Part shown: piece after piece, positions 1 to 64,000 of the stretch
Layout of the letters: each line of letters starts with the position of its first letter
Numbering within the stretch: position 1 is the stretch's first letter
Virus record (IMG/VR): IMGVR_UViG_3300032313_000518
Span: 46,969-110,968 of that record
Direction: 5' to 3' (one strand)
Length of the DNA stretch: 64,000 nt
DNA from: a virus
Program-made: the position numbers and the translations under genes
Notes under the pieces: model-generated
Database searches by the model: none
What the model saw: the letters and a program-made list of their open reading frames with translations, nothing else
Told to the model about the DNA's origin: nothing

Positions 1-327
1 GCAATGAGATGGAGAAGAGCAACTCAATTTGAGGTTTACAATTCTACAATCATTGGATATATGAAAGGTGGTTTCTCAATGGAAAGTAATGAAACTGCAC
101 AATTCTACAAAGATGGTGTAAGTAAGTTTCAGAACAATAAAATTGGTTCATACAACTTATTAAACTTTATCAGTAAGGCAACTACTATTATTACATCGGA
201 TGTAGTTAAAACAAAAGCATTAAGTGAAGGTAATACTGAAATAACTTTAACTCCAACCGAAATAGAAACCTTATCTAAACCAATTTGGACAGCAGGTTGG
301 ACTAAATTCCCAACGAAAGGAAACTAA
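1..327 (+). CDS. C-terminal part of a Bacteroidota-type lipoprotein (beta-helix-like), truncated by the window edge
   Basis: Frame is open from position 1. MRWRRAT and terminal WTAGWT resemble lipoproteins encoded beside TonB-dependent receptors. Confidence 0.5.
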   Translation, partial: AMRWRRATQFEVYNSTIIGYMKGGFSMESNETAQFYKDGVSKFQNNKIGSYNLLNFISKATTIITSDVVKTKALSEGNTEITLTPTEIETLSKPIWTAGWTKFPTKGN

Positions 328-328
328 A

Positions 329-1042
329 ATGAAAGATAAATTAACTATCATCATCCCATCAAAAAACGAAAGCGATACTTTATATGATTGCTTACAATTT
401 TTGTATAATCAAACGGATATAGATGGTTTTAGAGTTATAGTAGCAGATATATCAGATGACCCATATTCGGTTGGTATTTTATATAAAGCAAGAAGTAATT
501 TCAAAGATAAATTAAAAATTGAAGTAATAAAAGGTGGGTATCCATCGGAAGGTAGATTGGCAGGTTCTAAACTTGCCAATACTCCTTACATTCTGTTTTT
601 AGATGCAGATGTATTTCTTACAAACCATAGTTTGTTAAGTGATATATTCAAAAAGTTGGAAACAACAAAGATAGAACTATTAACTACACCATTTCAAACT
701 TCTAAAAAATGGAATTGGGTGTTTCGTATTTTTGATATATTCCAATGGTTGAGTGTAAAGATAAACTCACCATTTGCAGTAGGTGGATTTCAGTTATGGG
801 ATAGACAAGCATATTGGAAAGTAGGGGGATATAAAAAAGATGAATTGTTTGCGGAAGATTATTCACTTTCATCAAAATCAAATCCAAAGTATTTTCATAT
901 ACATAAAACAAACGGAGTTTGGACATCACCTCGTAGATTTCAAAACAAAGGAGTATTCTATATGGTTTCTTTAATGATGCAAAGTTACATCAACAGAAAT
1001 AATCCTGAATTTTTCAAACAACATCACAATTATTGGGTTTAA
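329..1042 (+). CDS. Glycosyltransferase family 2 (GT-A)
   Basis: LTIIIPSKNE N-terminus, LFLDAD (DxD), GGF and AED motifs, TSPRRF. Confidence 0.9.
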   Translation: MKDKLTIIIPSKNESDTLYDCLQFLYNQTDIDGFRVIVADISDDPYSVGILYKARSNFKDKLKIEVIKGGYPSEGRLAGSKLANTPYILFLDADVFLTNHSLLSDIFKKLETTKIELLTTPFQTSKKWNWVFRIFDIFQWLSVKINSPFAVGGFQLWDRQAYWKVGGYKKDELFAEDYSLSSKSNPKYFHIHKTNGVWTSPRRFQNKGVFYMVSLMMQSYINRNNPEFFKQHHNYWV

Positions 1043-1044
1043 TT

Positions 1045-1140
1045 ATGGGCACTATATTTCCTTTTCTTTTTGGATTTGCAGTTGTTATAGCAGGTTGTAT
1101 TGTTATGATGATTGTAGACCAAATTTCTAAAAAAAGATAA
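1045..1140 (+). CDS. 31-aa single-pass membrane protein (not in ORF track)
   Basis: MGTIFPFLFGFAVVIAGCIVMMIVDQISKKR; fills the gap exactly and its TAA overlaps the next ATG (TAATG). Confidence 0.65.
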   Translation: MGTIFPFLFGFAVVIAGCIVMMIVDQISKKR

Positions 1141-1850
1141 TGTACAAATATATCATAGTATCAGATTTACATTTAGGTACTAAACATAGTAAAGCAAAGG
1201 AGTTCTTACAATTCATAGAAGAGAACCCATGCGAACAACTTATTCTCAATGGGGATATAGTTGATGGATGGGCATTGCAAAGAGGAACTAAATGGAGAAC
1301 ATCTCACACAAAGGTAATTGCTAAACTAATAAAACTATCCACAAAGCAAAAGGTAGTTTGGATACGGGGAAATCACGATGATTTTCTTAAAGATTTTATT
1401 GGTACTAATTTGGGTAATATAAAAATCAGAGAAGATTATATTATTACCGCAGATAAAAGATACTTCATATTTCACGGAGATATTATAGATGTATTTATTA
1501 CAAAATACAAATGGTTATCACAAATAGGAGCGGTTGGATACGATTTTGCTTTATTACTAAATGACGTGTATAATTGGTATCGTAAGTGGAGAAATCTACC
1601 TTATTATTCAATATCACAAAGAATAAAAGAGGGTGTTAAAATAGCAACCAATTATGTTAATGATTTTGAAACAACCGCAATCCGAATGGCAGGTGATAAG
1701 ATGTGTGATGGTGTTATTTGTGGACACATTCACCAACCCGCTGACAGAATGATTGGTAAAAAACACTATCTCAATTCAGGAGATTGGGTTGAGAATATGA
1801 CAGCAATCTGTATAAATGATAACAATAATATAACAATTAAAAGAATATAA
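1140..1850 (+). CDS. Metallophosphoesterase of the LpxH-like/PlcP (phospholipase C) group
   Basis: SDLHLG, GDIVDGW, GNHDD, HGD, CGHIH, NSGDW motifs. Confidence 0.85.
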   Translation: MYKYIIVSDLHLGTKHSKAKEFLQFIEENPCEQLILNGDIVDGWALQRGTKWRTSHTKVIAKLIKLSTKQKVVWIRGNHDDFLKDFIGTNLGNIKIREDYIITADKRYFIFHGDIIDVFITKYKWLSQIGAVGYDFALLLNDVYNWYRKWRNLPYYSISQRIKEGVKIATNYVNDFETTAIRMAGDKMCDGVICGHIHQPADRMIGKKHYLNSGDWVENMTAICINDNNNITIKRI

Positions 1851-1856
1851 TTGTGA

Positions 1857-1864
1857 TATTTATA
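1857..1864 (+). promoter_or_regulatory. Putative phage late promoter TATTTATA
   Basis: Recurrent intergenic octamer, 20 nt before ATG 1885. Confidence 0.65.
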
Positions 1865-1884
1865 TATACAAACTAAACAAATAA

Positions 1885-2925
1885 ATGTCATCCTCAAAAA
1901 CTCTGTTTATATTAAAAAGAAAACAAAACTATAATCTTTCAACCGATTATAGTGTTGGATTAAGCACCGGCCTGTACAATTCGGCTCAATTTATGAATCA
2001 AATGCTATTAGATGGCGGGTTTGATTCTCAAATGGTAGTTGTAAATGATAATAACGATATAGATAGAGAAGTAACTCTACACAAACCAACCCACGTTATT
2101 ATTGAAGCTCTTTGGGTTGTTCCATCTAAATTCGAAGTTCTTTGCAAATTACATCCAAACGTTAAATGGGTAATTCGTTTACATAGCGAAATACCATTTT
2201 TAGCAAATGAAGGAATGGCAATGGATTGGATTGGGGAATATAGTAAATTTGATAATATTATTATTTCTTGCAACTCACCACAAACTACCAAAGATATTGA
2301 GTTTTATATGAGTACAAAATTGGGTATTAAAAAGAATATAGCTTTTTTACCAAATTTTTATCCACAACAATATAAAACTAAATCATTCAATAAGAAAGGT
2401 GATACGATTCACATAGGATGTTTTGGTGCAATTAGACCTCTAAAAAATCATCTTATACAAGCATTTGCAGCAATTAAGTTTGCAGATGAAATTGGTAAAA
2501 AATTACATTTCCATATCAATTGCGATAGAGTTGAACAAAAAGGAGAACCAATATTAAATAACTTAATAAGTATGTTCAATCATTTAGAACATAAAGGTCA
2601 TAAGTTAGTTCATCATGAGTGGAGTGTTAGAGAGCAATTTATTCAATTATGTTCTACGATGGATATTGGAATTCAGATATCATTTAATGAAACTTTTAAT
2701 ATTGTAGGAGCTGATATAGTTTCACAAGGAGTTCCTTTGGTATCTTCACCTGAAATCCCTTGGGCTAATTCATTATTTACTGCAAGACAAACTAATACTG
2801 ATGATATTGTAGATTCACTATTATGTACTTACGCATATCCAAAAATAAATGTATTATTAAATCAAAGAGGTCTTGAAAAATATACAAATAAAACAAAACA
2901 TATTTGGTTTAAGTTTTTCAAATGA
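1885..2925 (+). CDS. GT-B fold glycosyltransferase (GT4-like)
   Basis: GCFGAIRPLKNH and SFNETFNIVGAD..GVPLV motifs. Confidence 0.75.
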   Translation: MSSSKTLFILKRKQNYNLSTDYSVGLSTGLYNSAQFMNQMLLDGGFDSQMVVVNDNNDIDREVTLHKPTHVIIEALWVVPSKFEVLCKLHPNVKWVIRLHSEIPFLANEGMAMDWIGEYSKFDNIIISCNSPQTTKDIEFYMSTKLGIKKNIAFLPNFYPQQYKTKSFNKKGDTIHIGCFGAIRPLKNHLIQAFAAIKFADEIGKKLHFHINCDRVEQKGEPILNNLISMFNHLEHKGHKLVHHEWSVREQFIQLCSTMDIGIQISFNETFNIVGADIVSQGVPLVSSPEIPWANSLFTARQTNTDDIVDSLLCTYAYPKINVLLNQRGLEKYTNKTKHIWFKFFK

Positions 2926-2933
2926 TATTTATA
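2926..2933 (+). promoter_or_regulatory. Putative late promoter TATTTATA
   Basis: Octamer 34 nt before TTG 2968. Confidence 0.55.
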
Positions 2934-2967
2934 TCCGGTTACACTTTTAAATATAAATCGGATATGA

Positions 2968-4578
2968 TTGAAAAAGTTAAAAGTTTTATTAAGTGTATTA
3001 TTCATATTCTGTCTAGCTTCCAAAGCTAACGGACAAACAACATTTACACAAACATTTATAGATAAGTGTACTGGAGAAGTAAAACTCGCCACCACTACCT
3101 ATGTCAATGGAAATGCCTTTGTATCATTCTATGACCAAATGAAAGTATTCTCACCCGAAGAAGTTCAAAGTGGTGCAATGAAAATTTGGTTACAAGCAGT
3201 TTACCTTGCTTATGCAAATAAGACTTGTGCAACTGCAACGGTAGTTCAACAAACCATTCAACAAACGGTAAACCAAGCAGTTCAACAAGCAGCATCTCAA
3301 GCGGCTCAACAGGCAGCAGCTCAAGCCGCATCACAAGCAGCAGCTCAAGCGGCTTCACAAGCAGCAGCTTCAGCCGCACAATCGGCAGCAGCTTCGGCAG
3401 CTCAATCAGCGGCAAGTTCAGCTGCATCATCTGCTGCTTCTTCTGCGGCAAGTTCAGCGGCAAGTTCAGCTGCATCATCTGCCGCTTCTTCTGCGGCTAG
3501 TGGAGCGGCTTCATCGGCAGCTGGTTCTGCGGCTAGTGGAGCAGCAGCTTCGGCAGCCGGAGCGGCAGTACCACCACCCCCACCAACTCCATCCGCACCT
3601 GCTCCTAGCGCTCCGGCTCCTTCTGGTGGAGGTTCACCTACCCCATCATCAAATAGTTCTTCTGGTGGAGGAAACGGAGGTGGTAGTTCATCACCAAAAG
3701 CAGAAGCAAAAGCTGAGGCAAAAGCTGAGGCAAAAGCCGAAGCTAAAGCTGAATCAAAATCGGAAAGTAAGAGTGAATCTAAATCAGAATCCAAATCCGA
3801 ATCCAAAGAAGAAAGTAAATCCGAAAGTAAAAGTGAGGAAAAGAAAGAAGAATCAAAATCGGAATCTAAAAAAGAAGAAAAGAAAGAAGAGAAAAAGGAA
3901 GAGAAGAAACAAAAAGCAGCACCAATAAATCCATTATTATTGGCATCGGATTTAAGTGTAGTAGAATCCGAACCTGGTAGTTGGCAGGCAATCCTATCAA
4001 CTGGTGTATCTCGTTCATCAATGGCTGGAGATGAAAGTTATTCAGCTAGTTCAATGATTTGGAGTAATCTAAAACAATTTGCCCTAAGTGGTGGTTATAC
4101 TAAGATGAACTTCAAAGATGGAGCATTACATTCTATGAACTCATACTCACTAACTGGTGCATATTTGGATAGAACCTATATGAGTTTAGTTGGATTGACA
4201 GTAATAATACCACACCCAAAGATTGGAGTATATGGATACAATGTTGGTTTAGTTAATCTATTCTCACCAAAAGAAGGTGGGGGATATGGATATAGTGTAA
4301 GTAATTCTGGTGTTCTATTTTGGACTAAACCATATCAAACTACAAAGAAATTAACACTATCACCGCAAGTGTTTACAATGTTACCTGGTGGAAGTTGGGA
4401 TACAACCAATGGTACATTCACTTATAGTTCCGATGTTGGATTATTATTGGGTACTTCGATTGATTACAAAATCAGTAAACGTTTTGGATTTAGTTTTAAT
4501 TACAAAATCAATACGTCTACTGCTGCAGGGGCTCCGATATTAAGTAACTTTTTAATTGGTTCTAGATTGATGCTTTAA
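2968..4578 (+). CDS. Exported protein with long low-complexity tether and probable C-terminal outer-membrane beta-barrel
   Basis: Signal peptide (MKKLKVLLSVLFIFCLASKANG); Ala/Gln/Ser, Pro and KAEA/ESKS/KEEK repeats; amphipathic beta-strand C-terminal domain. Confidence 0.65.
   Translation: MKKLKVLLSVLFIFCLASKANGQTTFTQTFIDKCTGEVKLATTTYVNGNAFVSFYDQMKVFSPEEVQSGAMKIWLQAVYLAYANKTCATATVVQQTIQQTVNQAVQQAASQAAQQAAAQAASQAAAQAASQAAASAAQSAAASAAQSAASSAASSAASSAASSAASSAASSAASSAASGAASSAAGSAASGAAASAAGAAVPPPPPTPSAPAPSAPAPSGGGSPTPSSNSSSGGGNGGGSSSPKAEAKAEAKAEAKAEAKAESKSESKSESKSESKSESKEESKSESKSEEKKEESKSESKKEEKKEEKKEEKKQKAAPINPLLLASDLSVVESEPGSWQAILSTGVSRSSMAGDESYSASSMIWSNLKQFALSGGYTKMNFKDGALHSMNSYSLTGAYLDRTYMSLVGLTVIIPHPKIGVYGYNVGLVNLFSPKEGGGYGYSVSNSGVLFWTKPYQTTKKLTLSPQVFTMLPGGSWDTTNGTFTYSSDVGLLLGTSIDYKISKRFGFSFNYKINTSTAAGAPILSNFLIGSRLML
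3241..3915 (+). repeat. Coding low-complexity repeats (QAAS/SAAS, poly-Pro, KAEA, ESKS, KEEK)
   Basis: 12-nt periodic repeats visible in both DNA and protein. Confidence 0.9.
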
Positions 4579-4715
4579 GAAATAACTTCTTTATCTATAT
4601 GTAAAGGTTCAGTATGTTGTCTTTGCTTTCTAACACCATAATGAGTTGTTGTTTTTGCAATTGTAGCTCCTAAAGAACCACAAATTAAAATTATTGTAAT
4701 TAATAAATTTATCAT
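4575..4715 (-). CDS. 46-aa small membrane protein (not in ORF track)
   Basis: MINLLITIILICGSLGATIAKTTTHYGVRKQRQHTEPLHIDKEVIS; minus-strand TACTTATA upstream; stop overlaps the convergent gene's stop. Confidence 0.6.
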   Translation of the reverse strand: MINLLITIILICGSLGATIAKTTTHYGVRKQRQHTEPLHIDKEVIS

Positions 4716-4753
4716 TTTTTTGTATTATTTGTATTGTTTTATCACTTTTCTAA

Positions 4754-4761
4754 TATAAGTA
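4754..4761 (-). promoter_or_regulatory. Putative late promoter TACTTATA (minus strand)
   Basis: TATAAGTA on +, 38 nt upstream of minus-strand ATG 4715. Confidence 0.5.
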
Positions 4762-4870
4762 TTGGAAAAATACTAAAAAGATAATAAAAATAGGATTTTC
4801 CCAATAAGTTAAAAAAGGTTCTTTATATAATACAAAAATATTATAATTTTATTGATTATTAAGTATTTAA

Positions 4871-4878
4871 TATTTATT
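4871..4878 (+). promoter_or_regulatory. Putative late promoter TATTTATT
   Basis: Octamer variant 19 nt before ATG 4898. Confidence 0.55.
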
Positions 4879-4897
4879 GGTGTAAAAAATATACATT

Positions 4898-5524
4898 ATG
4901 AACACGTTTCTTAAATTAGGTGTAATCGTTATAGCAATCGCAGTTGGAATATTTATATTCCGTGAATGTTCTTCATCGGATACGCCGGGTGAAACTGTGA
5001 ATGTGGATGGTAAAAAGTATGAGTTAATAAAACACAAAATTGATACTTTTGTTGTTGAGCACACTCAAATAAAATATAAAAGAGGACAAGATATCTACCA
5101 CGAAACAATTGTGGAAAAAGAAAAGAGAGTAGAAGTACCTATTTATATTAAATCTGATAGTGAAAGAATTGTCAGAGAGTATCATCAAAAAGTTTTGTAT
5201 AAAGATAAGTTAGTATTAGAAAATAATTTGGGAACAATTGAATTAACTGATACTATATCTATGAATAAGATTATTGGCAGAAAGTGGAACGCTCAAATAA
5301 GAGAAAGAACCATAACTGATACCAAAATAGTAAAAGAGTTACCAAAGAATCAAGTCTACATTGGAGCACAAACTATAATTGGGAATTCAACTGTAATGGC
5401 TGGACCACAACTTACATTGAAAACTAAAAAAGATAATATGTATGGTGCCGGAGTATTGATTGATGGTAATGGAAACAAATACTTAGGAGTTTCAGTTGGT
5501 TGGAAAATTAGACTTAAAAAATAA
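4898..5524 (+). CDS. Membrane-anchored protein with C-terminal beta-strands (possible spanin-like envelope protein)
   Basis: N-terminal hydrophobic helix followed by Cys; C-terminal amphipathic strands ending GVSVGWKIRLKK. Confidence 0.5.
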   Translation: MNTFLKLGVIVIAIAVGIFIFRECSSSDTPGETVNVDGKKYELIKHKIDTFVVEHTQIKYKRGQDIYHETIVEKEKRVEVPIYIKSDSERIVREYHQKVLYKDKLVLENNLGTIELTDTISMNKIIGRKWNAQIRERTITDTKIVKELPKNQVYIGAQTIIGNSTVMAGPQLTLKTKKDNMYGAGVLIDGNGNKYLGVSVGWKIRLKK

Positions 5525-5525
5525 A

Positions 5526-6332
5526 ATGCTCAACGAGTGTATCATTGTATCTAAAGAAGTTGGTGATAAGTTCATCTTAGCTAAAAATAGAGATAGAGCT
5601 TACAAACCAAAATTAGAAATTATCCACACTATCATAAATGGTGTGGAGGTTGCATACATTCACGATATGATTACCGATTGGAGTGAGGGTATGAACGAGT
5701 TTGGAATTGGTATTGTAAATTCAGCTCTAATGGTAGGACATGATGAGGCAGAAGCAAAGTTGGTAAAGAAGAGTGGTAAACCATCCAAAGATGGAAAGAA
5801 AATTAGAACTGCACTTTCACAAAAAACTTTAAGAGAAGCAATCAAAGCAGCAGTATTAACTGATGGTGGTGTAAACGGACATACATTTGTTTCATCTCCA
5901 AAGTATATGGTTAGTATTGAAAAGACATCAAAACACAGACCTAATATTATTTTACACAATATGGAAAATCCAGTTGTTCGTACAAATCACGGACATATGT
6001 TTACTGATGCTGGATACACACATGGACAAAAATACTTATCATCTAAAATGAGAAAGATATCAGCTGAAAAATCAGTTGATAAAGTTGAAGATTGGAAAGA
6101 GATTGCAAATGCAATGAGAAAAGAATTCTTTCCAAAACAATCTCAACTTAATATGGCAAGAAAATCTAAAGAGATGTTCACATCATCTCAAACTGTACTT
6201 AACCTTACTGATAGAATATTACAAATAGAATATTTTACTGATAACGTCCAAGAGTTTGTTGGTATAACTAATAAGTTACCAAAGGACTACAAAGCTAAAA
6301 TCAGTATCGTAGTAAAACCAATTCAATCCTAA
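5526..6332 (+). CDS. Ntn-hydrolase (NRDE/C45/C59-like); start corrected to ATG 5526
   Basis: CIIV...LAKNRDR, EGMNEFGIGI and RTNH motifs; ATG lies just after the upstream stop. Confidence 0.75.
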   Translation: MLNECIIVSKEVGDKFILAKNRDRAYKPKLEIIHTIINGVEVAYIHDMITDWSEGMNEFGIGIVNSALMVGHDEAEAKLVKKSGKPSKDGKKIRTALSQKTLREAIKAAVLTDGGVNGHTFVSSPKYMVSIEKTSKHRPNIILHNMENPVVRTNHGHMFTDAGYTHGQKYLSSKMRKISAEKSVDKVEDWKEIANAMRKEFFPKQSQLNMARKSKEMFTSSQTVLNLTDRILQIEYFTDNVQEFVGITNKLPKDYKAKISIVVKPIQS

Positions 6333-6348
6333 CTTTTTATAGTTTAGA

Positions 6349-6356
6349 TATTTATA
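6349..6356 (+). promoter_or_regulatory. Putative late promoter TATTTATA
   Basis: Octamer 27 nt before ATG 6384. Confidence 0.65.
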
Positions 6357-6383
6357 TACAAGCAATATATAAATAAAATTACT

Positions 6384-6776
6384 ATGTCAACCGATTTCGA
6401 ATTATTCAAAGGTAAAACATTAGGTTCACTTTTTGAGGACATCTATAATAACCAAACACAAAAGAAAGCAAAAATATCCGAACTAATCATTGAACTAAAA
6501 AAAATGGTTAGACACGCAGGTGATATGGCTGTTATAGGTCCTTTAATTAGAGATTTAATAGATACATCGGTAAAGAATGATGACCAATTGGTTAAGTTGG
6601 CAAACCTTGCTCAAAAACTAATAGTATCTGAAAAAAAATCGGAGGGGGATGATGGATTCCTTTCAGCATTTGAAAAAGAACAATTACTAAAAGATATTGA
6701 AGATACTCAATTAGAATTAGAAAGAGTAGATGAATTAGAAAACGAAATAGAGGAGCTTAAATTAAAAGTTAAATAA
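6384..6776 (+). CDS. Hypothetical coiled-coil protein
   Basis: 130-aa ORF, helical, coupled to the next gene. Confidence 0.7.
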   Translation: MSTDFELFKGKTLGSLFEDIYNNQTQKKAKISELIIELKKMVRHAGDMAVIGPLIRDLIDTSVKNDDQLVKLANLAQKLIVSEKKSEGDDGFLSAFEKEQLLKDIEDTQLELERVDELENEIEELKLKVK

Positions 6777-8009
6777 ATGTCGGAAAGAACAGACGCACTT
6801 GCAAATTTAGATAAAGAATTATTAAAAAAAGGTGTTGATTTGGTCACTATTGGATATGTTCATGATGTGATTTTAGATGAAACGCATCCAAAAGCCGAAG
6901 GTAATTCCGCTTATATTGGTGCTATTTTATATTCAAATTCAACTACCATTTCTGGTGATACTGATTTATTTATAGCACTACCAATAGATAGAAATATAAA
7001 AAATTTACCAGTAAAAAATGAAAGAGTTCAAATACATCATTTTGGTCAAAGTGAAAAATACTCTTTAATAGAAAATTCATCAAATCCATCGGTAACTGCA
7101 AATGAAAGTCAAATAGCAGGAGCTATAGCTGGTGGTTCTACTGGAAACCAACCACCACCCAAAATTGATATAGATGTAGCTGTAACTGAAACTGCAAAAA
7201 CAAATACGGATACTTCTAAAAAATACAATGGGTATGGTAAATATTATAAAGGTCAAATAGGAATTCATAATTTAAAAATGTACGAAGGTGATAATGTAAT
7301 TCAAAGTAGATTTGGACAATCGATACGTTTTAGTGGTTATAATAATCCAAACAGTACATTTTCACCAACAATCATTATTAGAAATAAAGAAACTTCACTA
7401 AATCAAGGTAACACCAAAGCCAAGATATCAGTAGAGGAGGATATAAATAGGGATGGTAGTAGTATAGTATTATCTTCCAATGAATACCAATTACCATTTC
7501 AGCCTGGTAATTTAGATGAAAAAGGAAATAGTGATTGGAGTGAAAATGCAAGTCCAATAAGTTGGCTGCCAGGTACATTTCCATCAAAATTGGTTGGTGA
7601 CCAAATTTTAATAAATTCTGGTAGAATTATAATATCATCAAAATCAGCAGAAATGCTTTTTTATTCTAAAAAAGATTATGGATTTATATCAGAGGGAATG
7701 CTTCACATAGATAATAAGCAAGGTATAAGAGCAATTGTTGGTGATAAAATACTTATAAAAACAAATAGTCAAGATATAAAATTTATAACAGACCAAGGAA
7801 AAATTGAATTAGGTAATATTAATTTAGAACCATTGGTTATGGGAAATAAATTGGTAAATATTTTAAAAGATTTAATAAGTTTAATTACTCAACAGCAATA
7901 TCTAACTCCATCTGGTCCAAGTGCGGAAGGGCCGGTAAACAAACCGCAATTTGATTCTCTAGCATCTAAATTAGATACTATATTAAGTGCTTTAAATAAA
8001 ACATCATAA
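6777..8009 (+). CDS. Baseplate hub/spike protein (gp5-like)
   Basis: EGD..IQSRFGQSIRFS, beta-repeat region, C-terminal LVMGNKL...TPSGPS; lies upstream of gp25 and gp6. Confidence 0.65.
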   Translation: MSERTDALANLDKELLKKGVDLVTIGYVHDVILDETHPKAEGNSAYIGAILYSNSTTISGDTDLFIALPIDRNIKNLPVKNERVQIHHFGQSEKYSLIENSSNPSVTANESQIAGAIAGGSTGNQPPPKIDIDVAVTETAKTNTDTSKKYNGYGKYYKGQIGIHNLKMYEGDNVIQSRFGQSIRFSGYNNPNSTFSPTIIIRNKETSLNQGNTKAKISVEEDINRDGSSIVLSSNEYQLPFQPGNLDEKGNSDWSENASPISWLPGTFPSKLVGDQILINSGRIIISSKSAEMLFYSKKDYGFISEGMLHIDNKQGIRAIVGDKILIKTNSQDIKFITDQGKIELGNINLEPLVMGNKLVNILKDLISLITQQQYLTPSGPSAEGPVNKPQFDSLASKLDTILSALNKTS

Positions 8010-8010
8010 T

Positions 8011-10158
8011 ATGTCTTGGGACACATTTAAAGAAACTATATTAATAGTTGCAAACAATCCTAAAAGTATACCTGATAGAAATACTGTTGCAAAACTTTAT
8101 GCAAATGCATATGATACTGCTATAAAAAATGGAGGAGATACTAAAAACCAAACCCGTTTAATTAAAGGTAATGTTGAAAGTATGAGAGTAGCGTTTTTAG
8201 CTGCATTGGAAAAGGGTGTTACAACCTATGGACCTTATGATTTAGTTGCTCAAATGGGAGATGGTGTTAAGGCATATTGGGCAAATGCTACAATGGATAA
8301 GTATCCGGTTCCAATTGAATTACCCAATGGTGCGGTTGCCAACATAAACATTGTAGAAAATAACATAATTGAGGTAGGTGAGTGGTTAGAACCACTATCA
8401 ACACCATCTGCACCAAAGCCAGCAAATACACCACCTCCTGCACCAAAACAAAACCCAAAACCTTCCGATGATTATAATTTAAGAAAAATGTTGGATGATG
8501 CTGGTTATGCGGCCATAAAAAAATATGAAGATGAGGATGGTTGTGTTTCTTTAATAAGTGGTAAAACGGGATTGCAACTTACGGATTATAAAAAAGTTGG
8601 ATGTGGTGGGTATAACCCTGGACAAGATGCTCAAGAAAGAATTATAAAAGAAAGAATAAAAAATGTATTAGGATTTGATGTTTGGGCTAAAATACCACCC
8701 ATATTTAGAATGCAAATATATTCATTTATGTATAATGCCGATTCTACTGCAGATACGGCAACTGTAAAGGGTGACAAATTCAGATGGATTGCTGGCTTGT
8801 TGCAGGCAGCAAAAAATGAAACATCTCAATATAGAGCAAGCGTTAGAACGAATCAAATAATAAGAGATTTTGAAATACCTTATTTGAAAACATTAACAAC
8901 TGCTGATTTTCAAAAAATCTATCCAACTTATCTTAAAGTTTTAGATGAGATGTACAAAGCCATTAGTGATGCTGAGTTACAATCGTTAGCAAATAAAACA
9001 ACAAATGCAGAAAAAGCATTAGTTGTAAAGAAAGCATCAGGTTATAATCTTACTTGGAAAGATAGACCTTCTAAAATTCAAACACATTACGAATCCTCTA
9101 TTTTTGGAAAAAAAGATAAATCACCGCAAGAAGTTGGACAAACTAATGACCCATCGAAACAAACAACGGAAGAACCAACATCTAATATTCCATTAAAATC
9201 AGGTCCTATTCCACCAACAAATAATACTTCACTATTTGTTGATTATTTTATAAGAACCGCAATTGACCATTTAAATACAATAAAAGGAATAATTATTACA
9301 CAATCAAGTTATGGTATAATTAATGGACCTGGTGTATTAAATTGGAAAGGATATACGGTAAAAGGTACTGTTCAGACAAGACAAATTATTTCAGTTGGTG
9401 ATTTTACAGACAAATTAAAAGATTATTTAATATCTCAAGGTATTGTAGAAACAGAAGAAATAGTAGATGAAAATTCAGATGAAAAGGGAGGTGATGCCGT
9501 AACCTACACAAAATATAAAGGAGGAAGCAAACAACAAAAAAATGCAATGGCAAGTGCACTATTAAATGTACACAAAATCGGTACATATACAGATTATAAA
9601 GATTGGAAACAACCAAAGGGTAAAAATAATTTTTCAGTAGGATTTGATGTGGGACTTTGTGCTCAATGGACATTTAATATAGCTAAAAATTATGTTTTTT
9701 ATCTTAATGGGTTTGGTTCAAAATCAGATGGTCCTGCTTATAGAGCAGGTGCTAATGCAAATGAACGTGGATACTGGACTTCATTAAAATTTTTAGGTTA
9801 TAGATTGGATATTGATACTACGTTTGAATCCAAAGCACCTTTAGTAGCATTATTATCAGATGCTGAAAAATTTAATATAGGTGATGTTGCTGTATATTTT
9901 GGAACAGATGGTATAGAATTACCAGGTCATACACAAATATTTACAGGTGGATATGGTAGCGATTATCCTAAAGCCGGATATGGTACAGCAGCACCCAATC
10001 GTCCCAAGAAAAAATATTTAGAAAAGGGAGGGTGGGATAATGTTTCAAATTGGGAAACTGATGCTTACAACAACTATGGGAGTTCAATGGTTTATAGAAG
10101 TAAATCCAGTTCATCAAAAACTTGGAGATTATTGATATTTAGAGCACCATCCAAATAA
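8011..10158 (+). CDS. Tail/baseplate-associated protein with C-terminal CHAP/NlpC-like peptidoglycan hydrolase domain
   Basis: GLCAQW...GANAN...GDVAVY...GHTQIF Cys-His pattern; position between gp5-like gene and gp25. Confidence 0.55.
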   Translation: MSWDTFKETILIVANNPKSIPDRNTVAKLYANAYDTAIKNGGDTKNQTRLIKGNVESMRVAFLAALEKGVTTYGPYDLVAQMGDGVKAYWANATMDKYPVPIELPNGAVANINIVENNIIEVGEWLEPLSTPSAPKPANTPPPAPKQNPKPSDDYNLRKMLDDAGYAAIKKYEDEDGCVSLISGKTGLQLTDYKKVGCGGYNPGQDAQERIIKERIKNVLGFDVWAKIPPIFRMQIYSFMYNADSTADTATVKGDKFRWIAGLLQAAKNETSQYRASVRTNQIIRDFEIPYLKTLTTADFQKIYPTYLKVLDEMYKAISDAELQSLANKTTNAEKALVVKKASGYNLTWKDRPSKIQTHYESSIFGKKDKSPQEVGQTNDPSKQTTEEPTSNIPLKSGPIPPTNNTSLFVDYFIRTAIDHLNTIKGIIITQSSYGIINGPGVLNWKGYTVKGTVQTRQIISVGDFTDKLKDYLISQGIVETEEIVDENSDEKGGDAVTYTKYKGGSKQQKNAMASALLNVHKIGTYTDYKDWKQPKGKNNFSVGFDVGLCAQWTFNIAKNYVFYLNGFGSKSDGPAYRAGANANERGYWTSLKFLGYRLDIDTTFESKAPLVALLSDAEKFNIGDVAVYFGTDGIELPGHTQIFTGGYGSDYPKAGYGTAAPNRPKKKYLEKGGWDNVSNWETDAYNNYGSSMVYRSKSSSSKTWRLLIFRAPSK

Positions 10159-10181
10159 ATCCCAAAAATAAACAATTTAAA

Positions 10182-10189
10182 TATTTATA
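10182..10189 (+). promoter_or_regulatory. Putative late promoter TATTTATA
   Basis: Octamer 24 nt before ATG 10214. Confidence 0.65.
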
Positions 10190-10213
10190 TTAACAACAAC
10201 GAAAGATAATCAA

Positions 10214-10720
10214 ATGAATACGGATAAATTATTAAAAGCTATTCAAATTCTTATCAAAGAGGAGTTAAAACAACAACTCCCTGCTTTGATTAAAGAAGGA
10301 GTAAAAGCGGAAATGAAAAAGGTTTTAGCGGAAGGAAATACTAAACCGCAACCTAAAAAAGAAAGTGAAGGTTTTTCAATGGCTAAAGCAATATTGGGAG
10401 ATGATACTATTAAAGAATCGCTTGAAACTAAAGTAGTATCAAACAAACAATTTAGTAAAAACCCAATGATTAACCAAATTCTAAATGAAACTGCAATGGC
10501 TCCTGTGAGCAACGATGGCGGATTTAGAACAATGAATTTTGGACAGGGTGATATGGGGTCTGTTGTAGGTAGAACCGCAGTAGCTGAAAAAATGGGATAT
10601 GGTGATTTAGCTAGAGGACCTCAACCAAGTGGATTGGGTGTTCAAACTGGAGTGCCTGAATTAGATAAAGCATTGAATAGAGATTATTCGGAATTAGTAA
10701 AACGATTTAATAAAAAATAA
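10214..10720 (+). CDS. Hypothetical phage protein with several (I/L)xE motifs
   Basis: 168-aa ORF coupled to gp25. Confidence 0.7.
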   Translation: MNTDKLLKAIQILIKEELKQQLPALIKEGVKAEMKKVLAEGNTKPQPKKESEGFSMAKAILGDDTIKESLETKVVSNKQFSKNPMINQILNETAMAPVSNDGGFRTMNFGQGDMGSVVGRTAVAEKMGYGDLARGPQPSGLGVQTGVPELDKALNRDYSELVKRFNKK

Positions 10721-11148
10721 TGGCAGTAATATTAGGTAAAAAATTAGTTAAAGATACTAAAAATTATAATGATTATGCAGTTGGTATAACATTGCCAATA
10801 CAAATTGGAAATACTGCATTTAATCAATCATTTAGTGTTACCGAACAAGTAAAATCTAATATTAAAAACTTACTATTAACAAAGAAATATGAAAGAGTTA
10901 TGCAACCTGAATTAGGAAGTGGATTGCAAGAACTTTTGTTTCAATTTAACAATGATGATTTGGCTGGGGATATTGAAGATACAATAGTAAACGCATTATC
11001 TTTGTGGCTTCCATATGTAACAGTTGATACTATATTGATTGAGCAGTCAAACGAATTAAAAGATATGAATTCATTAAATGTTTCTGTTAAATTTAAAATA
11101 TTAAATAATCCATCTCTTGAGGTAGTAACATTTAAAGTAAGGGTATAA
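10720..11148 (+). CDS. gp25: Baseplate wedge subunit, GPW/gp25 family
   Basis: QVKSNIKNLLLT..ERVMQPELGSGL..LLF...WLPYV. Confidence 0.9.
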   Translation: MAVILGKKLVKDTKNYNDYAVGITLPIQIGNTAFNQSFSVTEQVKSNIKNLLLTKKYERVMQPELGSGLQELLFQFNNDDLAGDIEDTIVNALSLWLPYVTVDTILIEQSNELKDMNSLNVSVKFKILNNPSLEVVTFKVRV

Positions 11149-11152
11149 TTAT

Positions 11153-13186
11153 ATGGCAATAACTACAACAAATAAAAACTTTAAAAATAAAGGAAAAGAT
11201 ATAAAATATCTTGGTAAAGATTTTACTAGCTTTAGAAGTAATTTAATAGAATTCGCTAAAACATATTTTCCTAAATCATATTCTGATTTTAATGAAACTT
11301 CACCAGGTATGATGTTTATTGAAATGGCGTCATATGTTGGTGATGTTCTTTCATATTATGTAGATGATACTTTTAAAGAATCATTAATGCCATATGCAGA
11401 AGATATTCAAAGTGTAATTGCATTATCTCAATTTTTAGGGTATAAACCAAAAGTAACGGCTCCTGCAATTACTGATATAGCTGTCTATCAATTAGTTCCA
11501 TCGATTGGTACCGGTACATCAAATATACCCGATTCAAAATATTATTTAAGAATAAAAGAAGGAATGGTTGTGGAATCAACCAATACTATTCAATTCAGAA
11601 CAACTAGTTTATTGGATTTTTCAGATTCAAATAATAGACAAATAACTGTTTACCAAAGAGATTCAAATACAGGAGAACCAACTTTTTATTTGGTAAAAAA
11701 ATACGTTCAGGTTATATCTGCAATACAAAAACAAGAAACTTTTACATTTGGTACATATCAACCATTTCAAACTATTGATTTGATTGATACGAATGTAATA
11801 CAAATATATGATGTAAGAGATTCTAATAATAACAAATATTATGAAGTTCCGTATTTAGGACAGGAGATGATATTTGTTGATGAACCAAATAATGAAATAA
11901 ACGATCCTGATTTGGTTCAATTTAAAGACACAGTACCTTATGTATTAAAAACTATAAAAACGCCAAAACGATTTGTAGCTAAAGTAAATCAAGATAGTAC
12001 AACTACATTACAATTTGGAGCAGGTGACCCATCTGCTAGTGATGAACAATTAATTCCAAATCTTAAAAACGTTGGATTGGGATTACCAAACTCTATTAGT
12101 AGATTAGAAGAATCATTTGACCCAACAAATTTCTTAAAAACAAAAACTTATGGTACATCTCCATCAAATACTAATATAATTGTTAAGTATTATGTAGGTG
12201 GTGGGGTTGAATCTAATGTAGCACAGCGTACTATAACAAAAATAGCATCTGTTGAATATGATGAAAATTCTTCAACATTTACAAATCAACAATTACCCGT
12301 TTATAATTCAATAAAAAAATCATTATCAGTTGATAATGAAATGCCTGCGGTTGGTGGTCGTGGTGGTGAAACCATAGAAGAAATTAGACAAAATGCATTA
12401 GCAAACTTTGGCGCACAAAATAGAGCAGTAACTGCACGAGATTATCAAGTAAGAGCATTATCTTTACCATCTAAATATGGTGGTATAGCTAAAGTATATG
12501 CAACTGCAGATGGTACATTAGATAATAATTCACCCGCATCTATATTATCATCACCAAATCATTTACAAGAGTTTACTGATTTAGTAATGAGTTTTGTAAA
12601 TAAACCTGACATACAAGAACCAACATCAGCTGTAGTTAAGCAAGAACTTACTAAATATTTAGTTGGTAAAGAATCTAATTTAAAAGAAAAAAATAATCCA
12701 TTTGCAATTAATCTTTATTTGTTGGGTTATAATTTAAACAATCAATTAACAAATTTAAATAGAGCAGTAAAGGAAAATCTTAAAACATACTTAAATGAAT
12801 ACAGAATAATGACCGATGCTATTAATATAAGTGACGGATTTGTTATTAATATAGGAATTGATTTTGAGATAATTACTTATAAAAATTATAATAAGAGTGA
12901 AGTTTTAACAAATGTAATTACTGAATTAAAAAATTATTTCAATATTGATAATTGGACATTTAATCAAACTATAAATTTAAGTGAGGTTGAGTTAATGATT
13001 GCAAATATAGAGGGAGTATCATCAGTACCAATGTTAAAAATAACAAATAAATGTGGTGGTAACTATTCAAGTAATTCATATAATATAGATGCGGCAACTA
13101 AAAGTAAGGTAGTATATCCATCGTTAGACCCATCGGTTTTTGAAGTTAAGTTTCCGGATTCAGACATTAAAGGAAGAGCAAAATAA
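11153..13186 (+). CDS. gp6: Baseplate wedge subunit gp6 (baseplate J-like)
   Basis: DF...L..F...YSDFNETSPGMMFIE, LQFG, GG...ET.EEIR.NA, QNRAVT..DY. Confidence 0.9.
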   Translation: MAITTTNKNFKNKGKDIKYLGKDFTSFRSNLIEFAKTYFPKSYSDFNETSPGMMFIEMASYVGDVLSYYVDDTFKESLMPYAEDIQSVIALSQFLGYKPKVTAPAITDIAVYQLVPSIGTGTSNIPDSKYYLRIKEGMVVESTNTIQFRTTSLLDFSDSNNRQITVYQRDSNTGEPTFYLVKKYVQVISAIQKQETFTFGTYQPFQTIDLIDTNVIQIYDVRDSNNNKYYEVPYLGQEMIFVDEPNNEINDPDLVQFKDTVPYVLKTIKTPKRFVAKVNQDSTTTLQFGAGDPSASDEQLIPNLKNVGLGLPNSISRLEESFDPTNFLKTKTYGTSPSNTNIIVKYYVGGGVESNVAQRTITKIASVEYDENSSTFTNQQLPVYNSIKKSLSVDNEMPAVGGRGGETIEEIRQNALANFGAQNRAVTARDYQVRALSLPSKYGGIAKVYATADGTLDNNSPASILSSPNHLQEFTDLVMSFVNKPDIQEPTSAVVKQELTKYLVGKESNLKEKNNPFAINLYLLGYNLNNQLTNLNRAVKENLKTYLNEYRIMTDAINISDGFVINIGIDFEIITYKNYNKSEVLTNVITELKNYFNIDNWTFNQTINLSEVELMIANIEGVSSVPMLKITNKCGGNYSSNSYNIDAATKSKVVYPSLDPSVFEVKFPDSDIKGRAK

Positions 13187-14256
13187 TGGCATACTATTTT
13201 TTAACAGCATCAAAAGATGCATCGGTTTATTTACAACAGCCTAACCAAAATACTGGGCTTGATGAAATATTAGAAATTAGTAAAGTTTATTATGGTAACA
13301 TAAAAGATGTTGCTAGAAGTATAATTAAATTTGATGTTGGATTTTTATCATCATCAATTTCAACCGGTACAATTGGATTGGATTCTGCTAATTTAATTTT
13401 AAGAGAAACTGAAAGTGAAGAACTTCCATTAGAATATACTATATATGCAAATCCACTTTCTGGAAGTTGGGATATGGGTATTGGTACACGATTTGATAAT
13501 GTATCTACGGCTGGTGTAACTTGGAATTACAGAGAGGGTGATACTAAAAAAGACTGGTTAGAAAATAATCTTAATTTAGGAACTGATGCCAATCCAAATA
13601 ATGGAACTGGTGGAACTTGGTGGACTGGTTATGGTGGTACTCAATCATATAGTTACCAAACAGCGGATATTAATATGGATGTTAAATCTATATTAAACGC
13701 ATGGATGAGTAGTTCTATTCCAAATGATGGATTTTTATTAAGATATTCCGATGTGGTTGAAAATAATACTGAAGATTATGGAATACTTAAATTTTTTAGT
13801 AAAGAAACACATACTATATATCAACCTAAAATTAGTATTGGGTGGAATGACCAATCATTTGTAACAGCTTCATTGACTGCTTTGACTTCCGAAGATATTA
13901 AAGTTAGTATATCTAATCTAAAAAAAGAATATAAATTAGGTAGTACTCCAAAATTAAGAATATTAGCTAGAGAACTATATCCATTAAAAACTTTTACAAA
14001 TACATTCGCTTATAATAGCGTTAAGTACTTACCACAAACAACATATTATCAGATAAAAGATTTTTCATCTGATGATGTAATAGTACCATTTTCGGACTAT
14101 TCAAAAGTAAGTTGTGATTCAAATGGAAATTATATAAATTTAAATCTTTCAAATTGGGAGGCTAATAGAACATATAAAATAGAATTTAAAATTGAACAAA
14201 ATGGTGGTGTTCAATATTTTGATAATAGTATAACATTTGATATAGTCAAATACTAA
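13186..14256 (+). CDS. Virion structural protein (DNRLRE/disaggregatase-like domain)
   Basis: KDASVY...NTGLDEILEI, RSIIKFD, W..G, FFSKE...PK pattern. Confidence 0.6.
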   Translation: MAYYFLTASKDASVYLQQPNQNTGLDEILEISKVYYGNIKDVARSIIKFDVGFLSSSISTGTIGLDSANLILRETESEELPLEYTIYANPLSGSWDMGIGTRFDNVSTAGVTWNYREGDTKKDWLENNLNLGTDANPNNGTGGTWWTGYGGTQSYSYQTADINMDVKSILNAWMSSSIPNDGFLLRYSDVVENNTEDYGILKFFSKETHTIYQPKISIGWNDQSFVTASLTALTSEDIKVSISNLKKEYKLGSTPKLRILARELYPLKTFTNTFAYNSVKYLPQTTYYQIKDFSSDDVIVPFSDYSKVSCDSNGNYINLNLSNWEANRTYKIEFKIEQNGGVQYFDNSITFDIVKY

Positions 14257-14258
14257 AA

Positions 14259-15263
14259 ATGGTAGTAGACACTAGTGGTTTAAAAAACGAACAAAAAATT
14301 AAAGAACTTTTAATTAAAGGTTCTGAAGCAATCACGACTAAAAATGATTTTGGTGTTCATATATTTAGTGGTTCTGCTATGGATGATGGAATCATATCTG
14401 CCAAACTACAAAAACCAAAATATGATAATTCTGAAATTCAAAAAACAGTCGATGTTCGAATAATAGAATTATTACCCCCATCCACTCCTGATGTTCCTGA
14501 TACTGTTTTGAGAAGCGTATATAATCCCGTAACTCAATCTGTAATAGATTTAACTTTTCAAGTTCAAACATTAAATGGTATTGTAAGTAATTTAACTGCA
14601 AAAGTTAAAGAAATAGAAATAGTTTCTCAAAGTTTAAAAATTGATATTGATTCAAAGGAATTAATAGTTGCAACTGCACAAAATCAAACCACACAAACAA
14701 ATACAAAGATATCAACAACTGTTATTAATTTGCAAAATGCAATACAAAAAGCAACTAACGAAGCACTACAAAGAGTTTCACTTTTTGCAAGAAATCAATC
14801 GTTGCAAACGGAAAATGAAAATTTAAAAGACCAATTATTTGGAAAAGCTGCAAAAATAGCAGAAGGAGCTAAAGTTGGGCAAGATTTCTCTGTTAAATCA
14901 ATTGCTAAATCTGATACAAATTTAGGTGATTTGGCATTTACTGCAAAGTGGGATGGTAATGGTGGTGTAACATGGATAAATGGGCCGGATATTGAAGTAT
15001 ATAATTTTACAAAAGATGCAATAACATTATCATTTTTTCCAAGCGGACAAGTTGGTGATGTATTCTACACTCCAAGTTCAGTAACGTTACAACCATCCGA
15101 AACTAAAATTGTAAAAATAGCAACAAAACCAAATGTTATATCTGATAAACCACCAAGAAGTGCTAATCAAGGTGATGTTACTTATACAGCTGCATTAACT
15201 GTTAAATCAAAAACATCATCAGCTACACTATCAGCTACATTTAAGAAAATAGGATTTGTATAA
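14259..15263 (+). CDS. Hypothetical virion protein (coiled coil plus Ig-like C-terminus)
   Basis: 334-aa ORF within the baseplate operon. Confidence 0.6.
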   Translation: MVVDTSGLKNEQKIKELLIKGSEAITTKNDFGVHIFSGSAMDDGIISAKLQKPKYDNSEIQKTVDVRIIELLPPSTPDVPDTVLRSVYNPVTQSVIDLTFQVQTLNGIVSNLTAKVKEIEIVSQSLKIDIDSKELIVATAQNQTTQTNTKISTTVINLQNAIQKATNEALQRVSLFARNQSLQTENENLKDQLFGKAAKIAEGAKVGQDFSVKSIAKSDTNLGDLAFTAKWDGNGGVTWINGPDIEVYNFTKDAITLSFFPSGQVGDVFYTPSSVTLQPSETKIVKIATKPNVISDKPPRSANQGDVTYTAALTVKSKTSSATLSATFKKIGFV

Positions 15264-15274
15264 ATTAAAATAAA

Positions 15275-16885
15275 ATGGCATTACAAACATTTAAGGAGGT
15301 AATACAAAACAAAGGATATAGAATTAGTTCTAAAGATAGACAAATTTTTGAAAAAGAAAATTTGCAATCTTTCTTTGGATTAAGTGATTCTGATGTAATT
15401 GAATTTGTAGTTTATGATGCAAACGATAATCAATTATCACAAGCTAATTATGGATTGGTTAGATATATAAAATTATCAACCCAAAATATTAAAGATTATA
15501 TCTTAATTCCAACTGGTACTGTTTTTCAAAAATACAAATTCCCAAAAGAATATTTTATTGATGTAGAACGATTACTTAAAGAAGCTGGATATACAAATGG
15601 TATATTTAAAACACAAGTAACATTATTAAATAAAAGGGTTGGTAGTGGTGAAGAACCAAATAATAAATTATGGATTTCCGAAATATCACCATCTAGAACA
15701 GAGATAAGATTATATCCTCTTAAAAAAGGTTTAGAAGAACATGCTGATTTGCAAGAAAGATTTAATATATTTACAAATAATAAAAATTTTAGAGAGGATA
15801 CTATATACAATATATCTACTTTTTTAGAAAAAATAAAAGCCGATTATATAACCGAACTTATTAAAAATAAATATACGGCAAAATGGTTTGATACATTAAG
15901 AGCTGAATTTAAAATAGCAAATTTTGATGAATTTGCTACAAAGATAAGAAATGTATTTGTACAAGCATCTGAATATGAATTTTCTAATAGATTTTCAACA
16001 ATAGGACAGCCTAATTATGGACAGGTAAAATCAACTAAACAAAATTTAGATTTATCTGTATTGGATATAACAAATACTTGTAAAAGAATTTTAACAGAAG
16101 TTATAAGTCATTATTTATTGTATCCTGATGTTAAAACAAAAGCAACTTTTGATTATGGATTTAATGTAAGTAATGATTATGTTACATCCGTATTACAAAG
16201 AAATGAAAGTGATACTGTGATAAATACGTTATTTCCGGTTCTTAGACAAACTACTATTTTAAAAGCTCCTGCTACTCCATTGGATACGGCTGTAACAAAG
16301 GAAGACCCAAGTAAACCAGCAGGTCCTGTTATTATAATAGAACAACCAAATCCAGAAAAACCAAAAACACCAGGCACAAATAATCCATACGATGGACAAA
16401 TTGATAAACCAAGCGATGCACCGCAAAGACCAAAACCACCGGTAGGAGGACCTCCAAAAGCAAATCCAATCGAAACCGACCCATTTGGAAATCCGACAGG
16501 TGGAGTTGCTGATCCTGTTCCACCACTTGGTGGCGGTGGAAATACTATTCCACCGGAGGGTGGAGCAACTACAAATCCATTGGAGGAAAATCCCGATGGA
16601 ACTTTAACTGGTGGAGGAACTACTCCTACTGATATACCTACTGCGGGTGGGGGAACTACTGGTGCACCAACCAATCCTTTTGCTGGAATTTATATACCTC
16701 CTATTCAAATAGCAATAGGTCCGCAAATACCTAATATTCCAAACCCACCATATGATGATAATCCGGTAATTACTGTACCTCCTGATAGTAATCCATATAT
16801 TGATAATCCATTTACAAATCCTAGTGATTTAGGTGCAAGTCCAGTAGATGGTGGTTTGGGATATGATGGATATTTTGGAAGTTAA
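15275..16885 (+). CDS. Baseplate-region structural protein with Pro/Gly-rich C-terminal tail
   Basis: LWISEISPSRTEIRL motif; low-complexity C-terminal third. Confidence 0.6.
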   Translation: MALQTFKEVIQNKGYRISSKDRQIFEKENLQSFFGLSDSDVIEFVVYDANDNQLSQANYGLVRYIKLSTQNIKDYILIPTGTVFQKYKFPKEYFIDVERLLKEAGYTNGIFKTQVTLLNKRVGSGEEPNNKLWISEISPSRTEIRLYPLKKGLEEHADLQERFNIFTNNKNFREDTIYNISTFLEKIKADYITELIKNKYTAKWFDTLRAEFKIANFDEFATKIRNVFVQASEYEFSNRFSTIGQPNYGQVKSTKQNLDLSVLDITNTCKRILTEVISHYLLYPDVKTKATFDYGFNVSNDYVTSVLQRNESDTVINTLFPVLRQTTILKAPATPLDTAVTKEDPSKPAGPVIIIEQPNPEKPKTPGTNNPYDGQIDKPSDAPQRPKPPVGGPPKANPIETDPFGNPTGGVADPVPPLGGGGNTIPPEGGATTNPLEENPDGTLTGGGTTPTDIPTAGGGTTGAPTNPFAGIYIPPIQIAIGPQIPNIPNPPYDDNPVITVPPDSNPYIDNPFTNPSDLGASPVDGGLGYDGYFGS

Positions 16886-16893
16886 AAAAAATA

Positions 16894-16901
16894 TATTTAT
16901 A
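16894..16901 (+). promoter_or_regulatory. Putative late promoter TATTTATA
   Basis: Octamer 26 nt before ATG 16928. Confidence 0.65.
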
Positions 16902-16927
16902 AAGTAATAACACATAAGAAATAACAA

Positions 16928-19900
16928 ATGCTAACAGAAGCAGAAAAAGCCGAAGCAAAACTAATTGGTCTTACAGAAGAACAATACCTAATGTTAAAAA
17001 AAAATAACACATTAGAATTGTATAAAGCTGCAGGTAATTTAGCAGATATTGGTAAAAAAATATCATCGGGTGAAATTAATTTGTTTCCTAATGGGTTAAA
17101 TATACCATTACAATTGTCAGCATTACAATTTGGTGATACTGTAATGCCATCTTATACTGTAGTTGAATATCCAGATGGTAGACCTCCTTTTATTTATAAT
17201 TCAGCAAACCCATACAACGTACCAAAAAGCGAGAAAGAATGGAAAGACATATTAAAAGGTGCAATATCTGCTAAAAATGATTTAACTGGTGATATACCAT
17301 TACCACCGGTGGACCCAACTGATTTAAATTTACCAGAAAATACTATATTTACTGTATTTGTTGCATTAAATGGGGCTAATAATTCTGCAGCTTTTATTAA
17401 AGGTGGTGAAACGTTTAGATTAAAACAAGGTTTAAATGAAATAAAAGTAGATGTTGGTACAAAACTTACATTTATAAGTGCTGACCAAAAACTATATAAC
17501 GTATCGGAAATAAATGTAGTATCCGCTAATGTAAAGAAAAATGTAAAATCATCAAAAACTACTCCAATTATTACATGTGAAATTACTGTGAATGGGGTTT
17601 ACAATGTAGATATTTATACGGAATCGAATACAGTAACTCAAACTACAAATCTTATTTTACCTGAAATAAAATTAGGAAACTCCGAATTAAAACGCTACAA
17701 TATAAATACTGATACTGGAATACCAATTGGTATTATTAAAATAGGTAAAGTTGAGCAAGTAACGGCATACATAAATCGAAAATCTTATAAATTTACAAAT
17801 TTAGGCACAGAAACAAATGCAGTAATTGTAATACCTGATTCTGCATTTACACAAGTTGGAAGCTATAAAACTATTTTAGTTCCTTATAATTCAAGTGTAG
17901 GTGATGGTAATGCGTTAGAATTTCAAATTAGTGCGGTTGAGGAAATGAATGTGGGTACGCCTGATATACGAAACATAACATTCCCATCAGTATTATATGG
18001 ACCAGATTATGTTGGTACGGATGTTGATTTTCAAATTTCTTATGATTCTGTTGATACTGATTTTGTACGAATAAAAAAATTAGGAGGAACATCTTATATT
18101 CAAGTAACCAAAGCTGGAACTGTTGATTTAAATTTTAAAAAATTATTAGAATTAGATGGTACGCAAATTTCGGAAGATGAAGATAAAATACGTCTTAGTT
18201 TAGTTTTAACTCCATATAATGTAAGTGGATATAAAGTATTAACAGGACTGGGAGAAAGAATTTCAATTAACTTTGATAAAGGTAATTTAACAATACCAAG
18301 ATCAGTAGCTATCAATAGAATTGCGGAAGCATTTACTTCTCAATTTGATGATAGTATATTTGTAGATGAAACTTCAAAATACCTTACTCACTTATTACAC
18401 TTAGGTAATGGTGATAATAAAGTAATTACAACTTGGGTTGGTAGTCAAAATTCTTTAATTGTAAAATTATATGAACCACTATCAACTACCATACAAACAA
18501 ATAGACAAGTTTGGATTTCAAAAGTTCAATCAAATCCAATTGTTGAAACCGTAACTTTAAATGAAACTGTACAAAATGTATGTACACCATTAAAAGGACC
18601 TAATTTTTCATTAGAGCCTGATAATGGAATTGGGTATAAAGTATTTAATGATTTAATTGGTAGTGGTTCTAATACTTCAAATGATTTAGTAACAAAATAT
18701 TTAGAAACATCTGGTATTGATACTACTAAATTAAGTATAGCTTACGCAAGTGGTTCATCTACATCAGCCGAATATTTGTTTACTAATTTTGTAAACTTTA
18801 GTTCTGCTGAAGAAAGAGTTAATAATTTCTTTTATAAAATACAATTATTACAAAATTATAAAACCAGATATTCCGAATTAATAGCAGATACATTTATATC
18901 ACCATATGAAGATGTTGATGCAACCATATTAACAGAAGATGGATTGTTTAAAACAGTTACTGAAGATGGTATTTTTGAAATTAACTGGGAAATTTTTCAA
19001 TATAAAGGTGTTGCTCAATTAGAAGAAGCAAAAATTTTATTAAATACAATAAATGGTATAATTAAAGGATTTGATGGATTTGAAAATTGGTTATATACAG
19101 ATACCACATATACAACATTATCGTACCCAAAAACAACATATACTCATCCTATAACAGGCTTAACAACAAACATTATCAAACCAACAACTGATAATGATGT
19201 AATTAGTTGGTATGAATATATTATAGATGTTTGTGCTGAATTTGATAAATACAATCCAAATTATTTAGTAAATAATATACCAACATTTATAAGCGAAGAC
19301 TATGATAACAGTGATTTCATAGTGTTCTTAGATATGATTGGGCAGCATTTTGATATTATTTGGGTGTACATAAATGCTCTAAAAGGAAATAAAATATTAG
19401 AAGAAAAACAAATAAAAGGGGTTACTAATAAATTTATTTACAACCTATTGGAATCAATGGGTTGGGAAGGTAAGCGAGCGTTTGATTCGGAGTTTTTATG
19501 GGAATATGTATTTGGAACTAATAAAGAAGGTTTTCAAAAATATTCAATGCCATTAGAAGATGCAAACAATCAAGTTTGGAGAAGAATCTTAAACAATCTA
19601 CCATATCTATTAAAACATAAAGGAACATCAAGAGCTATGAAAGCTGTAATGGCTTGTTATGGCGTACCCCAATCCATGTTGACGATAATGGAATTTGGTG
19701 GACCTCAAGACCCAACCAAAAGTGGTAGTACTAAATTTACATTTGATGATAGAACTGCTGCAATTAAATTAAAAAATGATTCATCTGTTGTTGTACCTTG
19801 GAAATCGGTAAATGGTTCATACCCTAAAAGTATTGAATTCAGAATAAAACCTGATAGTGTAAAAAATACTAGAATAATATCAAGTTCTCAATTCTATTTA

Positions 19901-21871
19901 GATATAGAACAAACTACTGGTTCATTTGCAACCTTAACATTTGGATTGGGCAATAATGCAATATCAGCACCTTATATAGAAACACCATTTATATCGGCTT
20001 CCGTATCAACTACATATTTTCCATCTGGATTTGATTATGTTTTAGGACCTGATACTGTTAGTGGTAGTTCATATTTTCCACTATCTACTGAACATTATAG
20101 TAATGTTTTAATAAATAGATATCCTTTGGGGGGTCAATTATCATCTGCATCTTTGTATGAAGTATTACTAAAAACATCCGATGGGCAACGAATAATCAAT
20201 TCGGTAAGTATGTCTTTTGTTAGTACAAAAGAATGTTGGGAAAGTGGTTCTTATTTATCAATTGGTAATGATTTTATAGGTAATTTAGATGAATTCCGTT
20301 TATGGAAAGTTCCATTACAACCATCTAAATTTGAAAATCATACATTACACCCAGACGCAATAAATGGTAATTCATATACTGCATCAACTGCAGATTTAAT
20401 GTTCCGTTTGGATTTTGAATATCCAAAAGATAGAATATTAGACCCTTATATTAAAAACGTATCATTGAGTAATCAATACGCTGAAAATTCAGCTACTGCA
20501 AGTAATATTTGGGCAAATTCATCATATCCATATCAATACGAAGCATATGATAGAACAGTAACAGCTACTGTTCCATCTTTAGGATTAAATTATTCAAACA
20601 AAATAAGATTAGAAGAACAACAACTTATTGGTAATTTATCACATAAAGTAAGAGCAACCAACAAATCATTTGATAGAGCACCAATTGATTCAAACCGATT
20701 GGGTATATTCATGTCTCCAATAAAAGAGTTGAATATGGATATTGTAAAAGCATTTGGTGATTTTAATATTGATAATTATATTGGAGACCCATCGGATGAA
20801 TACAAAAATTCATATAGAGAACTTGATAATTTAAGAAAATATTACTTCCAACGTTTGGATAGAAATATGAATGAATATATCCAATTAGTAAGATATATTG
20901 ATAAATCTTTATTTGATGTATTGGATGATTTAGCTCCTGCTAGAGCAAAAGTTTCTAAAGGTCTTTTAATCGAACCTCATTATTTAGAAAGAAGTAAAAC
21001 TAAATGGGATAAACCAAAATCAGAAAGAGGTGATTATGAAAGTGTTGTAAATGCAAATCAGTACAATGAAATAGAATTTTCATATGAAAGTAAAGATGCT
21101 TTAATAGATGCAACTCAAATAGCAACATTAGTTTCCGATTTACCATCGTATGATGCTTTAGTAAATACTGATGAAGTTTATCTAATTGAATCGGAAAACA
21201 ATGGATATGAAACGGAAATATCCACTAATGATGTTTATGTAATAGAAACGGAATATCCAACATATCCACCTACTGGTTCTGTAGAAATATATATACCAAC
21301 TGGTGCCACTATAACTGCTGAAATTGATTCGTTTAATACAACCATTGTTGGTATGAATCCTGAATCATTGGCAAACGCTGGTTTTGGTTTATATGGAGAA
21401 AATGGTAATGCTATTGTATCTACTATTGAACCTATTTTTGGTAATTATCAAACAAGTGGAAGTAGAAAAAGTGTATTTTTAGTAAAAGAACAATTTACTA
21501 CAAAAGTTTCAACTCAAACAAAAGGATGGCCTGTAAATGGCGCACCTTTGGGTGAGCAAGTTTTATATGAAGATATAGTAAACACAAAATACAGATATAA
21601 AGTTTCAGTTTTACCATTTAGTGGAAGTATCACTATTGGAAATCAAACAACAGAAGTGACTTCATTGAATGGGTATTTTCCAACACACTATAAGTTTGTA
21701 AACAACTTATCCAACGGATTGCAAAAATTATTTTGGAAAGGTTCTGTACAAAGTGCAGCAACAACACCTGATGGTTTAGACCCAGTTGAAATATTTACTA
21801 CCAATCCTAATATACTTAAAGTTGCTAAAACGGGTAGAGGAAGTGGTGAACCAATACTTATTGTGGAGTAA
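16928..21871 (+). CDS. Large baseplate wedge protein (gp7-like) with LamG-like domain
   Basis: WRRILNNLPYLLKHKGT motif; SIEFRIK...F.GNLDEFRLW; LAPARA..GLLIEP..LER. Confidence 0.65.
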   Translation: MLTEAEKAEAKLIGLTEEQYLMLKKNNTLELYKAAGNLADIGKKISSGEINLFPNGLNIPLQLSALQFGDTVMPSYTVVEYPDGRPPFIYNSANPYNVPKSEKEWKDILKGAISAKNDLTGDIPLPPVDPTDLNLPENTIFTVFVALNGANNSAAFIKGGETFRLKQGLNEIKVDVGTKLTFISADQKLYNVSEINVVSANVKKNVKSSKTTPIITCEITVNGVYNVDIYTESNTVTQTTNLILPEIKLGNSELKRYNINTDTGIPIGIIKIGKVEQVTAYINRKSYKFTNLGTETNAVIVIPDSAFTQVGSYKTILVPYNSSVGDGNALEFQISAVEEMNVGTPDIRNITFPSVLYGPDYVGTDVDFQISYDSVDTDFVRIKKLGGTSYIQVTKAGTVDLNFKKLLELDGTQISEDEDKIRLSLVLTPYNVSGYKVLTGLGERISINFDKGNLTIPRSVAINRIAEAFTSQFDDSIFVDETSKYLTHLLHLGNGDNKVITTWVGSQNSLIVKLYEPLSTTIQTNRQVWISKVQSNPIVETVTLNETVQNVCTPLKGPNFSLEPDNGIGYKVFNDLIGSGSNTSNDLVTKYLETSGIDTTKLSIAYASGSSTSAEYLFTNFVNFSSAEERVNNFFYKIQLLQNYKTRYSELIADTFISPYEDVDATILTEDGLFKTVTEDGIFEINWEIFQYKGVAQLEEAKILLNTINGIIKGFDGFENWLYTDTTYTTLSYPKTTYTHPITGLTTNIIKPTTDNDVISWYEYIIDVCAEFDKYNPNYLVNNIPTFISEDYDNSDFIVFLDMIGQHFDIIWVYINALKGNKILEEKQIKGVTNKFIYNLLESMGWEGKRAFDSEFLWEYVFGTNKEGFQKYSMPLEDANNQVWRRILNNLPYLLKHKGTSRAMKAVMACYGVPQSMLTIMEFGGPQDPTKSGSTKFTFDDRTAAIKLKNDSSVVVPWKSVNGSYPKSIEFRIKPDSVKNTRIISSSQFYLDIEQTTGSFATLTFGLGNNAISAPYIETPFISASVSTTYFPSGFDYVLGPDTVSGSSYFPLSTEHYSNVLINRYPLGGQLSSASLYEVLLKTSDGQRIINSVSMSFVSTKECWESGSYLSIGNDFIGNLDEFRLWKVPLQPSKFENHTLHPDAINGNSYTASTADLMFRLDFEYPKDRILDPYIKNVSLSNQYAENSATASNIWANSSYPYQYEAYDRTVTATVPSLGLNYSNKIRLEEQQLIGNLSHKVRATNKSFDRAPIDSNRLGIFMSPIKELNMDIVKAFGDFNIDNYIGDPSDEYKNSYRELDNLRKYYFQRLDRNMNEYIQLVRYIDKSLFDVLDDLAPARAKVSKGLLIEPHYLERSKTKWDKPKSERGDYESVVNANQYNEIEFSYESKDALIDATQIATLVSDLPSYDALVNTDEVYLIESENNGYETEISTNDVYVIETEYPTYPPTGSVEIYIPTGATITAEIDSFNTTIVGMNPESLANAGFGLYGENGNAIVSTIEPIFGNYQTSGSRKSVFLVKEQFTTKVSTQTKGWPVNGAPLGEQVLYEDIVNTKYRYKVSVLPFSGSITIGNQTTEVTSLNGYFPTHYKFVNNLSNGLQKLFWKGSVQSAATTPDGLDPVEIFTTNPNILKVAKTGRGSGEPILIVE

Positions 21872-21892
21872 TTGGAAAATAAAAATAAGTTA

Positions 21893-21900
21893 TATTTATA
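21893..21900 (+). promoter_or_regulatory. Putative late promoter TATTTATA
   Basis: Octamer 24 nt before ATG 21925. Confidence 0.65.
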
Positions 21901-21924
21901 TAATATAGAATAAACGCATAACAA

Positions 21925-22554
21925 ATGGCATATTTAGATAATTCAGAAATAACAGTAGATGCAATTTTAACCAAAAAAGGTAGACAAAAATTAGCATCCG
22001 GTCAATCTCTAAACATTACAAAGTTCGCTTTGGCAGATGATGAAATTGATTATACATTATACGAACCAGCACATCCAAAAGGTTCGGCATATTATGATTC
22101 TGCAATCAGAGCAATTCCTGTAACGGAAGCATCTCCTGATGAGACTCAAGTATTAAGATATAAATTGGTAACTTTACCAAAAGGAACAACACAAATCCCA
22201 GTGGTTAAATTGGGTGTAACTGCAATTGCAGTAAATCAAACCGAAGGTGGTGTGGGATTAACTCCAACAACTTCTCCTGCTGGAAATCAAAATTCTGGAT
22301 ACACTGTTGTATTAGCAGACCAAAGAGCAGGTACATTAACTGTAACTTCTGGAGCAACTGGAACTGGAACTATTCCTGTATTCTTAGGTGAAGAAATTAC
22401 AACAACCGCACAGGTAGTTAGTGGTTTAGAATTTAGATTTACTCCAAATCCTAACTTAACTATTTCTGTTGCAACAACAATAACGGTTTATGGTAATGAA
22501 ACAGGAGGTTCTCAAACAATACCGGTAACTGTAACATACAAACAAACAGTATAA
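21925..22554 (+). CDS. Virion structural protein (baseplate/tail-collar-like)
   Basis: DAILTKKGRQKLA..ITKFALADDEIDY motif. Confidence 0.65.
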   Translation: MAYLDNSEITVDAILTKKGRQKLASGQSLNITKFALADDEIDYTLYEPAHPKGSAYYDSAIRAIPVTEASPDETQVLRYKLVTLPKGTTQIPVVKLGVTAIAVNQTEGGVGLTPTTSPAGNQNSGYTVVLADQRAGTLTVTSGATGTGTIPVFLGEEITTTAQVVSGLEFRFTPNPNLTISVATTITVYGNETGGSQTIPVTVTYKQTV

Positions 22555-22567
22555 TAAAATATAGAAA

Positions 22568-23806
22568 ATGGCACTAATAAATAACGCAGCAGTTTCGGCA
22601 GAGATTTTACGAATAGTAAACGCTGGTACGTTCACATCCGAAGAAGTCGTTGCAGCTCTTAATAGAGCATTACCAGCTGGACAGCAAGTTGCATCTGGTA
22701 CTGGAACTACAACTGGAATATACAAAAGATTTGGAGAATTTGATAAAGTAAACGCAAAAACTGAAGTAGTAACTACTGGTTTATGGAGTGGTGATGCTGG
22801 TTCATTAACTACATTCTTTACATCATCAACTCAAGCAATAAATACTAATAAAAGTGGTTTTTATTATTACAATGCATATTCGGTAAATCCAGAAACGGAT
22901 ACAACTGCGGAAGTTCAATTTGCAGTAGCATATGGACACGTTGATGGTAGTGGTTCAATTACATTATCAAATGATGATAACTCATTATTAGCAACAAAAG
23001 CAACATATGCACAATATCGTTCAATGTTGTTAGACCCAACTGATAGTAAATTCTCATTTGATAATAGTTCAAACATATCGGTGGATTCAAATGATATCTA
23101 TGTAATCAATTTAGCTAGAAATAGATTTAGAGAAAAAATTGATGCTGGTAACTGGTCATTAAGTTTGAGTGGTTCTAGTGGAATATTTACTTTTATTGAT
23201 GATAGTGGTAAGAAATTTAGTGATGAGGATGGTTTAAGTGGTAGAGTATTTAAAGTTGTTCATGGTACATTAAATTTAGGAACACAAAATGCAGCAACTG
23301 TAACTACAACAACAGCACCAAACGGATTGGGATATGGATTATTTTATCCTGATAGAGGACTTATTGTACTAAATCCATCCGCAATTGCATCTAAAGTTGG
23401 TGATATATTAACTCAAACAGTATATACACCAATTGGTTCTACTATTATTAGTGGTAGTTTGGCTGGTAATTTGGCTGTTGATAAAGAACAAATAAATCAA
23501 GCTAGATTATATCAATCTATTAAAGGTGGTGGTGATTTTGAAATGAGAAGAACTGAAAACATTTCAACTCAGCATTTCTTTGTAAGAGCAACAAATAGAG
23601 AGTTCAACTACTCTAACAACCCAACGTATGTAAATACAGATGGAACATTTGTTGAAACTACATTTAAAACTGACCCATATACTTATATTACAACAATAGG
23701 TTTATTAAATGATGCAAACGAATTAATTGCGGTGGCTAAAACATCTCAACCAATTGCAAAATCATTTGATAAGGAAGTTTTAATTAAAGTTAAATTATCA
23801 TTCTAA
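22568..23806 (+). CDS. Baseplate structural protein
   Basis: C-terminal YITTIGLLND.NELIAVAK..QPI.K motif. Confidence 0.65.
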   Translation: MALINNAAVSAEILRIVNAGTFTSEEVVAALNRALPAGQQVASGTGTTTGIYKRFGEFDKVNAKTEVVTTGLWSGDAGSLTTFFTSSTQAINTNKSGFYYYNAYSVNPETDTTAEVQFAVAYGHVDGSGSITLSNDDNSLLATKATYAQYRSMLLDPTDSKFSFDNSSNISVDSNDIYVINLARNRFREKIDAGNWSLSLSGSSGIFTFIDDSGKKFSDEDGLSGRVFKVVHGTLNLGTQNAATVTTTTAPNGLGYGLFYPDRGLIVLNPSAIASKVGDILTQTVYTPIGSTIISGSLAGNLAVDKEQINQARLYQSIKGGGDFEMRRTENISTQHFFVRATNREFNYSNNPTYVNTDGTFVETTFKTDPYTYITTIGLLNDANELIAVAKTSQPIAKSFDKEVLIKVKLSF

Positions 23807-23828
23807 TACAATTAATTAGATAAATTGA

Positions 23829-23860
23829 AGACCTCCAATTCGTTGGGGGTTTTTCTTTTT
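23829..23860 (+). terminator. Rho-independent terminator
   Basis: AGACCTCCAA-TTCG-TTGGGGGTTT hairpin followed by a T-rich tract. Confidence 0.85.
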
Positions 23861-23865
23861 ATTCA

Positions 23866-23873
23866 TATTTATA
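23866..23873 (+). promoter_or_regulatory. Putative late promoter TATTTATA
   Basis: Octamer directly after the terminator, 18 nt before ATG 23892. Confidence 0.7.
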
Positions 23874-23891
23874 TAAAAGTAAATAATTCAA

Positions 23892-24863
23892 ATGCTTAAA
23901 GAAATTTCAAAATCTGATATTATTGTTAGACCTTTTAAGGTTTATAAAGAATGGACATTAGATGAAAACGATATACATCCTATATTTGCTTTAAGTGGAA
24001 GTAGTGGTAATTTTGATGATACCATTGATGAAGTTAGTTATGGTGTTTCTAAAAAAAGTTTATACGCTTCGATTAAATCGCAGTTCTACCGTAATTCAGC
24101 AACAGCATCTATTTTTACCGAAGTTGGTAGACGAAAATCATATGCTTCAACCGATGAAAGAAATTTAGAAGATGAGTTGGTTGTATTTTCAATTCCACAA
24201 ACTTATTATGGTGAGGGTATTAAAGTTGGTACTGTTACTTTATTGGATGATGACACAAATAGGACTTTATCCGATGATGGGTATTCTAATTTAATAGATT
24301 CTGGAAGTAACATAAAAGGAAATATATTCTATGATAGAGGTATGGTTATTGTAACGAAAGATATTACATCTGGTTCAAACTTCAATACTTTTAGATTAGA
24401 TTATCGTTCTACCAAAACAATTTATGAAAATGAAATATTCATATCAGTTTTAGAAAACGAATTTAATCATTCTCAAAATCCAACTGCGGTTTATGAATCT
24501 GGAGCAGGAACACAAACATTAATATTTACAGACCCAAATGATATAACAGGTGTAAACAAATTTTCAAAGAAAGTATATGCATCTGGTGTAAAATATGTAA
24601 AGAAAAAAACTAATTTACCTAACGGAAGTGGTTCTTTGGATTATAGAATACAATCAAAATTAGACCCAACAAAGTACGGAAGTTTTGATGATTATGATGA
24701 GTATGGAACTACTGATAGAACTGGTTCTTATTTAGCTCCTTATATCACAACAATTGGGTTATACGATGATAGTTTAAATATGGTAGCTGTTGCAAAATTA
24801 CCCCAACCCATAAAATCACTTCCAGATTACCCTGTAAACTTTATAATACGTTTCGATACATAA
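23892..24863 (+). CDS. Baseplate structural protein, paralog of 22568..23806
   Basis: Shared G..FY..G and YITTIGLYDD..NMVAVAKLPQPIK motifs. Confidence 0.65.
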   Translation: MLKEISKSDIIVRPFKVYKEWTLDENDIHPIFALSGSSGNFDDTIDEVSYGVSKKSLYASIKSQFYRNSATASIFTEVGRRKSYASTDERNLEDELVVFSIPQTYYGEGIKVGTVTLLDDDTNRTLSDDGYSNLIDSGSNIKGNIFYDRGMVIVTKDITSGSNFNTFRLDYRSTKTIYENEIFISVLENEFNHSQNPTAVYESGAGTQTLIFTDPNDITGVNKFSKKVYASGVKYVKKKTNLPNGSGSLDYRIQSKLDPTKYGSFDDYDEYGTTDRTGSYLAPYITTIGLYDDSLNMVAVAKLPQPIKSLPDYPVNFIIRFDT

Positions 24864-24868
24864 TGTTA

Positions 24869-24876
24869 TATTTATA
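24869..24876 (+). promoter_or_regulatory. Putative late promoter TATTTATA
   Basis: Octamer 20 nt before ATG 24897. Confidence 0.65.
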
Positions 24877-24896
24877 GGTAATTAAATAATTTAAAA

Positions 24897-25097
24897 ATGT
24901 CAAAAATATTAGAATTATACGGTAAAAATGGACCTAAAACAGGTCAAATAGATACAAAGGGTAGAGATAAAACTCCAATTGGAAATGAATTTCCATTTCC
25001 AGGTTCTAAAGATTTATCAAGAGATGAAACAGTCTTACAAAAATCAAGAAATGGAAAATTGAATACAACAAAATATTCAACTACCATAAAGAAATAA
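24897..25097 (+). CDS. Hypothetical basic protein
   Basis: 66-aa ORF with upstream promoter motif and A-rich leader. Confidence 0.65.
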   Translation: MSKILELYGKNGPKTGQIDTKGRDKTPIGNEFPFPGSKDLSRDETVLQKSRNGKLNTTKYSTTIKK

Positions 25098-25098
25098 A

Positions 25099-25506
25099 AT
25101 GAATTGGTTATATGAGGGAAATATTGTTACGGAAGAAGACGTACCTGTTGGTGCGGTGGGATTCGTATATAAAATAATTCACACTCCAACTGGTAGATAT
25201 TATATAGGTAAGAAATCACTTACATCAACTAGGAAATTAGCACCACTCAAAGGACAAAAAAGAAAAAGAACAGTAACCAAATCTTCGGATTGGGAAAAAT
25301 ACTATTCTTCAAACGATTGGATTAAAGAACAAATAAAGGAAGGTAAAGCTGAAGAATTCAGTAGAGAAATCATCCAATACTGCTTCTCTAAAAAATCATT
25401 AACATATTACGAAATCTATTGGCAGTTTCATTATAATGTACTTGCCGATGATAATGCAATAAACGAAAACCTAATGGGTAAATTCTATCGTAGGGATTTA
25501 CTTTAA
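25099..25506 (+). CDS. GIY-YIG family nuclease
   Basis: GFVYKI...GRYYIGKK with conserved downstream E and N. Confidence 0.8.
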   Translation: MNWLYEGNIVTEEDVPVGAVGFVYKIIHTPTGRYYIGKKSLTSTRKLAPLKGQKRKRTVTKSSDWEKYYSSNDWIKEQIKEGKAEEFSREIIQYCFSKKSLTYYEIYWQFHYNVLADDNAINENLMGKFYRRDLL

Positions 25507-25517
25507 ACACAAAAGTT

Positions 25518-25718
25518 ATGACAATACCTGAAATATCAAAAAAATACGGAATCTCCGAAGCATATTTAAATGCAAAAGATGATGCAGTACAAATTGCAGC
25601 AGCATCTATATTAGATTTAAAAGCTATGGTTGAGCAAAATCATCCAAAAGAAACCATCACAAAGAAAATGCAGTTTTTAGCAGACTTCTTATATGATGTA
25701 AAAAATTCTAATCATTAA
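25518..25718 (+). CDS. Hypothetical protein
   Basis: 66-aa ORF packed within the operon. Confidence 0.6.
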   Translation: MTIPEISKKYGISEAYLNAKDDAVQIAAASILDLKAMVEQNHPKETITKKMQFLADFLYDVKNSNH

Positions 25719-25750
25719 TTTGGAATTGTAAAATAATCTTCGTATATTTG
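25719..25750 (+). promoter_or_regulatory. Bacteroidota-type housekeeping promoter (TTTG-N20-TATATTTG)
   Basis: Exact -33 TTTG (25719-25722) and -7 TAnnTTTG (25743-25750) upstream of the primase. Confidence 0.8.
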
Positions 25751-25769
25751 TAAGATTATAATCCAAATT

Positions 25770-26708
25770 ATGCTATCTGGTAAAAATAAAATTGTAGTTA
25801 TATCGATTTTAGACACAACGCTTGGTGTTGGTTCATCTCTTAAAGGGAATGAGCAACAACACCATTGTCCATTCTGTCATCATCACAAAAAGAAACTACA
25901 AGTAAATTTAGATACACAACAATGGCATTGTTGGGTGTGCAACTCCAAAGGACGTTCTATTACATCTCTTCTTCGTAAACTAAATGTTGATAGGAGAGAT
26001 TTGGATAGGTTACATAAAATCTATGGAGATGAACCTGCATACTCACCAACAGAAGAGTATGTAATCAAATTACAATTACCTAAAGAGTTCAAACAATTGT
26101 ATTTCAAACCATCAGGTCTATTCAATCCAATATACAACACTGCAATCCATTACCTAAAACAAAGAGGTATTAAAGAATCGGAGATTGTAAAATATAACAT
26201 CGGATATTGTGAAGATGGATTATATGGTGGTAGAATTATTATACCATCCTATGATGATAGTGGTGAGTTAAACTATTTTATTGCTCGTTCTTTTTATGAG
26301 GATGAAAAGATGAAATACAAAAACCCACCTGTTAATAGAGATGTGATTGTGTTTGAAAATCAAATTAATTGGAATGAACCCATCACATTAGTTGAGGGGG
26401 CATTTGATGCATTCTCCGTGAAGAGAAATGTAATTCCTCTATTGGGTAAATTCTTATTAAGTAAATTAAAGAATAAGATTTTTGAAAAAGGTGTAAAAGA
26501 AATTACCATAATGTTAGATTCAGATGCTATTGAAGATTCCACAAAGCATTCGGAATGGTTTATTAAAAACGGAATCAAAGTTAAGAATATAATACCTACC
26601 GGTAAAGATGCTGGGGAGTTGGGATACGAAAGAGTAAACGAACTTATTAAAACTACTACTGAAACTGGTTGGGATGATTTAGTCCTTGCCAAATTAAACA
26701 ACGTATGA
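25770..26708 (+). CDS. DNA primase (DnaG/gp61-like)
   Basis: Zn finger CPFC...WHCWVC; RIIIP; TOPRIM LVEGAFD and DSD. Confidence 0.9.
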   Translation: MLSGKNKIVVISILDTTLGVGSSLKGNEQQHHCPFCHHHKKKLQVNLDTQQWHCWVCNSKGRSITSLLRKLNVDRRDLDRLHKIYGDEPAYSPTEEYVIKLQLPKEFKQLYFKPSGLFNPIYNTAIHYLKQRGIKESEIVKYNIGYCEDGLYGGRIIIPSYDDSGELNYFIARSFYEDEKMKYKNPPVNRDVIVFENQINWNEPITLVEGAFDAFSVKRNVIPLLGKFLLSKLKNKIFEKGVKEITIMLDSDAIEDSTKHSEWFIKNGIKVKNIIPTGKDAGELGYERVNELIKTTTETGWDDLVLAKLNNV

Positions 26709-29700
26709 GTATAAAAAGAATATATCACATTGCAGATGTTCATATCCGTAATGTAAAAAGACACAACGAATATAGACAAGTATTTGAAAAAATGTTTGAA
26801 GAGATTCGTAAGAGGGGAACTGAAGATTCACTCATTTATTTAGCTGGAGATATTGCCCATGCTAAATTAGAAATGAGTCCTGAATTATTAAAAGAAATTA
26901 GTTGGTTATTTACGGAGTGTTCTAAACATTGTGAAACTATCCTCATTGCAGGAAATCACGATTGTAATATGAACAACTCTGATAGATTGGATGTTTTGAC
27001 TCCAATCGTAGATGCATTGAATCTACCAAACTTTCATTACCTTAGAGATACGCAAGTATATTCAATTGGTGGAATCGATTTTTCAGTATTCTCTATTTTT
27101 GATAAAAGGGATAATTGGATTACAGCAGATAAACTATTTGGTAACAAAAAGATTGCACTATTTCACGGACCATTAGATACATCCACAACCGATGTAGGAT
27201 ATGTGGTAAGTAGTAGACACTTTAAGCCGGAGATATTTGATGGGTTTGATTTAGCTCTATTGGGAGATATCCATAAGAGACAAGAAATTATATCGGAGGC
27301 AGGATGTAAGATTGTATATGCTGGTTCATTAGTACAACAAAATTTTGGAGAGAGTTTAGATAAGCATGGATTTGTAGTTTGGGATATGGATACTCTAAAC
27401 TATGAAGAAGTTGATATCCAAAACGAATACGGATACTACACTATGAATGTGGATAATGGTATTGTGCCCGATGTGGATGATATGCCTGTTCATCCCCGGT
27501 TAAGGGTTAAATTATCCAACACCGATACTGCGGATACTAAAAGAGTGGTAACGGAGATTAAGATGAAGTACAACGTAGATGACTTTACAATCATTCGGAC
27601 AGACTCATTCTCAAAGAGTAAGACGGGTAATAGAAGTAGTAAGTTGGACTTCGAAGATATATCCGATATTAACCACCAGAACTCTCTCATATCGGAGTAT
27701 GTTAAACGAATGATGCCATACACTACCGAAGATGATTTGAAGGGCTTAGAAACGATAAATAGAGATGTAAATAGTAGAATCGTAACGGAAGATATTCATA
27801 GAAATATTCATTGGAAACCTGTAAGATTCGAATTCAGTAATATGTTCTCTTATGGGGAGGATAATACAATCAACTTTGATAAGATAGGTGGGTTAATGGG
27901 ATTGTTTGCACCAAACGCAGCTGGTAAATCCTCACTCTTTGATGCCATTTCATTCTGTCTTTTTGATAAGTGTAGTAGAGCATTCAAAGCAGGAAACATT
28001 CTAAACAATCGTAAGGATACCTTTAGTTGTAAGTTGGAGATTGAGATTGATGGGGTAAGGTACTTTATTCAAAGGGAAGCAAAGACAGTGAGTAAGGGTA
28101 AGAGTGTTAAGGTAGATGTACAATTTTGGAAAGAGAATGGAGATGGTACGGAAATTCTAAATGGAACGGAACGTAGAGATACCAATAACATCATTGAGCA
28201 GTATGTTGGTAGGTATGAAGATTTTGTTCTAACTGCCCTTTCATTGCAAGGAAACAACGCCCTATTCATTGATAAATCTCAAAGTGAAAGAAAGGAATTA
28301 CTTTCTCAATTTATGGGATTAACTATCTTTGATAAATTATATGAAACGGCAAATGAAGATATTAAAGAAGTAACAACACTTATCAGAAATTTTAAGAGGA
28401 CCGACTTTACTTCCGAATTAGCAGAAAAGCAAAGTGAACTCAAAGAAAAGAAAGAAGAGTTTAATACATTGGATACTGAATCTAAGGAGTTGGAAACCCA
28501 AAAGAGTGAGTTAGAAAAAGAAATTATTCAGCTATCACAACAATTGACTCCAATGGATGGTAATTTAAACATTGATAGTTTGAATACCAAAAAATCAAAT
28601 TTGGATGAAAGTATTGAAAAGCAAATTGAAAAGATGACCGATAAGGCATCTAAATTGGAAGAGTACGAATCTGCATTAGAACAAATCGGAAAGAGTATTA
28701 CGGAAAGTAAATTATACGATGGTAATCCAATTGATTATATGTACACTAAATTTACAACTCTTCAATCTACATACACATCATCATTACACTCGATTGATAA
28801 ATTACACATATCATTAGATGCTAACAAAGAAAAGTTATCTCATTTAGAAAAGCATGAGTATGACCCTAATTGTAATTTTTGTATGAACAACGTATTTGTA
28901 AAGGATGCAAAGGAAACCGAAAAGATAGTTGGGGAGCAGTTGATTGTATTAGAAGAATTGGAAAGAGGTTCAAAAACAATTACTCAAAATCTACAATCAT
29001 TGAAGGATGTTAAATCTCAATATGATTTATGGATTTCTTTAACTGAAAAACAAAAGAAAGGTAATACATTATCTGATAGTACCAAATTGGAGTTAGAGCA
29101 GATGGAAACTCAATTGCGTTTATTCCAACACCAATTGGAAGCAGTTGAGGGGGATATCCAACGTTATAATGATAATTTGGAAACTATTTCTAAAAACAAA
29201 GAGATACAAACCAAAATATCAGAACTAACAACATCTAAAAAAGAAATTGAAAGTAAGATAGAAACTGCTAAAAAGAAACTTCTAAAGTTATCATCCGATA
29301 CCGGTTCTATTAACACATTCATTAAAGATATGAAAGCTAAGATGGTTGAGGTTAAGGATTTGGAAACAAAGAATCAATTGTACACATTTTATTTAGATGC
29401 GGTTAAGAGAGATGGAATTCCATATGAATTGATTACTAAAGCTCTACCTGTAATTGAAGAAGAGATTAATAACATATTAGGACAGGTTGTTGATTTTGGA
29501 ATTGTAATGGATACTGATGGTAAAAACATCAACGCTAAGATAGTTTACGATGACCAGGAATGGGCATTGGAAATGTGTAGTGGTATGGAGAAGTTTGTTA
29601 GTGGATTGGCAATCAGAGTTGCTCTTATTAACATATGTAATCTACCTAGACCAAACTTCTTAGTAATTGATGAGGGGTTTGGTACATTGGATTCCGATAA

Positions 29701-29848
29701 TCTATCATCCCTATTTATGATGATGCAATATCTTAAAACTCAATTTGATTTTATTTGGATGATTTCTCATCTGGAACAAATGAGAGATATTGTAGATGGA
29801 CTAATTGAAATTAAAAAAGATAATGGTTTCAGTAAGATTAACTTTTAA
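26705..29848 (+). CDS. Fused Mre11/SbcD nuclease - Rad50/SbcC ATPase (gp47-gp46-like)
   Basis: HIADVH, GDIAH, GNHD, LGDIH; Walker A APNAAGKSS; coiled coil with CNFC zinc hook; CSGMEK signature; LVIDEGFGTLD; ISH. Confidence 0.92.
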   Translation: MSIKRIYHIADVHIRNVKRHNEYRQVFEKMFEEIRKRGTEDSLIYLAGDIAHAKLEMSPELLKEISWLFTECSKHCETILIAGNHDCNMNNSDRLDVLTPIVDALNLPNFHYLRDTQVYSIGGIDFSVFSIFDKRDNWITADKLFGNKKIALFHGPLDTSTTDVGYVVSSRHFKPEIFDGFDLALLGDIHKRQEIISEAGCKIVYAGSLVQQNFGESLDKHGFVVWDMDTLNYEEVDIQNEYGYYTMNVDNGIVPDVDDMPVHPRLRVKLSNTDTADTKRVVTEIKMKYNVDDFTIIRTDSFSKSKTGNRSSKLDFEDISDINHQNSLISEYVKRMMPYTTEDDLKGLETINRDVNSRIVTEDIHRNIHWKPVRFEFSNMFSYGEDNTINFDKIGGLMGLFAPNAAGKSSLFDAISFCLFDKCSRAFKAGNILNNRKDTFSCKLEIEIDGVRYFIQREAKTVSKGKSVKVDVQFWKENGDGTEILNGTERRDTNNIIEQYVGRYEDFVLTALSLQGNNALFIDKSQSERKELLSQFMGLTIFDKLYETANEDIKEVTTLIRNFKRTDFTSELAEKQSELKEKKEEFNTLDTESKELETQKSELEKEIIQLSQQLTPMDGNLNIDSLNTKKSNLDESIEKQIEKMTDKASKLEEYESALEQIGKSITESKLYDGNPIDYMYTKFTTLQSTYTSSLHSIDKLHISLDANKEKLSHLEKHEYDPNCNFCMNNVFVKDAKETEKIVGEQLIVLEELERGSKTITQNLQSLKDVKSQYDLWISLTEKQKKGNTLSDSTKLELEQMETQLRLFQHQLEAVEGDIQRYNDNLETISKNKEIQTKISELTTSKKEIESKIETAKKKLLKLSSDTGSINTFIKDMKAKMVEVKDLETKNQLYTFYLDAVKRDGIPYELITKALPVIEEEINNILGQVVDFGIVMDTDGKNINAKIVYDDQEWALEMCSGMEKFVSGLAIRVALINICNLPRPNFLVIDEGFGTLDSDNLSSLFMMMQYLKTQFDFIWMISHLEQMRDIVDGLIEIKKDNGFSKINF

Positions 29849-30005
29849 CAGATGGTAATATATTTTTTGGTTGGGGTTTTGATGATACTTTTTCTTTTAT
29901 CAAAGCTTCAACTAACCCATTTATTTTATAACCCCTTTCTTTACAAAATTCTTTTAGTGATTGATGTATCTCTACATCAATTTGTATCATTGCATACTTT
30001 TTCAT
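29838..30005 (-). CDS. 55-aa ribbon-helix-helix (CopG/Arc-like) DNA-binding protein (not in ORF track)
   Basis: MKKYAMIQIDVEIHQSLKEFCKERGYKINGLVEALIKEKVSSKPQPKNILPSVKS: strand-helix-G-helix pattern. Confidence 0.75.
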   Translation of the reverse strand: MKKYAMIQIDVEIHQSLKEFCKERGYKINGLVEALIKEKVSSKPQPKNILPSVKS

Positions 30006-30024
30006 TCTTTAGATTTCTTTAGAT
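30005..30024. repeat. Tandem TTCTTTAGAT x2, putative operator
   Basis: 10-bp direct repeat abutting the RHH start codon. Confidence 0.6.
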
Positions 30025-30036
30025 ATAATTATATGA

Positions 30037-30044
30037 TATTTATA
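30037..30044 (+). promoter_or_regulatory. Putative late promoter TATTTATA
   Basis: Octamer only 4 nt before ATG 30049; palindrome ATATAATTATAT at 30023-30034. Confidence 0.45.
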
Positions 30045-30048
30045 AAAT

Positions 30049-31119
30049 ATGGAAGAAAAATATTTATCTTTTGATTCTTGGTTGGGTGGTGTTTCTAATG
30101 TTAAAATGTCTTATGAACTAATAGCAGCTATTAGTATTATTACAAATAGAACAATTATATTACCACCAAAAGTATATTGTTGCTTTTTTTCAAATGTGAA
30201 TGAAAAATCTACATTTTTTGATATATGGAATATTTTAGATAAAGAAGCATTTATTACCCAATTTAAATGTGTGGAATACGAAGATGTTCCAGAATATAAA
30301 ATGCTTGAAAATGATTGTCAGTATTTTGAAAATGTAAATAATATTGCATTAACTATAATGTTTGGTGATGAATTTAAACAAACAGGTGTACAAGAGGCAA
30401 TTGGAAATAGAGTTATTGTAAATACTATAAATGATACTGATGATTTTAACCAATTTAGTGTTAATAGAGAAGAGGTTAGTGTAAATTACAATCATAAATT
30501 TATACATTTTCCAAGAAATTTATTTGGTCATTTTTACTATAACATTTACGGAAATGGGGCTGTAGAACGGAATTTAATAAAACAAAAAATAAAAAAAGGA
30601 ATAGTTTATAAAAACCAATATTTTGATTTAGCAAAAAAAGTAAAATTAAAAATAGGAGAATATAATTCAATTCATATAAGAAGAAATGATTTTATTCATG
30701 TTAATGCTAATCATGCAATACCACAATTGGATAATTTAATGAATGATATAAAGGATAGAATACCAAACAATATTCCACTATACATAGCCACAGATGAAAA
30801 AAACAAAATTTTATTTGATTTTTTAAAAGAAAGATACACTATATATTTTTTAGAAGATTTTTTTAAAGATTTAAATCAATATGAATCATTGGTAATTGAC
30901 CAAATAATATGTAGTGAATCTGATATATTTTTGGGAAGTAAATTATCAACATTTAGTGATTATATAAACATAATAAGAGGATATTTTGGAAAAAAAGATT
31001 TTCACAGAGAAGGAACTAATTTTAAAATGAAAACTTTGGTTTATAATAAATTTCCTTGGGAAGTTGAAGAGCATTGCTGGGACAAGATACATTCCTATCG
31101 TTGGAATGATGAAATTTAA
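30049..31119 (+). CDS. O-fucosyltransferase-like glycosyltransferase (POFUT/GT68-like, GT-B)
   Basis: GG.SN, SIHIRRNDF, LYIATDE, IDQIIC...FLGSKLSTFS motifs. Confidence 0.8.
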   Translation: MEEKYLSFDSWLGGVSNVKMSYELIAAISIITNRTIILPPKVYCCFFSNVNEKSTFFDIWNILDKEAFITQFKCVEYEDVPEYKMLENDCQYFENVNNIALTIMFGDEFKQTGVQEAIGNRVIVNTINDTDDFNQFSVNREEVSVNYNHKFIHFPRNLFGHFYYNIYGNGAVERNLIKQKIKKGIVYKNQYFDLAKKVKLKIGEYNSIHIRRNDFIHVNANHAIPQLDNLMNDIKDRIPNNIPLYIATDEKNKILFDFLKERYTIYFLEDFFKDLNQYESLVIDQIICSESDIFLGSKLSTFSDYINIIRGYFGKKDFHREGTNFKMKTLVYNKFPWEVEEHCWDKIHSYRWNDEI

Positions 31120-31120
31120 T

Positions 31121-31137
31121 TCTAAAGTTTTCTAAAG
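31121..31137. repeat. TCTAAAG-N3-TCTAAAG, inverted copy of the 30007-30023 repeat
   Basis: Reverse complement of CTTTAGA-N3-CTTTAGA. Confidence 0.55.
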
Positions 31138-31176
31138 AAAAATTTATAAAATAATTTTAATAATAAATTATCTAAA

Positions 31177-31184
31177 TATTTATG
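31177..31184 (+). promoter_or_regulatory. Putative late promoter TATTTATG
   Basis: Octamer variant 20 nt before ATG 31205. Confidence 0.55.
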
Positions 31185-31204
31185 ATTAACAATACTAGAA
31201 TCTT

Positions 31205-34200
31205 ATGGCAAGAATTAAAAAATATGCACCAACGTTAAATGAAAAATTAACAACTTTTCAAACATTTATTGTTGATACAAACCCCAATTCCGACTATTTT
31301 AGAATTAGTGAATTTAAAGAAACATTAACTGGTGGTAAGAACGGATTTCAAATTGAAGGTTCTGAACATTTATTAGAAAGTACCGAAATTAAAATAGAAG
31401 TATTAGATGTTGAGGGAAATACAGTTTACTATGAACCTGGCGATGGTATACCTGAATACTATGAAGGTATATCAAAAATTGTATCAGTTCACATCTATGA
31501 AGATACTCCTATTGGTGAAGCAATAATTACCGTATTAGGTGAATTAAAAACATATGTAGATGAAGATGGTGTTGTTAGAGATGTTCCAACTGAATGGAAA
31601 GGAATTTATAATTGTAAGTGGGAACGAAGAGTAAAAATAAATAAATTTCTTTCAAATGAAGATAAGGTTAGATTTTATAGAAGACCTAAAGTAACAATAG
31701 CAGAAATTGTAAAACCATTATTTTCAAATGTAGTAACTCCAAAAACAAATACTGGAAATGTAAGTGGAATACCATTATTTCCAATTGCTGGAACTAATTT
31801 AAGTCAATACACATTACCAACATCTTATTTATTAAAAATCACCGATACCGGTAACTTTAGTGCATGGACTGGGTCTGTTGTTGAAAATACAATAAGCATA
31901 CCATCATTAGATTATACAACAACTGCTCAAGAAGTAATAAACAAAACGGAGTTAGTCGTAACAACTCCATACACCCAAAATGGATTAGTAAGTTCTTTTA
32001 CAAATACACCATATACAACTACATTCAATTACACAGAAGGTCTTGATAATTTAGCAACCGCATTAACTGGTTCATTTGCAAAAATAACACTTACCGATTT
32101 AACATCTTTTGTTGGGGATGTTGCTAGAGTTAAAGTATTTAGAAAATCACAAACTGATTTATCCGATTATCAATTTGTACAAGAAATAGCATTAGAAGCA
32201 AATGAATTGTTGGTAGATTTAGCTACAACAACCAAAAACCAAGAAAATTACGGATTATTTACAACCAATATTATCAATAATTATTGGATTGAATCTTCAG
32301 CAAATATAACAGCTACTTACAATCAAACATATTTGTACGATTCTGCTAAATTAGATAGTGTATCCGGTGTTAATAAATTTTACACATCCGAATATATTCC
32401 TATAACAAAAGATGTAGAATATACTTTAGATTTTAATATTAGATTGGGTGCTAACGTATCGGCTAATAATTATATAAGAGTATTTTTAAGTGGTTCTTTG
32501 AATGGAGGAGCTGTTCAAATTGAACAAAATATAACTACAATAACATCAAGCGATTCTTTATTACAAAAAACAATATCCACCAATAATATAAAAGCTGAAG
32601 AAATTCAAAATGCTAGATTATATTTTGAGGTAGTTGGTAGTAATTGGTATATTGCAAATGTTAGTTTACGAGCATCCAAAGAAACAGCATTTTCACCCGA
32701 TGAAATAACATTTATACAACCAGTACCAAGAAGTTTACCGGTACAAACATTTATATATAAATTTGAGTTTTATGATATAAATAACAATTATATACCTGTA
32801 TTAGTTGAAAAACAAAAAACATTCAATGGTGGTAATTTACAAACAATACAAAAAAGTTTACAATTACTACCATCATCTTTGTATTTTCAATTTGATTCCG
32901 GTTCAAATCCAGTTCCACCAACTTCTATAAACATTAAAGTTGTAAAAACATTATTAACTGGTTCTGTTCGATATACATCTCAATCATTTGATTATGATGG
33001 TAGTACCCACACTGCTTTACAATATGCAGGTGGGCAATATCCTGGTGTATTAAATCAAGCAAATCCTGATAATGTAATATTAACTGTTGCAAACTTTACT
33101 GGTAGTAGAAGTGATAAAAATGTACAATATTTAGAAATAACTGGTGAAGTGGAAGGATTTACTGATACTATTGTTATAACAAAAGTATTGGATGGATTTG
33201 GTGGTGTAAACTATATTATTAGACCGTATAGAGGAACTCAAATCAGAAATAGTAGTACTGCTTCATTAGAAATTCAAGCGGTAAGAATTGATGGTGTTAA
33301 TGAGATTATTTTAAATGATACAATTGGAAGACCAAAAGGGTGGCATACTTATCAACTTCACGTATTATCAGCATCATTAGACCCATTGAACGAACCCGAA
33401 AAGTTTATCAATTTACAAAAAGCAGTCAATCAAAATTATATTAAAGGATTATCTGTTGGACAATTGGGTAGTAAACAACTAAACTACAATGCAATATTTA
33501 ATAGAGATTCTATAAATAAAGTAAGAGTAGTTTATATATTATCTTCTGGTTCAATAACACAACAACCTGCGTTTATAGCATCTGCATCTGTATTATCATC
33601 TATAAATTTGGAGGATTTGCAAGATGGTTTAGATGCTGGGTTTATGGCATATAATACGGATACGTTTACTATCAATCCAAGAACACAAACTATATTCACA
33701 CCGGTATCGGCAAGTGTTACTGGTTCATTTTATAAAAGAGGAACTAACGCAGAACCATTTACCGCATCATTTGAGGTATTCCCATCAATGTCTTTAAATT
33801 TAGATTATGAGCCTGAATATTGGATGTATTATGTAACTGGTAAATTTCATCCAAATATTTCGGTAGTAGCAATTGATGAAAAGAAAAGAACAATTCCATC
33901 AAGAGCAGTTAGTTCATATACAGGATTACCAATATCTCAAAGTAAAACATTAACTGTAACTTTAACTTATACTGAAGATTATACATCATCATCTATAAGT
34001 TTAGATAAGACATTTACAATAGTACCTGAAGGAAAGCCTGGTGATGAGAGTATTGTGTTTGAAGTAGTACCTGCTAATGTAACTTTAAATTCAAATTCGG
34101 AAGGAATTGTTTTGGATTACAAACCATCCATAACTGATATTAAATTAAAGCAAGGTAGTAGATATTTGGTATTTACTGGTAGTAGAGATGCTGGTACGTT

Positions 34201-37200
34201 TCATATTGCATCATCTTCAATTAGTTCACAAAATATAACTCCGGGTAATGTACACTTTACATCATCATTTGGAGTACCATATACGGCATCTTTAATAGTA
34301 TCCGCATCTTCAAATCTTACGGATTTAAGTGGTAGTATAACATATCCATTGATTATACATCCATATTATACATCATCGATATATACACAAAGTATAGTAC
34401 AAAATTATACAAAAGCAGTTGATGGGCCTCCGCAAATTGATGTAATAATAACACCCGCCAATATTACATTAAATGCCGATGAGGTTGGATATGTATCAAC
34501 ATACGCATCTGCACAAACTACAATTCAATTAAAAGAAGCTGGTAAGTTTTTGGTATTTAATACAGCATCAACTTCACCTGGTACATTTAGATTATTAACA
34601 TCAGCTAGTAAAAATATAACCGCAAGTTTAAGTGGTGTTGGAACTACTACTGTTACTGCATCATTTAGTAGATTTGATTATCCATATGTATCAGCTAGTA
34701 TTGTTTATAATATTTTAGCACATCCATATTCATTAGGACCCGGTCATAGATTTACATCATCAGTATTTGAAAGAACTCAAAATATTACAAAAAATGTTGC
34801 ATCATCTGCCGCAAGAAGTGTTAAATTAGCAGCATCATCGTATAGTGTAACATATGATAGTGATGGACAAGTTGTTAATCCAACGGATGGTATTACTTTA
34901 GTAGCAACCGCATTTAATACATCGGGTTCAAAATATTATCAATTTTTCAAAGATGATGTTTCACAAGGACCTATAACGGCAGTTGCAACTAGAACAATTG
35001 GACCTGAAGATGCGGTTGCTGCTGGTGAAATTGCAACTTGGAAAGTAACATTGAGAGATGGTAGTAGTTCAACCGCTGCACCAATTAAAGCACAGGATTC
35101 TATTACAATTACTGGAATACGGGAAGGTATAAAATCATATAATGGGTATCTAACAAATGAAAGTTCTACGATTGTATATACGGTACAAGGTACAATATCA
35201 TTTACAAATACAGGTACAACAATAGTAGCATCAAAAGGTAATACAACATTAACTGCGGTAACTTCATTTAGTGCACAATCTCAAGACCCATTTGGAAATA
35301 ACATTGGTTCATTGGGTGAGTACAAAGTAACAATACATTCTAAATCAGCTAATATAACATTGGCTGGCTCTTTAGTATCTGGAAGTACAGTGCCTGTTGT
35401 TAGTGGACAAGCTACTATTGGAAACGTAATTGGATGGACCTCACCAACAACAATTTTAACTGGGGCTGTTGTTTATAGAATTGATTTTGAAAATGGAAAA
35501 CAAGTTCTTTTCAAAACACAATCTATGGCAATTCAATTGGAGGGTAAAGTTGGACCTGGTATTGTATTCAGAGGTCCTTGGAGTTCAACTGTTGACCAGT
35601 ATTATTATGACCCATCTATTGGAAGAAGAGATGCGGTTTTATATGGAGGAACGGGTGGAACATACTATGCAGCTAAATCCGGTAGTGGGGATACTACTTA
35701 TTTAAATCCAAGTGCAAATACATACTTCTCTGGTTCTGTTGGTGATGCTACAGCTGGTGGTTATGTAACTTATTTAAATTACAAAACGCCGGGAATTGAT
35801 ACTGATTATTGGGAAGCATTAGGAACACAAGAATTATTTGTGGCAGCTAAGATTGCAATTTTTGAAGAATCATATGTTCAAAATACAATCAACGTTGGTA
35901 CAAACGCATTGGGTTCTGCCGCAAATATTATCCTTTATGGAAACGTTGATAGACCTTATATTTCAATAGGTCAAACTGGTACAATTGGATATGGAAATAG
36001 TGGTATATGGTTAGGTACATTTGGTTCTCCTGGTTTCACAAGTCGTTTATCTTTAGTTGGTAGTGGTGGTTCATTAACATGGGATGGTAATAATTTATCA
36101 GTTAGTGGGGCTGTAAACGCAACCACTGGTACTTTTAGTGGATATGTTACGGCGGGTGGAGTACAATTGGGAGCTGCTCTTCCAACTAATCCAATTGGGT
36201 CTGGTACTGCTAATGGTTTATATATAAATACACACAATTATTTTGTAGATAATGGAACAACTACCGTATTTAAAGCAGGTAATGCTTCAAATTATGTAAG
36301 TTGGGATGGGAGTAATCTTAATATAAGTGGTGGTGGTACATTTACAGGTGAACTTAGTGGTGGTACTATTAATATTGGTGGAAATGATGCAACTAGTTTC
36401 CACGTAGATTCTGCAGGACAAATGTGGCTAGGTGCAGGAAATAGTGGATTTGCTACGGCACCATTTAAGGTTACTGCTGCAGGTGCTTTAAGTGCAGCAA
36501 GTGCAAATATAACTGGTTCTATATCGGTAAGTAGTGGTACATTTACTGGATTTATTGATGTTGATGGATTTTATATTGGTAAAAATGTATATTCAACTTA
36601 CTCTGGAATTTTTAATGGCACCAGTCGTTGGACTACCGATGGTTCGATTACTCTTAACGCAGGTAACATTGGTGGTGATACAACACAAGGATTGAGTATA
36701 TTAAATAACTCATTTTGTTCATATAGAGGAAATCTTTTAGTTGCTACACCTGCTAATTATGATTCAAACCATTGGTTAAGTTATGTAACAATTGGAGTTT
36801 CACCATCTACATTTGGTGTTTTGGATAATAATACAATGTATTTGGGTAGAAGTGTGAATGGTTCAAATAATGGTATTTATATGAACTCTACAAACTATTG
36901 GTACGCTGGTAGTAATTCAACAAACCCATCTATGAAAGCTGATATAGTTGGTGGTTCTATAAGTGGTATATCATCATTAGGTGTTAGTGGGGCAATTACT
37001 GGAACCAGTTTAGCTATATCTAATGCAACTGCTGCAAATGGTACTATAACCGCAACTGGAAATATTACGGCATTTTTTTCCGATGAAAGATTAAAAACAA
37101 AATTGGGTAATATTGATAATGCAATAAATAAAATATCTAAACTAAACGGATTTTACTATACAACCAATGAGTTAGCAAATTCATTTGGATATACTGATAC

Positions 37201-37414
37201 CAAAACACAATTAGGTTTATCCGCACAAGAAGTACAAAGTGTATTTCCTAATATTGTATCATTGGCACCATTTGATATGAAAGAAAATACTATGGATGAA
37301 TCTAAATCTGGAGAAAATTACTTAACAATTGATTACTCCAAATTAGTACCTGTATTAGTTGAGGCAATAAAAGAATTGAAAGCAGAAATTGAAGAATTAA
37401 AAAGAAATAAATAA
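31205..37414 (+). CDS. Long tail fibre/spike with C-terminal intramolecular chaperone (peptidase S74)
   Basis: 2069 aa; Ig-like repeats and Gly-rich beta repeats; FFSDERLK...GLSAQEV...DYSKLVPVLVEAIKEL. Confidence 0.88.
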   Translation: MARIKKYAPTLNEKLTTFQTFIVDTNPNSDYFRISEFKETLTGGKNGFQIEGSEHLLESTEIKIEVLDVEGNTVYYEPGDGIPEYYEGISKIVSVHIYEDTPIGEAIITVLGELKTYVDEDGVVRDVPTEWKGIYNCKWERRVKINKFLSNEDKVRFYRRPKVTIAEIVKPLFSNVVTPKTNTGNVSGIPLFPIAGTNLSQYTLPTSYLLKITDTGNFSAWTGSVVENTISIPSLDYTTTAQEVINKTELVVTTPYTQNGLVSSFTNTPYTTTFNYTEGLDNLATALTGSFAKITLTDLTSFVGDVARVKVFRKSQTDLSDYQFVQEIALEANELLVDLATTTKNQENYGLFTTNIINNYWIESSANITATYNQTYLYDSAKLDSVSGVNKFYTSEYIPITKDVEYTLDFNIRLGANVSANNYIRVFLSGSLNGGAVQIEQNITTITSSDSLLQKTISTNNIKAEEIQNARLYFEVVGSNWYIANVSLRASKETAFSPDEITFIQPVPRSLPVQTFIYKFEFYDINNNYIPVLVEKQKTFNGGNLQTIQKSLQLLPSSLYFQFDSGSNPVPPTSINIKVVKTLLTGSVRYTSQSFDYDGSTHTALQYAGGQYPGVLNQANPDNVILTVANFTGSRSDKNVQYLEITGEVEGFTDTIVITKVLDGFGGVNYIIRPYRGTQIRNSSTASLEIQAVRIDGVNEIILNDTIGRPKGWHTYQLHVLSASLDPLNEPEKFINLQKAVNQNYIKGLSVGQLGSKQLNYNAIFNRDSINKVRVVYILSSGSITQQPAFIASASVLSSINLEDLQDGLDAGFMAYNTDTFTINPRTQTIFTPVSASVTGSFYKRGTNAEPFTASFEVFPSMSLNLDYEPEYWMYYVTGKFHPNISVVAIDEKKRTIPSRAVSSYTGLPISQSKTLTVTLTYTEDYTSSSISLDKTFTIVPEGKPGDESIVFEVVPANVTLNSNSEGIVLDYKPSITDIKLKQGSRYLVFTGSRDAGTFHIASSSISSQNITPGNVHFTSSFGVPYTASLIVSASSNLTDLSGSITYPLIIHPYYTSSIYTQSIVQNYTKAVDGPPQIDVIITPANITLNADEVGYVSTYASAQTTIQLKEAGKFLVFNTASTSPGTFRLLTSASKNITASLSGVGTTTVTASFSRFDYPYVSASIVYNILAHPYSLGPGHRFTSSVFERTQNITKNVASSAARSVKLAASSYSVTYDSDGQVVNPTDGITLVATAFNTSGSKYYQFFKDDVSQGPITAVATRTIGPEDAVAAGEIATWKVTLRDGSSSTAAPIKAQDSITITGIREGIKSYNGYLTNESSTIVYTVQGTISFTNTGTTIVASKGNTTLTAVTSFSAQSQDPFGNNIGSLGEYKVTIHSKSANITLAGSLVSGSTVPVVSGQATIGNVIGWTSPTTILTGAVVYRIDFENGKQVLFKTQSMAIQLEGKVGPGIVFRGPWSSTVDQYYYDPSIGRRDAVLYGGTGGTYYAAKSGSGDTTYLNPSANTYFSGSVGDATAGGYVTYLNYKTPGIDTDYWEALGTQELFVAAKIAIFEESYVQNTINVGTNALGSAANIILYGNVDRPYISIGQTGTIGYGNSGIWLGTFGSPGFTSRLSLVGSGGSLTWDGNNLSVSGAVNATTGTFSGYVTAGGVQLGAALPTNPIGSGTANGLYINTHNYFVDNGTTTVFKAGNASNYVSWDGSNLNISGGGTFTGELSGGTINIGGNDATSFHVDSAGQMWLGAGNSGFATAPFKVTAAGALSAASANITGSISVSSGTFTGFIDVDGFYIGKNVYSTYSGIFNGTSRWTTDGSITLNAGNIGGDTTQGLSILNNSFCSYRGNLLVATPANYDSNHWLSYVTIGVSPSTFGVLDNNTMYLGRSVNGSNNGIYMNSTNYWYAGSNSTNPSMKADIVGGSISGISSLGVSGAITGTSLAISNATAANGTITATGNITAFFSDERLKTKLGNIDNAINKISKLNGFYYTTNELANSFGYTDTKTQLGLSAQEVQSVFPNIVSLAPFDMKENTMDESKSGENYLTIDYSKLVPVLVEAIKELKAEIEELKRNK

Positions 37415-38577
37415 TGGCATTACAATCATCAGGACCAATTTCAATGAATGATATGAATACCGATAGAAGTATTGCGTCTGGTACTCAAATAGATTTAGCA
37501 ACGGCCGGTACTGCGTATGGTGTTTCTTATAATACAATTGGAACTGATGATTTAAAATTTTCTGAGTTTTATGGATTAAGTGTACCATCACCAACACCAC
37601 CAACACCACCATCTTATAGAACTATTCAATTGGGTAATCCACCGGGTGATAATACCACCGCAGCAGCTTGTGCTATAACAAGTGGATTGACTAAATATAT
37701 ATCTTATAGTTTTGCAATTACAAATGGTTTGGTAATATATGATAATTCTGCATTATCAACACAAACATATAATAGTGACCCTTATAGTGGTAATTATGCT
37801 ATGTTATATGATACAAATGCTGGATTTAGATATGCGGTTACATTTGATTCGGCTGGTGTTGTAGCTACTGTTTATGATTGTTTAGGTGGTACACCTGTAC
37901 CTCCATCACCACCAACCCCACCAACGCCTACGCCTACGCCAACGCCAACGCCAACACCAACGCCAACACCAACGCCAACGCCAACACCTACGCCACCACC
38001 ACCAACACCACCACCAACACCACCATATTCATATTTATTGAATAATGGAGGAGAAGCTACTGGAGTTGATGCATGTAATGAATACAATTCATTTGTAAGA
38101 GCAACTTATTATTCCAATCAATCAAGCATTACAACTGGAACGACTTTGTATTTGTCGGATTATGTAACGGTTGTATCTGATGGATATTATTCAAATGGTA
38201 CTAATTATTGGTATTTTGGTGGGGGTGTTACTTCCGATTTGGGTACATCTTGTGGAGGTTCGCCAACACCTACACCAACACCAACACCTACACCAACACC
38301 TACACCAACGCCAACGCCAACACCAACACCAAGTTATAATACTTTCTTCTTAGGAATTGGAAAAGATAACTTTGGTGATGCTTGTCTTGAAAGTAGTTAT
38401 CCAATTACTGTATATGCTCCCAATACACCTATTGATTACAATACTACATTGTATGATGATATTACTTTTACTACTCCGTTTAGTGCATTGCAAGATTATT
38501 GGTATAAAGACCAAGATTCTGGTAAAGTTGTAGAACTTAGTAGTGGTGCAGTTATACAACAATATATTCAATGTTAG
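37414..38577 (+). CDS. Tail-fibre-associated protein with Pro-Thr linkers separating three related small domains
   Basis: MALQSSGPISM N-terminus, coupled to the fibre gene; (PT)n tracts; repeated AC...Y...G..LY.D units. Confidence 0.7.
   Translation: MALQSSGPISMNDMNTDRSIASGTQIDLATAGTAYGVSYNTIGTDDLKFSEFYGLSVPSPTPPTPPSYRTIQLGNPPGDNTTAAACAITSGLTKYISYSFAITNGLVIYDNSALSTQTYNSDPYSGNYAMLYDTNAGFRYAVTFDSAGVVATVYDCLGGTPVPPSPPTPPTPTPTPTPTPTPTPTPTPTPTPTPPPPTPPPTPPYSYLLNNGGEATGVDACNEYNSFVRATYYSNQSSITTGTTLYLSDYVTVVSDGYYSNGTNYWYFGGGVTSDLGTSCGGSPTPTPTPTPTPTPTPTPTPTPTPSYNTFFLGIGKDNFGDACLESSYPITVYAPNTPIDYNTTLYDDITFTTPFSALQDYWYKDQDSGKVVELSSGAVIQQYIQC
37901..38024 (+). repeat. Coding (Pro-Thr)n hexamer repeat
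   Basis: ccaacg/ccaaca/cctacg tandem array. Confidence 0.9.
38263..38331 (+). repeat. Coding (Pro-Thr)n hexamer repeat
   Basis: ccaaca/cctaca tandem array. Confidence 0.9.
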
Positions 38578-38626
38578 TATTATAACTCCTTTTTGGGGTG
38601 TAGTTATTAAAAACTAAAAAAACATA

Positions 38627-38634
38627 TATTTATA
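38627..38634 (+). promoter_or_regulatory. Putative late promoter TATTTATA
   Basis: Octamer 22 nt before ATG 38657. Confidence 0.65.
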
Positions 38635-38656
38635 TATAAACATATAGAATAAAATT

Positions 38657-38938
38657 ATGGCACAAAAAACTGAAAAATTAGCAGAAGAAACCTATAAAAA
38701 ATTGGTTGATTTGCAAACTGAAATAAATGGTTTAGTAAATACAATTGGAACTGCACATTTACAAATTAGAGCATTGAATGGGGAATTAAAAAATCTAAAT
38801 CTTTCATTGATGGGTGTTGAAAAAACATTTGATGAAAAAAACGAAGAGTTAAATGATGTTTTAAGGGTATTGGAAAAAACATATCCATCAGCAGAAATAG
38901 ATTTAGCAGATGGTACAATTACTTATCAAGAAAATTAG
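38657..38938 (+). CDS. Small coiled-coil protein (possible assembly chaperone)
   Basis: Heptads plus YPSAEIDLADGTITYQ; paralog of 42347..42709. Confidence 0.65.
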   Translation: MAQKTEKLAEETYKKLVDLQTEINGLVNTIGTAHLQIRALNGELKNLNLSLMGVEKTFDEKNEELNDVLRVLEKTYPSAEIDLADGTITYQEN

Positions 38939-38966
38939 GAAATATAAAAAAAGTTTCGTATATTTG
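38935..38966 (+). promoter_or_regulatory. Bacteroidota-type promoter (TTAG-N20-TATATTTG)
   Basis: TTCGTATATTTGT is identical to the primase promoter; ATG follows 5 nt after the -7 box. Confidence 0.7.
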
Positions 38967-38971
38967 TTACA

Positions 38972-41152
38972 ATGAATAATACACGTAAAAAAATATTATA
39001 CGTTGCTCCTCACTTATCTACTGGAGGGCTTCCACAATACCTATTAAAGCAAATTGAACATTTCTACAAAGATTACCAAATAAAGGTAGTTGAAGTTAGA
39101 AATAGTGGTGGTGATGCATTTGTGGTTCAAAAAAACAAAATCAAAGCATTAGTTCCCATTCACACTTTATATGAGGATAAATCGGATATACTAAAAGTTA
39201 TAGATGATTTTGAACCTGATATTATACACTTTCAGGAAATTCCACAGCATGATTTGGATTATGATATATTAGATAAAATTTGGGATACCAATCGTAAGTA
39301 TTTTATTATATCATCAACACATGGTTCATTTACAGACCCTGATGCAATTATTTATCAACCCGATAGATATATTTTAGTATCTGAATGGAGTAGAAAAAAG
39401 TTTGAACATTTGGGTATTGATACTATGTTATGGGAGTATCCAATTGAAGATATCAAATACGATAAAGATAAAGCAAAGGAGGTATTGGGATTTGAAAAAG
39501 ATTGGAAGCACGTTCTCAATATGGGATTGTTTGCTCCCGGCAAAAACCAAGCTGAAATCTTTGAGGTAGCTAGATTGTTGGAGAAATACAAAATCAAATT
39601 TCACTTTGTAGGAAATCAAGCTATGAACTTTGAGGATTATTGGAAACCTTTAATGGAAGATAAACCATCTAATTGTGTAATATGGGGAGAACGAAATGAT
39701 GCTGATAAGTTTTACGCAGCAGCTGATTTCTTTTACTTTTCAACACTTTGGGAATTAAATCCATTATCAATCAAAGAAGCACTTTCTTATAAACTACCAT
39801 GTATCTTTAGAAGGTTACATACCTATTTGGATACATATGATACCAACCCATTGGTAACTTATATTGATGGTAATGTACCTGAAACTAAAAAAATTATATT
39901 AGAACAACTAAAGCCTGAATTTGGAGAAATAAGTGGATGGTTTAGTTATAAAGATATGTACAAAGATATAGTTCAGGCTGGTTATGATGGGTGTGAATTT
40001 GTGGAGATTGGGACATGGATGGGTAAATCTACCAACTATATGGTTCAAAAAATAAAAGAATCTGGTAAACGTATTCACTTTACAACCATAGATACATTTA
40101 AGGGAAGTCCATCGGAAGATTGGCATACGCCTGTAATACAAGATTATAATGGAGATTTATTTCCTGAGTTCATTGATAATACACTCCTATCAAACAATTA
40201 TGGATTATTTGATATTATAAAAGATGATTCACTAAATGCGGTTAATCAATTTAAGAATAATAGTATTGATTACATAATGATTGATGGAGGACACTCATAT
40301 ACCGAAGTTACTAATGATTTAAACTCTTGGTATAAAAAAGTAAAACCGGGTGGAATTATTAGTGGAGATGATTATACTATTTCAACTGAAACAACTCAAG
40401 CAGTTGATGATTTCTTTTATGGACAATTTGATAAAACATATTATAGAGCATTCCTAAGAAAGAAACCAAGAATACAAATTAAACATCTATTAACATCTCC
40501 ATTTAACGCAAGAGAATATATTAGTATTGCTTCTATAAAACAATTACAAAAGTATGGAATTGATTATACTCAAAGTATAACTGAAGTGTATAAGGATATT
40601 CCACCTATTGAACATTGTAGAAGACCTGAACATATAAGTAAAGATAATAAGCCGGGTGAGTTATGGCCTGGTGCTGGATTGGGTTGGATAACTGGTGGAC
40701 ATTATGGGTGTTATTTAGCACATAAGAACGCAGTTGATAGTTTGGATTCTAAATACGATTACACTCTTATATTCGAAGCAGATGCGTTCATATATACCGG
40801 CTTAGAAGAGTTTGTAGATATAGTTCATAAAGCATGTTTCATTTCAGAAAGAGATGATGTGTACTACATTGGATTGGCAAATAATCCATCTCGTTCAAAA
40901 GAAAAGGTAGATGAGTTATTTTCACAAACTGCACATAACCAAGACCTTGCACATGCGTATTTAGTCCGAAACAAAGATAAACAATGGTGGAACGATAGAA
41001 TAGCAGATTGTGAATGGGATGTTGGTGATTTATGGTACAACCACATATTTGCTAAATATCCAATGAAACGATACACTACAAACAAAATGTATAGTAATCA
41101 GACAGAGGGATTCTCATTATTAGACCAAACAATTAAAACTTGGAACGTATGA
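38972..41152 (+). CDS. Fusion of GT4 glycosyltransferase, class I SAM methyltransferase and GT-A (GT25-like) domain
   Basis: PHLSTGGLPQ, MGLFAPGKNQ, ELNPLSIKEA; VEIGTWMGKS, IMIDGGHSY, KPGGIISGDDY; GCYLAH, IFEADA. Confidence 0.85.
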   Translation: MNNTRKKILYVAPHLSTGGLPQYLLKQIEHFYKDYQIKVVEVRNSGGDAFVVQKNKIKALVPIHTLYEDKSDILKVIDDFEPDIIHFQEIPQHDLDYDILDKIWDTNRKYFIISSTHGSFTDPDAIIYQPDRYILVSEWSRKKFEHLGIDTMLWEYPIEDIKYDKDKAKEVLGFEKDWKHVLNMGLFAPGKNQAEIFEVARLLEKYKIKFHFVGNQAMNFEDYWKPLMEDKPSNCVIWGERNDADKFYAAADFFYFSTLWELNPLSIKEALSYKLPCIFRRLHTYLDTYDTNPLVTYIDGNVPETKKIILEQLKPEFGEISGWFSYKDMYKDIVQAGYDGCEFVEIGTWMGKSTNYMVQKIKESGKRIHFTTIDTFKGSPSEDWHTPVIQDYNGDLFPEFIDNTLLSNNYGLFDIIKDDSLNAVNQFKNNSIDYIMIDGGHSYTEVTNDLNSWYKKVKPGGIISGDDYTISTETTQAVDDFFYGQFDKTYYRAFLRKKPRIQIKHLLTSPFNAREYISIASIKQLQKYGIDYTQSITEVYKDIPPIEHCRRPEHISKDNKPGELWPGAGLGWITGGHYGCYLAHKNAVDSLDSKYDYTLIFEADAFIYTGLEEFVDIVHKACFISERDDVYYIGLANNPSRSKEKVDELFSQTAHNQDLAHAYLVRNKDKQWWNDRIADCEWDVGDLWYNHIFAKYPMKRYTTNKMYSNQTEGFSLLDQTIKTWNV

Positions 41153-42297
41153 TATACGAAAATTTAAAAAGAAATATAAATAACATAACCGAAGTAAAAA
41201 ACAACGTATCAGTTAATTTTGTTAAAGGTGCTTTTGTAGAAATCAAAGGACCTTATAAAGCAGAATACGTTGTTGATTTTATAGATAATAGAAGTGGTAA
41301 ACGAATATTTTCTACTAATATTGGAAACAATTGTTGGACAAAATGTACACATGAATATTTTATAGAATGGAAAATACAAATTTATCAAAATGGTAAACTT
41401 TGGTATGAACATCTATATGATGCAACTGATAAAAGAGTTTACATTCCATTAGATTCAAAAGCATTGGGTGATACGATGGCTTGGTTTCCATATGTAGATG
41501 AGTTCCGTAAAAAACATAATTGTAAAGTTGTAACATCTACATTTATGAATGAGCTATTTATAGATGAATACCCTGAATTAGAGTTTATTAAACCAGGTGA
41601 AGCGGCCGATGGTTTATATGCAATGTATTCAATCGGATTATTTTATAATGATAACAATGAACCAAACCTACTAAAAAATCCAAACGATTTTAGAAAGCAA
41701 CCATTACAAAAAATGTCTTCGGATATTTTAGGATTGGAATATGTGGAGATTAGACCTAAAATAAAACAAAATCCAATTGAAATAAATTCAGAACTAAAAC
41801 AAATTTGTATTGGTGTATTTGGTACGGCTCAACCTAAATTTTGGAATAATAAAGATGGTTGGCAGTATGTAGTTGATTGGTTAAACTCAAAAGGATACAC
41901 TGTTAAACTTATATCAAAAGAGGGAGATGATTATATGGGGAATAAATTACCAACTGGAATTGTTAAACATCCAAACGGTCCTTTAAGTGATGTAATTGAT
42001 GAACTTAGGAAATCAAAAGCATTTATAGGAATTGGTAGTGGTTTAAGTTGGTTAAGTTGGGCAGTTAATACTCCAACGGTATTGGTGAGTGGATTCTCAT
42101 ATGATTGGGCAGAGATGCAAGATTGTGTAAGAATTGCAGCACCAAAAGGAAAATGTGAAGGATGTTTTAATCGTTATAGATTAGATGCTGGGGATTGGAA
42201 TTGGTGTCCCGACCACAAAGGTACGGATAGACAATTTGAATGTACTAAATCAATAACACCACAATCAGTAATAAAAGAATTAGAAAAATTCTTATAA
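41149..42297 (+). CDS. Autotransporter O-heptosyltransferase-like protein (AAH/TibC family); start corrected to ATG 41149
   Basis: ALGDTMAWFPY.DEFRKKH, FIGIGSGLSWLSWA, Cys finger CEGCFN...WCP.HK..RQFECTKSIT; ATGA overlap with the upstream gene. Confidence 0.85.
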   Translation: MIYENLKRNINNITEVKNNVSVNFVKGAFVEIKGPYKAEYVVDFIDNRSGKRIFSTNIGNNCWTKCTHEYFIEWKIQIYQNGKLWYEHLYDATDKRVYIPLDSKALGDTMAWFPYVDEFRKKHNCKVVTSTFMNELFIDEYPELEFIKPGEAADGLYAMYSIGLFYNDNNEPNLLKNPNDFRKQPLQKMSSDILGLEYVEIRPKIKQNPIEINSELKQICIGVFGTAQPKFWNNKDGWQYVVDWLNSKGYTVKLISKEGDDYMGNKLPTGIVKHPNGPLSDVIDELRKSKAFIGIGSGLSWLSWAVNTPTVLVSGFSYDWAEMQDCVRIAAPKGKCEGCFNRYRLDAGDWNWCPDHKGTDRQFECTKSITPQSVIKELEKFL

Positions 42298-42313
42298 AAA
42301 TTAAAAAAGAGTA

Positions 42314-42321
42314 TATTTATA
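42314..42321 (+). promoter_or_regulatory. Putative late promoter TATTTATA
   Basis: Octamer 25 nt before ATG 42347. Confidence 0.65.
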
Positions 42322-42346
42322 TATAAACAAACAAAACAATAATATT

Positions 42347-42709
42347 ATGGCATTAGATGTTCCACAAATACAAAACGTAGAGATTGCAACTGCAAAATTA
42401 GATGAAGATGTAATCAAACAAATTCAAGAGTTAAACCAAAAATCTGCTTTATTAATTCAGGAGTTTGGAGGAATCTACATTAGAAAACAACAAATTGAAG
42501 AAGAATTGCTTCGTATGGATGAGTTTTTAGAAAAAGGTAATGATGAATACAAAATGTATCAACAACAATTAAACGAAATTGGAGAGCAAGTTGATGAAAA
42601 ATATCCACAAGGTAGAATCAACATTCAAGAGGGTACTGTTCAATATCAACCAGGTGCACCAACTCGTAAGCAATTGGCTGAGCAACAAACTCAACAAGCT
42701 AACCAATAA
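42347..42709 (+). CDS. Small coiled-coil protein, paralog of 38657..38938
   Basis: YPQGRINIQEGTVQYQ motif. Confidence 0.65.
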   Translation: MALDVPQIQNVEIATAKLDEDVIKQIQELNQKSALLIQEFGGIYIRKQQIEEELLRMDEFLEKGNDEYKMYQQQLNEIGEQVDEKYPQGRINIQEGTVQYQPGAPTRKQLAEQQTQQANQ

Positions 42710-42721
42710 AAATTTATTCTA

Positions 42722-42729
42722 TATTTATA
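42722..42729 (+). promoter_or_regulatory. Putative late promoter TATTTATA
   Basis: Octamer 26 nt before ATG 42756. Confidence 0.65.
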
Positions 42730-42755
42730 TAGTATAAAGAGTAATACTATATTTA

Positions 42756-45700
42756 ATGAGTGAATTATCTAACTTTTTAGTAGAAAGCATATTAGGAGAA
42801 TCTGTCGAAATGGAAAACGTAATAGTTGTCTATTCCGGCAGATTTCAACCGTTTCATAAAGGGCATTTCGCCACATACAAACAACTTGTATCAAAATTCG
42901 GAAAGAATGATGTTTATATAGCAACATCTAACAAAACCGATAGCCAAAAATCTCCATTTGATTTCAGAGAGAAAAAAACTATAATGACTAAAATGTTTGG
43001 TATTCCATCAAACAAAATAGTTCAGGTTAAAAACCCATACCAACCAACGGAAATTGTAAGTTCATACGATGCAGCTAAGACTGGTTTAATAGTTGTAGTT
43101 GGTGAGAAGGATGAGCAACGTTTAGGTGGAAACTATTTTACTCCATATAAAGGTAAGGTGGAGATGGGATATTTGGATAAAGGATACGTTTACGCTTCAC
43201 CATCACAATCAAACCCAATTAGTGGAACTGATGTTCGTAATTGGTTAGGTAATGGGACTGATGAGGAAAAAAAAGAAGGATTCTTAAAAGCTTATCCAAA
43301 GTTTGATGCAACTGTTTTCAAATTCATTACATTAAAATTAAGAAAACTTTCTGAAGATATTAACTTAGATGTAAATGTAGGTGATACTCTTTTAATGGGT
43401 AAGTTTAAGAATAAAAGAGTAGTTGTAAAAAATATTGATAAAGATGAGCATGGTATGCCAACTATCAATGGTAAGAAAGCAACAACATTTAGAATACCAC
43501 CAAAATCAAATCTATTTAATGAATCATCATTAGGCGGATACTCAGCTGAAGCAGGTGAGCCTGAAACTGGATATGTTGCGGATGGACAAAAAAGATTGAT
43601 AAATAAAGCAAAACCAGAACCTTGGTTTAAGCAAGGTGGATATAAACAATTACATGTACCACAGGGTGATTGGATTAGAGGTAAAGGTAAAAATAGAGAT
43701 AACGATTCAACATTTAGAAAAGTTTACTATAAAGTAACCAATATAGATACGAGTGATTTGGACCCTGCTAAAGACCCACATAAAGTTGAAGATTGGAAAG
43801 AAGTAAAACCAAAGAAAAAAATTAAAAAACCAAAAAGATTTTGGGAAGATACTGAATTGGATACAAACTTATCATTAATATCCGAAGAGGATTTAAATCA
43901 AATAGCAGAAGATTATATGGCTGCATTGGATGAAATGGGACTTGGTGGAGGAGCTGGTGTAGGTTTATCATTGCCAGGTGGATTCATAAATGGAGCACCA
44001 AAAGCAGATGATGTTGCCAAAGTAAGTAAGAAGTTGAAGAATAAAGGAATGAGTGGGTATGAGGAGATTGATGAAGATATTAATTCCGATACGATAGAAT
44101 GTTCAAATTGTGGATGGGAATGGGAAAAATCTGAAGGTGGTGAACATCCATATACATGCCATAAATGTGGTAATGATAATTCCGATGAACCAATAGAAGA
44201 TTTAACGGAGATGGCTGAAATGGCTAAATCTGATTTAGACCAAGTTGAAAAATACGCAGATGCCCAATTATCTCCTGAAGATATTGAGTTGGGAAAAGAG
44301 AGTGACCATTTCTTCCAAAGATTAAATGACCCTCGTAATGGTAAACAAATATCTCCAGCTGAACTAACTGGTTTCTTTAAGAGATTAGCAAAAAATAAAA
44401 AGAAATTTTTAGATTTTATAAAACAATATAAGGAGTTTGTTGTTAAAGATAAGAGAACAAACATTAACATTCCGTTTATGGCAGTAGCAAACAAATTGAT
44501 TGCTAAAACCATAATGAGAAAAGATGATTTCAAATCTTCAACACCCGTCTATGTAACGGAACAAATACTAAACGAAGGTGGAGCTTATGGACACATGCAT
44601 CATCCGTTTGATATTGAAATGAACCTTACGTTCTCTGACCTAAAGAACATTGTTAAGAAGGCACTTACTGGAGATTTGGATGTAGCAAGAGAAAAGACAG
44701 ATGGACAGGCATTGGCAATCAGTTGGGTAAACGGAAGATTAGTTGCAGCTCGTAACAAATCACATCTAAAGAATAAAGGTGAGGGTGCTATGACAATAGG
44801 ACAGGTAGCAGATAAGTTTGGTGGTAGAGGTGGATTAACCGATGCTTACAACTTTGCTATGAAAGATTTATCAAAAGCAATTGGCTCATTATCCGAACCA
44901 CAAAGAAAAAAGGTATTCAATGATGGTAGTTCGTTTATGAATTTGGAAGTAATATACCCAACATCAGTAAACGTAATTCCATACAACCAACCGCTATTAG
45001 TATTTCACGGAACATTTGATTATGATATTGATGGTAACATAACTGGTGAGAACCAAACATCAGCAAGAATATTAGCTGGTATGATTAAGCAGATAAATGC
45101 AAGTGTTCAATCCAAATACACAATACAAGGACCTCCAATGCAAAAATTACCAAAGAGTGAGGATTTAACAAAACTACAATCAAAGTATATGAGTATGATA
45201 TCTAAACTACAAAGTGAGTTTGGGTTATCTGATTCGGATGGGGTAGCTGATTATCATCAAGCTTGGTGGAGTAACTTTGTGGATAAAAACGCAAAGGGTT
45301 TAGATGCACAAGAAAAGATTGGTTTGGTTAAGAGATGGGCATTTGGTGATAAAGGATTCAGAATAGCAACAATACAAGACCCTAAGTTAAGAAGTTGGGC
45401 AGATAATACCGAAAAGAAAGACCAAGCTAAAATAGCAAAAGATAACCTAATGAAATTTGAAGAAATATTCTTAGGAGTTGGGGCAGATGTTCTTTCATTT
45501 ATGGAATCCGTACTTACTGCAAATCCAACGGAAGCAACTAAACAAATGGTAGCTAGATTGCATAAGACGGTTGATGATGTTAGAAAGTTGGGAGACCCTA
45601 AAAAATTGGACAAACTTAAATTAGAATTGCAAAGATTACAGGCGTTGGGTGGTTTTGAAAAGATAGTTCCAAACGAAGGTATCGTATTTGTATATAACGG

Positions 45701-45767
45701 AAACACTTACAAATTAACAGGAGCATTCGCTCCACTTAATCAGATATTAGGTCTTTTTTACGAATAA
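42756..45767 (+). CDS. Multidomain protein: N-terminal cytidylyltransferase-like (HIGH) domain, small modules, Zn ribbon, C-terminal ligase-like nucleotidyltransferase
   Basis: SGRFQPFHKGH and ISGTDVR; CSNC...CHKC; EKTDG, EGIVF, YKLTG. Confidence 0.75.
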   Translation: MSELSNFLVESILGESVEMENVIVVYSGRFQPFHKGHFATYKQLVSKFGKNDVYIATSNKTDSQKSPFDFREKKTIMTKMFGIPSNKIVQVKNPYQPTEIVSSYDAAKTGLIVVVGEKDEQRLGGNYFTPYKGKVEMGYLDKGYVYASPSQSNPISGTDVRNWLGNGTDEEKKEGFLKAYPKFDATVFKFITLKLRKLSEDINLDVNVGDTLLMGKFKNKRVVVKNIDKDEHGMPTINGKKATTFRIPPKSNLFNESSLGGYSAEAGEPETGYVADGQKRLINKAKPEPWFKQGGYKQLHVPQGDWIRGKGKNRDNDSTFRKVYYKVTNIDTSDLDPAKDPHKVEDWKEVKPKKKIKKPKRFWEDTELDTNLSLISEEDLNQIAEDYMAALDEMGLGGGAGVGLSLPGGFINGAPKADDVAKVSKKLKNKGMSGYEEIDEDINSDTIECSNCGWEWEKSEGGEHPYTCHKCGNDNSDEPIEDLTEMAEMAKSDLDQVEKYADAQLSPEDIELGKESDHFFQRLNDPRNGKQISPAELTGFFKRLAKNKKKFLDFIKQYKEFVVKDKRTNINIPFMAVANKLIAKTIMRKDDFKSSTPVYVTEQILNEGGAYGHMHHPFDIEMNLTFSDLKNIVKKALTGDLDVAREKTDGQALAISWVNGRLVAARNKSHLKNKGEGAMTIGQVADKFGGRGGLTDAYNFAMKDLSKAIGSLSEPQRKKVFNDGSSFMNLEVIYPTSVNVIPYNQPLLVFHGTFDYDIDGNITGENQTSARILAGMIKQINASVQSKYTIQGPPMQKLPKSEDLTKLQSKYMSMISKLQSEFGLSDSDGVADYHQAWWSNFVDKNAKGLDAQEKIGLVKRWAFGDKGFRIATIQDPKLRSWADNTEKKDQAKIAKDNLMKFEEIFLGVGADVLSFMESVLTANPTEATKQMVARLHKTVDDVRKLGDPKKLDKLKLELQRLQALGGFEKIVPNEGIVFVYNGNTYKLTGAFAPLNQILGLFYE

Positions 45768-45794
45768 TTTTTAACGTTTTTTCCAAAAAGTATA

Positions 45795-45802
45795 TACTTA
45801 TA
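45795..45802 (+). promoter_or_regulatory. Putative late promoter TACTTATA
   Basis: Octamer variant 23 nt before ATG 45826. Confidence 0.6.
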
Positions 45803-45825
45803 TATACGAATATATAGGAAATAAT

Positions 45826-46515
45826 ATGGCAAAAGAATTCAATCGAAAGTACATGCATCCGACTCGTAGAAAGTTATCGGATATGGTATTACGTGGGCAG
45901 GAATATGAAACAAATGCACAAATCTCATTATCAGTAAATCCAGAAGCTAATATTACTAGAGAAGTTGGAGAAACTTGGACTGATTCAAATGGAGTTCAAT
46001 GGGAACAAAAAAAATGGGGTAAGGAGCAAATATCATCATTAAGTGAAACAATGTCTAGTGTAAGAAATTACCTATCAGAACTTAATAGATGTAAAGGTAC
46101 TGAATGTAAAACAATCAAATTAGGTAGAGTAGATAAAAAGTTAATATCTAAAACAGGATATTGTACAACTTGTCTTGCTAAAAAAGAATTTGAAATAAGA
46201 GTAGATGGGTTGTGGGATGCGTATGAAACCTACAAATTAACATCAAATATGATTGACCACGGAACTGATGTACTTGCTCAATTTAATCAAGCATATAAAG
46301 ATGCAAGACAGGAATATGAGTATGTAAACGAAAATGGTACAACTGAAAAGTGGACTATGGAAAGACCTGTTGAGGAATTAAAAGCAGAAATATTGCTTGA
46401 AATTACCAACGTAGAAGCTGAAGTTGCACAAGTTACAAAATTAAGAAATGAAGCTTGGGAGTTACTAAAAGATAAAAATTACGATTTAGTAAAGCCACCT
46501 AAAGATTTAGTATGA
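45826..46515 (+). CDS. Cys-containing protein upstream of TerL (possible small terminase by position only)
   Basis: CKGTEC and CTTC motifs; ATGA overlap with TerL. Confidence 0.5.
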   Translation: MAKEFNRKYMHPTRRKLSDMVLRGQEYETNAQISLSVNPEANITREVGETWTDSNGVQWEQKKWGKEQISSLSETMSSVRNYLSELNRCKGTECKTIKLGRVDKKLISKTGYCTTCLAKKEFEIRVDGLWDAYETYKLTSNMIDHGTDVLAQFNQAYKDARQEYEYVNENGTTEKWTMERPVEELKAEILLEITNVEAEVAQVTKLRNEAWELLKDKNYDLVKPPKDLV

Positions 46516-48104
46516 GTAACGGAATACAACAAAAGAAATCTCTAAAGCAAATCATAGGAGAAGAATACATAAAGTGTGCTAGTGACCCTATCCACTTTAT
46601 GAAGAAATATTGTATGATTCAGCATCCGGTGAAAGGTAAAATACCATTTCATCTATTTCCTTTTCAAGAGAAAACACTAACCGAATTTAAGAACCATAGA
46701 TTTAATATCGTTCTTAAATCTCGTCAAACTGGTATCTCCACATTATCAGCAGGTTATGCGTTGTGGAGTATGTTATTCAATACGGATTTTAACGTATTGG
46801 TTATTGCAACAAAACAAGAGGTTGCAAAGAACTTAGTAACAAAAGTAAGAGTAATGTACGAACTATTACCATCGTGGTTAAAGGGTGGTGCATTGGAGGA
46901 TAACAAACTCTCACTTAAATTACAAAATGGTTCACAAATCAAAGCAATTGCTTCCTCACCTGATGCAGGACGTTCGGAAGCCCTATCACTACTAATATTT
47001 GATGAGGCAGCTTTCATTGATGATATCGATGAGATTTGGAAAGCAGCTCAATCTACACTATCAACGGGTGGGGCGTGTATTGCCCTTTCAACTCCCAATG
47101 GTGTGGGTAATTGGTTTCATCAAACGTGGAGTGATGCAGAATCTTCTATAAATCCATTCAACACAATTCGTTTACATTGGACAGTTCATCCAGAAAGAGA
47201 CCAGACGTGGAGAGATGAGCAAGAAAGATTGTTGGGAAGAAAAGGAGCTGCACAAGAATGTGATTGTGACTTTATTTCATCTGGAGATAACGTAATTGAC
47301 CCAGAACTCTTAATGTTCTACAAAGAAACTTATGTTCAAGACCCTGTTTCAAAAGGTGGTATAGATAATAACTTTTGGAGATGGGAATATCCTACATCAA
47401 ATGCATCTTATATGGTTGTAGCTGACGTTGCAAGGGGAGATGGTGCCGATTATTCTACTTTTCACGTTATGGATATTGTAACTGCAACTCAAGTTGGTGA
47501 ATACAAAGGTAAGATGGATACAAAAGATTTTGGAAATTTGTTAGTAGCAATATCAACTGAATATAATGATGCACTATTAGTAATTGAAAACGCAAACATT
47601 GGTTGGGCAACAATACAACAGGTAATAGATAGAGGGTATCGTAACCTATTCTATATGAGTAAAGATTTGAAATATGTAGATGTTGAGAATCAATTAAACA
47701 ATAGATACAGAGCACAAGATAGAGGATTGGTTGCTGGTTTTTCAACAACATCAAATACAAGACCTTTAATCATATCAAAGTTGGATGATTATTTCAGAGA
47801 GAAATCCGTTATAGTTCGTTCATCTCGATTGATTGATGAATTGTTTACATTTATATATTCAAGCGGTAGAGCACAAGCTATGAAGGGTTATAATGATGAC
47901 TTGGTAATGGCATTCTCTATTGGATTATGGGTAAGAGATACCGCACTTCGTTTAAGACAAGAAGGTATTGATTTAACAAAAATGGCAGTAGCTGGAATTA
48001 CTGCAAATACATACGAAGGTGTGTATTCACCATCTAATATGGATGAGAATCCTTGGAAGATGAGAGTGGGTGATACGTTCGAAGATTTATCCCAATGGTT
48101 ATAG
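46512..48104 (+). CDS. terL: Terminase large subunit (gp17-like)
   Basis: KSRQTGIST, LIFDEAAF, STPNG, ADVARG.G.DYS, DDLVMA. Confidence 0.95.
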   Translation: MSNGIQQKKSLKQIIGEEYIKCASDPIHFMKKYCMIQHPVKGKIPFHLFPFQEKTLTEFKNHRFNIVLKSRQTGISTLSAGYALWSMLFNTDFNVLVIATKQEVAKNLVTKVRVMYELLPSWLKGGALEDNKLSLKLQNGSQIKAIASSPDAGRSEALSLLIFDEAAFIDDIDEIWKAAQSTLSTGGACIALSTPNGVGNWFHQTWSDAESSINPFNTIRLHWTVHPERDQTWRDEQERLLGRKGAAQECDCDFISSGDNVIDPELLMFYKETYVQDPVSKGGIDNNFWRWEYPTSNASYMVVADVARGDGADYSTFHVMDIVTATQVGEYKGKMDTKDFGNLLVAISTEYNDALLVIENANIGWATIQQVIDRGYRNLFYMSKDLKYVDVENQLNNRYRAQDRGLVAGFSTTSNTRPLIISKLDDYFREKSVIVRSSRLIDELFTFIYSSGRAQAMKGYNDDLVMAFSIGLWVRDTALRLRQEGIDLTKMAVAGITANTYEGVYSPSNMDENPWKMRVGDTFEDLSQWL

Positions 48105-48122
48105 TGTTTTAATATTTTTACA

Positions 48123-48130
48123 TATTTATT
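48123..48130 (+). promoter_or_regulatory. Putative late promoter TATTTATT
   Basis: Octamer variant 24 nt before ATG 48155. Confidence 0.6.
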
Positions 48131-48154
48131 GTATATATCAAAATACTATTTACT

Positions 48155-48592
48155 ATGATTAAGTTAAAATCTTTACTGAACGAAGATGAGTATATTGACC
48201 AAGCATATGCTATGGGTGATACTCCGCAAGATAATCCAATTGATGATTATGATGAATTGGATGTTGAGCAAGAAGATATGGATGATTTTATTACATTCTT
48301 AAAAGGGTACTCAAACGAATTGGATGAGGCGAATTGTAATTGTGTATTTGAAGCAGAATATCAGGGAAGAGAAGTAAAGTTGGGTAAACCGATGCAAGGC
48401 GATGTGAAGAAATTTAAGGTCTACGTCAAAAACCCAAAAACAGGTAAGGTGATTAAGGTGAATTTTGGACAGAAAGGAATGGTTATTAAAAAAGACAATC
48501 CAGCAAGAAGAAAATCATTTAGAGCAAGAATGAATTGTGATAATCCCGGTCCAAGAACAAAGGCAAACTATTGGAGTTGCCGAAAATGGTAA
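48155..48592 (+). CDS. Probable internal head protein: acidic pro-region plus basic C-terminal domain
   Basis: MIKLKSLLNE leader; KKFKVYV...RRKSFRAR.NC...YWSCRKW domain. Confidence 0.6.
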   Translation: MIKLKSLLNEDEYIDQAYAMGDTPQDNPIDDYDELDVEQEDMDDFITFLKGYSNELDEANCNCVFEAEYQGREVKLGKPMQGDVKKFKVYVKNPKTGKVIKVNFGQKGMVIKKDNPARRKSFRARMNCDNPGPRTKANYWSCRKW

Positions 48593-48603
48593 AATAGAAA
48601 ATT

Positions 48604-50367
48604 ATGGCAGAAGTAAATGATGATAGAAGTTTTTTTGGTAGATTAAGAAAGTTATTCTCAACACAAGCTGTTGTGCGTATTGATAAAGACGGTAGACGTA
48701 AAGTTGTAGATACCGATGAGAGACAATTCAATACAAACTTTATGAACCTACGTGATAGGTACACAAAGTTACAAAAATCATTCTACGAACAACAAGGTGG
48801 TGCACAATCAATGGCATATGCACAAGTTCGCAGAGAATTATTCAGAGATTATGATGCAATGGATAATGACCCGATACTTTCATCGGCATTAGACATTTAT
48901 GCCGATGAATCAACTACAAAAGATGAGTATGGTGAGGTATTAACAATCAAATCATCTAACGAAAATGTAAAAGAAGCATTACACAACCTATTCTACGATG
49001 TAATGAACGTAGAGTTTAACTTATGGCCTTGGGTTCGTAATATGGTTAAGTATGGTGATTTCTTTTTGGCATTGGAGATTGGTGAGAATGCTGGTATTGT
49101 AAACGTAAAACCATATTCAACATATAATACTGAAAGATTAGAAAATACTGACCCACAAAATCCTAACTATGTTAAGTTTAAAGTGGAGTTGGATGAGATT
49201 GGTAAAAAAGAATATGAGAACTATGAAATGGCTCACTTCCGTTTACTTTCAGATACAAACTTCCTACCATACGGAAAATCAATGTTGGAAGGTGCACGAA
49301 GAATTTGGAAACAATTAACTCTTATGGAAGATGCGATGTTAATTCATCGTATTATGAGAGCACCTGAAAAGAGAGTATTCAAAATTGATATTGGTAACAT
49401 TCCACCGCAAGAGGTTGATAACTATATGCAAAAGATTATCAACAAAATGAAAAAAACTCCATTCGTTGATAGAAATACAGGAGATTACAACTTAAAATAC
49501 AATATCCAAAACCTTACGGAAGATTTCTTCTTACCTGTTAGAGGTGGAGATAGTGGTACATCAATTGAAAACATTAGTGGTTTAGAATATACTGCAACGG
49601 AAGATATTGATTACTTAAAGAACAAATTATTTGCTGCATTGAGAGTACCAAAGGCTTACTTATCATATGATGAGAACGTAAATGGTAAAGCAACTCTTGC
49701 GGCAGAGGATGTTCGTTTTGCAAGAACTGTGGAAAGAATTCAAAGAACGGTGGTAAGTGAATTAACTAAAATAGCAATTGTTCACTTAGCAGCTCAAGGT
49801 ATTGATGATGCTGAAATGGTAAACTTTGAATTAACTCTTACAAACTCATCTACAATCTATGAGCAAGAGAAAGTAAATCTTTGGAGTGAGAAAGTAAGAT
49901 TGGGAACTGATATTAAAGCAATGAATATGTTATCTACGGATTGGGTATATCATAATGTATTTAATATGAGTGAAGAGGAGATAAATACTGAAAGAGCTAA
50001 GGTAATATTAGATATCAAAGATAGATTTAGACACAACTCAATTGAACAGCAAGGTGAAGACCCGGCAAATCCACCAAAACAACAAAATGTGGAGCAGGAG
50101 ATAGAGGAGTTGAAATTGGGTATGAATCAAGACAAAGGTGGTAGACCAAGAGAAGGTAATACTTATGGTAAAGATAAGCATCCATATGGTAGAGACCCTT
50201 TGGGTGATAAAGAAAATCACGGAGAAAGAAAAAGAGAAAATAGAAACATACCAAGTGCAAAATTAGCAAAAGAATATGTGAATGGAATATCAGCTAAAAG
50301 AAAGGTTTTGATTGAAAAATCAGGTATGTTAGATGAAAAAAATCTATTAGATGACACGAAAATTTAA
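48604..50367 (+). CDS. gp20: Portal protein (gp20-like)
   Basis: LMEDAMLIHRIMRAPEKRVFKIDIGN, EDFFLPVRG, L.VPK. Confidence 0.95.
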   Translation: MAEVNDDRSFFGRLRKLFSTQAVVRIDKDGRRKVVDTDERQFNTNFMNLRDRYTKLQKSFYEQQGGAQSMAYAQVRRELFRDYDAMDNDPILSSALDIYADESTTKDEYGEVLTIKSSNENVKEALHNLFYDVMNVEFNLWPWVRNMVKYGDFFLALEIGENAGIVNVKPYSTYNTERLENTDPQNPNYVKFKVELDEIGKKEYENYEMAHFRLLSDTNFLPYGKSMLEGARRIWKQLTLMEDAMLIHRIMRAPEKRVFKIDIGNIPPQEVDNYMQKIINKMKKTPFVDRNTGDYNLKYNIQNLTEDFFLPVRGGDSGTSIENISGLEYTATEDIDYLKNKLFAALRVPKAYLSYDENVNGKATLAAEDVRFARTVERIQRTVVSELTKIAIVHLAAQGIDDAEMVNFELTLTNSSTIYEQEKVNLWSEKVRLGTDIKAMNMLSTDWVYHNVFNMSEEEINTERAKVILDIKDRFRHNSIEQQGEDPANPPKQQNVEQEIEELKLGMNQDKGGRPREGNTYGKDKHPYGRDPLGDKENHGERKRENRNIPSAKLAKEYVNGISAKRKVLIEKSGMLDEKNLLDDTKI

Positions 50368-50385
50368 CAAATAAAAAAAGGTTTA

Positions 50386-50393
50386 TATTTATA
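50386..50393 (+). promoter_or_regulatory. Putative late promoter TATTTATA
   Basis: Octamer 41 nt before ATG 50435. Confidence 0.6.
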
Positions 50394-50434
50394 TGTGTTA
50401 CTATACGGTCGTAAGTTAAATATAGGGTAAATAA

Positions 50435-51316
50435 ATGAAAAAAATAAAACATTCCAAGTTCAAAAATACTGGAGTGTTATTTGAATTATTAGTAAGACAA
50501 ATAACATTAGAGGTATTAAACGGAGACAAAACGGAAAATGCTAAAAAGATAGTTAAGGAGTTTTTTGCTCCTGGTACGGAACTTAATAAAGAGTTGCGTT
50601 TGTACGAACTACTTTTAAAAGAAAAATATAATACGGAAAGTAGAGCAGAGAAATTTGTAGATACCGTATCGCAAGCTCACTCAAAATTAAATGAGGGAAA
50701 GTTAGCTAAAGAAAAATATGGTTTGATTAAAGAAATTGGTGCTAAATTTGAAATAGAGCAATTCCTTTCATCACCGATTACTAACTACAAAGTATTAGCT
50801 TCAATATATAAAGTATTTGAATCTAAAAAATCGGAAAACTACGATATCAAAGATATATTCAATTCAAAGATTACCCTGATTGAAAACATCATAGCAAGAC
50901 CTGCTAAAGTAGAAGCAGTTAAAAATGTAGAATCCGTTAAATTAATGGAAACCTATTCTCAACAAGAAAAAGATTTACGTTTATTGACTTATAAAATTCT
51001 TGTTGAAAGTTTTAATAAAAAATATACTAATTTAGATGAAAAACAAAAAGGTTTGTTAAAAGAGTATATTAACAATATGAGTAACACAACAAAATTCAAA
51101 GATTATGTTGCCGTAGAAATTCCTAAAATTGCAAAAGAGTTGAGATTAATCGAAACTAAAGTTTGTGATAAAGTAACTAAAATCAAATTATTAGAAACAA
51201 TTTCAGTATTAGAAAAAATGAAGATTGGAAAGACTGTTTCTGATTCTCAAGTTTCATCTATTATGCTTTCTTATGAATTAGTTAAAGAATTAAAAAACAA
51301 AGTAAATGGAAAATAA
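50435..51316 (+). CDS. Head-region hypothetical protein
   Basis: 293-aa helical ORF between the portal and the protease. Confidence 0.7.
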   Translation: MKKIKHSKFKNTGVLFELLVRQITLEVLNGDKTENAKKIVKEFFAPGTELNKELRLYELLLKEKYNTESRAEKFVDTVSQAHSKLNEGKLAKEKYGLIKEIGAKFEIEQFLSSPITNYKVLASIYKVFESKKSENYDIKDIFNSKITLIENIIARPAKVEAVKNVESVKLMETYSQQEKDLRLLTYKILVESFNKKYTNLDEKQKGLLKEYINNMSNTTKFKDYVAVEIPKIAKELRLIETKVCDKVTKIKLLETISVLEKMKIGKTVSDSQVSSIMLSYELVKELKNKVNGK

Positions 51317-51872
51317 ATTAAGAGAAATAATCAGAGGTTTAGTTAGAGAAATTCAATCCGAAAAAGAATTGGAAGAAATGACTGGAACTGGTGCAGTTGC
51401 TGGTTATGATACTCCAAACGCATTTTCTAAACCCGGTCAAAGTGGAAAGAAAAACAATAGATTGGCCAAAGTTACTGGTGGAACTGTTGTAGATGATTTA
51501 GAAGAAGCTAAGATAAAAGAAAATATGGGTGTATTAGATTTACAACCTGAAAAAGCAAAACCAACTGCAACTCCTGCGAAAGATGAAAATGATAAAGATG
51601 ATGAAATGGCTAATGTATCCTCAATGGAATTAGTTGAAAATCGTTGGTTAGAATTAAAAAGAGAAGATGCTTCTCCGCAAAAGAAAATAGCAGTAGGATT
51701 GAGAAGTGTAAAATCTCAATTATCAGAAATAGAAAAATTTGTTAATTGGTATTCAAGATTAAAAACTGAAAACAATTTGGACAGAACAGGTTATTATAAA
51801 AGAACATATAGTAACTTAAATACTATCAAAGAAAGATTAAATAAAATAGCGGAGAAAATCCACTCAATGTAA
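51306..51872 (+). CDS. Probable prohead core/internal protein
   Basis: LREIIR leader; multiple (L/I/V)xE sites (LEE, IKE, LVE). Confidence 0.6.
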   Translation: MENKLREIIRGLVREIQSEKELEEMTGTGAVAGYDTPNAFSKPGQSGKKNNRLAKVTGGTVVDDLEEAKIKENMGVLDLQPEKAKPTATPAKDENDKDDEMANVSSMELVENRWLELKREDASPQKKIAVGLRSVKSQLSEIEKFVNWYSRLKTENNLDRTGYYKRTYSNLNTIKERLNKIAEKIHSM

Positions 51873-51873
51873 T

Positions 51874-52080
51874 ATGGCAGGAATAACAAAACAAAGACTA
51901 AAAGAATTAGTTAAGGAAGTAATGGTAGAAGAAACTGAATATCAGGCATTCTTCCAAAAGGCATTAGATAAAGCTGGTAAATCTATCCCATCTATGAGTG
52001 ATGATGAAAAAAAGGCATTCTTTGATAAAATTGATTCAGCTTGGAATGGTAAGGGTGAAAAATCCGAATCCGTAAAATAA
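51874..52080 (+). CDS. Small probable prohead core/internal protein
   Basis: ITKQRLKELVKEVMVEE leader. Confidence 0.6.
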   Translation: MAGITKQRLKELVKEVMVEETEYQAFFQKALDKAGKSIPSMSDDEKKAFFDKIDSAWNGKGEKSESVK

Positions 52081-52087
52081 TAACAAA

Positions 52088-52675
52088 ATGAAGAATCTTT
52101 TAATAGAAACCAAATTATTCGAAGGAAAGGTAGAAGAGGATGCTGGTGGTAGAACTATCGTTAAAGGTGTTCTTCAAAGAGCTGGTGCGGAGAATCAAAA
52201 TGGTAGAGTATATCCAAAGCCTACATTAATGAGAGAAGCTCAAAAATATGAGCAACTTATCAAAGAACGTAGAGCATTAGGTGAATTAGACCACCCCGAT
52301 TCAACTGTAATCAATTTAAAGAACGTATCACACAATGTTAGAGAAATACATTGGGAGGGAGATGATTTATGTGGTACGGTTGAAATCCTTGCAACCCCAT
52401 CTGGTAATATCCTTAAAGAATTACTTAAAGCTGGTATCCTATTAGGTATATCATCAAGAGGTATGGGTTCTACAAAACAAATGGAAGGAAATAAAGTAGA
52501 AGTTCAGGAAGATTTTGAGCTTATAGGTTGGGATTTTGTTTCTAATCCATCTACACATGGTGCATTTATGGTACCTGTAAACGAATCAGTAACAAAACAA
52601 ATTGGAACTGATGTTTGCGGAGACTATTGCAAAGCACAAGATTTAATGAGAGAAATTATAACTGAAATATCATAA
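52088..52675 (+). CDS. gp21: Prohead protease (gp21-like)
   Basis: NQNGRVYP, ALGELDHP, GISSRGMGS, WDFVSNPS.HGA. Confidence 0.95.
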   Translation: MKNLLIETKLFEGKVEEDAGGRTIVKGVLQRAGAENQNGRVYPKPTLMREAQKYEQLIKERRALGELDHPDSTVINLKNVSHNVREIHWEGDDLCGTVEILATPSGNILKELLKAGILLGISSRGMGSTKQMEGNKVEVQEDFELIGWDFVSNPSTHGAFMVPVNESVTKQIGTDVCGDYCKAQDLMREIITEIS

Positions 52676-53232
52676 TGAGCAAGCCATTTGACATATACGA
52701 TTATGTACACAACAATAAGATTAGCTTAAAAGTAGAAGCTAATAGAAAAGCAACTAATGTAACTAAGGGGTACAATGACATTCGTAAAACTAATTTAAAC
52801 GAAGTAAAGATTGTAAACGGAAAGTTTAGCATTAAAGAAAGTTTAAACGGAGATAAAAGACCTTTGAGTAATGAGGTTAAGAAACACTTTTTAGAAATTA
52901 TCTCTACATACAACACATTTCAAGAGCAAATGCAAAGAGCATCCGATTTAACGGAGGTTGCAAATACTTTGGGTGGAATTGTTGAAGCAGCAAAAGAATT
53001 AACTTTAAGAGAAACTGCCGATTGGTTTGATGGTGTGACCGTTAAACGTAATATGGGTGAATTGGATAAGATGGATAAAAGTTTCCAAAAGTTCGCAGTA
53101 GAAGCAAAGGCAATGGATGAAAGATTACATTCATTATACGAAGATATGGGACACATTCTATCTCGTTACTATGAGATTGCGGATATTCAGCCGGATGTTA
53201 TGAGAGAGAGATTGGGTTTAAGAAAAAAATAA
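52675..53232 (+). CDS. Head-region hypothetical protein
   Basis: 185-aa ORF coupled to the protease; LNE, IKE and LRE sites. Confidence 0.65.
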   Translation: MSKPFDIYDYVHNNKISLKVEANRKATNVTKGYNDIRKTNLNEVKIVNGKFSIKESLNGDKRPLSNEVKKHFLEIISTYNTFQEQMQRASDLTEVANTLGGIVEAAKELTLRETADWFDGVTVKRNMGELDKMDKSFQKFAVEAKAMDERLHSLYEDMGHILSRYYEIADIQPDVMRERLGLRKK

Positions 53233-53233
53233 G

Positions 53234-53851
53234 ATGATTCGTTTAACCGAAATGTTTAACTTTGCGGATAGTTCTACTTATGGTAAATTAAAACCACAAT
53301 TAGGACAGGTAATGTCTAATCCTTATGCAAGAGCATTTGCTCCGCAAGTTAAGGAGGGTGATGAACCTGACCACGAAGTATCTATGGCAAATAACACTTT
53401 AGATGCAATCATTAAACATGCTACCGAATTAAAATCTAAAATAGGTGGCAACGAAAAGAACATACCTGCGTGGATTCAAGACCACATTACAAATGCAGGA
53501 AACTTTATTTCACAAGCAGCATCCAATTATCACGAATACGGAAAGAACGAATCAAAGCAACAAATCAAAGAAGCAACTGCAAAGTTTGATTTTGCTCAAG
53601 CGAATGGTATTCAATTCTATGTATCATCTCCAAATAACAATATAGTTTTATTACCACAATCAAAAAAAGAAATTGAAAAGATTGATATGATAAAACAAAA
53701 ATTGGGTGATGGTGCAGATGACGATTTTTTATCATTATTAAAAATCCGTTTAGAAAAGAAATTAGGAATTTCAGTAATACCAAATAAAAGATATGGTGGA
53801 GCTGGTTACGCATTTGACATTGATACTGACAAATTATTTAAGAAATTATAA
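53234..53851 (+). CDS. Probable internal head protein, modular
   Basis: MIRLTEM leader; VKE/G before the DHEVSMA...PAWIQ..IT module; IKE/A before a second module. Confidence 0.6.
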   Translation: MIRLTEMFNFADSSTYGKLKPQLGQVMSNPYARAFAPQVKEGDEPDHEVSMANNTLDAIIKHATELKSKIGGNEKNIPAWIQDHITNAGNFISQAASNYHEYGKNESKQQIKEATAKFDFAQANGIQFYVSSPNNNIVLLPQSKKEIEKIDMIKQKLGDGADDDFLSLLKIRLEKKLGISVIPNKRYGGAGYAFDIDTDKLFKKL

Positions 53852-53852
53852 A

Positions 53853-55502
53853 ATGATTAGATTAAACCAACTACTTAAAGAGGAAACGTTTACCGCAACT
53901 AATAAATCAACTGGTAAAACTTCTGTATTCAAATCTAAAGATAGTAGAGATGCTGCAATCAAAGCAGGTACACATGATGCTATGAAAGATAAAGAACAAC
54001 CAAAATCAGCACCAAGAGCAGCTGGTAATAGTATGTTTGGTGGAGATTATGCAAAAGATAGAGGTGGTGAGGCTCCTAAAGCTGATACTACTTCAACTCC
54101 TAAAGTAGATATGGGTGTAGATTCAGTTGTATATAACAAAAGAACAAAGACAGTTGGTATTGTACGAATGGGAGATGAAAGAGGTGAAACTAAAACTGAT
54201 GCAGATGGTAATGTAAATACCGATGAGTTAGAACCATACAATCCAATGAAGTATCCACACCAAAAGGATGCACAAGTTGCACCATCTACAACAAAAGAAA
54301 TAGATAGTAGAGGATTGTACAAACCATTTTCTCAATCAGCTAACGAACCTAAAAAAATAAATAATCCAACTGAAGCACTTCCAAAAGAAATTTATGCTAA
54401 AATGGATAATGAAGATAGTGATGCTGGTGAAATGGATTATTTATCTTCAACTGATGGTAGTATAAAATATGGTATAGCTAAAGAAGGTGATAAATATTAT
54501 GTAACATTAGGTACTGAAGAAGGTGAAATATTAAAATCTTTTGGAAAAACTAAAGATGCTGGAGAAGCTGCACAAATATTTATGAAAAATTTAGATGCTG
54601 TAAAATCTAAATATAATTTGGATGTGGATTCAAACGAACCAAAAGCAGAACCAGCTAAAAAAAGACCTGGTAATCCTACTGTAAATAAAGAAGCTAAGAA
54701 AACCGCAGAAAAATATGGTATTACTCCTCAAAAGTTGGGTAATGAAAAATATAAAGAAGCAATGTTACAAGCAGCAGTGTCTGCATTAACTGATTCAAAC
54801 TTCCACAGTGAAGCAAGAGAATTAGTTGCAGCAATTGAAGGAAAGCCTGAATTTGCAAAAAAACCGGAGTACCCATCGATGAAAGACCCTAAGTATAAAG
54901 AAAAAATGGCAGATATTCGTAAGAATTCCGCAGATGGTTCGATTTATATGAATGGTACTGGTAAGATTGATGATTATGGTACGGATGTATCACAAGCATC
55001 TGGATGGGATGGTGTTGATGCAGCGGATAGTATTGCATTTACATTAAGAATGAATGGTTTCCATAAAGAAGCAGATTTGATTCAATCGGTATTTGATAAT
55101 AAACCATATATGAAAAATGAGGGTACAATTAAATTAACAAAGTTAATGGAAAATGACCCTTGTTGGAAGGGATACAAACAAGTTGGAATGAAAGATAAGA
55201 ATGGTAGAGAAGTTCCAAATTGTGTACCTGAAGGAGTTGTTAAAGAAGCAGGTATTCCTAAATTATTTTTAAAAATAGAAGCAGTTAAAAAGAAAATAAA
55301 AGAATTAATGGATGCAAGAAAATCTGCAGTAGTTCCATATAATAAAGAAACTGACCCTAAAAAGAAAGAAGCATTAAAACAACCTTTAATTAAATTGACA
55401 GCACAAATAACATCATATCAAAAGAATTTATTAAATCTATTGGATATGGAAGAAAAATATATTCAAACTTTAAATCAAAACGATGAGTTAGAATTATCTT
55501 AA
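53853..55502 (+). CDS. Probable internal head polyprotein; start corrected to ATG 53853
   Basis: MIRLNQLLKEE leader; internal IKLTKLME/N before CWKGY..VGMK...VPNCVP; VVKE/A before a coiled coil. Confidence 0.6.
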   Translation: MIRLNQLLKEETFTATNKSTGKTSVFKSKDSRDAAIKAGTHDAMKDKEQPKSAPRAAGNSMFGGDYAKDRGGEAPKADTTSTPKVDMGVDSVVYNKRTKTVGIVRMGDERGETKTDADGNVNTDELEPYNPMKYPHQKDAQVAPSTTKEIDSRGLYKPFSQSANEPKKINNPTEALPKEIYAKMDNEDSDAGEMDYLSSTDGSIKYGIAKEGDKYYVTLGTEEGEILKSFGKTKDAGEAAQIFMKNLDAVKSKYNLDVDSNEPKAEPAKKRPGNPTVNKEAKKTAEKYGITPQKLGNEKYKEAMLQAAVSALTDSNFHSEARELVAAIEGKPEFAKKPEYPSMKDPKYKEKMADIRKNSADGSIYMNGTGKIDDYGTDVSQASGWDGVDAADSIAFTLRMNGFHKEADLIQSVFDNKPYMKNEGTIKLTKLMENDPCWKGYKQVGMKDKNGREVPNCVPEGVVKEAGIPKLFLKIEAVKKKIKELMDARKSAVVPYNKETDPKKKEALKQPLIKLTAQITSYQKNLLNLLDMEEKYIQTLNQNDELELS

Positions 55503-55524
55503 ATCAAATAAAATATAATTAAAG

Positions 55525-55552
55525 AAAAGCTTGGTAATCCCAAGCTTTTTTT
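55525..55552 (+). terminator. Rho-independent terminator overlapping a promoter
   Basis: AAAAGCTTGG-TAATC-CCAAGCTTTT plus T tract. Confidence 0.8.
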
Positions 55553-55561
55553 GTATATTTG
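55530..55561 (+). promoter_or_regulatory. Bacteroidota-type promoter (CTTG-N20-TATATTTG)
   Basis: -7 box at 55554-55561, 8 nt before ATG 55570. Confidence 0.7.
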
Positions 55562-55569
55562 TGTTATCT

Positions 55570-56901
55570 ATGATAAAACCATTTTCAATACTCGATACCC
55601 GCACCAAAGAATGGCAAGACCGTAAACGTTGGTGGATACAAACCTATAATATCAAATCAGAATTAGGTAGGGAGGATACTCAATCGAATAGTAAGTTTTG
55701 GGATGATGAAGATACTGTTTCGGTATTTGATGCTACTCTATGTGAAAAAATGTATGAGTGGTTTGTTCCAAAGAGTGGTAAAGTATTAGACCCATTTGCA
55801 GGTGGAAGTGTTAGGGGAATTGTAGCAACGGAAATGGGATTCAAATACGATGGAATTGATATATCACAAACACAAATAGAAGCAAATAGAAAACAATCCG
55901 ATAAACCTCGATGGATGGGTGGGGATAGTTACCTATTATTAAATGTATTAGAAGGAAATACCTATGATTTTGTATTCACTTGCCCACCATACTACGATTT
56001 GGAGGTATATAGTGATAATGCGAATGATTTATCAAATATGGCGGATGCGCAATTTGATGATAGATATATTTCTATATTACAAAAATCAGCAGAAAAGTTA
56101 AAGAACAATAGATTCTTTGCAGTTGTGGTATCCGAAGTTAGAGAGGTATCAAAGACAGGAGATTACAAAATTGGAAAGTATAGAGGATTGGTAAACAAAA
56201 CTATTTCAGCAATGGAAGAAGTTGGATTGCACTTCTATAACGATATGGTTCTATTCAACTCACAACATCAGGCTGGAAGAGTGGTAGATACATATTTCAA
56301 ACGTAATCGTAAGGTAGCATCTGTTCATCAAAACGTATTAGTATTTGTAAAAGGAAATCCTGATTTGGCAACGGAAGATATTGAATGGGATGGTACTTAC
56401 AAATGTGTAGTTGGTGGAAAACAATACAAATCATTCAGAGAAGCAGCAATTTCAATCAACCCAAATGAGTTAGTAGCATCTGAAGTAGAAAGAAGATGCC
56501 TTTCACCAAAAACCAAATACAAAGGGTGGCAGGTAATTGGTGAGGAAACATATCCTATCTTAAAATATTGTATAGATGGGTATTACTTTGAATCTCCTGT
56601 ACAGGCAGCAGAGTACATTGAATATAGTGAAACTGAAATTCGTAATCGCTTAGAATCAAAAGCTGACCATTATAGACATTGGAAAAAGTTGGATACTCCA
56701 ATTACAAATATAACTTACGATTCACATGAAAGGACTCTAAAGGATATTCAAGTTAGAGATAAGATACATACGATAAGTTGTGAAGGAGAACTCTTCTACA
56801 CACTAAAGGATGCCGGTGAAAGATTTGGTGTATCGGATGAACGAATCAGACAGAAAATCCAATCGGACAAACATACTGATTACTTTTACTTATTTTCATA
56901 A
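55570..56901 (+). CDS. Amino (N6-A/N4-C) DNA methyltransferase with three C-terminal NUMOD1-like HTH repeats; start corrected to ATG 55570
   Basis: VLDPFAGG (motif I), FTCPPYY (motif IV); repeats GKQYKSFREAA, GYYFESPVQAA, GELFYTLKDAG. Confidence 0.8.
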   Translation: MIKPFSILDTRTKEWQDRKRWWIQTYNIKSELGREDTQSNSKFWDDEDTVSVFDATLCEKMYEWFVPKSGKVLDPFAGGSVRGIVATEMGFKYDGIDISQTQIEANRKQSDKPRWMGGDSYLLLNVLEGNTYDFVFTCPPYYDLEVYSDNANDLSNMADAQFDDRYISILQKSAEKLKNNRFFAVVVSEVREVSKTGDYKIGKYRGLVNKTISAMEEVGLHFYNDMVLFNSQHQAGRVVDTYFKRNRKVASVHQNVLVFVKGNPDLATEDIEWDGTYKCVVGGKQYKSFREAAISINPNELVASEVERRCLSPKTKYKGWQVIGEETYPILKYCIDGYYFESPVQAAEYIEYSETEIRNRLESKADHYRHWKKLDTPITNITYDSHERTLKDIQVRDKIHTISCEGELFYTLKDAGERFGVSDERIRQKIQSDKHTDYFYLFS

Positions 56902-56908
56902 AACTTAA

Positions 56909-56916
56909 TATTTATT
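56909..56916 (+). promoter_or_regulatory. Putative late promoter TATTTATT
   Basis: Octamer variant 24 nt before ATG 56941. Confidence 0.6.
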
Positions 56917-56940
56917 CCATATAACCAAAGGAATAATATT

Positions 56941-58995
56941 ATGCCTGCAAAATCAAAAGCTCAACAACGTTTTATGGGAATGGTTCATGCCGTACAAAAA
57001 GGAGACATGGATGCCCCATCATCGGAAGTTGAAAAAGCAGCTGATTCAATGAGTGATGCAGACGCAAAAGATTACGCATCAACCAAACACAAAGGTTTAC
57101 CCAACCATGTGAAAAAAGAAAATATGGAAAAAGAATTAAAAGAAATCATCCGTCAAACATATAGAGAGAGTTTGAGAGAATCAGTAAACGAAGCTAAGAT
57201 ACAACCAAAAGATGATTGGGGAGTTAGATTAGTTGTAGCTATTAATAATAATGTTGCTGCATTACATACATCCGTTATAAGAGAAAAAAAAGATGTACAG
57301 CAAGCAGTTGCTGCTTTTGGTAATGTGTTAAAAAATGCTATTAAAGAAACTCTAAAGCACAAATACAAACCACATCCAAAATATACTGAAGCTGATAGTA
57401 AAATAAAAACATTTATTTCTGAACTTAAAAAGTTTGAAAATATTGTAGATATGGTTATTTCTAAACCAACAAAATCTGGTATTGTAAAATTGGATGATGC
57501 TTGGAGAAGTATTTGGAATCATAAATTTGGTTCGGCAATTGCCCTATCTGGTGATTTGTTTAATAGTATTATAGAAAACGAATCGGTAAACGAAGCAAAA
57601 TACCCAACCAATTTATATGTTGGTTCTGTAATTTATGGACAAGGATTTACTGGATTAAAAGGAATTGAAGGTGGTAAATACTACAAAGTTGTTGAAATGG
57701 ATGATTATTCAGCAACATTAGTACCATGTGATGAAAAAGGTAAGATAACAGGTTCAAAAAAAGTTAGACATAAATTAGATTCAATCGAAGGTGGTATCAA
57801 AACTGCTAAAAGAGGAGATGAAAACGGAATTGTCATCGAATCAGTAAACGAATCAATATCACATGAAGCAATGGGAATCGCTTCAATGACTAACACTAGA
57901 AAAGAAGCAGTTCAAAAGTTTATTGATGATAACAACTTAAATGCAAAAGAAATATTAACTCACGTTACCAAAGGTAAATTGCCGGAGAGAATTCGTTTTG
58001 TTCAGGCATTAGTTGGAACTCCTAATAATTCTTCTTTCAAATGGTATGTAAAAAATTACGCAAACGAATCGGTAGTAAACGAAGCAATTGATATTAACCA
58101 TTGGAAAAAATATGCAAATGGTGGAGGGCCATTGTTTAGCCGTAAAGTAAAAACTCAACGTGAATTTAATACAGAATTTCGTGAGGTAGCTTATGCTTAT
58201 AATAATGACCCAGATAGTCGTGAAAACAGACTTAAACGTGATAAAATTGAAAAAGTAAAAAAATTAGCACAGGAATTTTTTGATAAAGAGGGTTTTATCA
58301 CATCTAATATTATTGATGAAATGTGGTCTGCAATGGTATCTGGTAAGATAAAGGAAGGCAAGGTAACCGAAGGTAAGAAAGCATTCAAAATAAATCCACC
58401 AATCGGTAGTTCAAAATATAGTATTAGTGCATATGATGGTATAACAAAACACAAAGATGGTAGTCCTTTTTACAATATTCTTATTTTTAAGAACAAAGCA
58501 GATTTAGAAAGAAGAGCTAATTATTTTAGAAGCGAAAAATACATTGAAGAAGCAGTAGTAACCGAAGGAAAGAAAGCATTCAGAATAAATCCACAAATCG
58601 GTAAAGCAAAATATAGTATTAGTGCTCACAATGGTGTATCAAAACACAAAGATGGTAGTGATTTTTGGGATATTCTTATTTTTAAGAACAAAGCGGATTT
58701 AGAAAGAAGAGCTAAATATTTTAGAGGTGAAAAATACATTGAAGAAGCAGTAGTAACGGAAGGAAGATACGATGCAGATTTGGATAAAATTGAAGCAGTA
58801 GTTAAAAACGCAACATCTTTTATGAATGTAGGTTCTGAATTGAAGAAAGCAGGAATTAAATATGATTTCACAACTTCAATGATTCCTATGTATATGATTA
58901 AAGTATCTGGTAACACTATTGCAATTTGTAATAAGAAATATGCAGCTGGTGCGGAGAGAGAAGTGAACGATATAGCAATTGGTTTATTAAATTAA
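56941..58995 (+). CDS. Modular polyprotein (DUF3008-like N-terminus plus seven cassettes) with repeated ESVNE/VTE junctions
   Basis: MPAKSKAQQ...ASTKHKGLP; junctions at 57178, 57580, 57838, 58066, 58354, 58546 and 58741. Confidence 0.75.
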   Translation: MPAKSKAQQRFMGMVHAVQKGDMDAPSSEVEKAADSMSDADAKDYASTKHKGLPNHVKKENMEKELKEIIRQTYRESLRESVNEAKIQPKDDWGVRLVVAINNNVAALHTSVIREKKDVQQAVAAFGNVLKNAIKETLKHKYKPHPKYTEADSKIKTFISELKKFENIVDMVISKPTKSGIVKLDDAWRSIWNHKFGSAIALSGDLFNSIIENESVNEAKYPTNLYVGSVIYGQGFTGLKGIEGGKYYKVVEMDDYSATLVPCDEKGKITGSKKVRHKLDSIEGGIKTAKRGDENGIVIESVNESISHEAMGIASMTNTRKEAVQKFIDDNNLNAKEILTHVTKGKLPERIRFVQALVGTPNNSSFKWYVKNYANESVVNEAIDINHWKKYANGGGPLFSRKVKTQREFNTEFREVAYAYNNDPDSRENRLKRDKIEKVKKLAQEFFDKEGFITSNIIDEMWSAMVSGKIKEGKVTEGKKAFKINPPIGSSKYSISAYDGITKHKDGSPFYNILIFKNKADLERRANYFRSEKYIEEAVVTEGKKAFRINPQIGKAKYSISAHNGVSKHKDGSDFWDILIFKNKADLERRAKYFRGEKYIEEAVVTEGRYDADLDKIEAVVKNATSFMNVGSELKKAGIKYDFTTSMIPMYMIKVSGNTIAICNKKYAAGAEREVNDIAIGLLN
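58363..58752 (+). repeat. 195-bp tandem duplication (65-aa cassette x2)
   Basis: Units start at 58363 and 58558; a third VTEG junction starts at 58753. Confidence 0.9.
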
Positions 58996-59023
58996 AAAAA
59001 ACAAAAATATATAAAAACTAAAG

Positions 59024-59058
59024 AAAATTAAACATAATTTTATGTTTAATTTTTTTTT
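59024..59058 (+). terminator. Perfect 14-bp inverted repeat plus T tract (terminator or operator)
   Basis: AAAATTAAACATAA-TT-TTATGTTTAATTTT. Confidence 0.55.
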
Positions 59059-59061
59059 ATA

Positions 59062-59069
59062 TACTTATT
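59062..59069 (+). promoter_or_regulatory. Putative late promoter TACTTATT
   Basis: Octamer variant 141 nt before the scaffold ATG. Confidence 0.55.
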
Positions 59070-59078
59070 GATAACAAT

Positions 59079-59187
59079 AACCTATTTCATATAGGTTTAA
59101 GACAGTTGGTTAATGAATACCCATTTATATGAGGTGACCGAACAACCGAACTACCTACATTGAAGTCCAAAAATCGAATGACTTCAG
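59079..59187 (+). ncRNA. Putative structured 5' leader RNA of the scaffold-capsid operon
   Basis: Three successive stem-loops identified by eye. Confidence 0.5.
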
Positions 59188-59210
59188 AATAAGAAAAACA
59201 AAGTAAAAGA

Positions 59211-60311
59211 ATGGCAAGTTCAAAATTATTAAAAGAAGCAATCGCTGACGCTAAAGCTGTACGTGAAACTGCTATTGCCAATGCTAAAATTGCATTAGAA
59301 GAAGCATTTACTCCTCGTTTACAATCTATTCTTTCTAGAAAATTACAAGCCGAAATGGAAGGTGATGAAGACGAAGAAGCAGATATAACCGAAGATAATG
59401 ATACATCTACTGGAATTGGTACTGGTGATAACAAACAACCGGCAGATGCGGCAAATACAGCGCAGACTGACTTAAGTGGTATTTCTAAGCAATCAGCATC
59501 AGCTGGTGATGAGTTAGAAGGACACGATGAAGTTGATGATTTAATGGAAGGCGAAGACGAAGAAGCACCGGCAATGGAAGGTGAAGATGAGGCTGAGTAC
59601 GCAGCAGAAGGTGAAGAAATGGCACCAGAGGCTGATGAAGATGAATTAGATTTGGAATCTATCATCAGAGAATTAGAAGACGAAATCGGAGTTGAAGAAT
59701 CTGATGAGTTAGGATACGAAGACCCAACAGGCGTTGAGAACGCATACGAAGGTGAAGAAGAAGCTCCAGCAGCAGAAGCTCCAGCGGAAGATGAAATGGA
59801 AGCTCCAGCGATGGAAGGAGAAGAAGAAGAAACTATCGATTTAGACGAAATCCTTCGTGAGATGGGTTACGGAGATGATGAAGAAGTTTCTGAAGAAGAA
59901 GAAGCAGGAAACGAAGAAGAAATGGCAGCAATGCAATCTGAATTGAAAGAAGCATATTCAACTATTCAATCTTTGAGAAAAACTATCAACGAAGTAAATT
60001 TATTAAACGCTAAATTACTTTACACTAACAAATTGTTCAGAGGATATAATCTAACTAATGAGCAAAAAATTAAAGTTGTAGAGAATTTAGACAGAACTTC
60101 TAACGTAAGAGAAGTTAAATTGGTTTACGCAACATTATCTGAATCAATGAAATTCACTGGTACTGAAAGAAAAGTAGCAGCTAAGAAAAGCATAACTGAA
60201 GGGTTAGCATCTAAGCCAACTGCATCTACTGCACCAGCAAAACAAATTATTTCAGAAAATACAAATGAATTAGCAAATCGCTTTAAGCAATTAGCTGGTA
60301 TCATTAAATAA
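59211..60311 (+). CDS. Prohead core scaffolding protein (gp22-like)
   Basis: Very acidic, C-terminal coiled coil, directly upstream of the major capsid gene, many (L/I)xE sites. Confidence 0.8.
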   Translation: MASSKLLKEAIADAKAVRETAIANAKIALEEAFTPRLQSILSRKLQAEMEGDEDEEADITEDNDTSTGIGTGDNKQPADAANTAQTDLSGISKQSASAGDELEGHDEVDDLMEGEDEEAPAMEGEDEAEYAAEGEEMAPEADEDELDLESIIRELEDEIGVEESDELGYEDPTGVENAYEGEEEAPAAEAPAEDEMEAPAMEGEEEETIDLDEILREMGYGDDEEVSEEEEAGNEEEMAAMQSELKEAYSTIQSLRKTINEVNLLNAKLLYTNKLFRGYNLTNEQKIKVVENLDRTSNVREVKLVYATLSESMKFTGTERKVAAKKSITEGLASKPTASTAPAKQIISENTNELANRFKQLAGIIK

Positions 60312-60337
60312 ACAAACTAAACAAAAAATATTATAAA

Positions 60338-61996
60338 ATGGCAAATTTTGATTTATCCAAGTTAATGGAAGGCAAAAACCCACAAGCAGTAATGTTGGCT
60401 GAAACACGTCAATTGAAATCTAAGTGGGAGAAAACCGGTCTATTAGAAGGTATGAAAGATAGAGACCAACACTCTATGGCAGTTCTTTTAGAGAACCAAG
60501 CTAAGCAATTGTTGGACGAGGCAACTCAAACTGGTACTTCTTCTGGTTCAGAAGAGTGGAGTGGTGTAGCTTTACCTTTAGTAAGAAGAATCTTCGGTGA
60601 GATTGCTTCTAAAGAATTCGTTAGTGTACAACCTATGAACTTACCTTCTGGTCTTGTATTCTTCTTAGATTTCAAATATGGCTCAGCACAAGGAGCAGCA
60701 GGACAATTCGGTGGAAAATCACTTTTTGGTGGTACTAACGCAACTGGTTCAGCAGCTAACTTTGGTAGAACTGATGCAGCAACAGGTGGTTTATATGGTG
60801 AAGGCCGTTATGGTTATTCAGTAAACGATGCTACTGCAACTATTACTACTACTCAAGTAAATGGTACAATCACTTCAGCATCTGGTGTAACTTGGTCTGA
60901 AGTTGGATATGATTCAGCAATTTCTGCATCAGTTTCGGCTGGTAAAGTATTTAAATTAACTGTATCTGGTTCAGCAATCGCTTCAACTTTTGATTCTAAT
61001 GCAGTTCGTTCTACATTAGTAACAAACGCTGGTGTATTCGCTAACTTAAACCAATACAACTATTACAACTCAACTTCTGGATTAGCGGTATTATACGTTT
61101 CTGGTTCTACTTTAGCAGCAGCTGGTGGTCCTTCAAACACTATCGTTTACTCTGAAGTTCCTGTAGCTTATGATAGAGGAGATTTCGAAGATTCAACTGC
61201 AAACTCTGCTGGTAACACAACAACTGCATTGGATATCCCTGAAATCGACTTAGAATTGAAATCAGAGGCAATCGTTGCTAAGACTCGTAAGTTGAAAGCA
61301 GTTTGGACTCCTGAATTAGCACAAGACTTAAATGCATATCACTCAATCGATGCAGAAGCTGAATTAACTTCTATGTTATCTGATTATATCTCATTAGAGA
61401 TTGACTTAGAAATCTTAGATATGTTAAAGAGCAACGCATTGACTACTGAATACTGGTCTGCAACTATTGGTGAGGAATTACTTAACAATGGTGCAACTGG
61501 ACAAGCAGCTTGGTCTACTGGTAACTCTTCATTGGCTTACCAAAAGAACACTTGGTTCCAGACTTTAGGAACTAAAATCAATAAGGTATCTAATAAGATT
61601 CACCAATTAACATTAAGAGGTGGAGCTAACTTCATCGTTGCTTCTCCTGATGTTTGTACTATCTTAGAATCTATTCCTGGATTCGTAGTAAACGCTGATA
61701 AAGATGCAACATCTTTCGCAGCTGGTGTAACTCAAGTAGGTGCTATGGCTAATCGCTACACTGTTTACAAAAACCCTTATATGACTTCTAACGAAATCTT
61801 ATTAGGATATAGAGGTAACAACTTCTTAGAGACAGGTGCAGTTTACGCTCCATATGTTCCTTTGATTATGACTCCTTTAGTGTACGACCCACAAAACTTC
61901 ACACCAAGACGCGGAGTTATGACTCGTTACGCTAAGAAAATGGTCCGTCCGGAATACTACGGAAAGATTTATGTTAAAGATTTACAAAACATCTAA
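60338..61996 (+). CDS. gp23: Major capsid protein (gp23-like)
   Basis: LPLVRR, VQPMNLPSGLVF, A.TRKLKA.WTPELAQDL.AYH..DAEAEL, YAPYVPL, GVMTRYA. Confidence 0.97.
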   Translation: MANFDLSKLMEGKNPQAVMLAETRQLKSKWEKTGLLEGMKDRDQHSMAVLLENQAKQLLDEATQTGTSSGSEEWSGVALPLVRRIFGEIASKEFVSVQPMNLPSGLVFFLDFKYGSAQGAAGQFGGKSLFGGTNATGSAANFGRTDAATGGLYGEGRYGYSVNDATATITTTQVNGTITSASGVTWSEVGYDSAISASVSAGKVFKLTVSGSAIASTFDSNAVRSTLVTNAGVFANLNQYNYYNSTSGLAVLYVSGSTLAAAGGPSNTIVYSEVPVAYDRGDFEDSTANSAGNTTTALDIPEIDLELKSEAIVAKTRKLKAVWTPELAQDLNAYHSIDAEAELTSMLSDYISLEIDLEILDMLKSNALTTEYWSATIGEELLNNGATGQAAWSTGNSSLAYQKNTWFQTLGTKINKVSNKIHQLTLRGGANFIVASPDVCTILESIPGFVVNADKDATSFAAGVTQVGAMANRYTVYKNPYMTSNEILLGYRGNNFLETGAVYAPYVPLIMTPLVYDPQNFTPRRGVMTRYAKKMVRPEYYGKIYVKDLQNI

Positions 61997-62027
61997 TCAA
62001 TAACATACTCTTAGAGTGAATAAAATT

Positions 62028-62054
62028 GGGGGAAAATGGATTTCCCCCTTTTTT
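62028..62054 (+). terminator. Rho-independent terminator
   Basis: GGGGGAAA-ATGGA-TTTCCCCC plus T6. Confidence 0.9.
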
Positions 62055-62084
62055 ATGCCCTTTTGGGTTTCCAAAACTATTTGA

Positions 62085-62092
62085 TATTTATA
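62085..62092 (+). promoter_or_regulatory. Putative late promoter TATTTATA
   Basis: Octamer after the terminator, 37 nt before ATG 62130. Confidence 0.65.
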
Positions 62093-62129
62093 TGGGTAAA
62101 CGTTATAGTTTAACAAATAATATAAAATA

Positions 62130-62732
62130 ATGGGACAAAGAAAAACAACCATACGAACGGGCACATGGGCACCAAGTTGGGGATATAGTTTAGAAGCATC
62201 TGCTAGTATGGCACAAAATCCAACAAATCAAAATAGAAGTACGGGAACAAACTATTGGGTTACTGGTAGTATGATTATTCCAGCAGGTGTAGCAACAATT
62301 ACATCCGCATCTTATGGATTAGGACCTGTAAATACCACCGCAAAAGTATCAATACCTTTTGAAAACTTTGTCTCCAAACATACATTAATAGCACATGATT
62401 CGGATGATGTTAAAGGATTTTCAATTTTAGCATACAATGGTGTGATATCAACATTAGCTGGATATAATGAATTTAGTAGTAGTACATTTAATAATACATC
62501 ACAATCATATGCTGTAATATATGTTTCCGCATCTAAAGCTAATATGGGAAATATTGGTGGTAATAGTTTGTATTTATCATTAGGTACATCACAAAATAAT
62601 TCAGCAACTCGTAATGGAAACGATTCTACTACAAATGTTAGTGAGCACGTTGCATTTGCTACTAAATATCCAACCGATACAAGAGGATGGACTTTGGTGA
62701 AGGGAGTTTTAACATCTCCAAAAAATCAATAA
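62130..62732 (+). CDS. Ser/Thr-rich hypothetical virion protein
   Basis: 200-aa ORF after the major capsid gene, with SAS/TGS motifs. Confidence 0.6.
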   Translation: MGQRKTTIRTGTWAPSWGYSLEASASMAQNPTNQNRSTGTNYWVTGSMIIPAGVATITSASYGLGPVNTTAKVSIPFENFVSKHTLIAHDSDDVKGFSILAYNGVISTLAGYNEFSSSTFNNTSQSYAVIYVSASKANMGNIGGNSLYLSLGTSQNNSATRNGNDSTTNVSEHVAFATKYPTDTRGWTLVKGVLTSPKNQ

Positions 62733-62770
62733 TAAAGTTACAATAAACTAAAATAAAAATTAATAATAAA

Positions 62771-63010
62771 ATGGGACAAGTAAAAGGAAATCCAACACCA
62801 TCAGCAGAAAATGCAGCATTTGAAGCAAAATACCCAAATACAGGTAGAGCTAATAGAGATTTAGGTCAAATAATTGAATTGGCGGTAGAAGAAGCTATTG
62901 TTGAAGTAGCACCAGCAGTTGTAAAAGCTCCAGCAGTAGAAAAAGCTCCAGTAGTTGTATCCGCTCCAGTAGTTGAAAAAACTCCTACAACGGAAGAAGC
63001 TTCAGTTTAA
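62771..63010 (+). CDS. Small protein with (K/S)AP(A/V)V repeats
   Basis: 79-aa ORF, A-rich leader, followed by a terminator. Confidence 0.6.
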   Translation: MGQVKGNPTPSAENAAFEAKYPNTGRANRDLGQIIELAVEEAIVEVAPAVVKAPAVEKAPVVVSAPVVEKTPTTEEASV

Positions 63011-63042
63011 ATAGAATAACTATCCTTCACAAATATAGTTAG

Positions 63043-63071
63043 AGAGAGAATGGAAACGTTCTCTCTTTTTT
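63043..63071 (+). terminator. Rho-independent terminator
   Basis: AGAGAGAATG-GAAA-CGTTCTCTCT plus T tract. Confidence 0.85.
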
Positions 63072-63096
63072 ATTTTACCCCTTTCCAATTTTTTTA

Positions 63097-63104
63097 TATT
63101 TATA
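63097..63104 (+). promoter_or_regulatory. Putative late promoter TATTTATA
   Basis: Octamer 25 nt before ATG 63130. Confidence 0.65.
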
Positions 63105-63129
63105 AGAGTATTATAATATTTCAATAAAA

Positions 63130-63510
63130 ATGGCAGCAGGAAAATATTCATTCGTAATAGAACAGGGAGCAACAACAAATTTTCAAATAAATTGGAACAA
63201 TGAAAGTGGTTCGGCAATAGATTTAAGTGGTTATCAGGCTAGAATGCAAATCAGACCGGGTGTTGAATCATCTGATGTCTTTCTTTCATTATCATCATCT
63301 TTAAAGGCTGATAATACGGGAATCAATTTAAGTGGTTCTAATTTCATAACTCCATTGGCAAGTGGTTCAATTGGAGTATATATTTCTGCAGCATCTTCAT
63401 CCGCATTAAATTTTGGTGAAGCATTTTACGATATAGAATTGATAAAAGGTAATGAGGTTACCCGTTTATTAGAAGGTAAAGTTAAGTTATCTAAAAACGT
63501 AACTCGATAG
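63130..63510 (+). CDS. Virion structural protein (BppU-N-like Ig fold)
   Basis: IEQGAT...IDLSGYQARMQIR...YDIEL...RLLEG pattern. Confidence 0.65.
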   Translation: MAAGKYSFVIEQGATTNFQINWNNESGSAIDLSGYQARMQIRPGVESSDVFLSLSSSLKADNTGINLSGSNFITPLASGSIGVYISAASSSALNFGEAFYDIELIKGNEVTRLLEGKVKLSKNVTR

Positions 63511-63511
63511 G

Positions 63512-64000
63512 ATGTCAATACAAATAGAAAAAAATATTACAACTGTCCAAGTTGAAATACCAAAAACCAATGTTGCAATTGAAACTGCAGTAACGGAAAT
63601 AACTGTCCAAACTTCACAACCGGAAATAATAATAGCAACGGCAGGAGTTCAAGGACCGGTAGGACCGAGAGGGTTTGATACTGGTACATCAGGAACTTCT
63701 GGAACAAGCGGAGTAAATGGTTCATCAGGAACTTCTGGAATAGGAAGTAATGGTACATCGGGTACATCCGGTTCAAACGGTATAACTGGAGCAGGTGGTA
63801 CGGCTGGTTCATCTGGAACATCAGGTTTAAATGGTACATTCTTTGGAAGTAGTGGAACATCTGGAGTAAGTGGAAGTGGTGGCACAAGTGGTACATCAGG
63901 AACTTCTGGAGTAAGTGGAAGTAGTGGGACTAGTGGTATAAGTGGTAGTGATGGTACAAGCGGCACATCTGGAACAAGTGGCACTTCGGGAACGTCTGGA
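63512..64000 (+). CDS. Collagen-like Gly-Thr-Ser repeat fibre protein, truncated by the window edge (not in ORF track)
   Basis: ATG 63512: MSIQIEKNITTVQVEIP...GVQGPVGPRG then (GTS/GSS)n, open to the end of the window. Confidence 0.85.
   Translation, partial: MSIQIEKNITTVQVEIPKTNVAIETAVTEITVQTSQPEIIIATAGVQGPVGPRGFDTGTSGTSGTSGVNGSSGTSGIGSNGTSGTSGSNGITGAGGTAGSSGTSGLNGTFFGSSGTSGVSGSGGTSGTSGTSGVSGSSGTSGISGSDGTSGTSGTSGTSGTSG

Follow-up and report, generated by a model that had tools for sequence, protein, structure and literature searches.

The window, by which we mean the whole 64,000-nucleotide stretch of DNA analysed here, comes from a large lake phage related to T4 and encodes a predicted cysteine N-terminal-nucleophile (Ntn) hydrolase in which the residue modeled at the nucleophile position, Cys5, is preceded by a four-residue leader of the same (L/I/V)-x-E class as the sites ascribed to the phage's own head protease. 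With moderate confidence, and reasoning from the sequences, we propose that the head protease would activate the hydrolase and that the enzyme would be packaged. Direct support is at hand for the fold, for the nucleophile position, for the motif, for the presence of an S77 protease, for the occurrence of the site on capsid and cargo proteins, and for the phage-only range of the family. The features of the window on which the argument draws are collected in Table 1, and here and below an arrow marks the end of a leader or propeptide.

Table 1. Features of the window that bear on the hydrolase and its proposed activation
Feature	Position	Strand	Evidence or remark
Exact copies of ATATTTATA	1856, 2925, 4949, 6348, 10181, 16893, 17610, 21892, 23865, 24868, 30036, 38626, 42313, 42721, 50385, 62084, 63096	+	
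ATATTTATT, one-mismatch copy of ATATTTATA	4870..4878	+	20 nt before the gene pair o4898 and Ntn hydrolase
Cys-Ntn hydrolase precursor gene (predicted), 268 aa	5526..6332	+	Translation; phage branch of AAT / peptidase C45
Leader M-L-N-E, four codons, P3 Leu and P1 Glu	5526..5537	+	Proposed prohead-protease site
Cys5 codon TGT	5538..5540	+	Predicted N-terminal nucleophile once the leader is gone; invariant in alignments A1 and A3
KNRDR motif, K20-N21-R22-D23-R24	5583..5597	+	K20, R22 and D23 invariant family-wide (A3 columns)
Large terminase	46512-48104		
gp20-type portal	48604-50367		
T4 gp21-type prohead serine protease (Peptidase_S77)	52088..52675	+	Proposed activator; PF03420 E 7.9e-26; PHROG 207 E 2e-50
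Head polyprotein, 684 aa	56941..58995	+	Repeated (S/V)-V-N-E↓A and V-V-T-E↓G junctions
gp23-type major capsid protein	60338..61996	+	Pfam Gp23 E 3.5e-76 from near residue 72; PHROG 138
L59-D60-E61 of the capsid protein	60512..60520	+	Final L-x-E ahead of the mature capsid domain

The family was placed solely by fold comparison and by scans of diverse relatives. Searches with the single hydrolase sequence against Pfam, PHROGs and PDB sequences gave nothing useful, the same was true of profiles A1 and A3 against PDB sequences, and the window protein matched neither Pfam AAT (PF03417) nor TANGO2 (PF05742) at E values up to 1. The AlphaFold (AF2) model, made from 34 homologs, has a pLDDT of 82 and a pTM of 0.85, and Foldseek returned 93 PDB matches to it at E <= 0.001, the best of which are all Cys-Ntn enzymes: acyl-CoA:isopenicillin N acyltransferase (IAT), CV2077, bile salt hydrolases (BSH), penicillin V acylases (PVA), NAAA and acid ceramidase. 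IAT is the best fold match (Foldseek E 1e-7, VIA Z 17.5), and VIA-align gave Z scores of 15-18 over residues 5-268 against IAT, NAAA, acid ceramidase, BSH and PVA, all sharing the four-layer alpha-beta-beta-alpha fold. Residue 5 of the model aligns with the N-terminal residue of mature NAAA, IAT (C103) and acid ceramidase (C143), and likewise on BSH C2, PVA C1 and PLBD C249, so that the Ntn-hydrolase call made in the first-pass annotation is borne out by the modeled fold and by the placing of Cys5 on known nucleophiles. Cys5, K20, R22, D23, N57, N65 and N154 do not vary among 56 diverse relatives, and R212 hardly does; the KNRDR motif presumably supplies the counterpart of the Arg and Asp found after the nucleophile in BSH/PVA-type enzymes, which would be BSH R18/D21. 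Pfam AAT was matched by 26 of these 56 representatives at E <= 0.01 (best 8e-10), with one relative, P0147, scoring 30.9 bits against a cut-off of 23.2, whereas TANGO2 was weakly matched by two of the 56 (E 0.006), AAT matches being 13 times as frequent. The hydrolase family is a diverged phage branch of AAT / peptidase C45, nearer to AAT/C45 than to NRDE/TANGO2, and the label "NRDE-type" first attached to the protein is only approximate. Unrelated proteins in two other viral contigs (L089:5437 and L090:2598) begin MCIIVSKE and then diverge (..RLEGCFENNSDGA); these may constitute another Met-Cys N-terminal-nucleophile family.

The translated hydrolase begins MLNE-CIIVSKEVGDKFILAKNRDR and continues further on with ...L-A-K-N-R-D-R. 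The gene upstream ends at 5524, and apart from the ATG only a TTG at 5496 could serve as an in-frame start. Upstream stop codons were looked for in the DNA of 80 related IMG/VR loci, and in many relatives a stop lies immediately 5' of the ATG (stop-MINE↓C, stop-MKLSE↓C, stop-MKRILTE↓C), so the short hydrolase leaders are real and are not gene-calling errors; the start MLNE-CIIVS...KNRDR, as originally read, is thereby confirmed. The leader appears unstructured in the AF2 model, with residues 1-3 at a pLDDT below 50.

What precedes the cysteine follows a narrow rule. In 109 of 120 close homologs it is [LIVM]-x-E, the other 11 start Met-Cys, and no further form occurs among the 120. P3 in 131 distinct Glu-ending leaders is Leu in 82, Ile in 36, Val in nine, Met in three and Thr in one (aliphatic or Met in 130 of 131), P2 takes many different residues (N, T, Q, S, E, D, V, K and I among them), and no conservation is seen at P4 to P6. 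Conservation of (L/I/V)xE before the Cys is thus far above chance, which upholds the earlier observation that the cap ends in this pattern. Leaders in the family range from three residues (MNE↓C) to over 12. In the 887 close homologs, found by a word-indexed search, the domain is standalone with a leader of 3-12 residues or none, and many other family members are embedded in proteins 400-2800 aa long, their Cys being, for example, residue 1034, 1235 or 1558; inside such polyproteins the motif is retained before a Cys that lies 75 to several hundred residues into the chain. In a second clade of 74 representatives, mostly proteins of more than 400 aa, the Cys is preceded by (K/R)-x-(A/G/S). Of 141 diverse representatives that could be classified, [LIVM]xE, [KR]x[AGS] and Met-Cys together account for all but four. 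With the leaders left out of tree building, these classes are strongly clustered, with 11 changes compared with 66 when the labels are shuffled, and the Met-Cys start arose at least six times within the E-type clade. The Met-Cys forms are genuine, having a stop four codons upstream and no alternative start, and one of them occurs in a genome with S77. Because they arose at least six times, once alongside S77, latency or masking is not obligatory; the unmasked enzyme appears to be tolerated in the cytoplasm, and the zymogen state would be no necessity.

Among the metagenome proteins are giant forms (P0184, P0135, P0165 and P0166) in which the Ntn domain is joined with a Fe/Mn superoxide dismutase, a LigT 2H phosphoesterase, DUF5661 or DUF5872, further partners being poly(A)-polymerase-type nucleotidyltransferase and zeta-toxin-like kinase domains; from their domain make-up these proteins look like multi-enzyme cargo. 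Within the (K/R)-x-A clade, contig IMGVR_UViG_3300025669_000020 (L183-L187) has RVASR(H/F/Y) in frame at five places, of which one, MVEKPLAARVASRHLEGHHNPQTRTA↓G, is a leader at the N-terminus; the RVASR pattern gave 10 forward matches there and 0 for the control. The peptide may serve as a common leader or a linker tag, and RVASR is not enriched in the other four of the five second-clade contigs.

The candidate activator belongs to a T4-like head module in the same window. In T4, gp21 cuts after L/I-X-E and removes propeptides of 7 to 65 residues, the major capsid protein gp23 being cut after residue 65; residues 4 and 7 of the 10-residue T4 CTS target, residues 8 and 10 (P3 and P1) direct cutting, and Asp at P1 blocks it (PMC9026906). 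The propeptide of the window's own capsid protein contains LME, LAE, LLE and LLE and terminates in LDE↓A, so that L59-D60-E61 is the likely capsid maturation site; with the polyprotein junctions of Table 1 this substantiates the shared site class that the first-pass annotation had seen at the capsid and polyprotein. Of five large contigs from the LxE/Met-Cys clade four had S77, including one with a Met-Cys form, and neither S77 nor S78 was found in five contigs of the (K/R)-x-(A/G/S) clade; as these measure 105-288 kb and are estimated to be only 23-79% complete, such a protease may lie outside the sequenced part. In the genome as a whole, N-terminal [LIVM]xE occurs in 40 of 127 ORFs, compared with about a fifth expected from a rough motif-frequency estimate, and [LIV]NE was seen 39 times against 32 expected; the N-terminal enrichment is weak and is no evidence by itself. 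Two more proteins have four-residue ML-x-E starts, MLTE↓A (16928-21871, 1647 aa) and MLKE↓I (23892-24863, 323 aa), whose likeness to MLNE↓C could be chance. A protein of the window (48155-48592, 145 aa) and one from elsewhere in the genome (C1:11859-12611, 250 aa) have in common the leader MIKLKS(I/L)L(S/N)ED and are otherwise alike only in a short NCxNP stretch. They may share an L-x-E leader or be distant paralogs, and because the NCxNP stretch hints at paralogs the pair was not counted as independent.

The clearest view of the site as a tag comes from a cultured relative, Chryseobacterium phage MA9V-1. Its hydrolase homolog, MA9V1_182, starts MTSANNNEFLNE↓C, a 12-residue leader with the ending EFLNE↓C, and F-(I/L/V/F)-N-E occurs in 18 coding-strand copies in MA9V-1, compared with 3-4 for a control pattern. 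F(I/L/V)NE ends the leaders of the unrelated proteins MA9V1_146 (MKNFFSFINE↓A), MA9V1_150 (MKTFTCFINE↓A) and MA9V1_184 (MKGFFINE↓A). The Gp23-type capsid protein MA9V1_152 carries the pattern twice in its propeptide, with FLNE↓S at residues 59-62, and the 1347-aa polyprotein MA9V1_151 (L180:26501-30544), the N-terminal part of which is an S77 protease domain and which also contains DUF5856, has six (F/L)(I/L/V)NE sites. We take the arrangement of the MA9V-1 leaders, with Phe at P4, Ile or Leu at P3 and Glu at P1, to match the FIAE end of the T4 IPIII CTS. F(I/L/V)NE cannot be an Ntn self-cleavage site, since unrelated proteins cannot share one, and its presence on unrelated proteins and on the capsid propeptide favors a protease acting in trans; to judge from the sequences, the MA9V-1 sites make up what appears to be a cargo-tag system in a cultured phage. 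As a side observation, F(I/L/V)NE also forms the last residues of MA9V1_150.

Expression and gene order bear on when and where the enzyme would be made. There are 17 exact plus-strand copies of ATATTTATA in the window; 15 were checked by eye and all lie directly upstream of plus-strand gene starts, and the element precedes most structural genes. One-mismatch copies (ATATTTATT) precede the genes at 4898, 48155 and 56941, the last of these being the head polyprotein gene. ATATTTATA is likely to be a phage promoter element, perhaps a late promoter, and the hydrolase would be expressed late with the structural genes from the ATATTTATT copy upstream. The order hydrolase, 6384, 6777, 8011, 10214 and then a gp25-like gene is conserved, and baseplate genes adjoin the hydrolase. 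The gene at 6384-6776, encoding 130 aa, comes after that of the hydrolase in almost every close relative, the Met-Cys forms among them, with 62-74% identity, and its product retrieved only unnamed viral clusters in the ESM Atlas. The 715-aa protein encoded at 8011-10158, upstream of the baseplate wedge gene, has a weak ESM Atlas likeness (<0.9) to lysozyme, SLT, NlpC/P60 and CHAP/VgrG3-type cell-wall hydrolases and may be a tail-hub lysin.

A profile search gave 516 cluster representatives of the hydrolase family, and more than 400 loci are present in IMG/VR, the longest contig measuring 289 kb. Of 50,697 phage records, only those of the Chryseobacterium phages MA9V-1 and MA9V-2 contain the family. 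A scan of 185,579 prokaryote species, one genome each, gave two family loci, both on MAG contigs, the scan having used two peptide patterns that diverged copies may escape. On these searches the family appears to be in effect phage-only.

How, then, might Cys5 become an N-terminus? In the course of events that we propose, an inactive Cys-Ntn amidohydrolase precursor of the AAT/C45 type, able to work only with Cys5 as its free first residue, would be made late along with the structural proteins and would enter the assembling prohead core, where the S77 protease would cut Glu4↓Cys5 during head maturation. The mature enzyme, of ~30 kDa, would remain in the capsid and enter the next host with the DNA, as do T4 Alt and the internal proteins, and would there hydrolyze an amide bond, most likely that of an N-acyl amide. 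The close fold relatives all cut non-peptide N-acyl amides or dipeptides, and for this reason an acyl-amidase is the best guess at its activity, by analogy. The cut itself, the packaging, the delivery and the substrate are what we infer; the agreement of the leader motif with the published gp21 rule L/I-X-E, with its determinants at P3 and P1 (PMC9026906), supports cutting by the head protease, as does the difference in pre-Cys motif class between phage groups with and without detectable S77. Against it we count the size of the cap, four residues compared with seven for the shortest T4 propeptide, the distance of ~46 kb between the hydrolase gene and the head module, with baseplate genes adjoining instead, and the Met-Cys forms that arose at least six times in the same clade and show masking to be dispensable. 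The window's four-residue cap has none of the CTS-type targeting positions (4 and 7), and so there is no visible head-targeting signal. Of the original interpretation, which was that of a zymogen activated only by the prohead protease, the Cys-Ntn enzyme, its (L/I/V)xE cap, the S77 protease and the shared sites have stood, but the word "only" is too strong, given that the characterized internal-Cys relatives self-process and that Met-Cys forms exist, and the NRDE label fits only loosely.

Could the enzyme instead remove its own leader? Cys5 would attack the Glu4 carbonyl intramolecularly through an N-to-S acyl shift, the P1 Glu and the aliphatic P3 would serve self-cleavage, for example by being seated in the enzyme's own pocket, and packaging would be unneeded, the enzyme acting perhaps in the infected cell or at lysis. 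The closest folds do self-process, with PDB titles that include "precursor" and "self-activated" forms, and since all the characterized internal-Cys relatives (IAT, NAAA, acid ceramidase and PVA) do so, this is the default for the fold. Acidic P1 residues are found in self-processing Ntn enzymes, as in glycosylasparaginase (Asp151) and Bacillus subtilis PurF (...NEE↓C), and the MLG↓C of PVA is presumably an example of a short leader in the clan. The small P1 of the second clade (Ala, Gly or Ser) resembles Gly102↓Cys103 of IAT, the four-residue cap is without a CTS-like targeting part, the Met-Cys forms show that a mature enzyme is tolerated in the cytoplasm, and the P1/P3 pattern is what would be expected of any extended leader lying in a cleft, be it the cleft of a protease or the enzyme's own. 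We nevertheless hold self-activation to be on the unlikely side, as it leaves unexplained why the leader motif is identical to that of the phage's own protease, why F[ILV]NE stands on unrelated leaders and on the capsid propeptide of MA9V-1, and why the motif class shifts between phage groups with and without detectable S77. The P1 Glu of the window protein departs from the Gly↓Cys autoproteolysis signature of AAT/C45.

The many members within proteins of 400-2800 aa, beside SOD, LigT, nucleotidyltransferase and zeta-toxin-like kinase domains, could be taken to mean that the Ntn domain is chiefly a self-splitting joint, a Hint-like breaker of polyproteins at X↓Cys, with hydrolysis of other substrates secondary and the standalone copies remnants. 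This is highly improbable, because the 887 close homologs, with their short leaders or none, have nothing to split, and the full catalytic set is invariant, as fits a working enzyme. Hardly credible at all is that the leader is never removed, the Cys acting internally or having no catalytic role; processing has so far been unobserved for any member of the family, but catalysis in the Ntn fold uses the nucleophile's own free alpha-amino group as its base, Cys5 coincides on superposition with residue 1 of the mature relatives, and the repeated Met-Cys starts, from which methionine aminopeptidase removes the Met, show that a free Cys has been selected for.

Activation by the head protease, if it is correct for the window, may be one case of something broader. 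We suggest, tentatively and at somewhat less than an even chance, that capsid-maturation proteases create the catalytic N-terminus of packaged Ntn effectors in at least two phage groups of differing specificities, on standalone proteins and giant cargo alike: T4-type S77 phages with (L/I/V)-x-E, and very large phages, in which S77/S78 were not found, with (K/R)-x-(A/G/S). From the tripeptide before the Cys one could then read off the specificity with which a phage's maturation protease cuts, even where that protease is still unnamed, and in uncultured giant phages the leader classes would allow capsid cargo to be recognized, and protease specificity to be deduced, from sequence alone. Self-activation is the textbook property of Ntn hydrolases. 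Were a separate viral maturation protease to make the Ntn catalytic N-terminus, this would be a new activation route, and we found no paper in the literature that describes one. Enzyme activity would in that case be coupled to capsid maturation, and a large and widespread group of freshwater Bacteroidota phages would have a delivered amidase. MA9V-1, as a cultured carrier, allows a direct test; in the paper describing it the virion proteins were analyzed by SDS-PAGE alone.

Comparison with known systems sets the hydrolase between several of them. Its relatives in giant multi-enzyme proteins are reminiscent of the polyvalent proteins of phages and conjugative elements (Iyer et al. 2017, PMC5512222), for which delivery with the DNA and processing have been proposed, although the window hydrolase is standalone; the text of that paper contains none of the terms "N-terminal nucleophile", "acyltransferase" and "NRDE", and "penicillin" appears in a reference only. 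With TANGO2/NRDE proteins the hydrolase has in common a Cys near the start and N-R-D-(R/E) about 16 residues on, but the window protein starts MLNE-C instead of Met-Cys and its motif is NRDR. Cys5 superposes on Cys103 of IAT (PF03417, MEROPS C45; PDB 2x1c, 2x1d and 2x1e); IAT, however, self-cleaves at Gly102↓Cys103 with both chains retained, whereas the window protein has Glu at P1, a leader of four residues and no Pfam match, and its family is phage-only. PVA and BSH (C59), NAAA and acid ceramidase (C89) have the four-layer fold and the nucleophile position in common with it (Z 15-18), but no sequence-level relation to the family was found in Pfam, PDB sequence and profile searches, and these are cellular enzymes that act on known lipid, bile-salt or beta-lactam substrates and have no link to a viral maturation protease. 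In C59 a Met-Cys start is the rule and a short leader occurs in a few members, and the Gram-negative ones expose the Cys through removal of a signal peptide, so a Cys uncovered by a different protease is not without parallel. Like the gp21-cleaved head cargo of T4 (IPI, IPII, IPIII and Alt), the hydrolase is found with an S77 protease and has L/I-x-E directly before what would be the mature N-terminus. Unlike in that cargo, cleavage here would create the catalytic residue itself, and we know of no T4 cargo for which this is so. T4 Alt is a precedent for an enzyme as head cargo (PMC9026906). Compared with T4 leaders of 7-10 residues or more, the four-residue leader of the window protein is short and without targeting positions, whereas the homolog in MA9V-1 has a 12-residue leader with the Phe at P4 that is common to other MA9V-1 leaders.

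Follow-up and report, generated by a model that had tools for sequence, protein, structure and literature searches.

The window analysed here, a 64,000-nt stretch of DNA from an uncultured T4-like phage, includes a head gene cluster in which a portal protein (PF07230) and a gp23-like capsid protein are encoded near a prohead protease; a long gene, P0001, follows the protease gene and precedes those for the scaffold and the capsid protein. The capsid-targeting sequence (CTS) of phage T4 reads MKTYQEFIAE/A, the slash here and below marking the position after Glu. The principal features of the cluster are:

48155..48592, + strand: ORF145, with a 10-aa CTS-like leader (MIKLKSLLNE)
51874..52080, + strand: second array slot ("slot A"), only a 68-aa leader, stopping inside the junction word GAATCCGTAAAATAA
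52088..52675, + strand: prohead protease of the S77 (T4 gp21) type; LFE/G sits at residue 12, VNE/S at residues 164-167
53234..55502, + strand: ORF205 and ORF569, candidate head cargo with CTS-like starts (MIRLTE; MIRLNQLLKE at Met21)
56941..58995, + strand: cassette-array gene P0001, 684 aa, a leader plus seven modules
59211..60311, + strand: acidic scaffold-like protein with many (L/V/I)xE sites followed by A, G or S, named from position, composition and a counterpart in phage immuto
60338..61996, + strand: major capsid protein (gp23-like), phrog_138, with LME/G, LLE/G and LDE/A in the first 62 residues

The protease was recognised by Pfam (PF03420, 7.9e-26) and PHROGs (phrog_207, 2e-50) and could be aligned to the T4 gp21 structure 5jbl, in which its VNES lies opposite ITES. 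A preliminary description of this DNA had pointed to a VNE/S in the gp21-like protease and an LDE/A near residue 61 of the capsid protein; both are confirmed, at residues 164-167 (52577-52588) and 59-62, respectively. The capsid site lies near the start of the alignment to mature T4 gp23, and both are found where T4 cuts its own head proteins. The positions of these sites are conserved among relatives, whose capsid proteins are 63-99% and proteases 58-99% identical. ORF205 and ORF569 have modules in common with array proteins of relatives. The gene just upstream of P0001 (55531-56901) encodes a DNA methyltransferase with an I-TevI-type DNA-binding domain and is not a head protein.

Judged by the capsid protein, the nearest cultured phages are Flavobacterium phage immuto and Microcystis phage Mel-JY01, which possess the same head-gene order and (L/V/I)xE sites; ESVNE arrays were not found in either. 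Megablast of the 16-kb head region against cultured phages gave no match; when the array was searched by tblastn in 50,697 phage records, the DUF3008 leader alone was hit, in cyanophages. No cultured phage carrying such an array was found in the collection searched. The host of this phage group is probably of Flavobacteriia type.

Anatomy of the array protein

The 77-kDa product of P0001 is divided by joints after E84, E218, E304, E381, E477, E542 and E607, and its gene contains the following elements:

56947..57111, + strand: DUF3008 domain (Pfam PF11450), leader residues 3-57
57124..57189, + strand: amphipathic leader helix, residues 62-83, ELKEIIRQTYRESLRE, from the AlphaFold2 (AF2) model; candidate capsid-targeting element
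57178..57192, + strand: junction 1, ESVNE/A, 15-nt word GAATCAGTAAACGAA; breakpoint in relatives L006 and L008
57193..57594, + strand: module 2, residues 85-218, four-helix bundle, pI 9.4; ends in junction 2 (57580-57594)
57595..57852, + strand: module 3, residues 219-304, beta-rich; ends in junction 3 (57838-57852)
57853..58083, + strand: module 4, residues 305-381, five short helices; ends in junction 4, ESVVNE/A (58066-58083)
58084..58371, + strand: module 5, residues 382-477; ends in KVTE/G
58372..58761, + strand: modules 6 and 7, residues 478-542 and 543-607, a 65-aa tandem duplication, each ending in VVTE/G
58762..58992, + strand: module 8, residues 608-684, pLDDT about 90

The reading frame, its length and the eightfold division (leader included) are all as the preliminary description gave them, and its claim of a single duplication among otherwise unrelated modules also stands: modules 6 and 7 share 52 of 65 residues, and the others, 65-134 residues in length across the set, are separate families. 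The division is seen again in the AF2 model, where the modules themselves are folded and pLDDT falls below 50 at 7/7 junctions (pTM 0.30 for the whole chain); confidence collapses at all seven, and no confident element bridges any of them. Domains reaching across the joints, which the preliminary description had named as evidence against its reading, are thus not predicted.

The seven modules after the leader have pI values of 8.0-9.65, and the leader a pI of 6.8. A Pfam search of P0001 recovered DUF3008 only, and PHROGs the leader only. Foldseek against PDB and BFVD, VIA-align against 48k chains and the ESM Atlas returned a generic four-helix bundle for module 2 as the sole module match, whole-model searches of this kind being barely a probe of the other modules. 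The T4 late promoter TATAAATA was not found upstream of the gene, and a sigma-70 promoter scan did no better than shuffles.

The DUF3008 assignment (28.5 bits against a gathering cutoff of 24) covers the full profile. Among 257 relatives the domain is exclusively N-terminal and opens 83, and a 69-aa homologue of the leader, consisting of DUF3008 only and 70% identical, has been found by mass spectrometry in virions of cyanophage S-SCSM1. The motif of the following helix is present in 3 of 136 proteins of the genome, each time at the start of a head-cluster protein, and falls within the first 75 residues of 125 of the 257 family proteins. By analogy with T4, DUF3008 and the helix together probably bring the chain into the assembling prohead core; it is from this analogy and from position that we infer a targeting role for the leader.

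The junctions as peptide and as DNA

The joints of P0001 read ESV(V)NE followed by A or S, or (K/V)VTE followed by G, and (L/I/V)-x-E is present at 7/7, a result that covers the motif and is separate from cleavage. The 111-kb genome encodes 35.5k residues of protein, among which the pattern V[NT]E[AGS] turns up nine times: seven times in P0001, once in the protease (VNE/S) and once in the ORF at 21925-22554. Across the 257 relatives it was counted 659 times against 14.6 expected. A logo was also built from the residues preceding 315 module starts that had been located without using the motif. P1 is Glu in 312 (99%) and P3 is Val, Ile or Leu in about 98%; P2 varies (N, T, S or K), and P1' is small, with V, M or T at some family junctions. 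The family logo matches, as a sequence pattern, the T4 gp21-type site, (V/I/L)xE plus a small residue being a short motif that is frequent in Glu- and Lys-rich proteins. Since P2 is T, S or K in about one-fifth of junctions, we reject a self-cleavage that depends on Asn, or an isopeptide chemistry, at VNE. A comparison of junction motifs with protease lineages for co-variation was uninformative, all lineages compared sharing the general (V/I/L)-x-E class.

At the DNA level, the preliminary description had reported a shared 15-nt word at 57178, 57580 and 57838, one codon longer at the fourth junction and always with AAC for Asn. This is borne out: exact matches to GAATCRGTAAACGAA occur in the 64 kb at these three positions and nowhere else, the fourth junction is TCGGTAGTAAACGAA, ending at 58083, and AAC is used in 4/4 P0001 junctions against 32% genome-wide. 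Allowing up to two mismatches, the word has seven matches against a shuffle mean of 0.42, a number reached by 0/100 shuffles. In 11 distinct arrays, junction Val is GTA in 34/34 cases (background 48%) and junction Asn is AAC in 29/30 (background 31%), counts that yield no clean probability because the junctions are related by descent. Where the junction DNA differs, the peptide pattern persists, with V, I or L at P3, N, T, S or K at P2 (Thr in several codons) and Glu at P1.

Cassette exchange among relatives

The family comprises 3835 clusters (50% identity) at E <= 0.001 and 983 at E <= 1e-10. The genomic context of database homologues was taken from IMG/VR loci, and modules were clustered into families at 80% reciprocal coverage. 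The 120 relatives compared have 95 different module architectures, and about 128 distinct folded module families were distinguished. To the left of any one P0001 module, 6-17 different neighbours are found, and in 12 of the 52 relatives sharing at least two modules the order is inverted. Ends of BLAST segments fall within 8 residues of a junction in 54-61% of cases (17% expected), and DNA breakpoints against the near-identical phages L003, L006, L008 and L014 coincide with the junction words; module 2 is exactly deleted in L008. Module 5 has changed slots between two array genes at 98% identity: in the sister phage L003 it is found in the second array gene, beside the protease, where L003 4914-5206 shows 98.3% DNA identity to window 58065-58357. 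Module 8, in many relatives, is placed in the gene upstream of the protease. In related phages, therefore, cassettes are deleted, duplicated, lost, moved and swapped exactly at the junctions. The exchangeable cassettes of the preliminary description had called for relatives that differ in module number and order and switch exactly there, and protein and DNA breakpoints agree in showing this.

Certain modules also occur by themselves. P0210 is a 71-aa form of module 6 with a 10-aa leader, MIKLKDLIKE/GKKAF..., and a word-indexed search for short stand-alone module 6 genes matched three clusters. P0223 is a stand-alone module 3 and P0175 a stand-alone module-2-like protein, both behind a 10-aa CTS-like leader. 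The leader pattern MIKLKxLLxE is seen both in relatives and in ORFs that neighbour P0001. Modules that occur alone behind a leader ending in xLxE/G argue for the free module as the working unit. Upstream of the window, next to a helicase gene, the genome encodes a free-standing homologue of one cassette family, which suggests that this family has a function of its own.

Proposed processing and comparison with known systems

S77 proteases cut after Glu at x-X-E, and their cargo carries N-terminal targeting propeptides (PMC5694885; PMC7411985; PMC3012670). In T4, IPI, IPII, IPIII and Alt combine a capsid-targeting sequence with gp21 processing, and the IP locus is described as hyperplastic (PMC3012670; PMC7411985; Repoila et al. 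1994, as cited there). We consider it probable that P0001 is a head-cargo polyprotein of this kind. The leader, DUF3008 and then the amphipathic helix, would load the chain into the prohead core as the T4 capsid-targeting sequence does; the gp21-type (S77) protease would cut after the Glu of each (V/I/L)-x-E junction, freeing seven folded basic proteins of 7-15 kDa; and these would remain beside the DNA inside the head and probably accompany it into the host. The junction DNA, GAATCRGTAAACGAA, may act as an in-frame micro-homology, by which cassettes would be deleted, duplicated, inserted or moved between slots and phages with frame and cut site kept. What the comparison shows is the layout of the chain, the autonomy of its modules, their shuffling exactly at the joints and the conserved gp21-type motif. 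Targeting, cleavage, packaging, retention and injection of P0001, and any anti-defence role, are what we infer, and packaging, cleavage and injection gain strength because the motif-independent logo has Glu at P1 and V, I or L at P3, because the same modules stand alone behind a T4-CTS-like leader ending in xLxE, because a DUF3008-only homologue of the leader has been detected in a cyanophage virion, and because the protease VNE/S aligns with the ITE/S of T4 gp21. More tentatively, the junction could be dual-coded, a protease site and, in its conserved silent positions, a micro-homology, making the array an integron-like, reshufflable kit of injected small proteins for which counter-defence is plausible.

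We think it unlikely that the chain is cleaved but yields, in place of injected effectors, core or scaffold pieces or small basic DNA-condensing fillers of little individual importance, with the shuffling a neutral churn. The modules are basic (pI 8-9.65), like the DNA-associated internal proteins of T4 (PMC3012670), T4 gp22, gp67 and gp68 are likewise cut at many sites (PMC7411985), and no P0001 module matched a known effector or anti-defence fold in the fold searches, which barely probe modules other than module 2. Fillers, however, would not need some 128 distinct folded families, nor would one expect of them single modules up to 90-99% identical as folded units across many contexts, or the free-standing homologue beside the helicase gene.

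Also unlikely, in our view, is an uncleaved "beads-on-a-string" internal head or decoration protein, functional as the whole chain, whose junctions are flexible linkers as well as recombination words. Low-confidence linkers between folded domains would suit any multidomain protein, and packaging without processing is possible for polyvalent phage proteins, the virion RNA polymerase of N4 being one example (PMC5512222). A mere linker, however, needs no invariant Glu that has V, I or L at the second position ahead of it and is followed by a small residue; the nearly free order and number of modules are hard to reconcile with one integrated structure, and modules are also found alone behind a 10-aa leader ending in xLxE/G.

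That the junction matters chiefly as DNA (as a hot spot of recombination, or as the target of a nuclease or recombinase), its peptide being incidental, would agree with the frozen synonymous positions, the breakpoints on the word and the I-TevI-type domain encoded next door, yet is very improbable, given that the peptide pattern is retained where the DNA differs, that stand-alone genes reach xLxE/G through a different leader sequence and that lineages L011-L024, which have no methyltransferase gene, still shuffle cassettes. The DNA-element and protease-site roles do not exclude each other.

Read as processed head cargo, the array is a variation on the T4 internal-protein system. The head module is of T4 type and includes an S77 protease; highly diverse proteins, small and basic, follow a leader ending in (L/I/V)-x-E plus a small residue, which in the stand-alone genes of relatives is 10 residues long (MIKLKDLIKE/G); and the cargo set differs between close relatives. 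Sequence similarity of the array proteins to T4 internal proteins was not found. Unlike the T4 genes, the array places up to eight cargo units in one chain behind one long leader (DUF3008 plus helix), and its internal putative cut sites are at the same time joints and conserved DNA words for in-frame recombination. The ejection proteins of the giant phages phiKZ, 201phi2-1 and SPN3US are similar in that a gp21-related protease cleaves after the Glu of a three-residue motif, long N-terminal propeptides have been proposed as targeting signals, and the proteases remove their own C-terminal propeptide (PMC5694885, PMC7411985); they differ in giving one mature product per gene, with neither arrays of unrelated cassettes nor a junction word in common.

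Polyvalent proteins (Iyer et al. 2017, PMC5512222) also join many unrelated modules per chain, with extensive mosaicism, and the prediction is that they are packaged and travel into the host together with the DNA. What defines them, in contrast, is the presence in one chain of two or more enzymatic or conflict domains (metallopeptidase, ART, ParB, methylase, primase and others); Pfam, PHROGs and the fold searches detected no recognised conflict or enzymatic domain in P0001. Their processing has been proposed to occur via embedded peptidases, whereas the joints of the array carry the putative site of a trans-acting head protease. Short words that flank variable segments and serve as recombination points are known from T4-type phages as promoter plus stem-loop elements (PeSLs; PMC2839356, PMC4122927) and as the glycine-rich motifs of the gp38 adhesin (PMC3157838). 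PeSLs are intergenic cassettes that move whole genes, and a promoter/terminator scan found none at the P0001 joints, where the word is part of the coding frame; what the gp38 motifs shuffle are loops of a single fold. The array word, by comparison, is coding and frame-keeping and also encodes a putative protease site that separates complete folded proteins. Our literature search found no paper describing such a cassette-array polyprotein.

The architecture would allow phages to re-assort cargo quickly with reading frame and processing sites intact, and it offers about a hundred small, autonomously folding modules for which cut sites, leaders and stand-alone versions provide an experimental handle. 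If cleavage and delivery are true, one late gene would supply many independent proteins present at DNA entry, and the T4 internal-protein model would extend from separate genes with a 10-residue signal to polyproteins, which could serve as a natural template for packing capsids with several foreign proteins.

Head gene cluster and anatomy of the array protein

The window comes from a 111-kb contig (GC 32.5%) of an uncultured T4-like phage, the closest cultured phages to which, judged by capsid protein, are Flavobacterium phage immuto (50%), Microcystis phage Mel-JY01 (52%) and Rhodothermus phage RM378. The array gene lies among the following genes.

Head gene cluster (window coordinates, strand, description)
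46512-48104, +, large terminase
48155-48592, +, ORF145, between terminase and portal
48604-50367, +, gp20-type portal
ORF293, ORF188 and ORF68 (51874-52080), +, in that order from portal to protease
52088-52675, +, S77/gp21-type prohead protease
ORF185, ORF205 (53234-53851) and ORF569 (53793-55502), +, from protease to methyltransferase
55531-56901, +, DNA methyltransferase with I-TevI-type DNA-binding domain
56941-58995, +, 684-residue array ORF
59211-60311, +, acidic scaffold-like ORF366
60338-61996, +, gp23-like capsid protein

The methyltransferase gene, with its fused I-TevI-type domain, sits amid candidate cargo genes; a terminator hairpin with a 13-bp stem (55522-55552) overlaps its listed TTG start, so that translation probably begins further downstream. 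Just past the array stop, an AT-rich hairpin leads into a T-run (59010-59050), and a 216-bp gap then precedes the scaffold gene. The block 52675-59000 is missing as a whole from one lineage of related loci (L011-L024).

The preliminary description divided the array protein into eight modules, of which the first is here called the leader and the other seven M2-M8; every sequence element that it listed was found. The boundaries fall after E84, E218, E304, E381, E477, E542 and E607, and the joints read, in order, ESVNE/A, ESVNE/A, ESVNE/S, ESVVNE/A, KVTE/G, VVTE/G and VVTE/G. There is one duplication, M6 and M7 being identical at 52 of 65 positions, and the remaining modules belong to different families. 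The DNA word GAATCRGTAAACGAA has exactly three copies in the window (57178, 57580 and 57838); tolerating up to two mismatches raises the count to 7, where 0.42 are expected, and 0 of 100 shuffles get that far. The whole proteome of 35.5k residues holds nine cases of V[NT]E with A, G or S as the next residue: seven are the array joints, one is the VNE/S after the protease catalytic domain, and the ninth belongs to an unrelated ORF of 209 residues. All 12 occurrences of (L/I/V/M)-x-E-(A/G/S) in the array protein are at a joint or no more than 6 residues upstream of one.

An AlphaFold2 model based on 111 relatives (pTM 0.30) has pLDDT below 50 at residues 70-91, 212-244, 283-304, 376-410, 442-478, 538-542 and 605-607, each of the seven joints included. 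Between the joints most modules are folded, M3 and M5 with lower confidence: M2 is modelled as a four-helix bundle, M4 as a five-helix unit, M6 and M7 each as three strands and a helix, and M8 as an alpha/beta unit (pLDDT about 90). Domains spanning the joints, which would have spoken against the original reading, did not appear, since no confident secondary-structure element crosses any joint. The modules are thus autonomous units, of 7-15 kDa and pI 8.0-9.65, and the leader has a pI close to neutral. Pfam, PHROGs, Foldseek, VIA-align and the ESM Atlas gave no module a function.

Cassette shuffling at the joints

A word-indexed search returned 415 relatives with very uneven coverage (13-78%) and local identity of up to 99%, while an exhaustive HMMER search gave 3835 clusters (50% identity) at E ≤ 0.001 and 983 at E ≤ 1e-10, the matched stretches starting and stopping at module borders. 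BLAST segments end within 8 residues of a joint in 54-61% of cases, versus 17% expected. When 120 relatives were cut at the motif and the pieces clustered at 80% reciprocal coverage, 95 architectures and about 128 module families were obtained, module number and order varying as had been anticipated. Each module of the array protein has 6-17 different left-hand neighbours in this survey, and module order is inverted in 12 of the 52 proteins having two or more modules in common with it.

The same breakpoints are seen in DNA. In the sister phage L003, whose flanking genes encode proteins 97-100% identical, the sequence is colinear with the window as far as 58085 (end of joint 4: 58083) and resumes at 58557 (end of joint 6: 58566). 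Locus L006 carries inserted sequence at joints 1 and 3, and in L008 M2 is missing between 57202 and 57580. M5 (58065-58357) has a counterpart of 98.3% DNA identity within another L003 gene, located directly upstream of the protease, and M8 occupies this upstream slot in many relatives. The window has ORF68 there, a 68-residue leader alone that stops within the junction word GAATCCGTAAAATAA, at which point L003 carries 541 extra bases. The C-terminus of ORF68 reads ...GEKSESVK; its L003 counterpart continues with two more cassettes, one of them M5 of the main array. Cassettes thus move between two array slots whose leaders differ. Exchange at the joints, as first proposed, is therefore shown directly by protein and DNA breakpoints and by the varied architectures. 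Several relatives (P0003, P0004, P0009, P0010 and others) have tandem junctions five residues apart (EESVNE/SIVNE/GR), which resemble scars left where two junction words recombined.

The joint as putative protease site and DNA word

For a logo of the junction, module starts were found from their own conserved first residues, with the motif unused (n=315). Glu stands at P1 in 312 of 315, and about 98% have V, I or L at P3; N, T, S or K occupies P2, and most P1' residues are G, A, S or T. The T4 gp21 family cuts after Glu at a three-residue motif (PMC5694885), and by sequence the joint pattern is that of this family. Predicted sites of the same class also occur where T4 processes its own head proteins: in the protease (LFE/G at residue 12, and VNE/S, which aligns with ITE/S of T4 gp21), in residues 1-62 of the capsid protein (LME/G, LLE/G and the previously noted LDE/A, alignment to mature T4 gp23 starting at residue 66) and throughout ORF366, which is full of them. 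Head-protein site positions are conserved in relatives with 63-99% (capsid) and 58-99% (protease) identity.

The Thr codons at P2 vary (ACC, ACG, ACT), and because the pattern persists where codons differ, selection acts on the joint peptide. The joint DNA is nevertheless more constant than the peptide demands: 34 joints, taken from 11 distinct arrays on viral contigs, all encode Val with GTA (34/34, against a background of 48%) and nearly all encode Asn with AAC (29/30, against 31%), figures that are descriptive and give no clean test, since the joints share ancestry. The joint thus has the look of a protease site and, at the same time, of a DNA word.

Leaders, candidate cargo and proposed function

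Array modules recur as single small genes after a ten-residue leader, and similar leaders begin other ORFs of the phage.

Short leaders (slash, cut or putative cut)
T4 capsid-targeting sequence (CTS): MKTYQEFIAE/A
P0210, 71 residues: MIKLKDLIKE/GKKAFKINPP..., M6 then stop
P0223: MIKLASLLKE/, then M3
P0175: MIKLKELLTE/, then M2 homologue
ORF145, 48155-48592, +: MIKLKSLLNE
ORF205, 53234-53851, +: MIRLTE
ORF569, 53793-55502, +: MIRLNQLLKE from the 21st codon (Met21 at 53853), probably its start
250-residue ORF outside the window, 11859-12611 of the same genome (G000): MIKLKSILSE

The single-module genes have the layout of T4 IPI-III and Alt, in which a 10-20-residue CTS is removed by gp21 (PMC7411985; PMC3012670). 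Given their CTS-like leaders of 6-10 residues, the last four ORFs are candidate head cargo.

Leaders of a second type consist of an amphipathic helix with the pattern (K/R/Q/E)(L/I/F)(K/R)x(I/L/V)(I/L/V)(K/R/G)...E, matched by only 3 of 136 predicted proteins, namely at the N-terminus of ORF188, at that of ORF68 and at residues 65-84 of the array protein. Leaders are position-specific; across the family 125 of 257 proteins have the helix, which in only two of them lies outside the first 75 residues, and 83 of 257 have DUF3008, N-terminal every time. Cyanophage S-SCSM1 encodes a 69-residue DUF3008-only protein, 70% identical to array residues 1-70 and annotated in GenBank as a virion protein; according to the S-SCSM1 paper, annotations of this kind derive from mass spectrometry on particles purified in CsCl. 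Upstream-slot leaders of L009-L024 contain one or two EF-hand or dockerin-like DxDxDG calcium-binding loops (P0101: PF00404, 9.9e-8).

We infer that the leader probably loads the chain into the prohead, where the S77 protease would cut each joint to release seven folded basic proteins; these would remain with the DNA and would probably be delivered into the host, where they may counter defences, and the joint word would permit in-frame cassette recombination. Packaging, cleavage and injection, the other half of the preliminary interpretation, are plausible. That the products are cleaved but merely structural or DNA-condensing is improbable, at roughly one chance in six. Somewhat less probable is an uncleaved multidomain protein, against which speak the invariant P1/P3 pattern and the stand-alone module genes. 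A purely DNA-level recombination element is very unlikely, the peptide pattern being maintained despite different codons and leaders.

Among known systems, the T4 internal proteins with their hyperplastic IP locus look closest in apparent function to the array, as known from sequence; the array departs from them in joining many putative cargo units in a single translated chain, in its long leaders and in a putative cut site that is also an in-frame recombination word. The array is not a polyvalent protein as defined by Iyer et al. (2017), because no enzymatic conflict domain is detectable in it, nor is the junction word a PeSL, because it is coding. In full-text searches of a literature collection, arrays of this kind were nowhere described and DUF3008 was mentioned in no paper.

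The collections searched hold no cultured member of the array family, and neither immuto nor Mel-JY01 has ESVNE arrays. The immuto scaffold gp067 (L034:12731-13972) contains a tandemly duplicated module of ~60 residues, with VNE/G and LEE/G before it and LAE/A after, and immuto gp079 a mini-module bounded by SVNE/G and LKE/S. A free-standing, leaderless 106-residue DUF7717-like gene adjoins a helicase gene (G000 17270-17590; L035:6271-6588) and is 38-40% identical to a cassette in relatives' arrays (P0007 380-472, P0006 526-618); the same module is thus both a leaderless gene outside the head cluster and putative head cargo, which hints that cassettes may have intracellular functions of their own. 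Two Cys mini-domains (CWKGYKQVGMK...PNCVPE and RRKSFRARMNC...) are found at the C-termini of ORF569 (55200-55300) and ORF145 (48400-48592), in L002:5797-7167 and L028:8853-11375, and recur in gp73, the DUF3008 protein of cyanophage S-RIM2; the former opens the 840-residue array of L028. The recurrence of these mini-domains points to a pool of head-cargo domains common to T4-like phages of marine and fresh waters.
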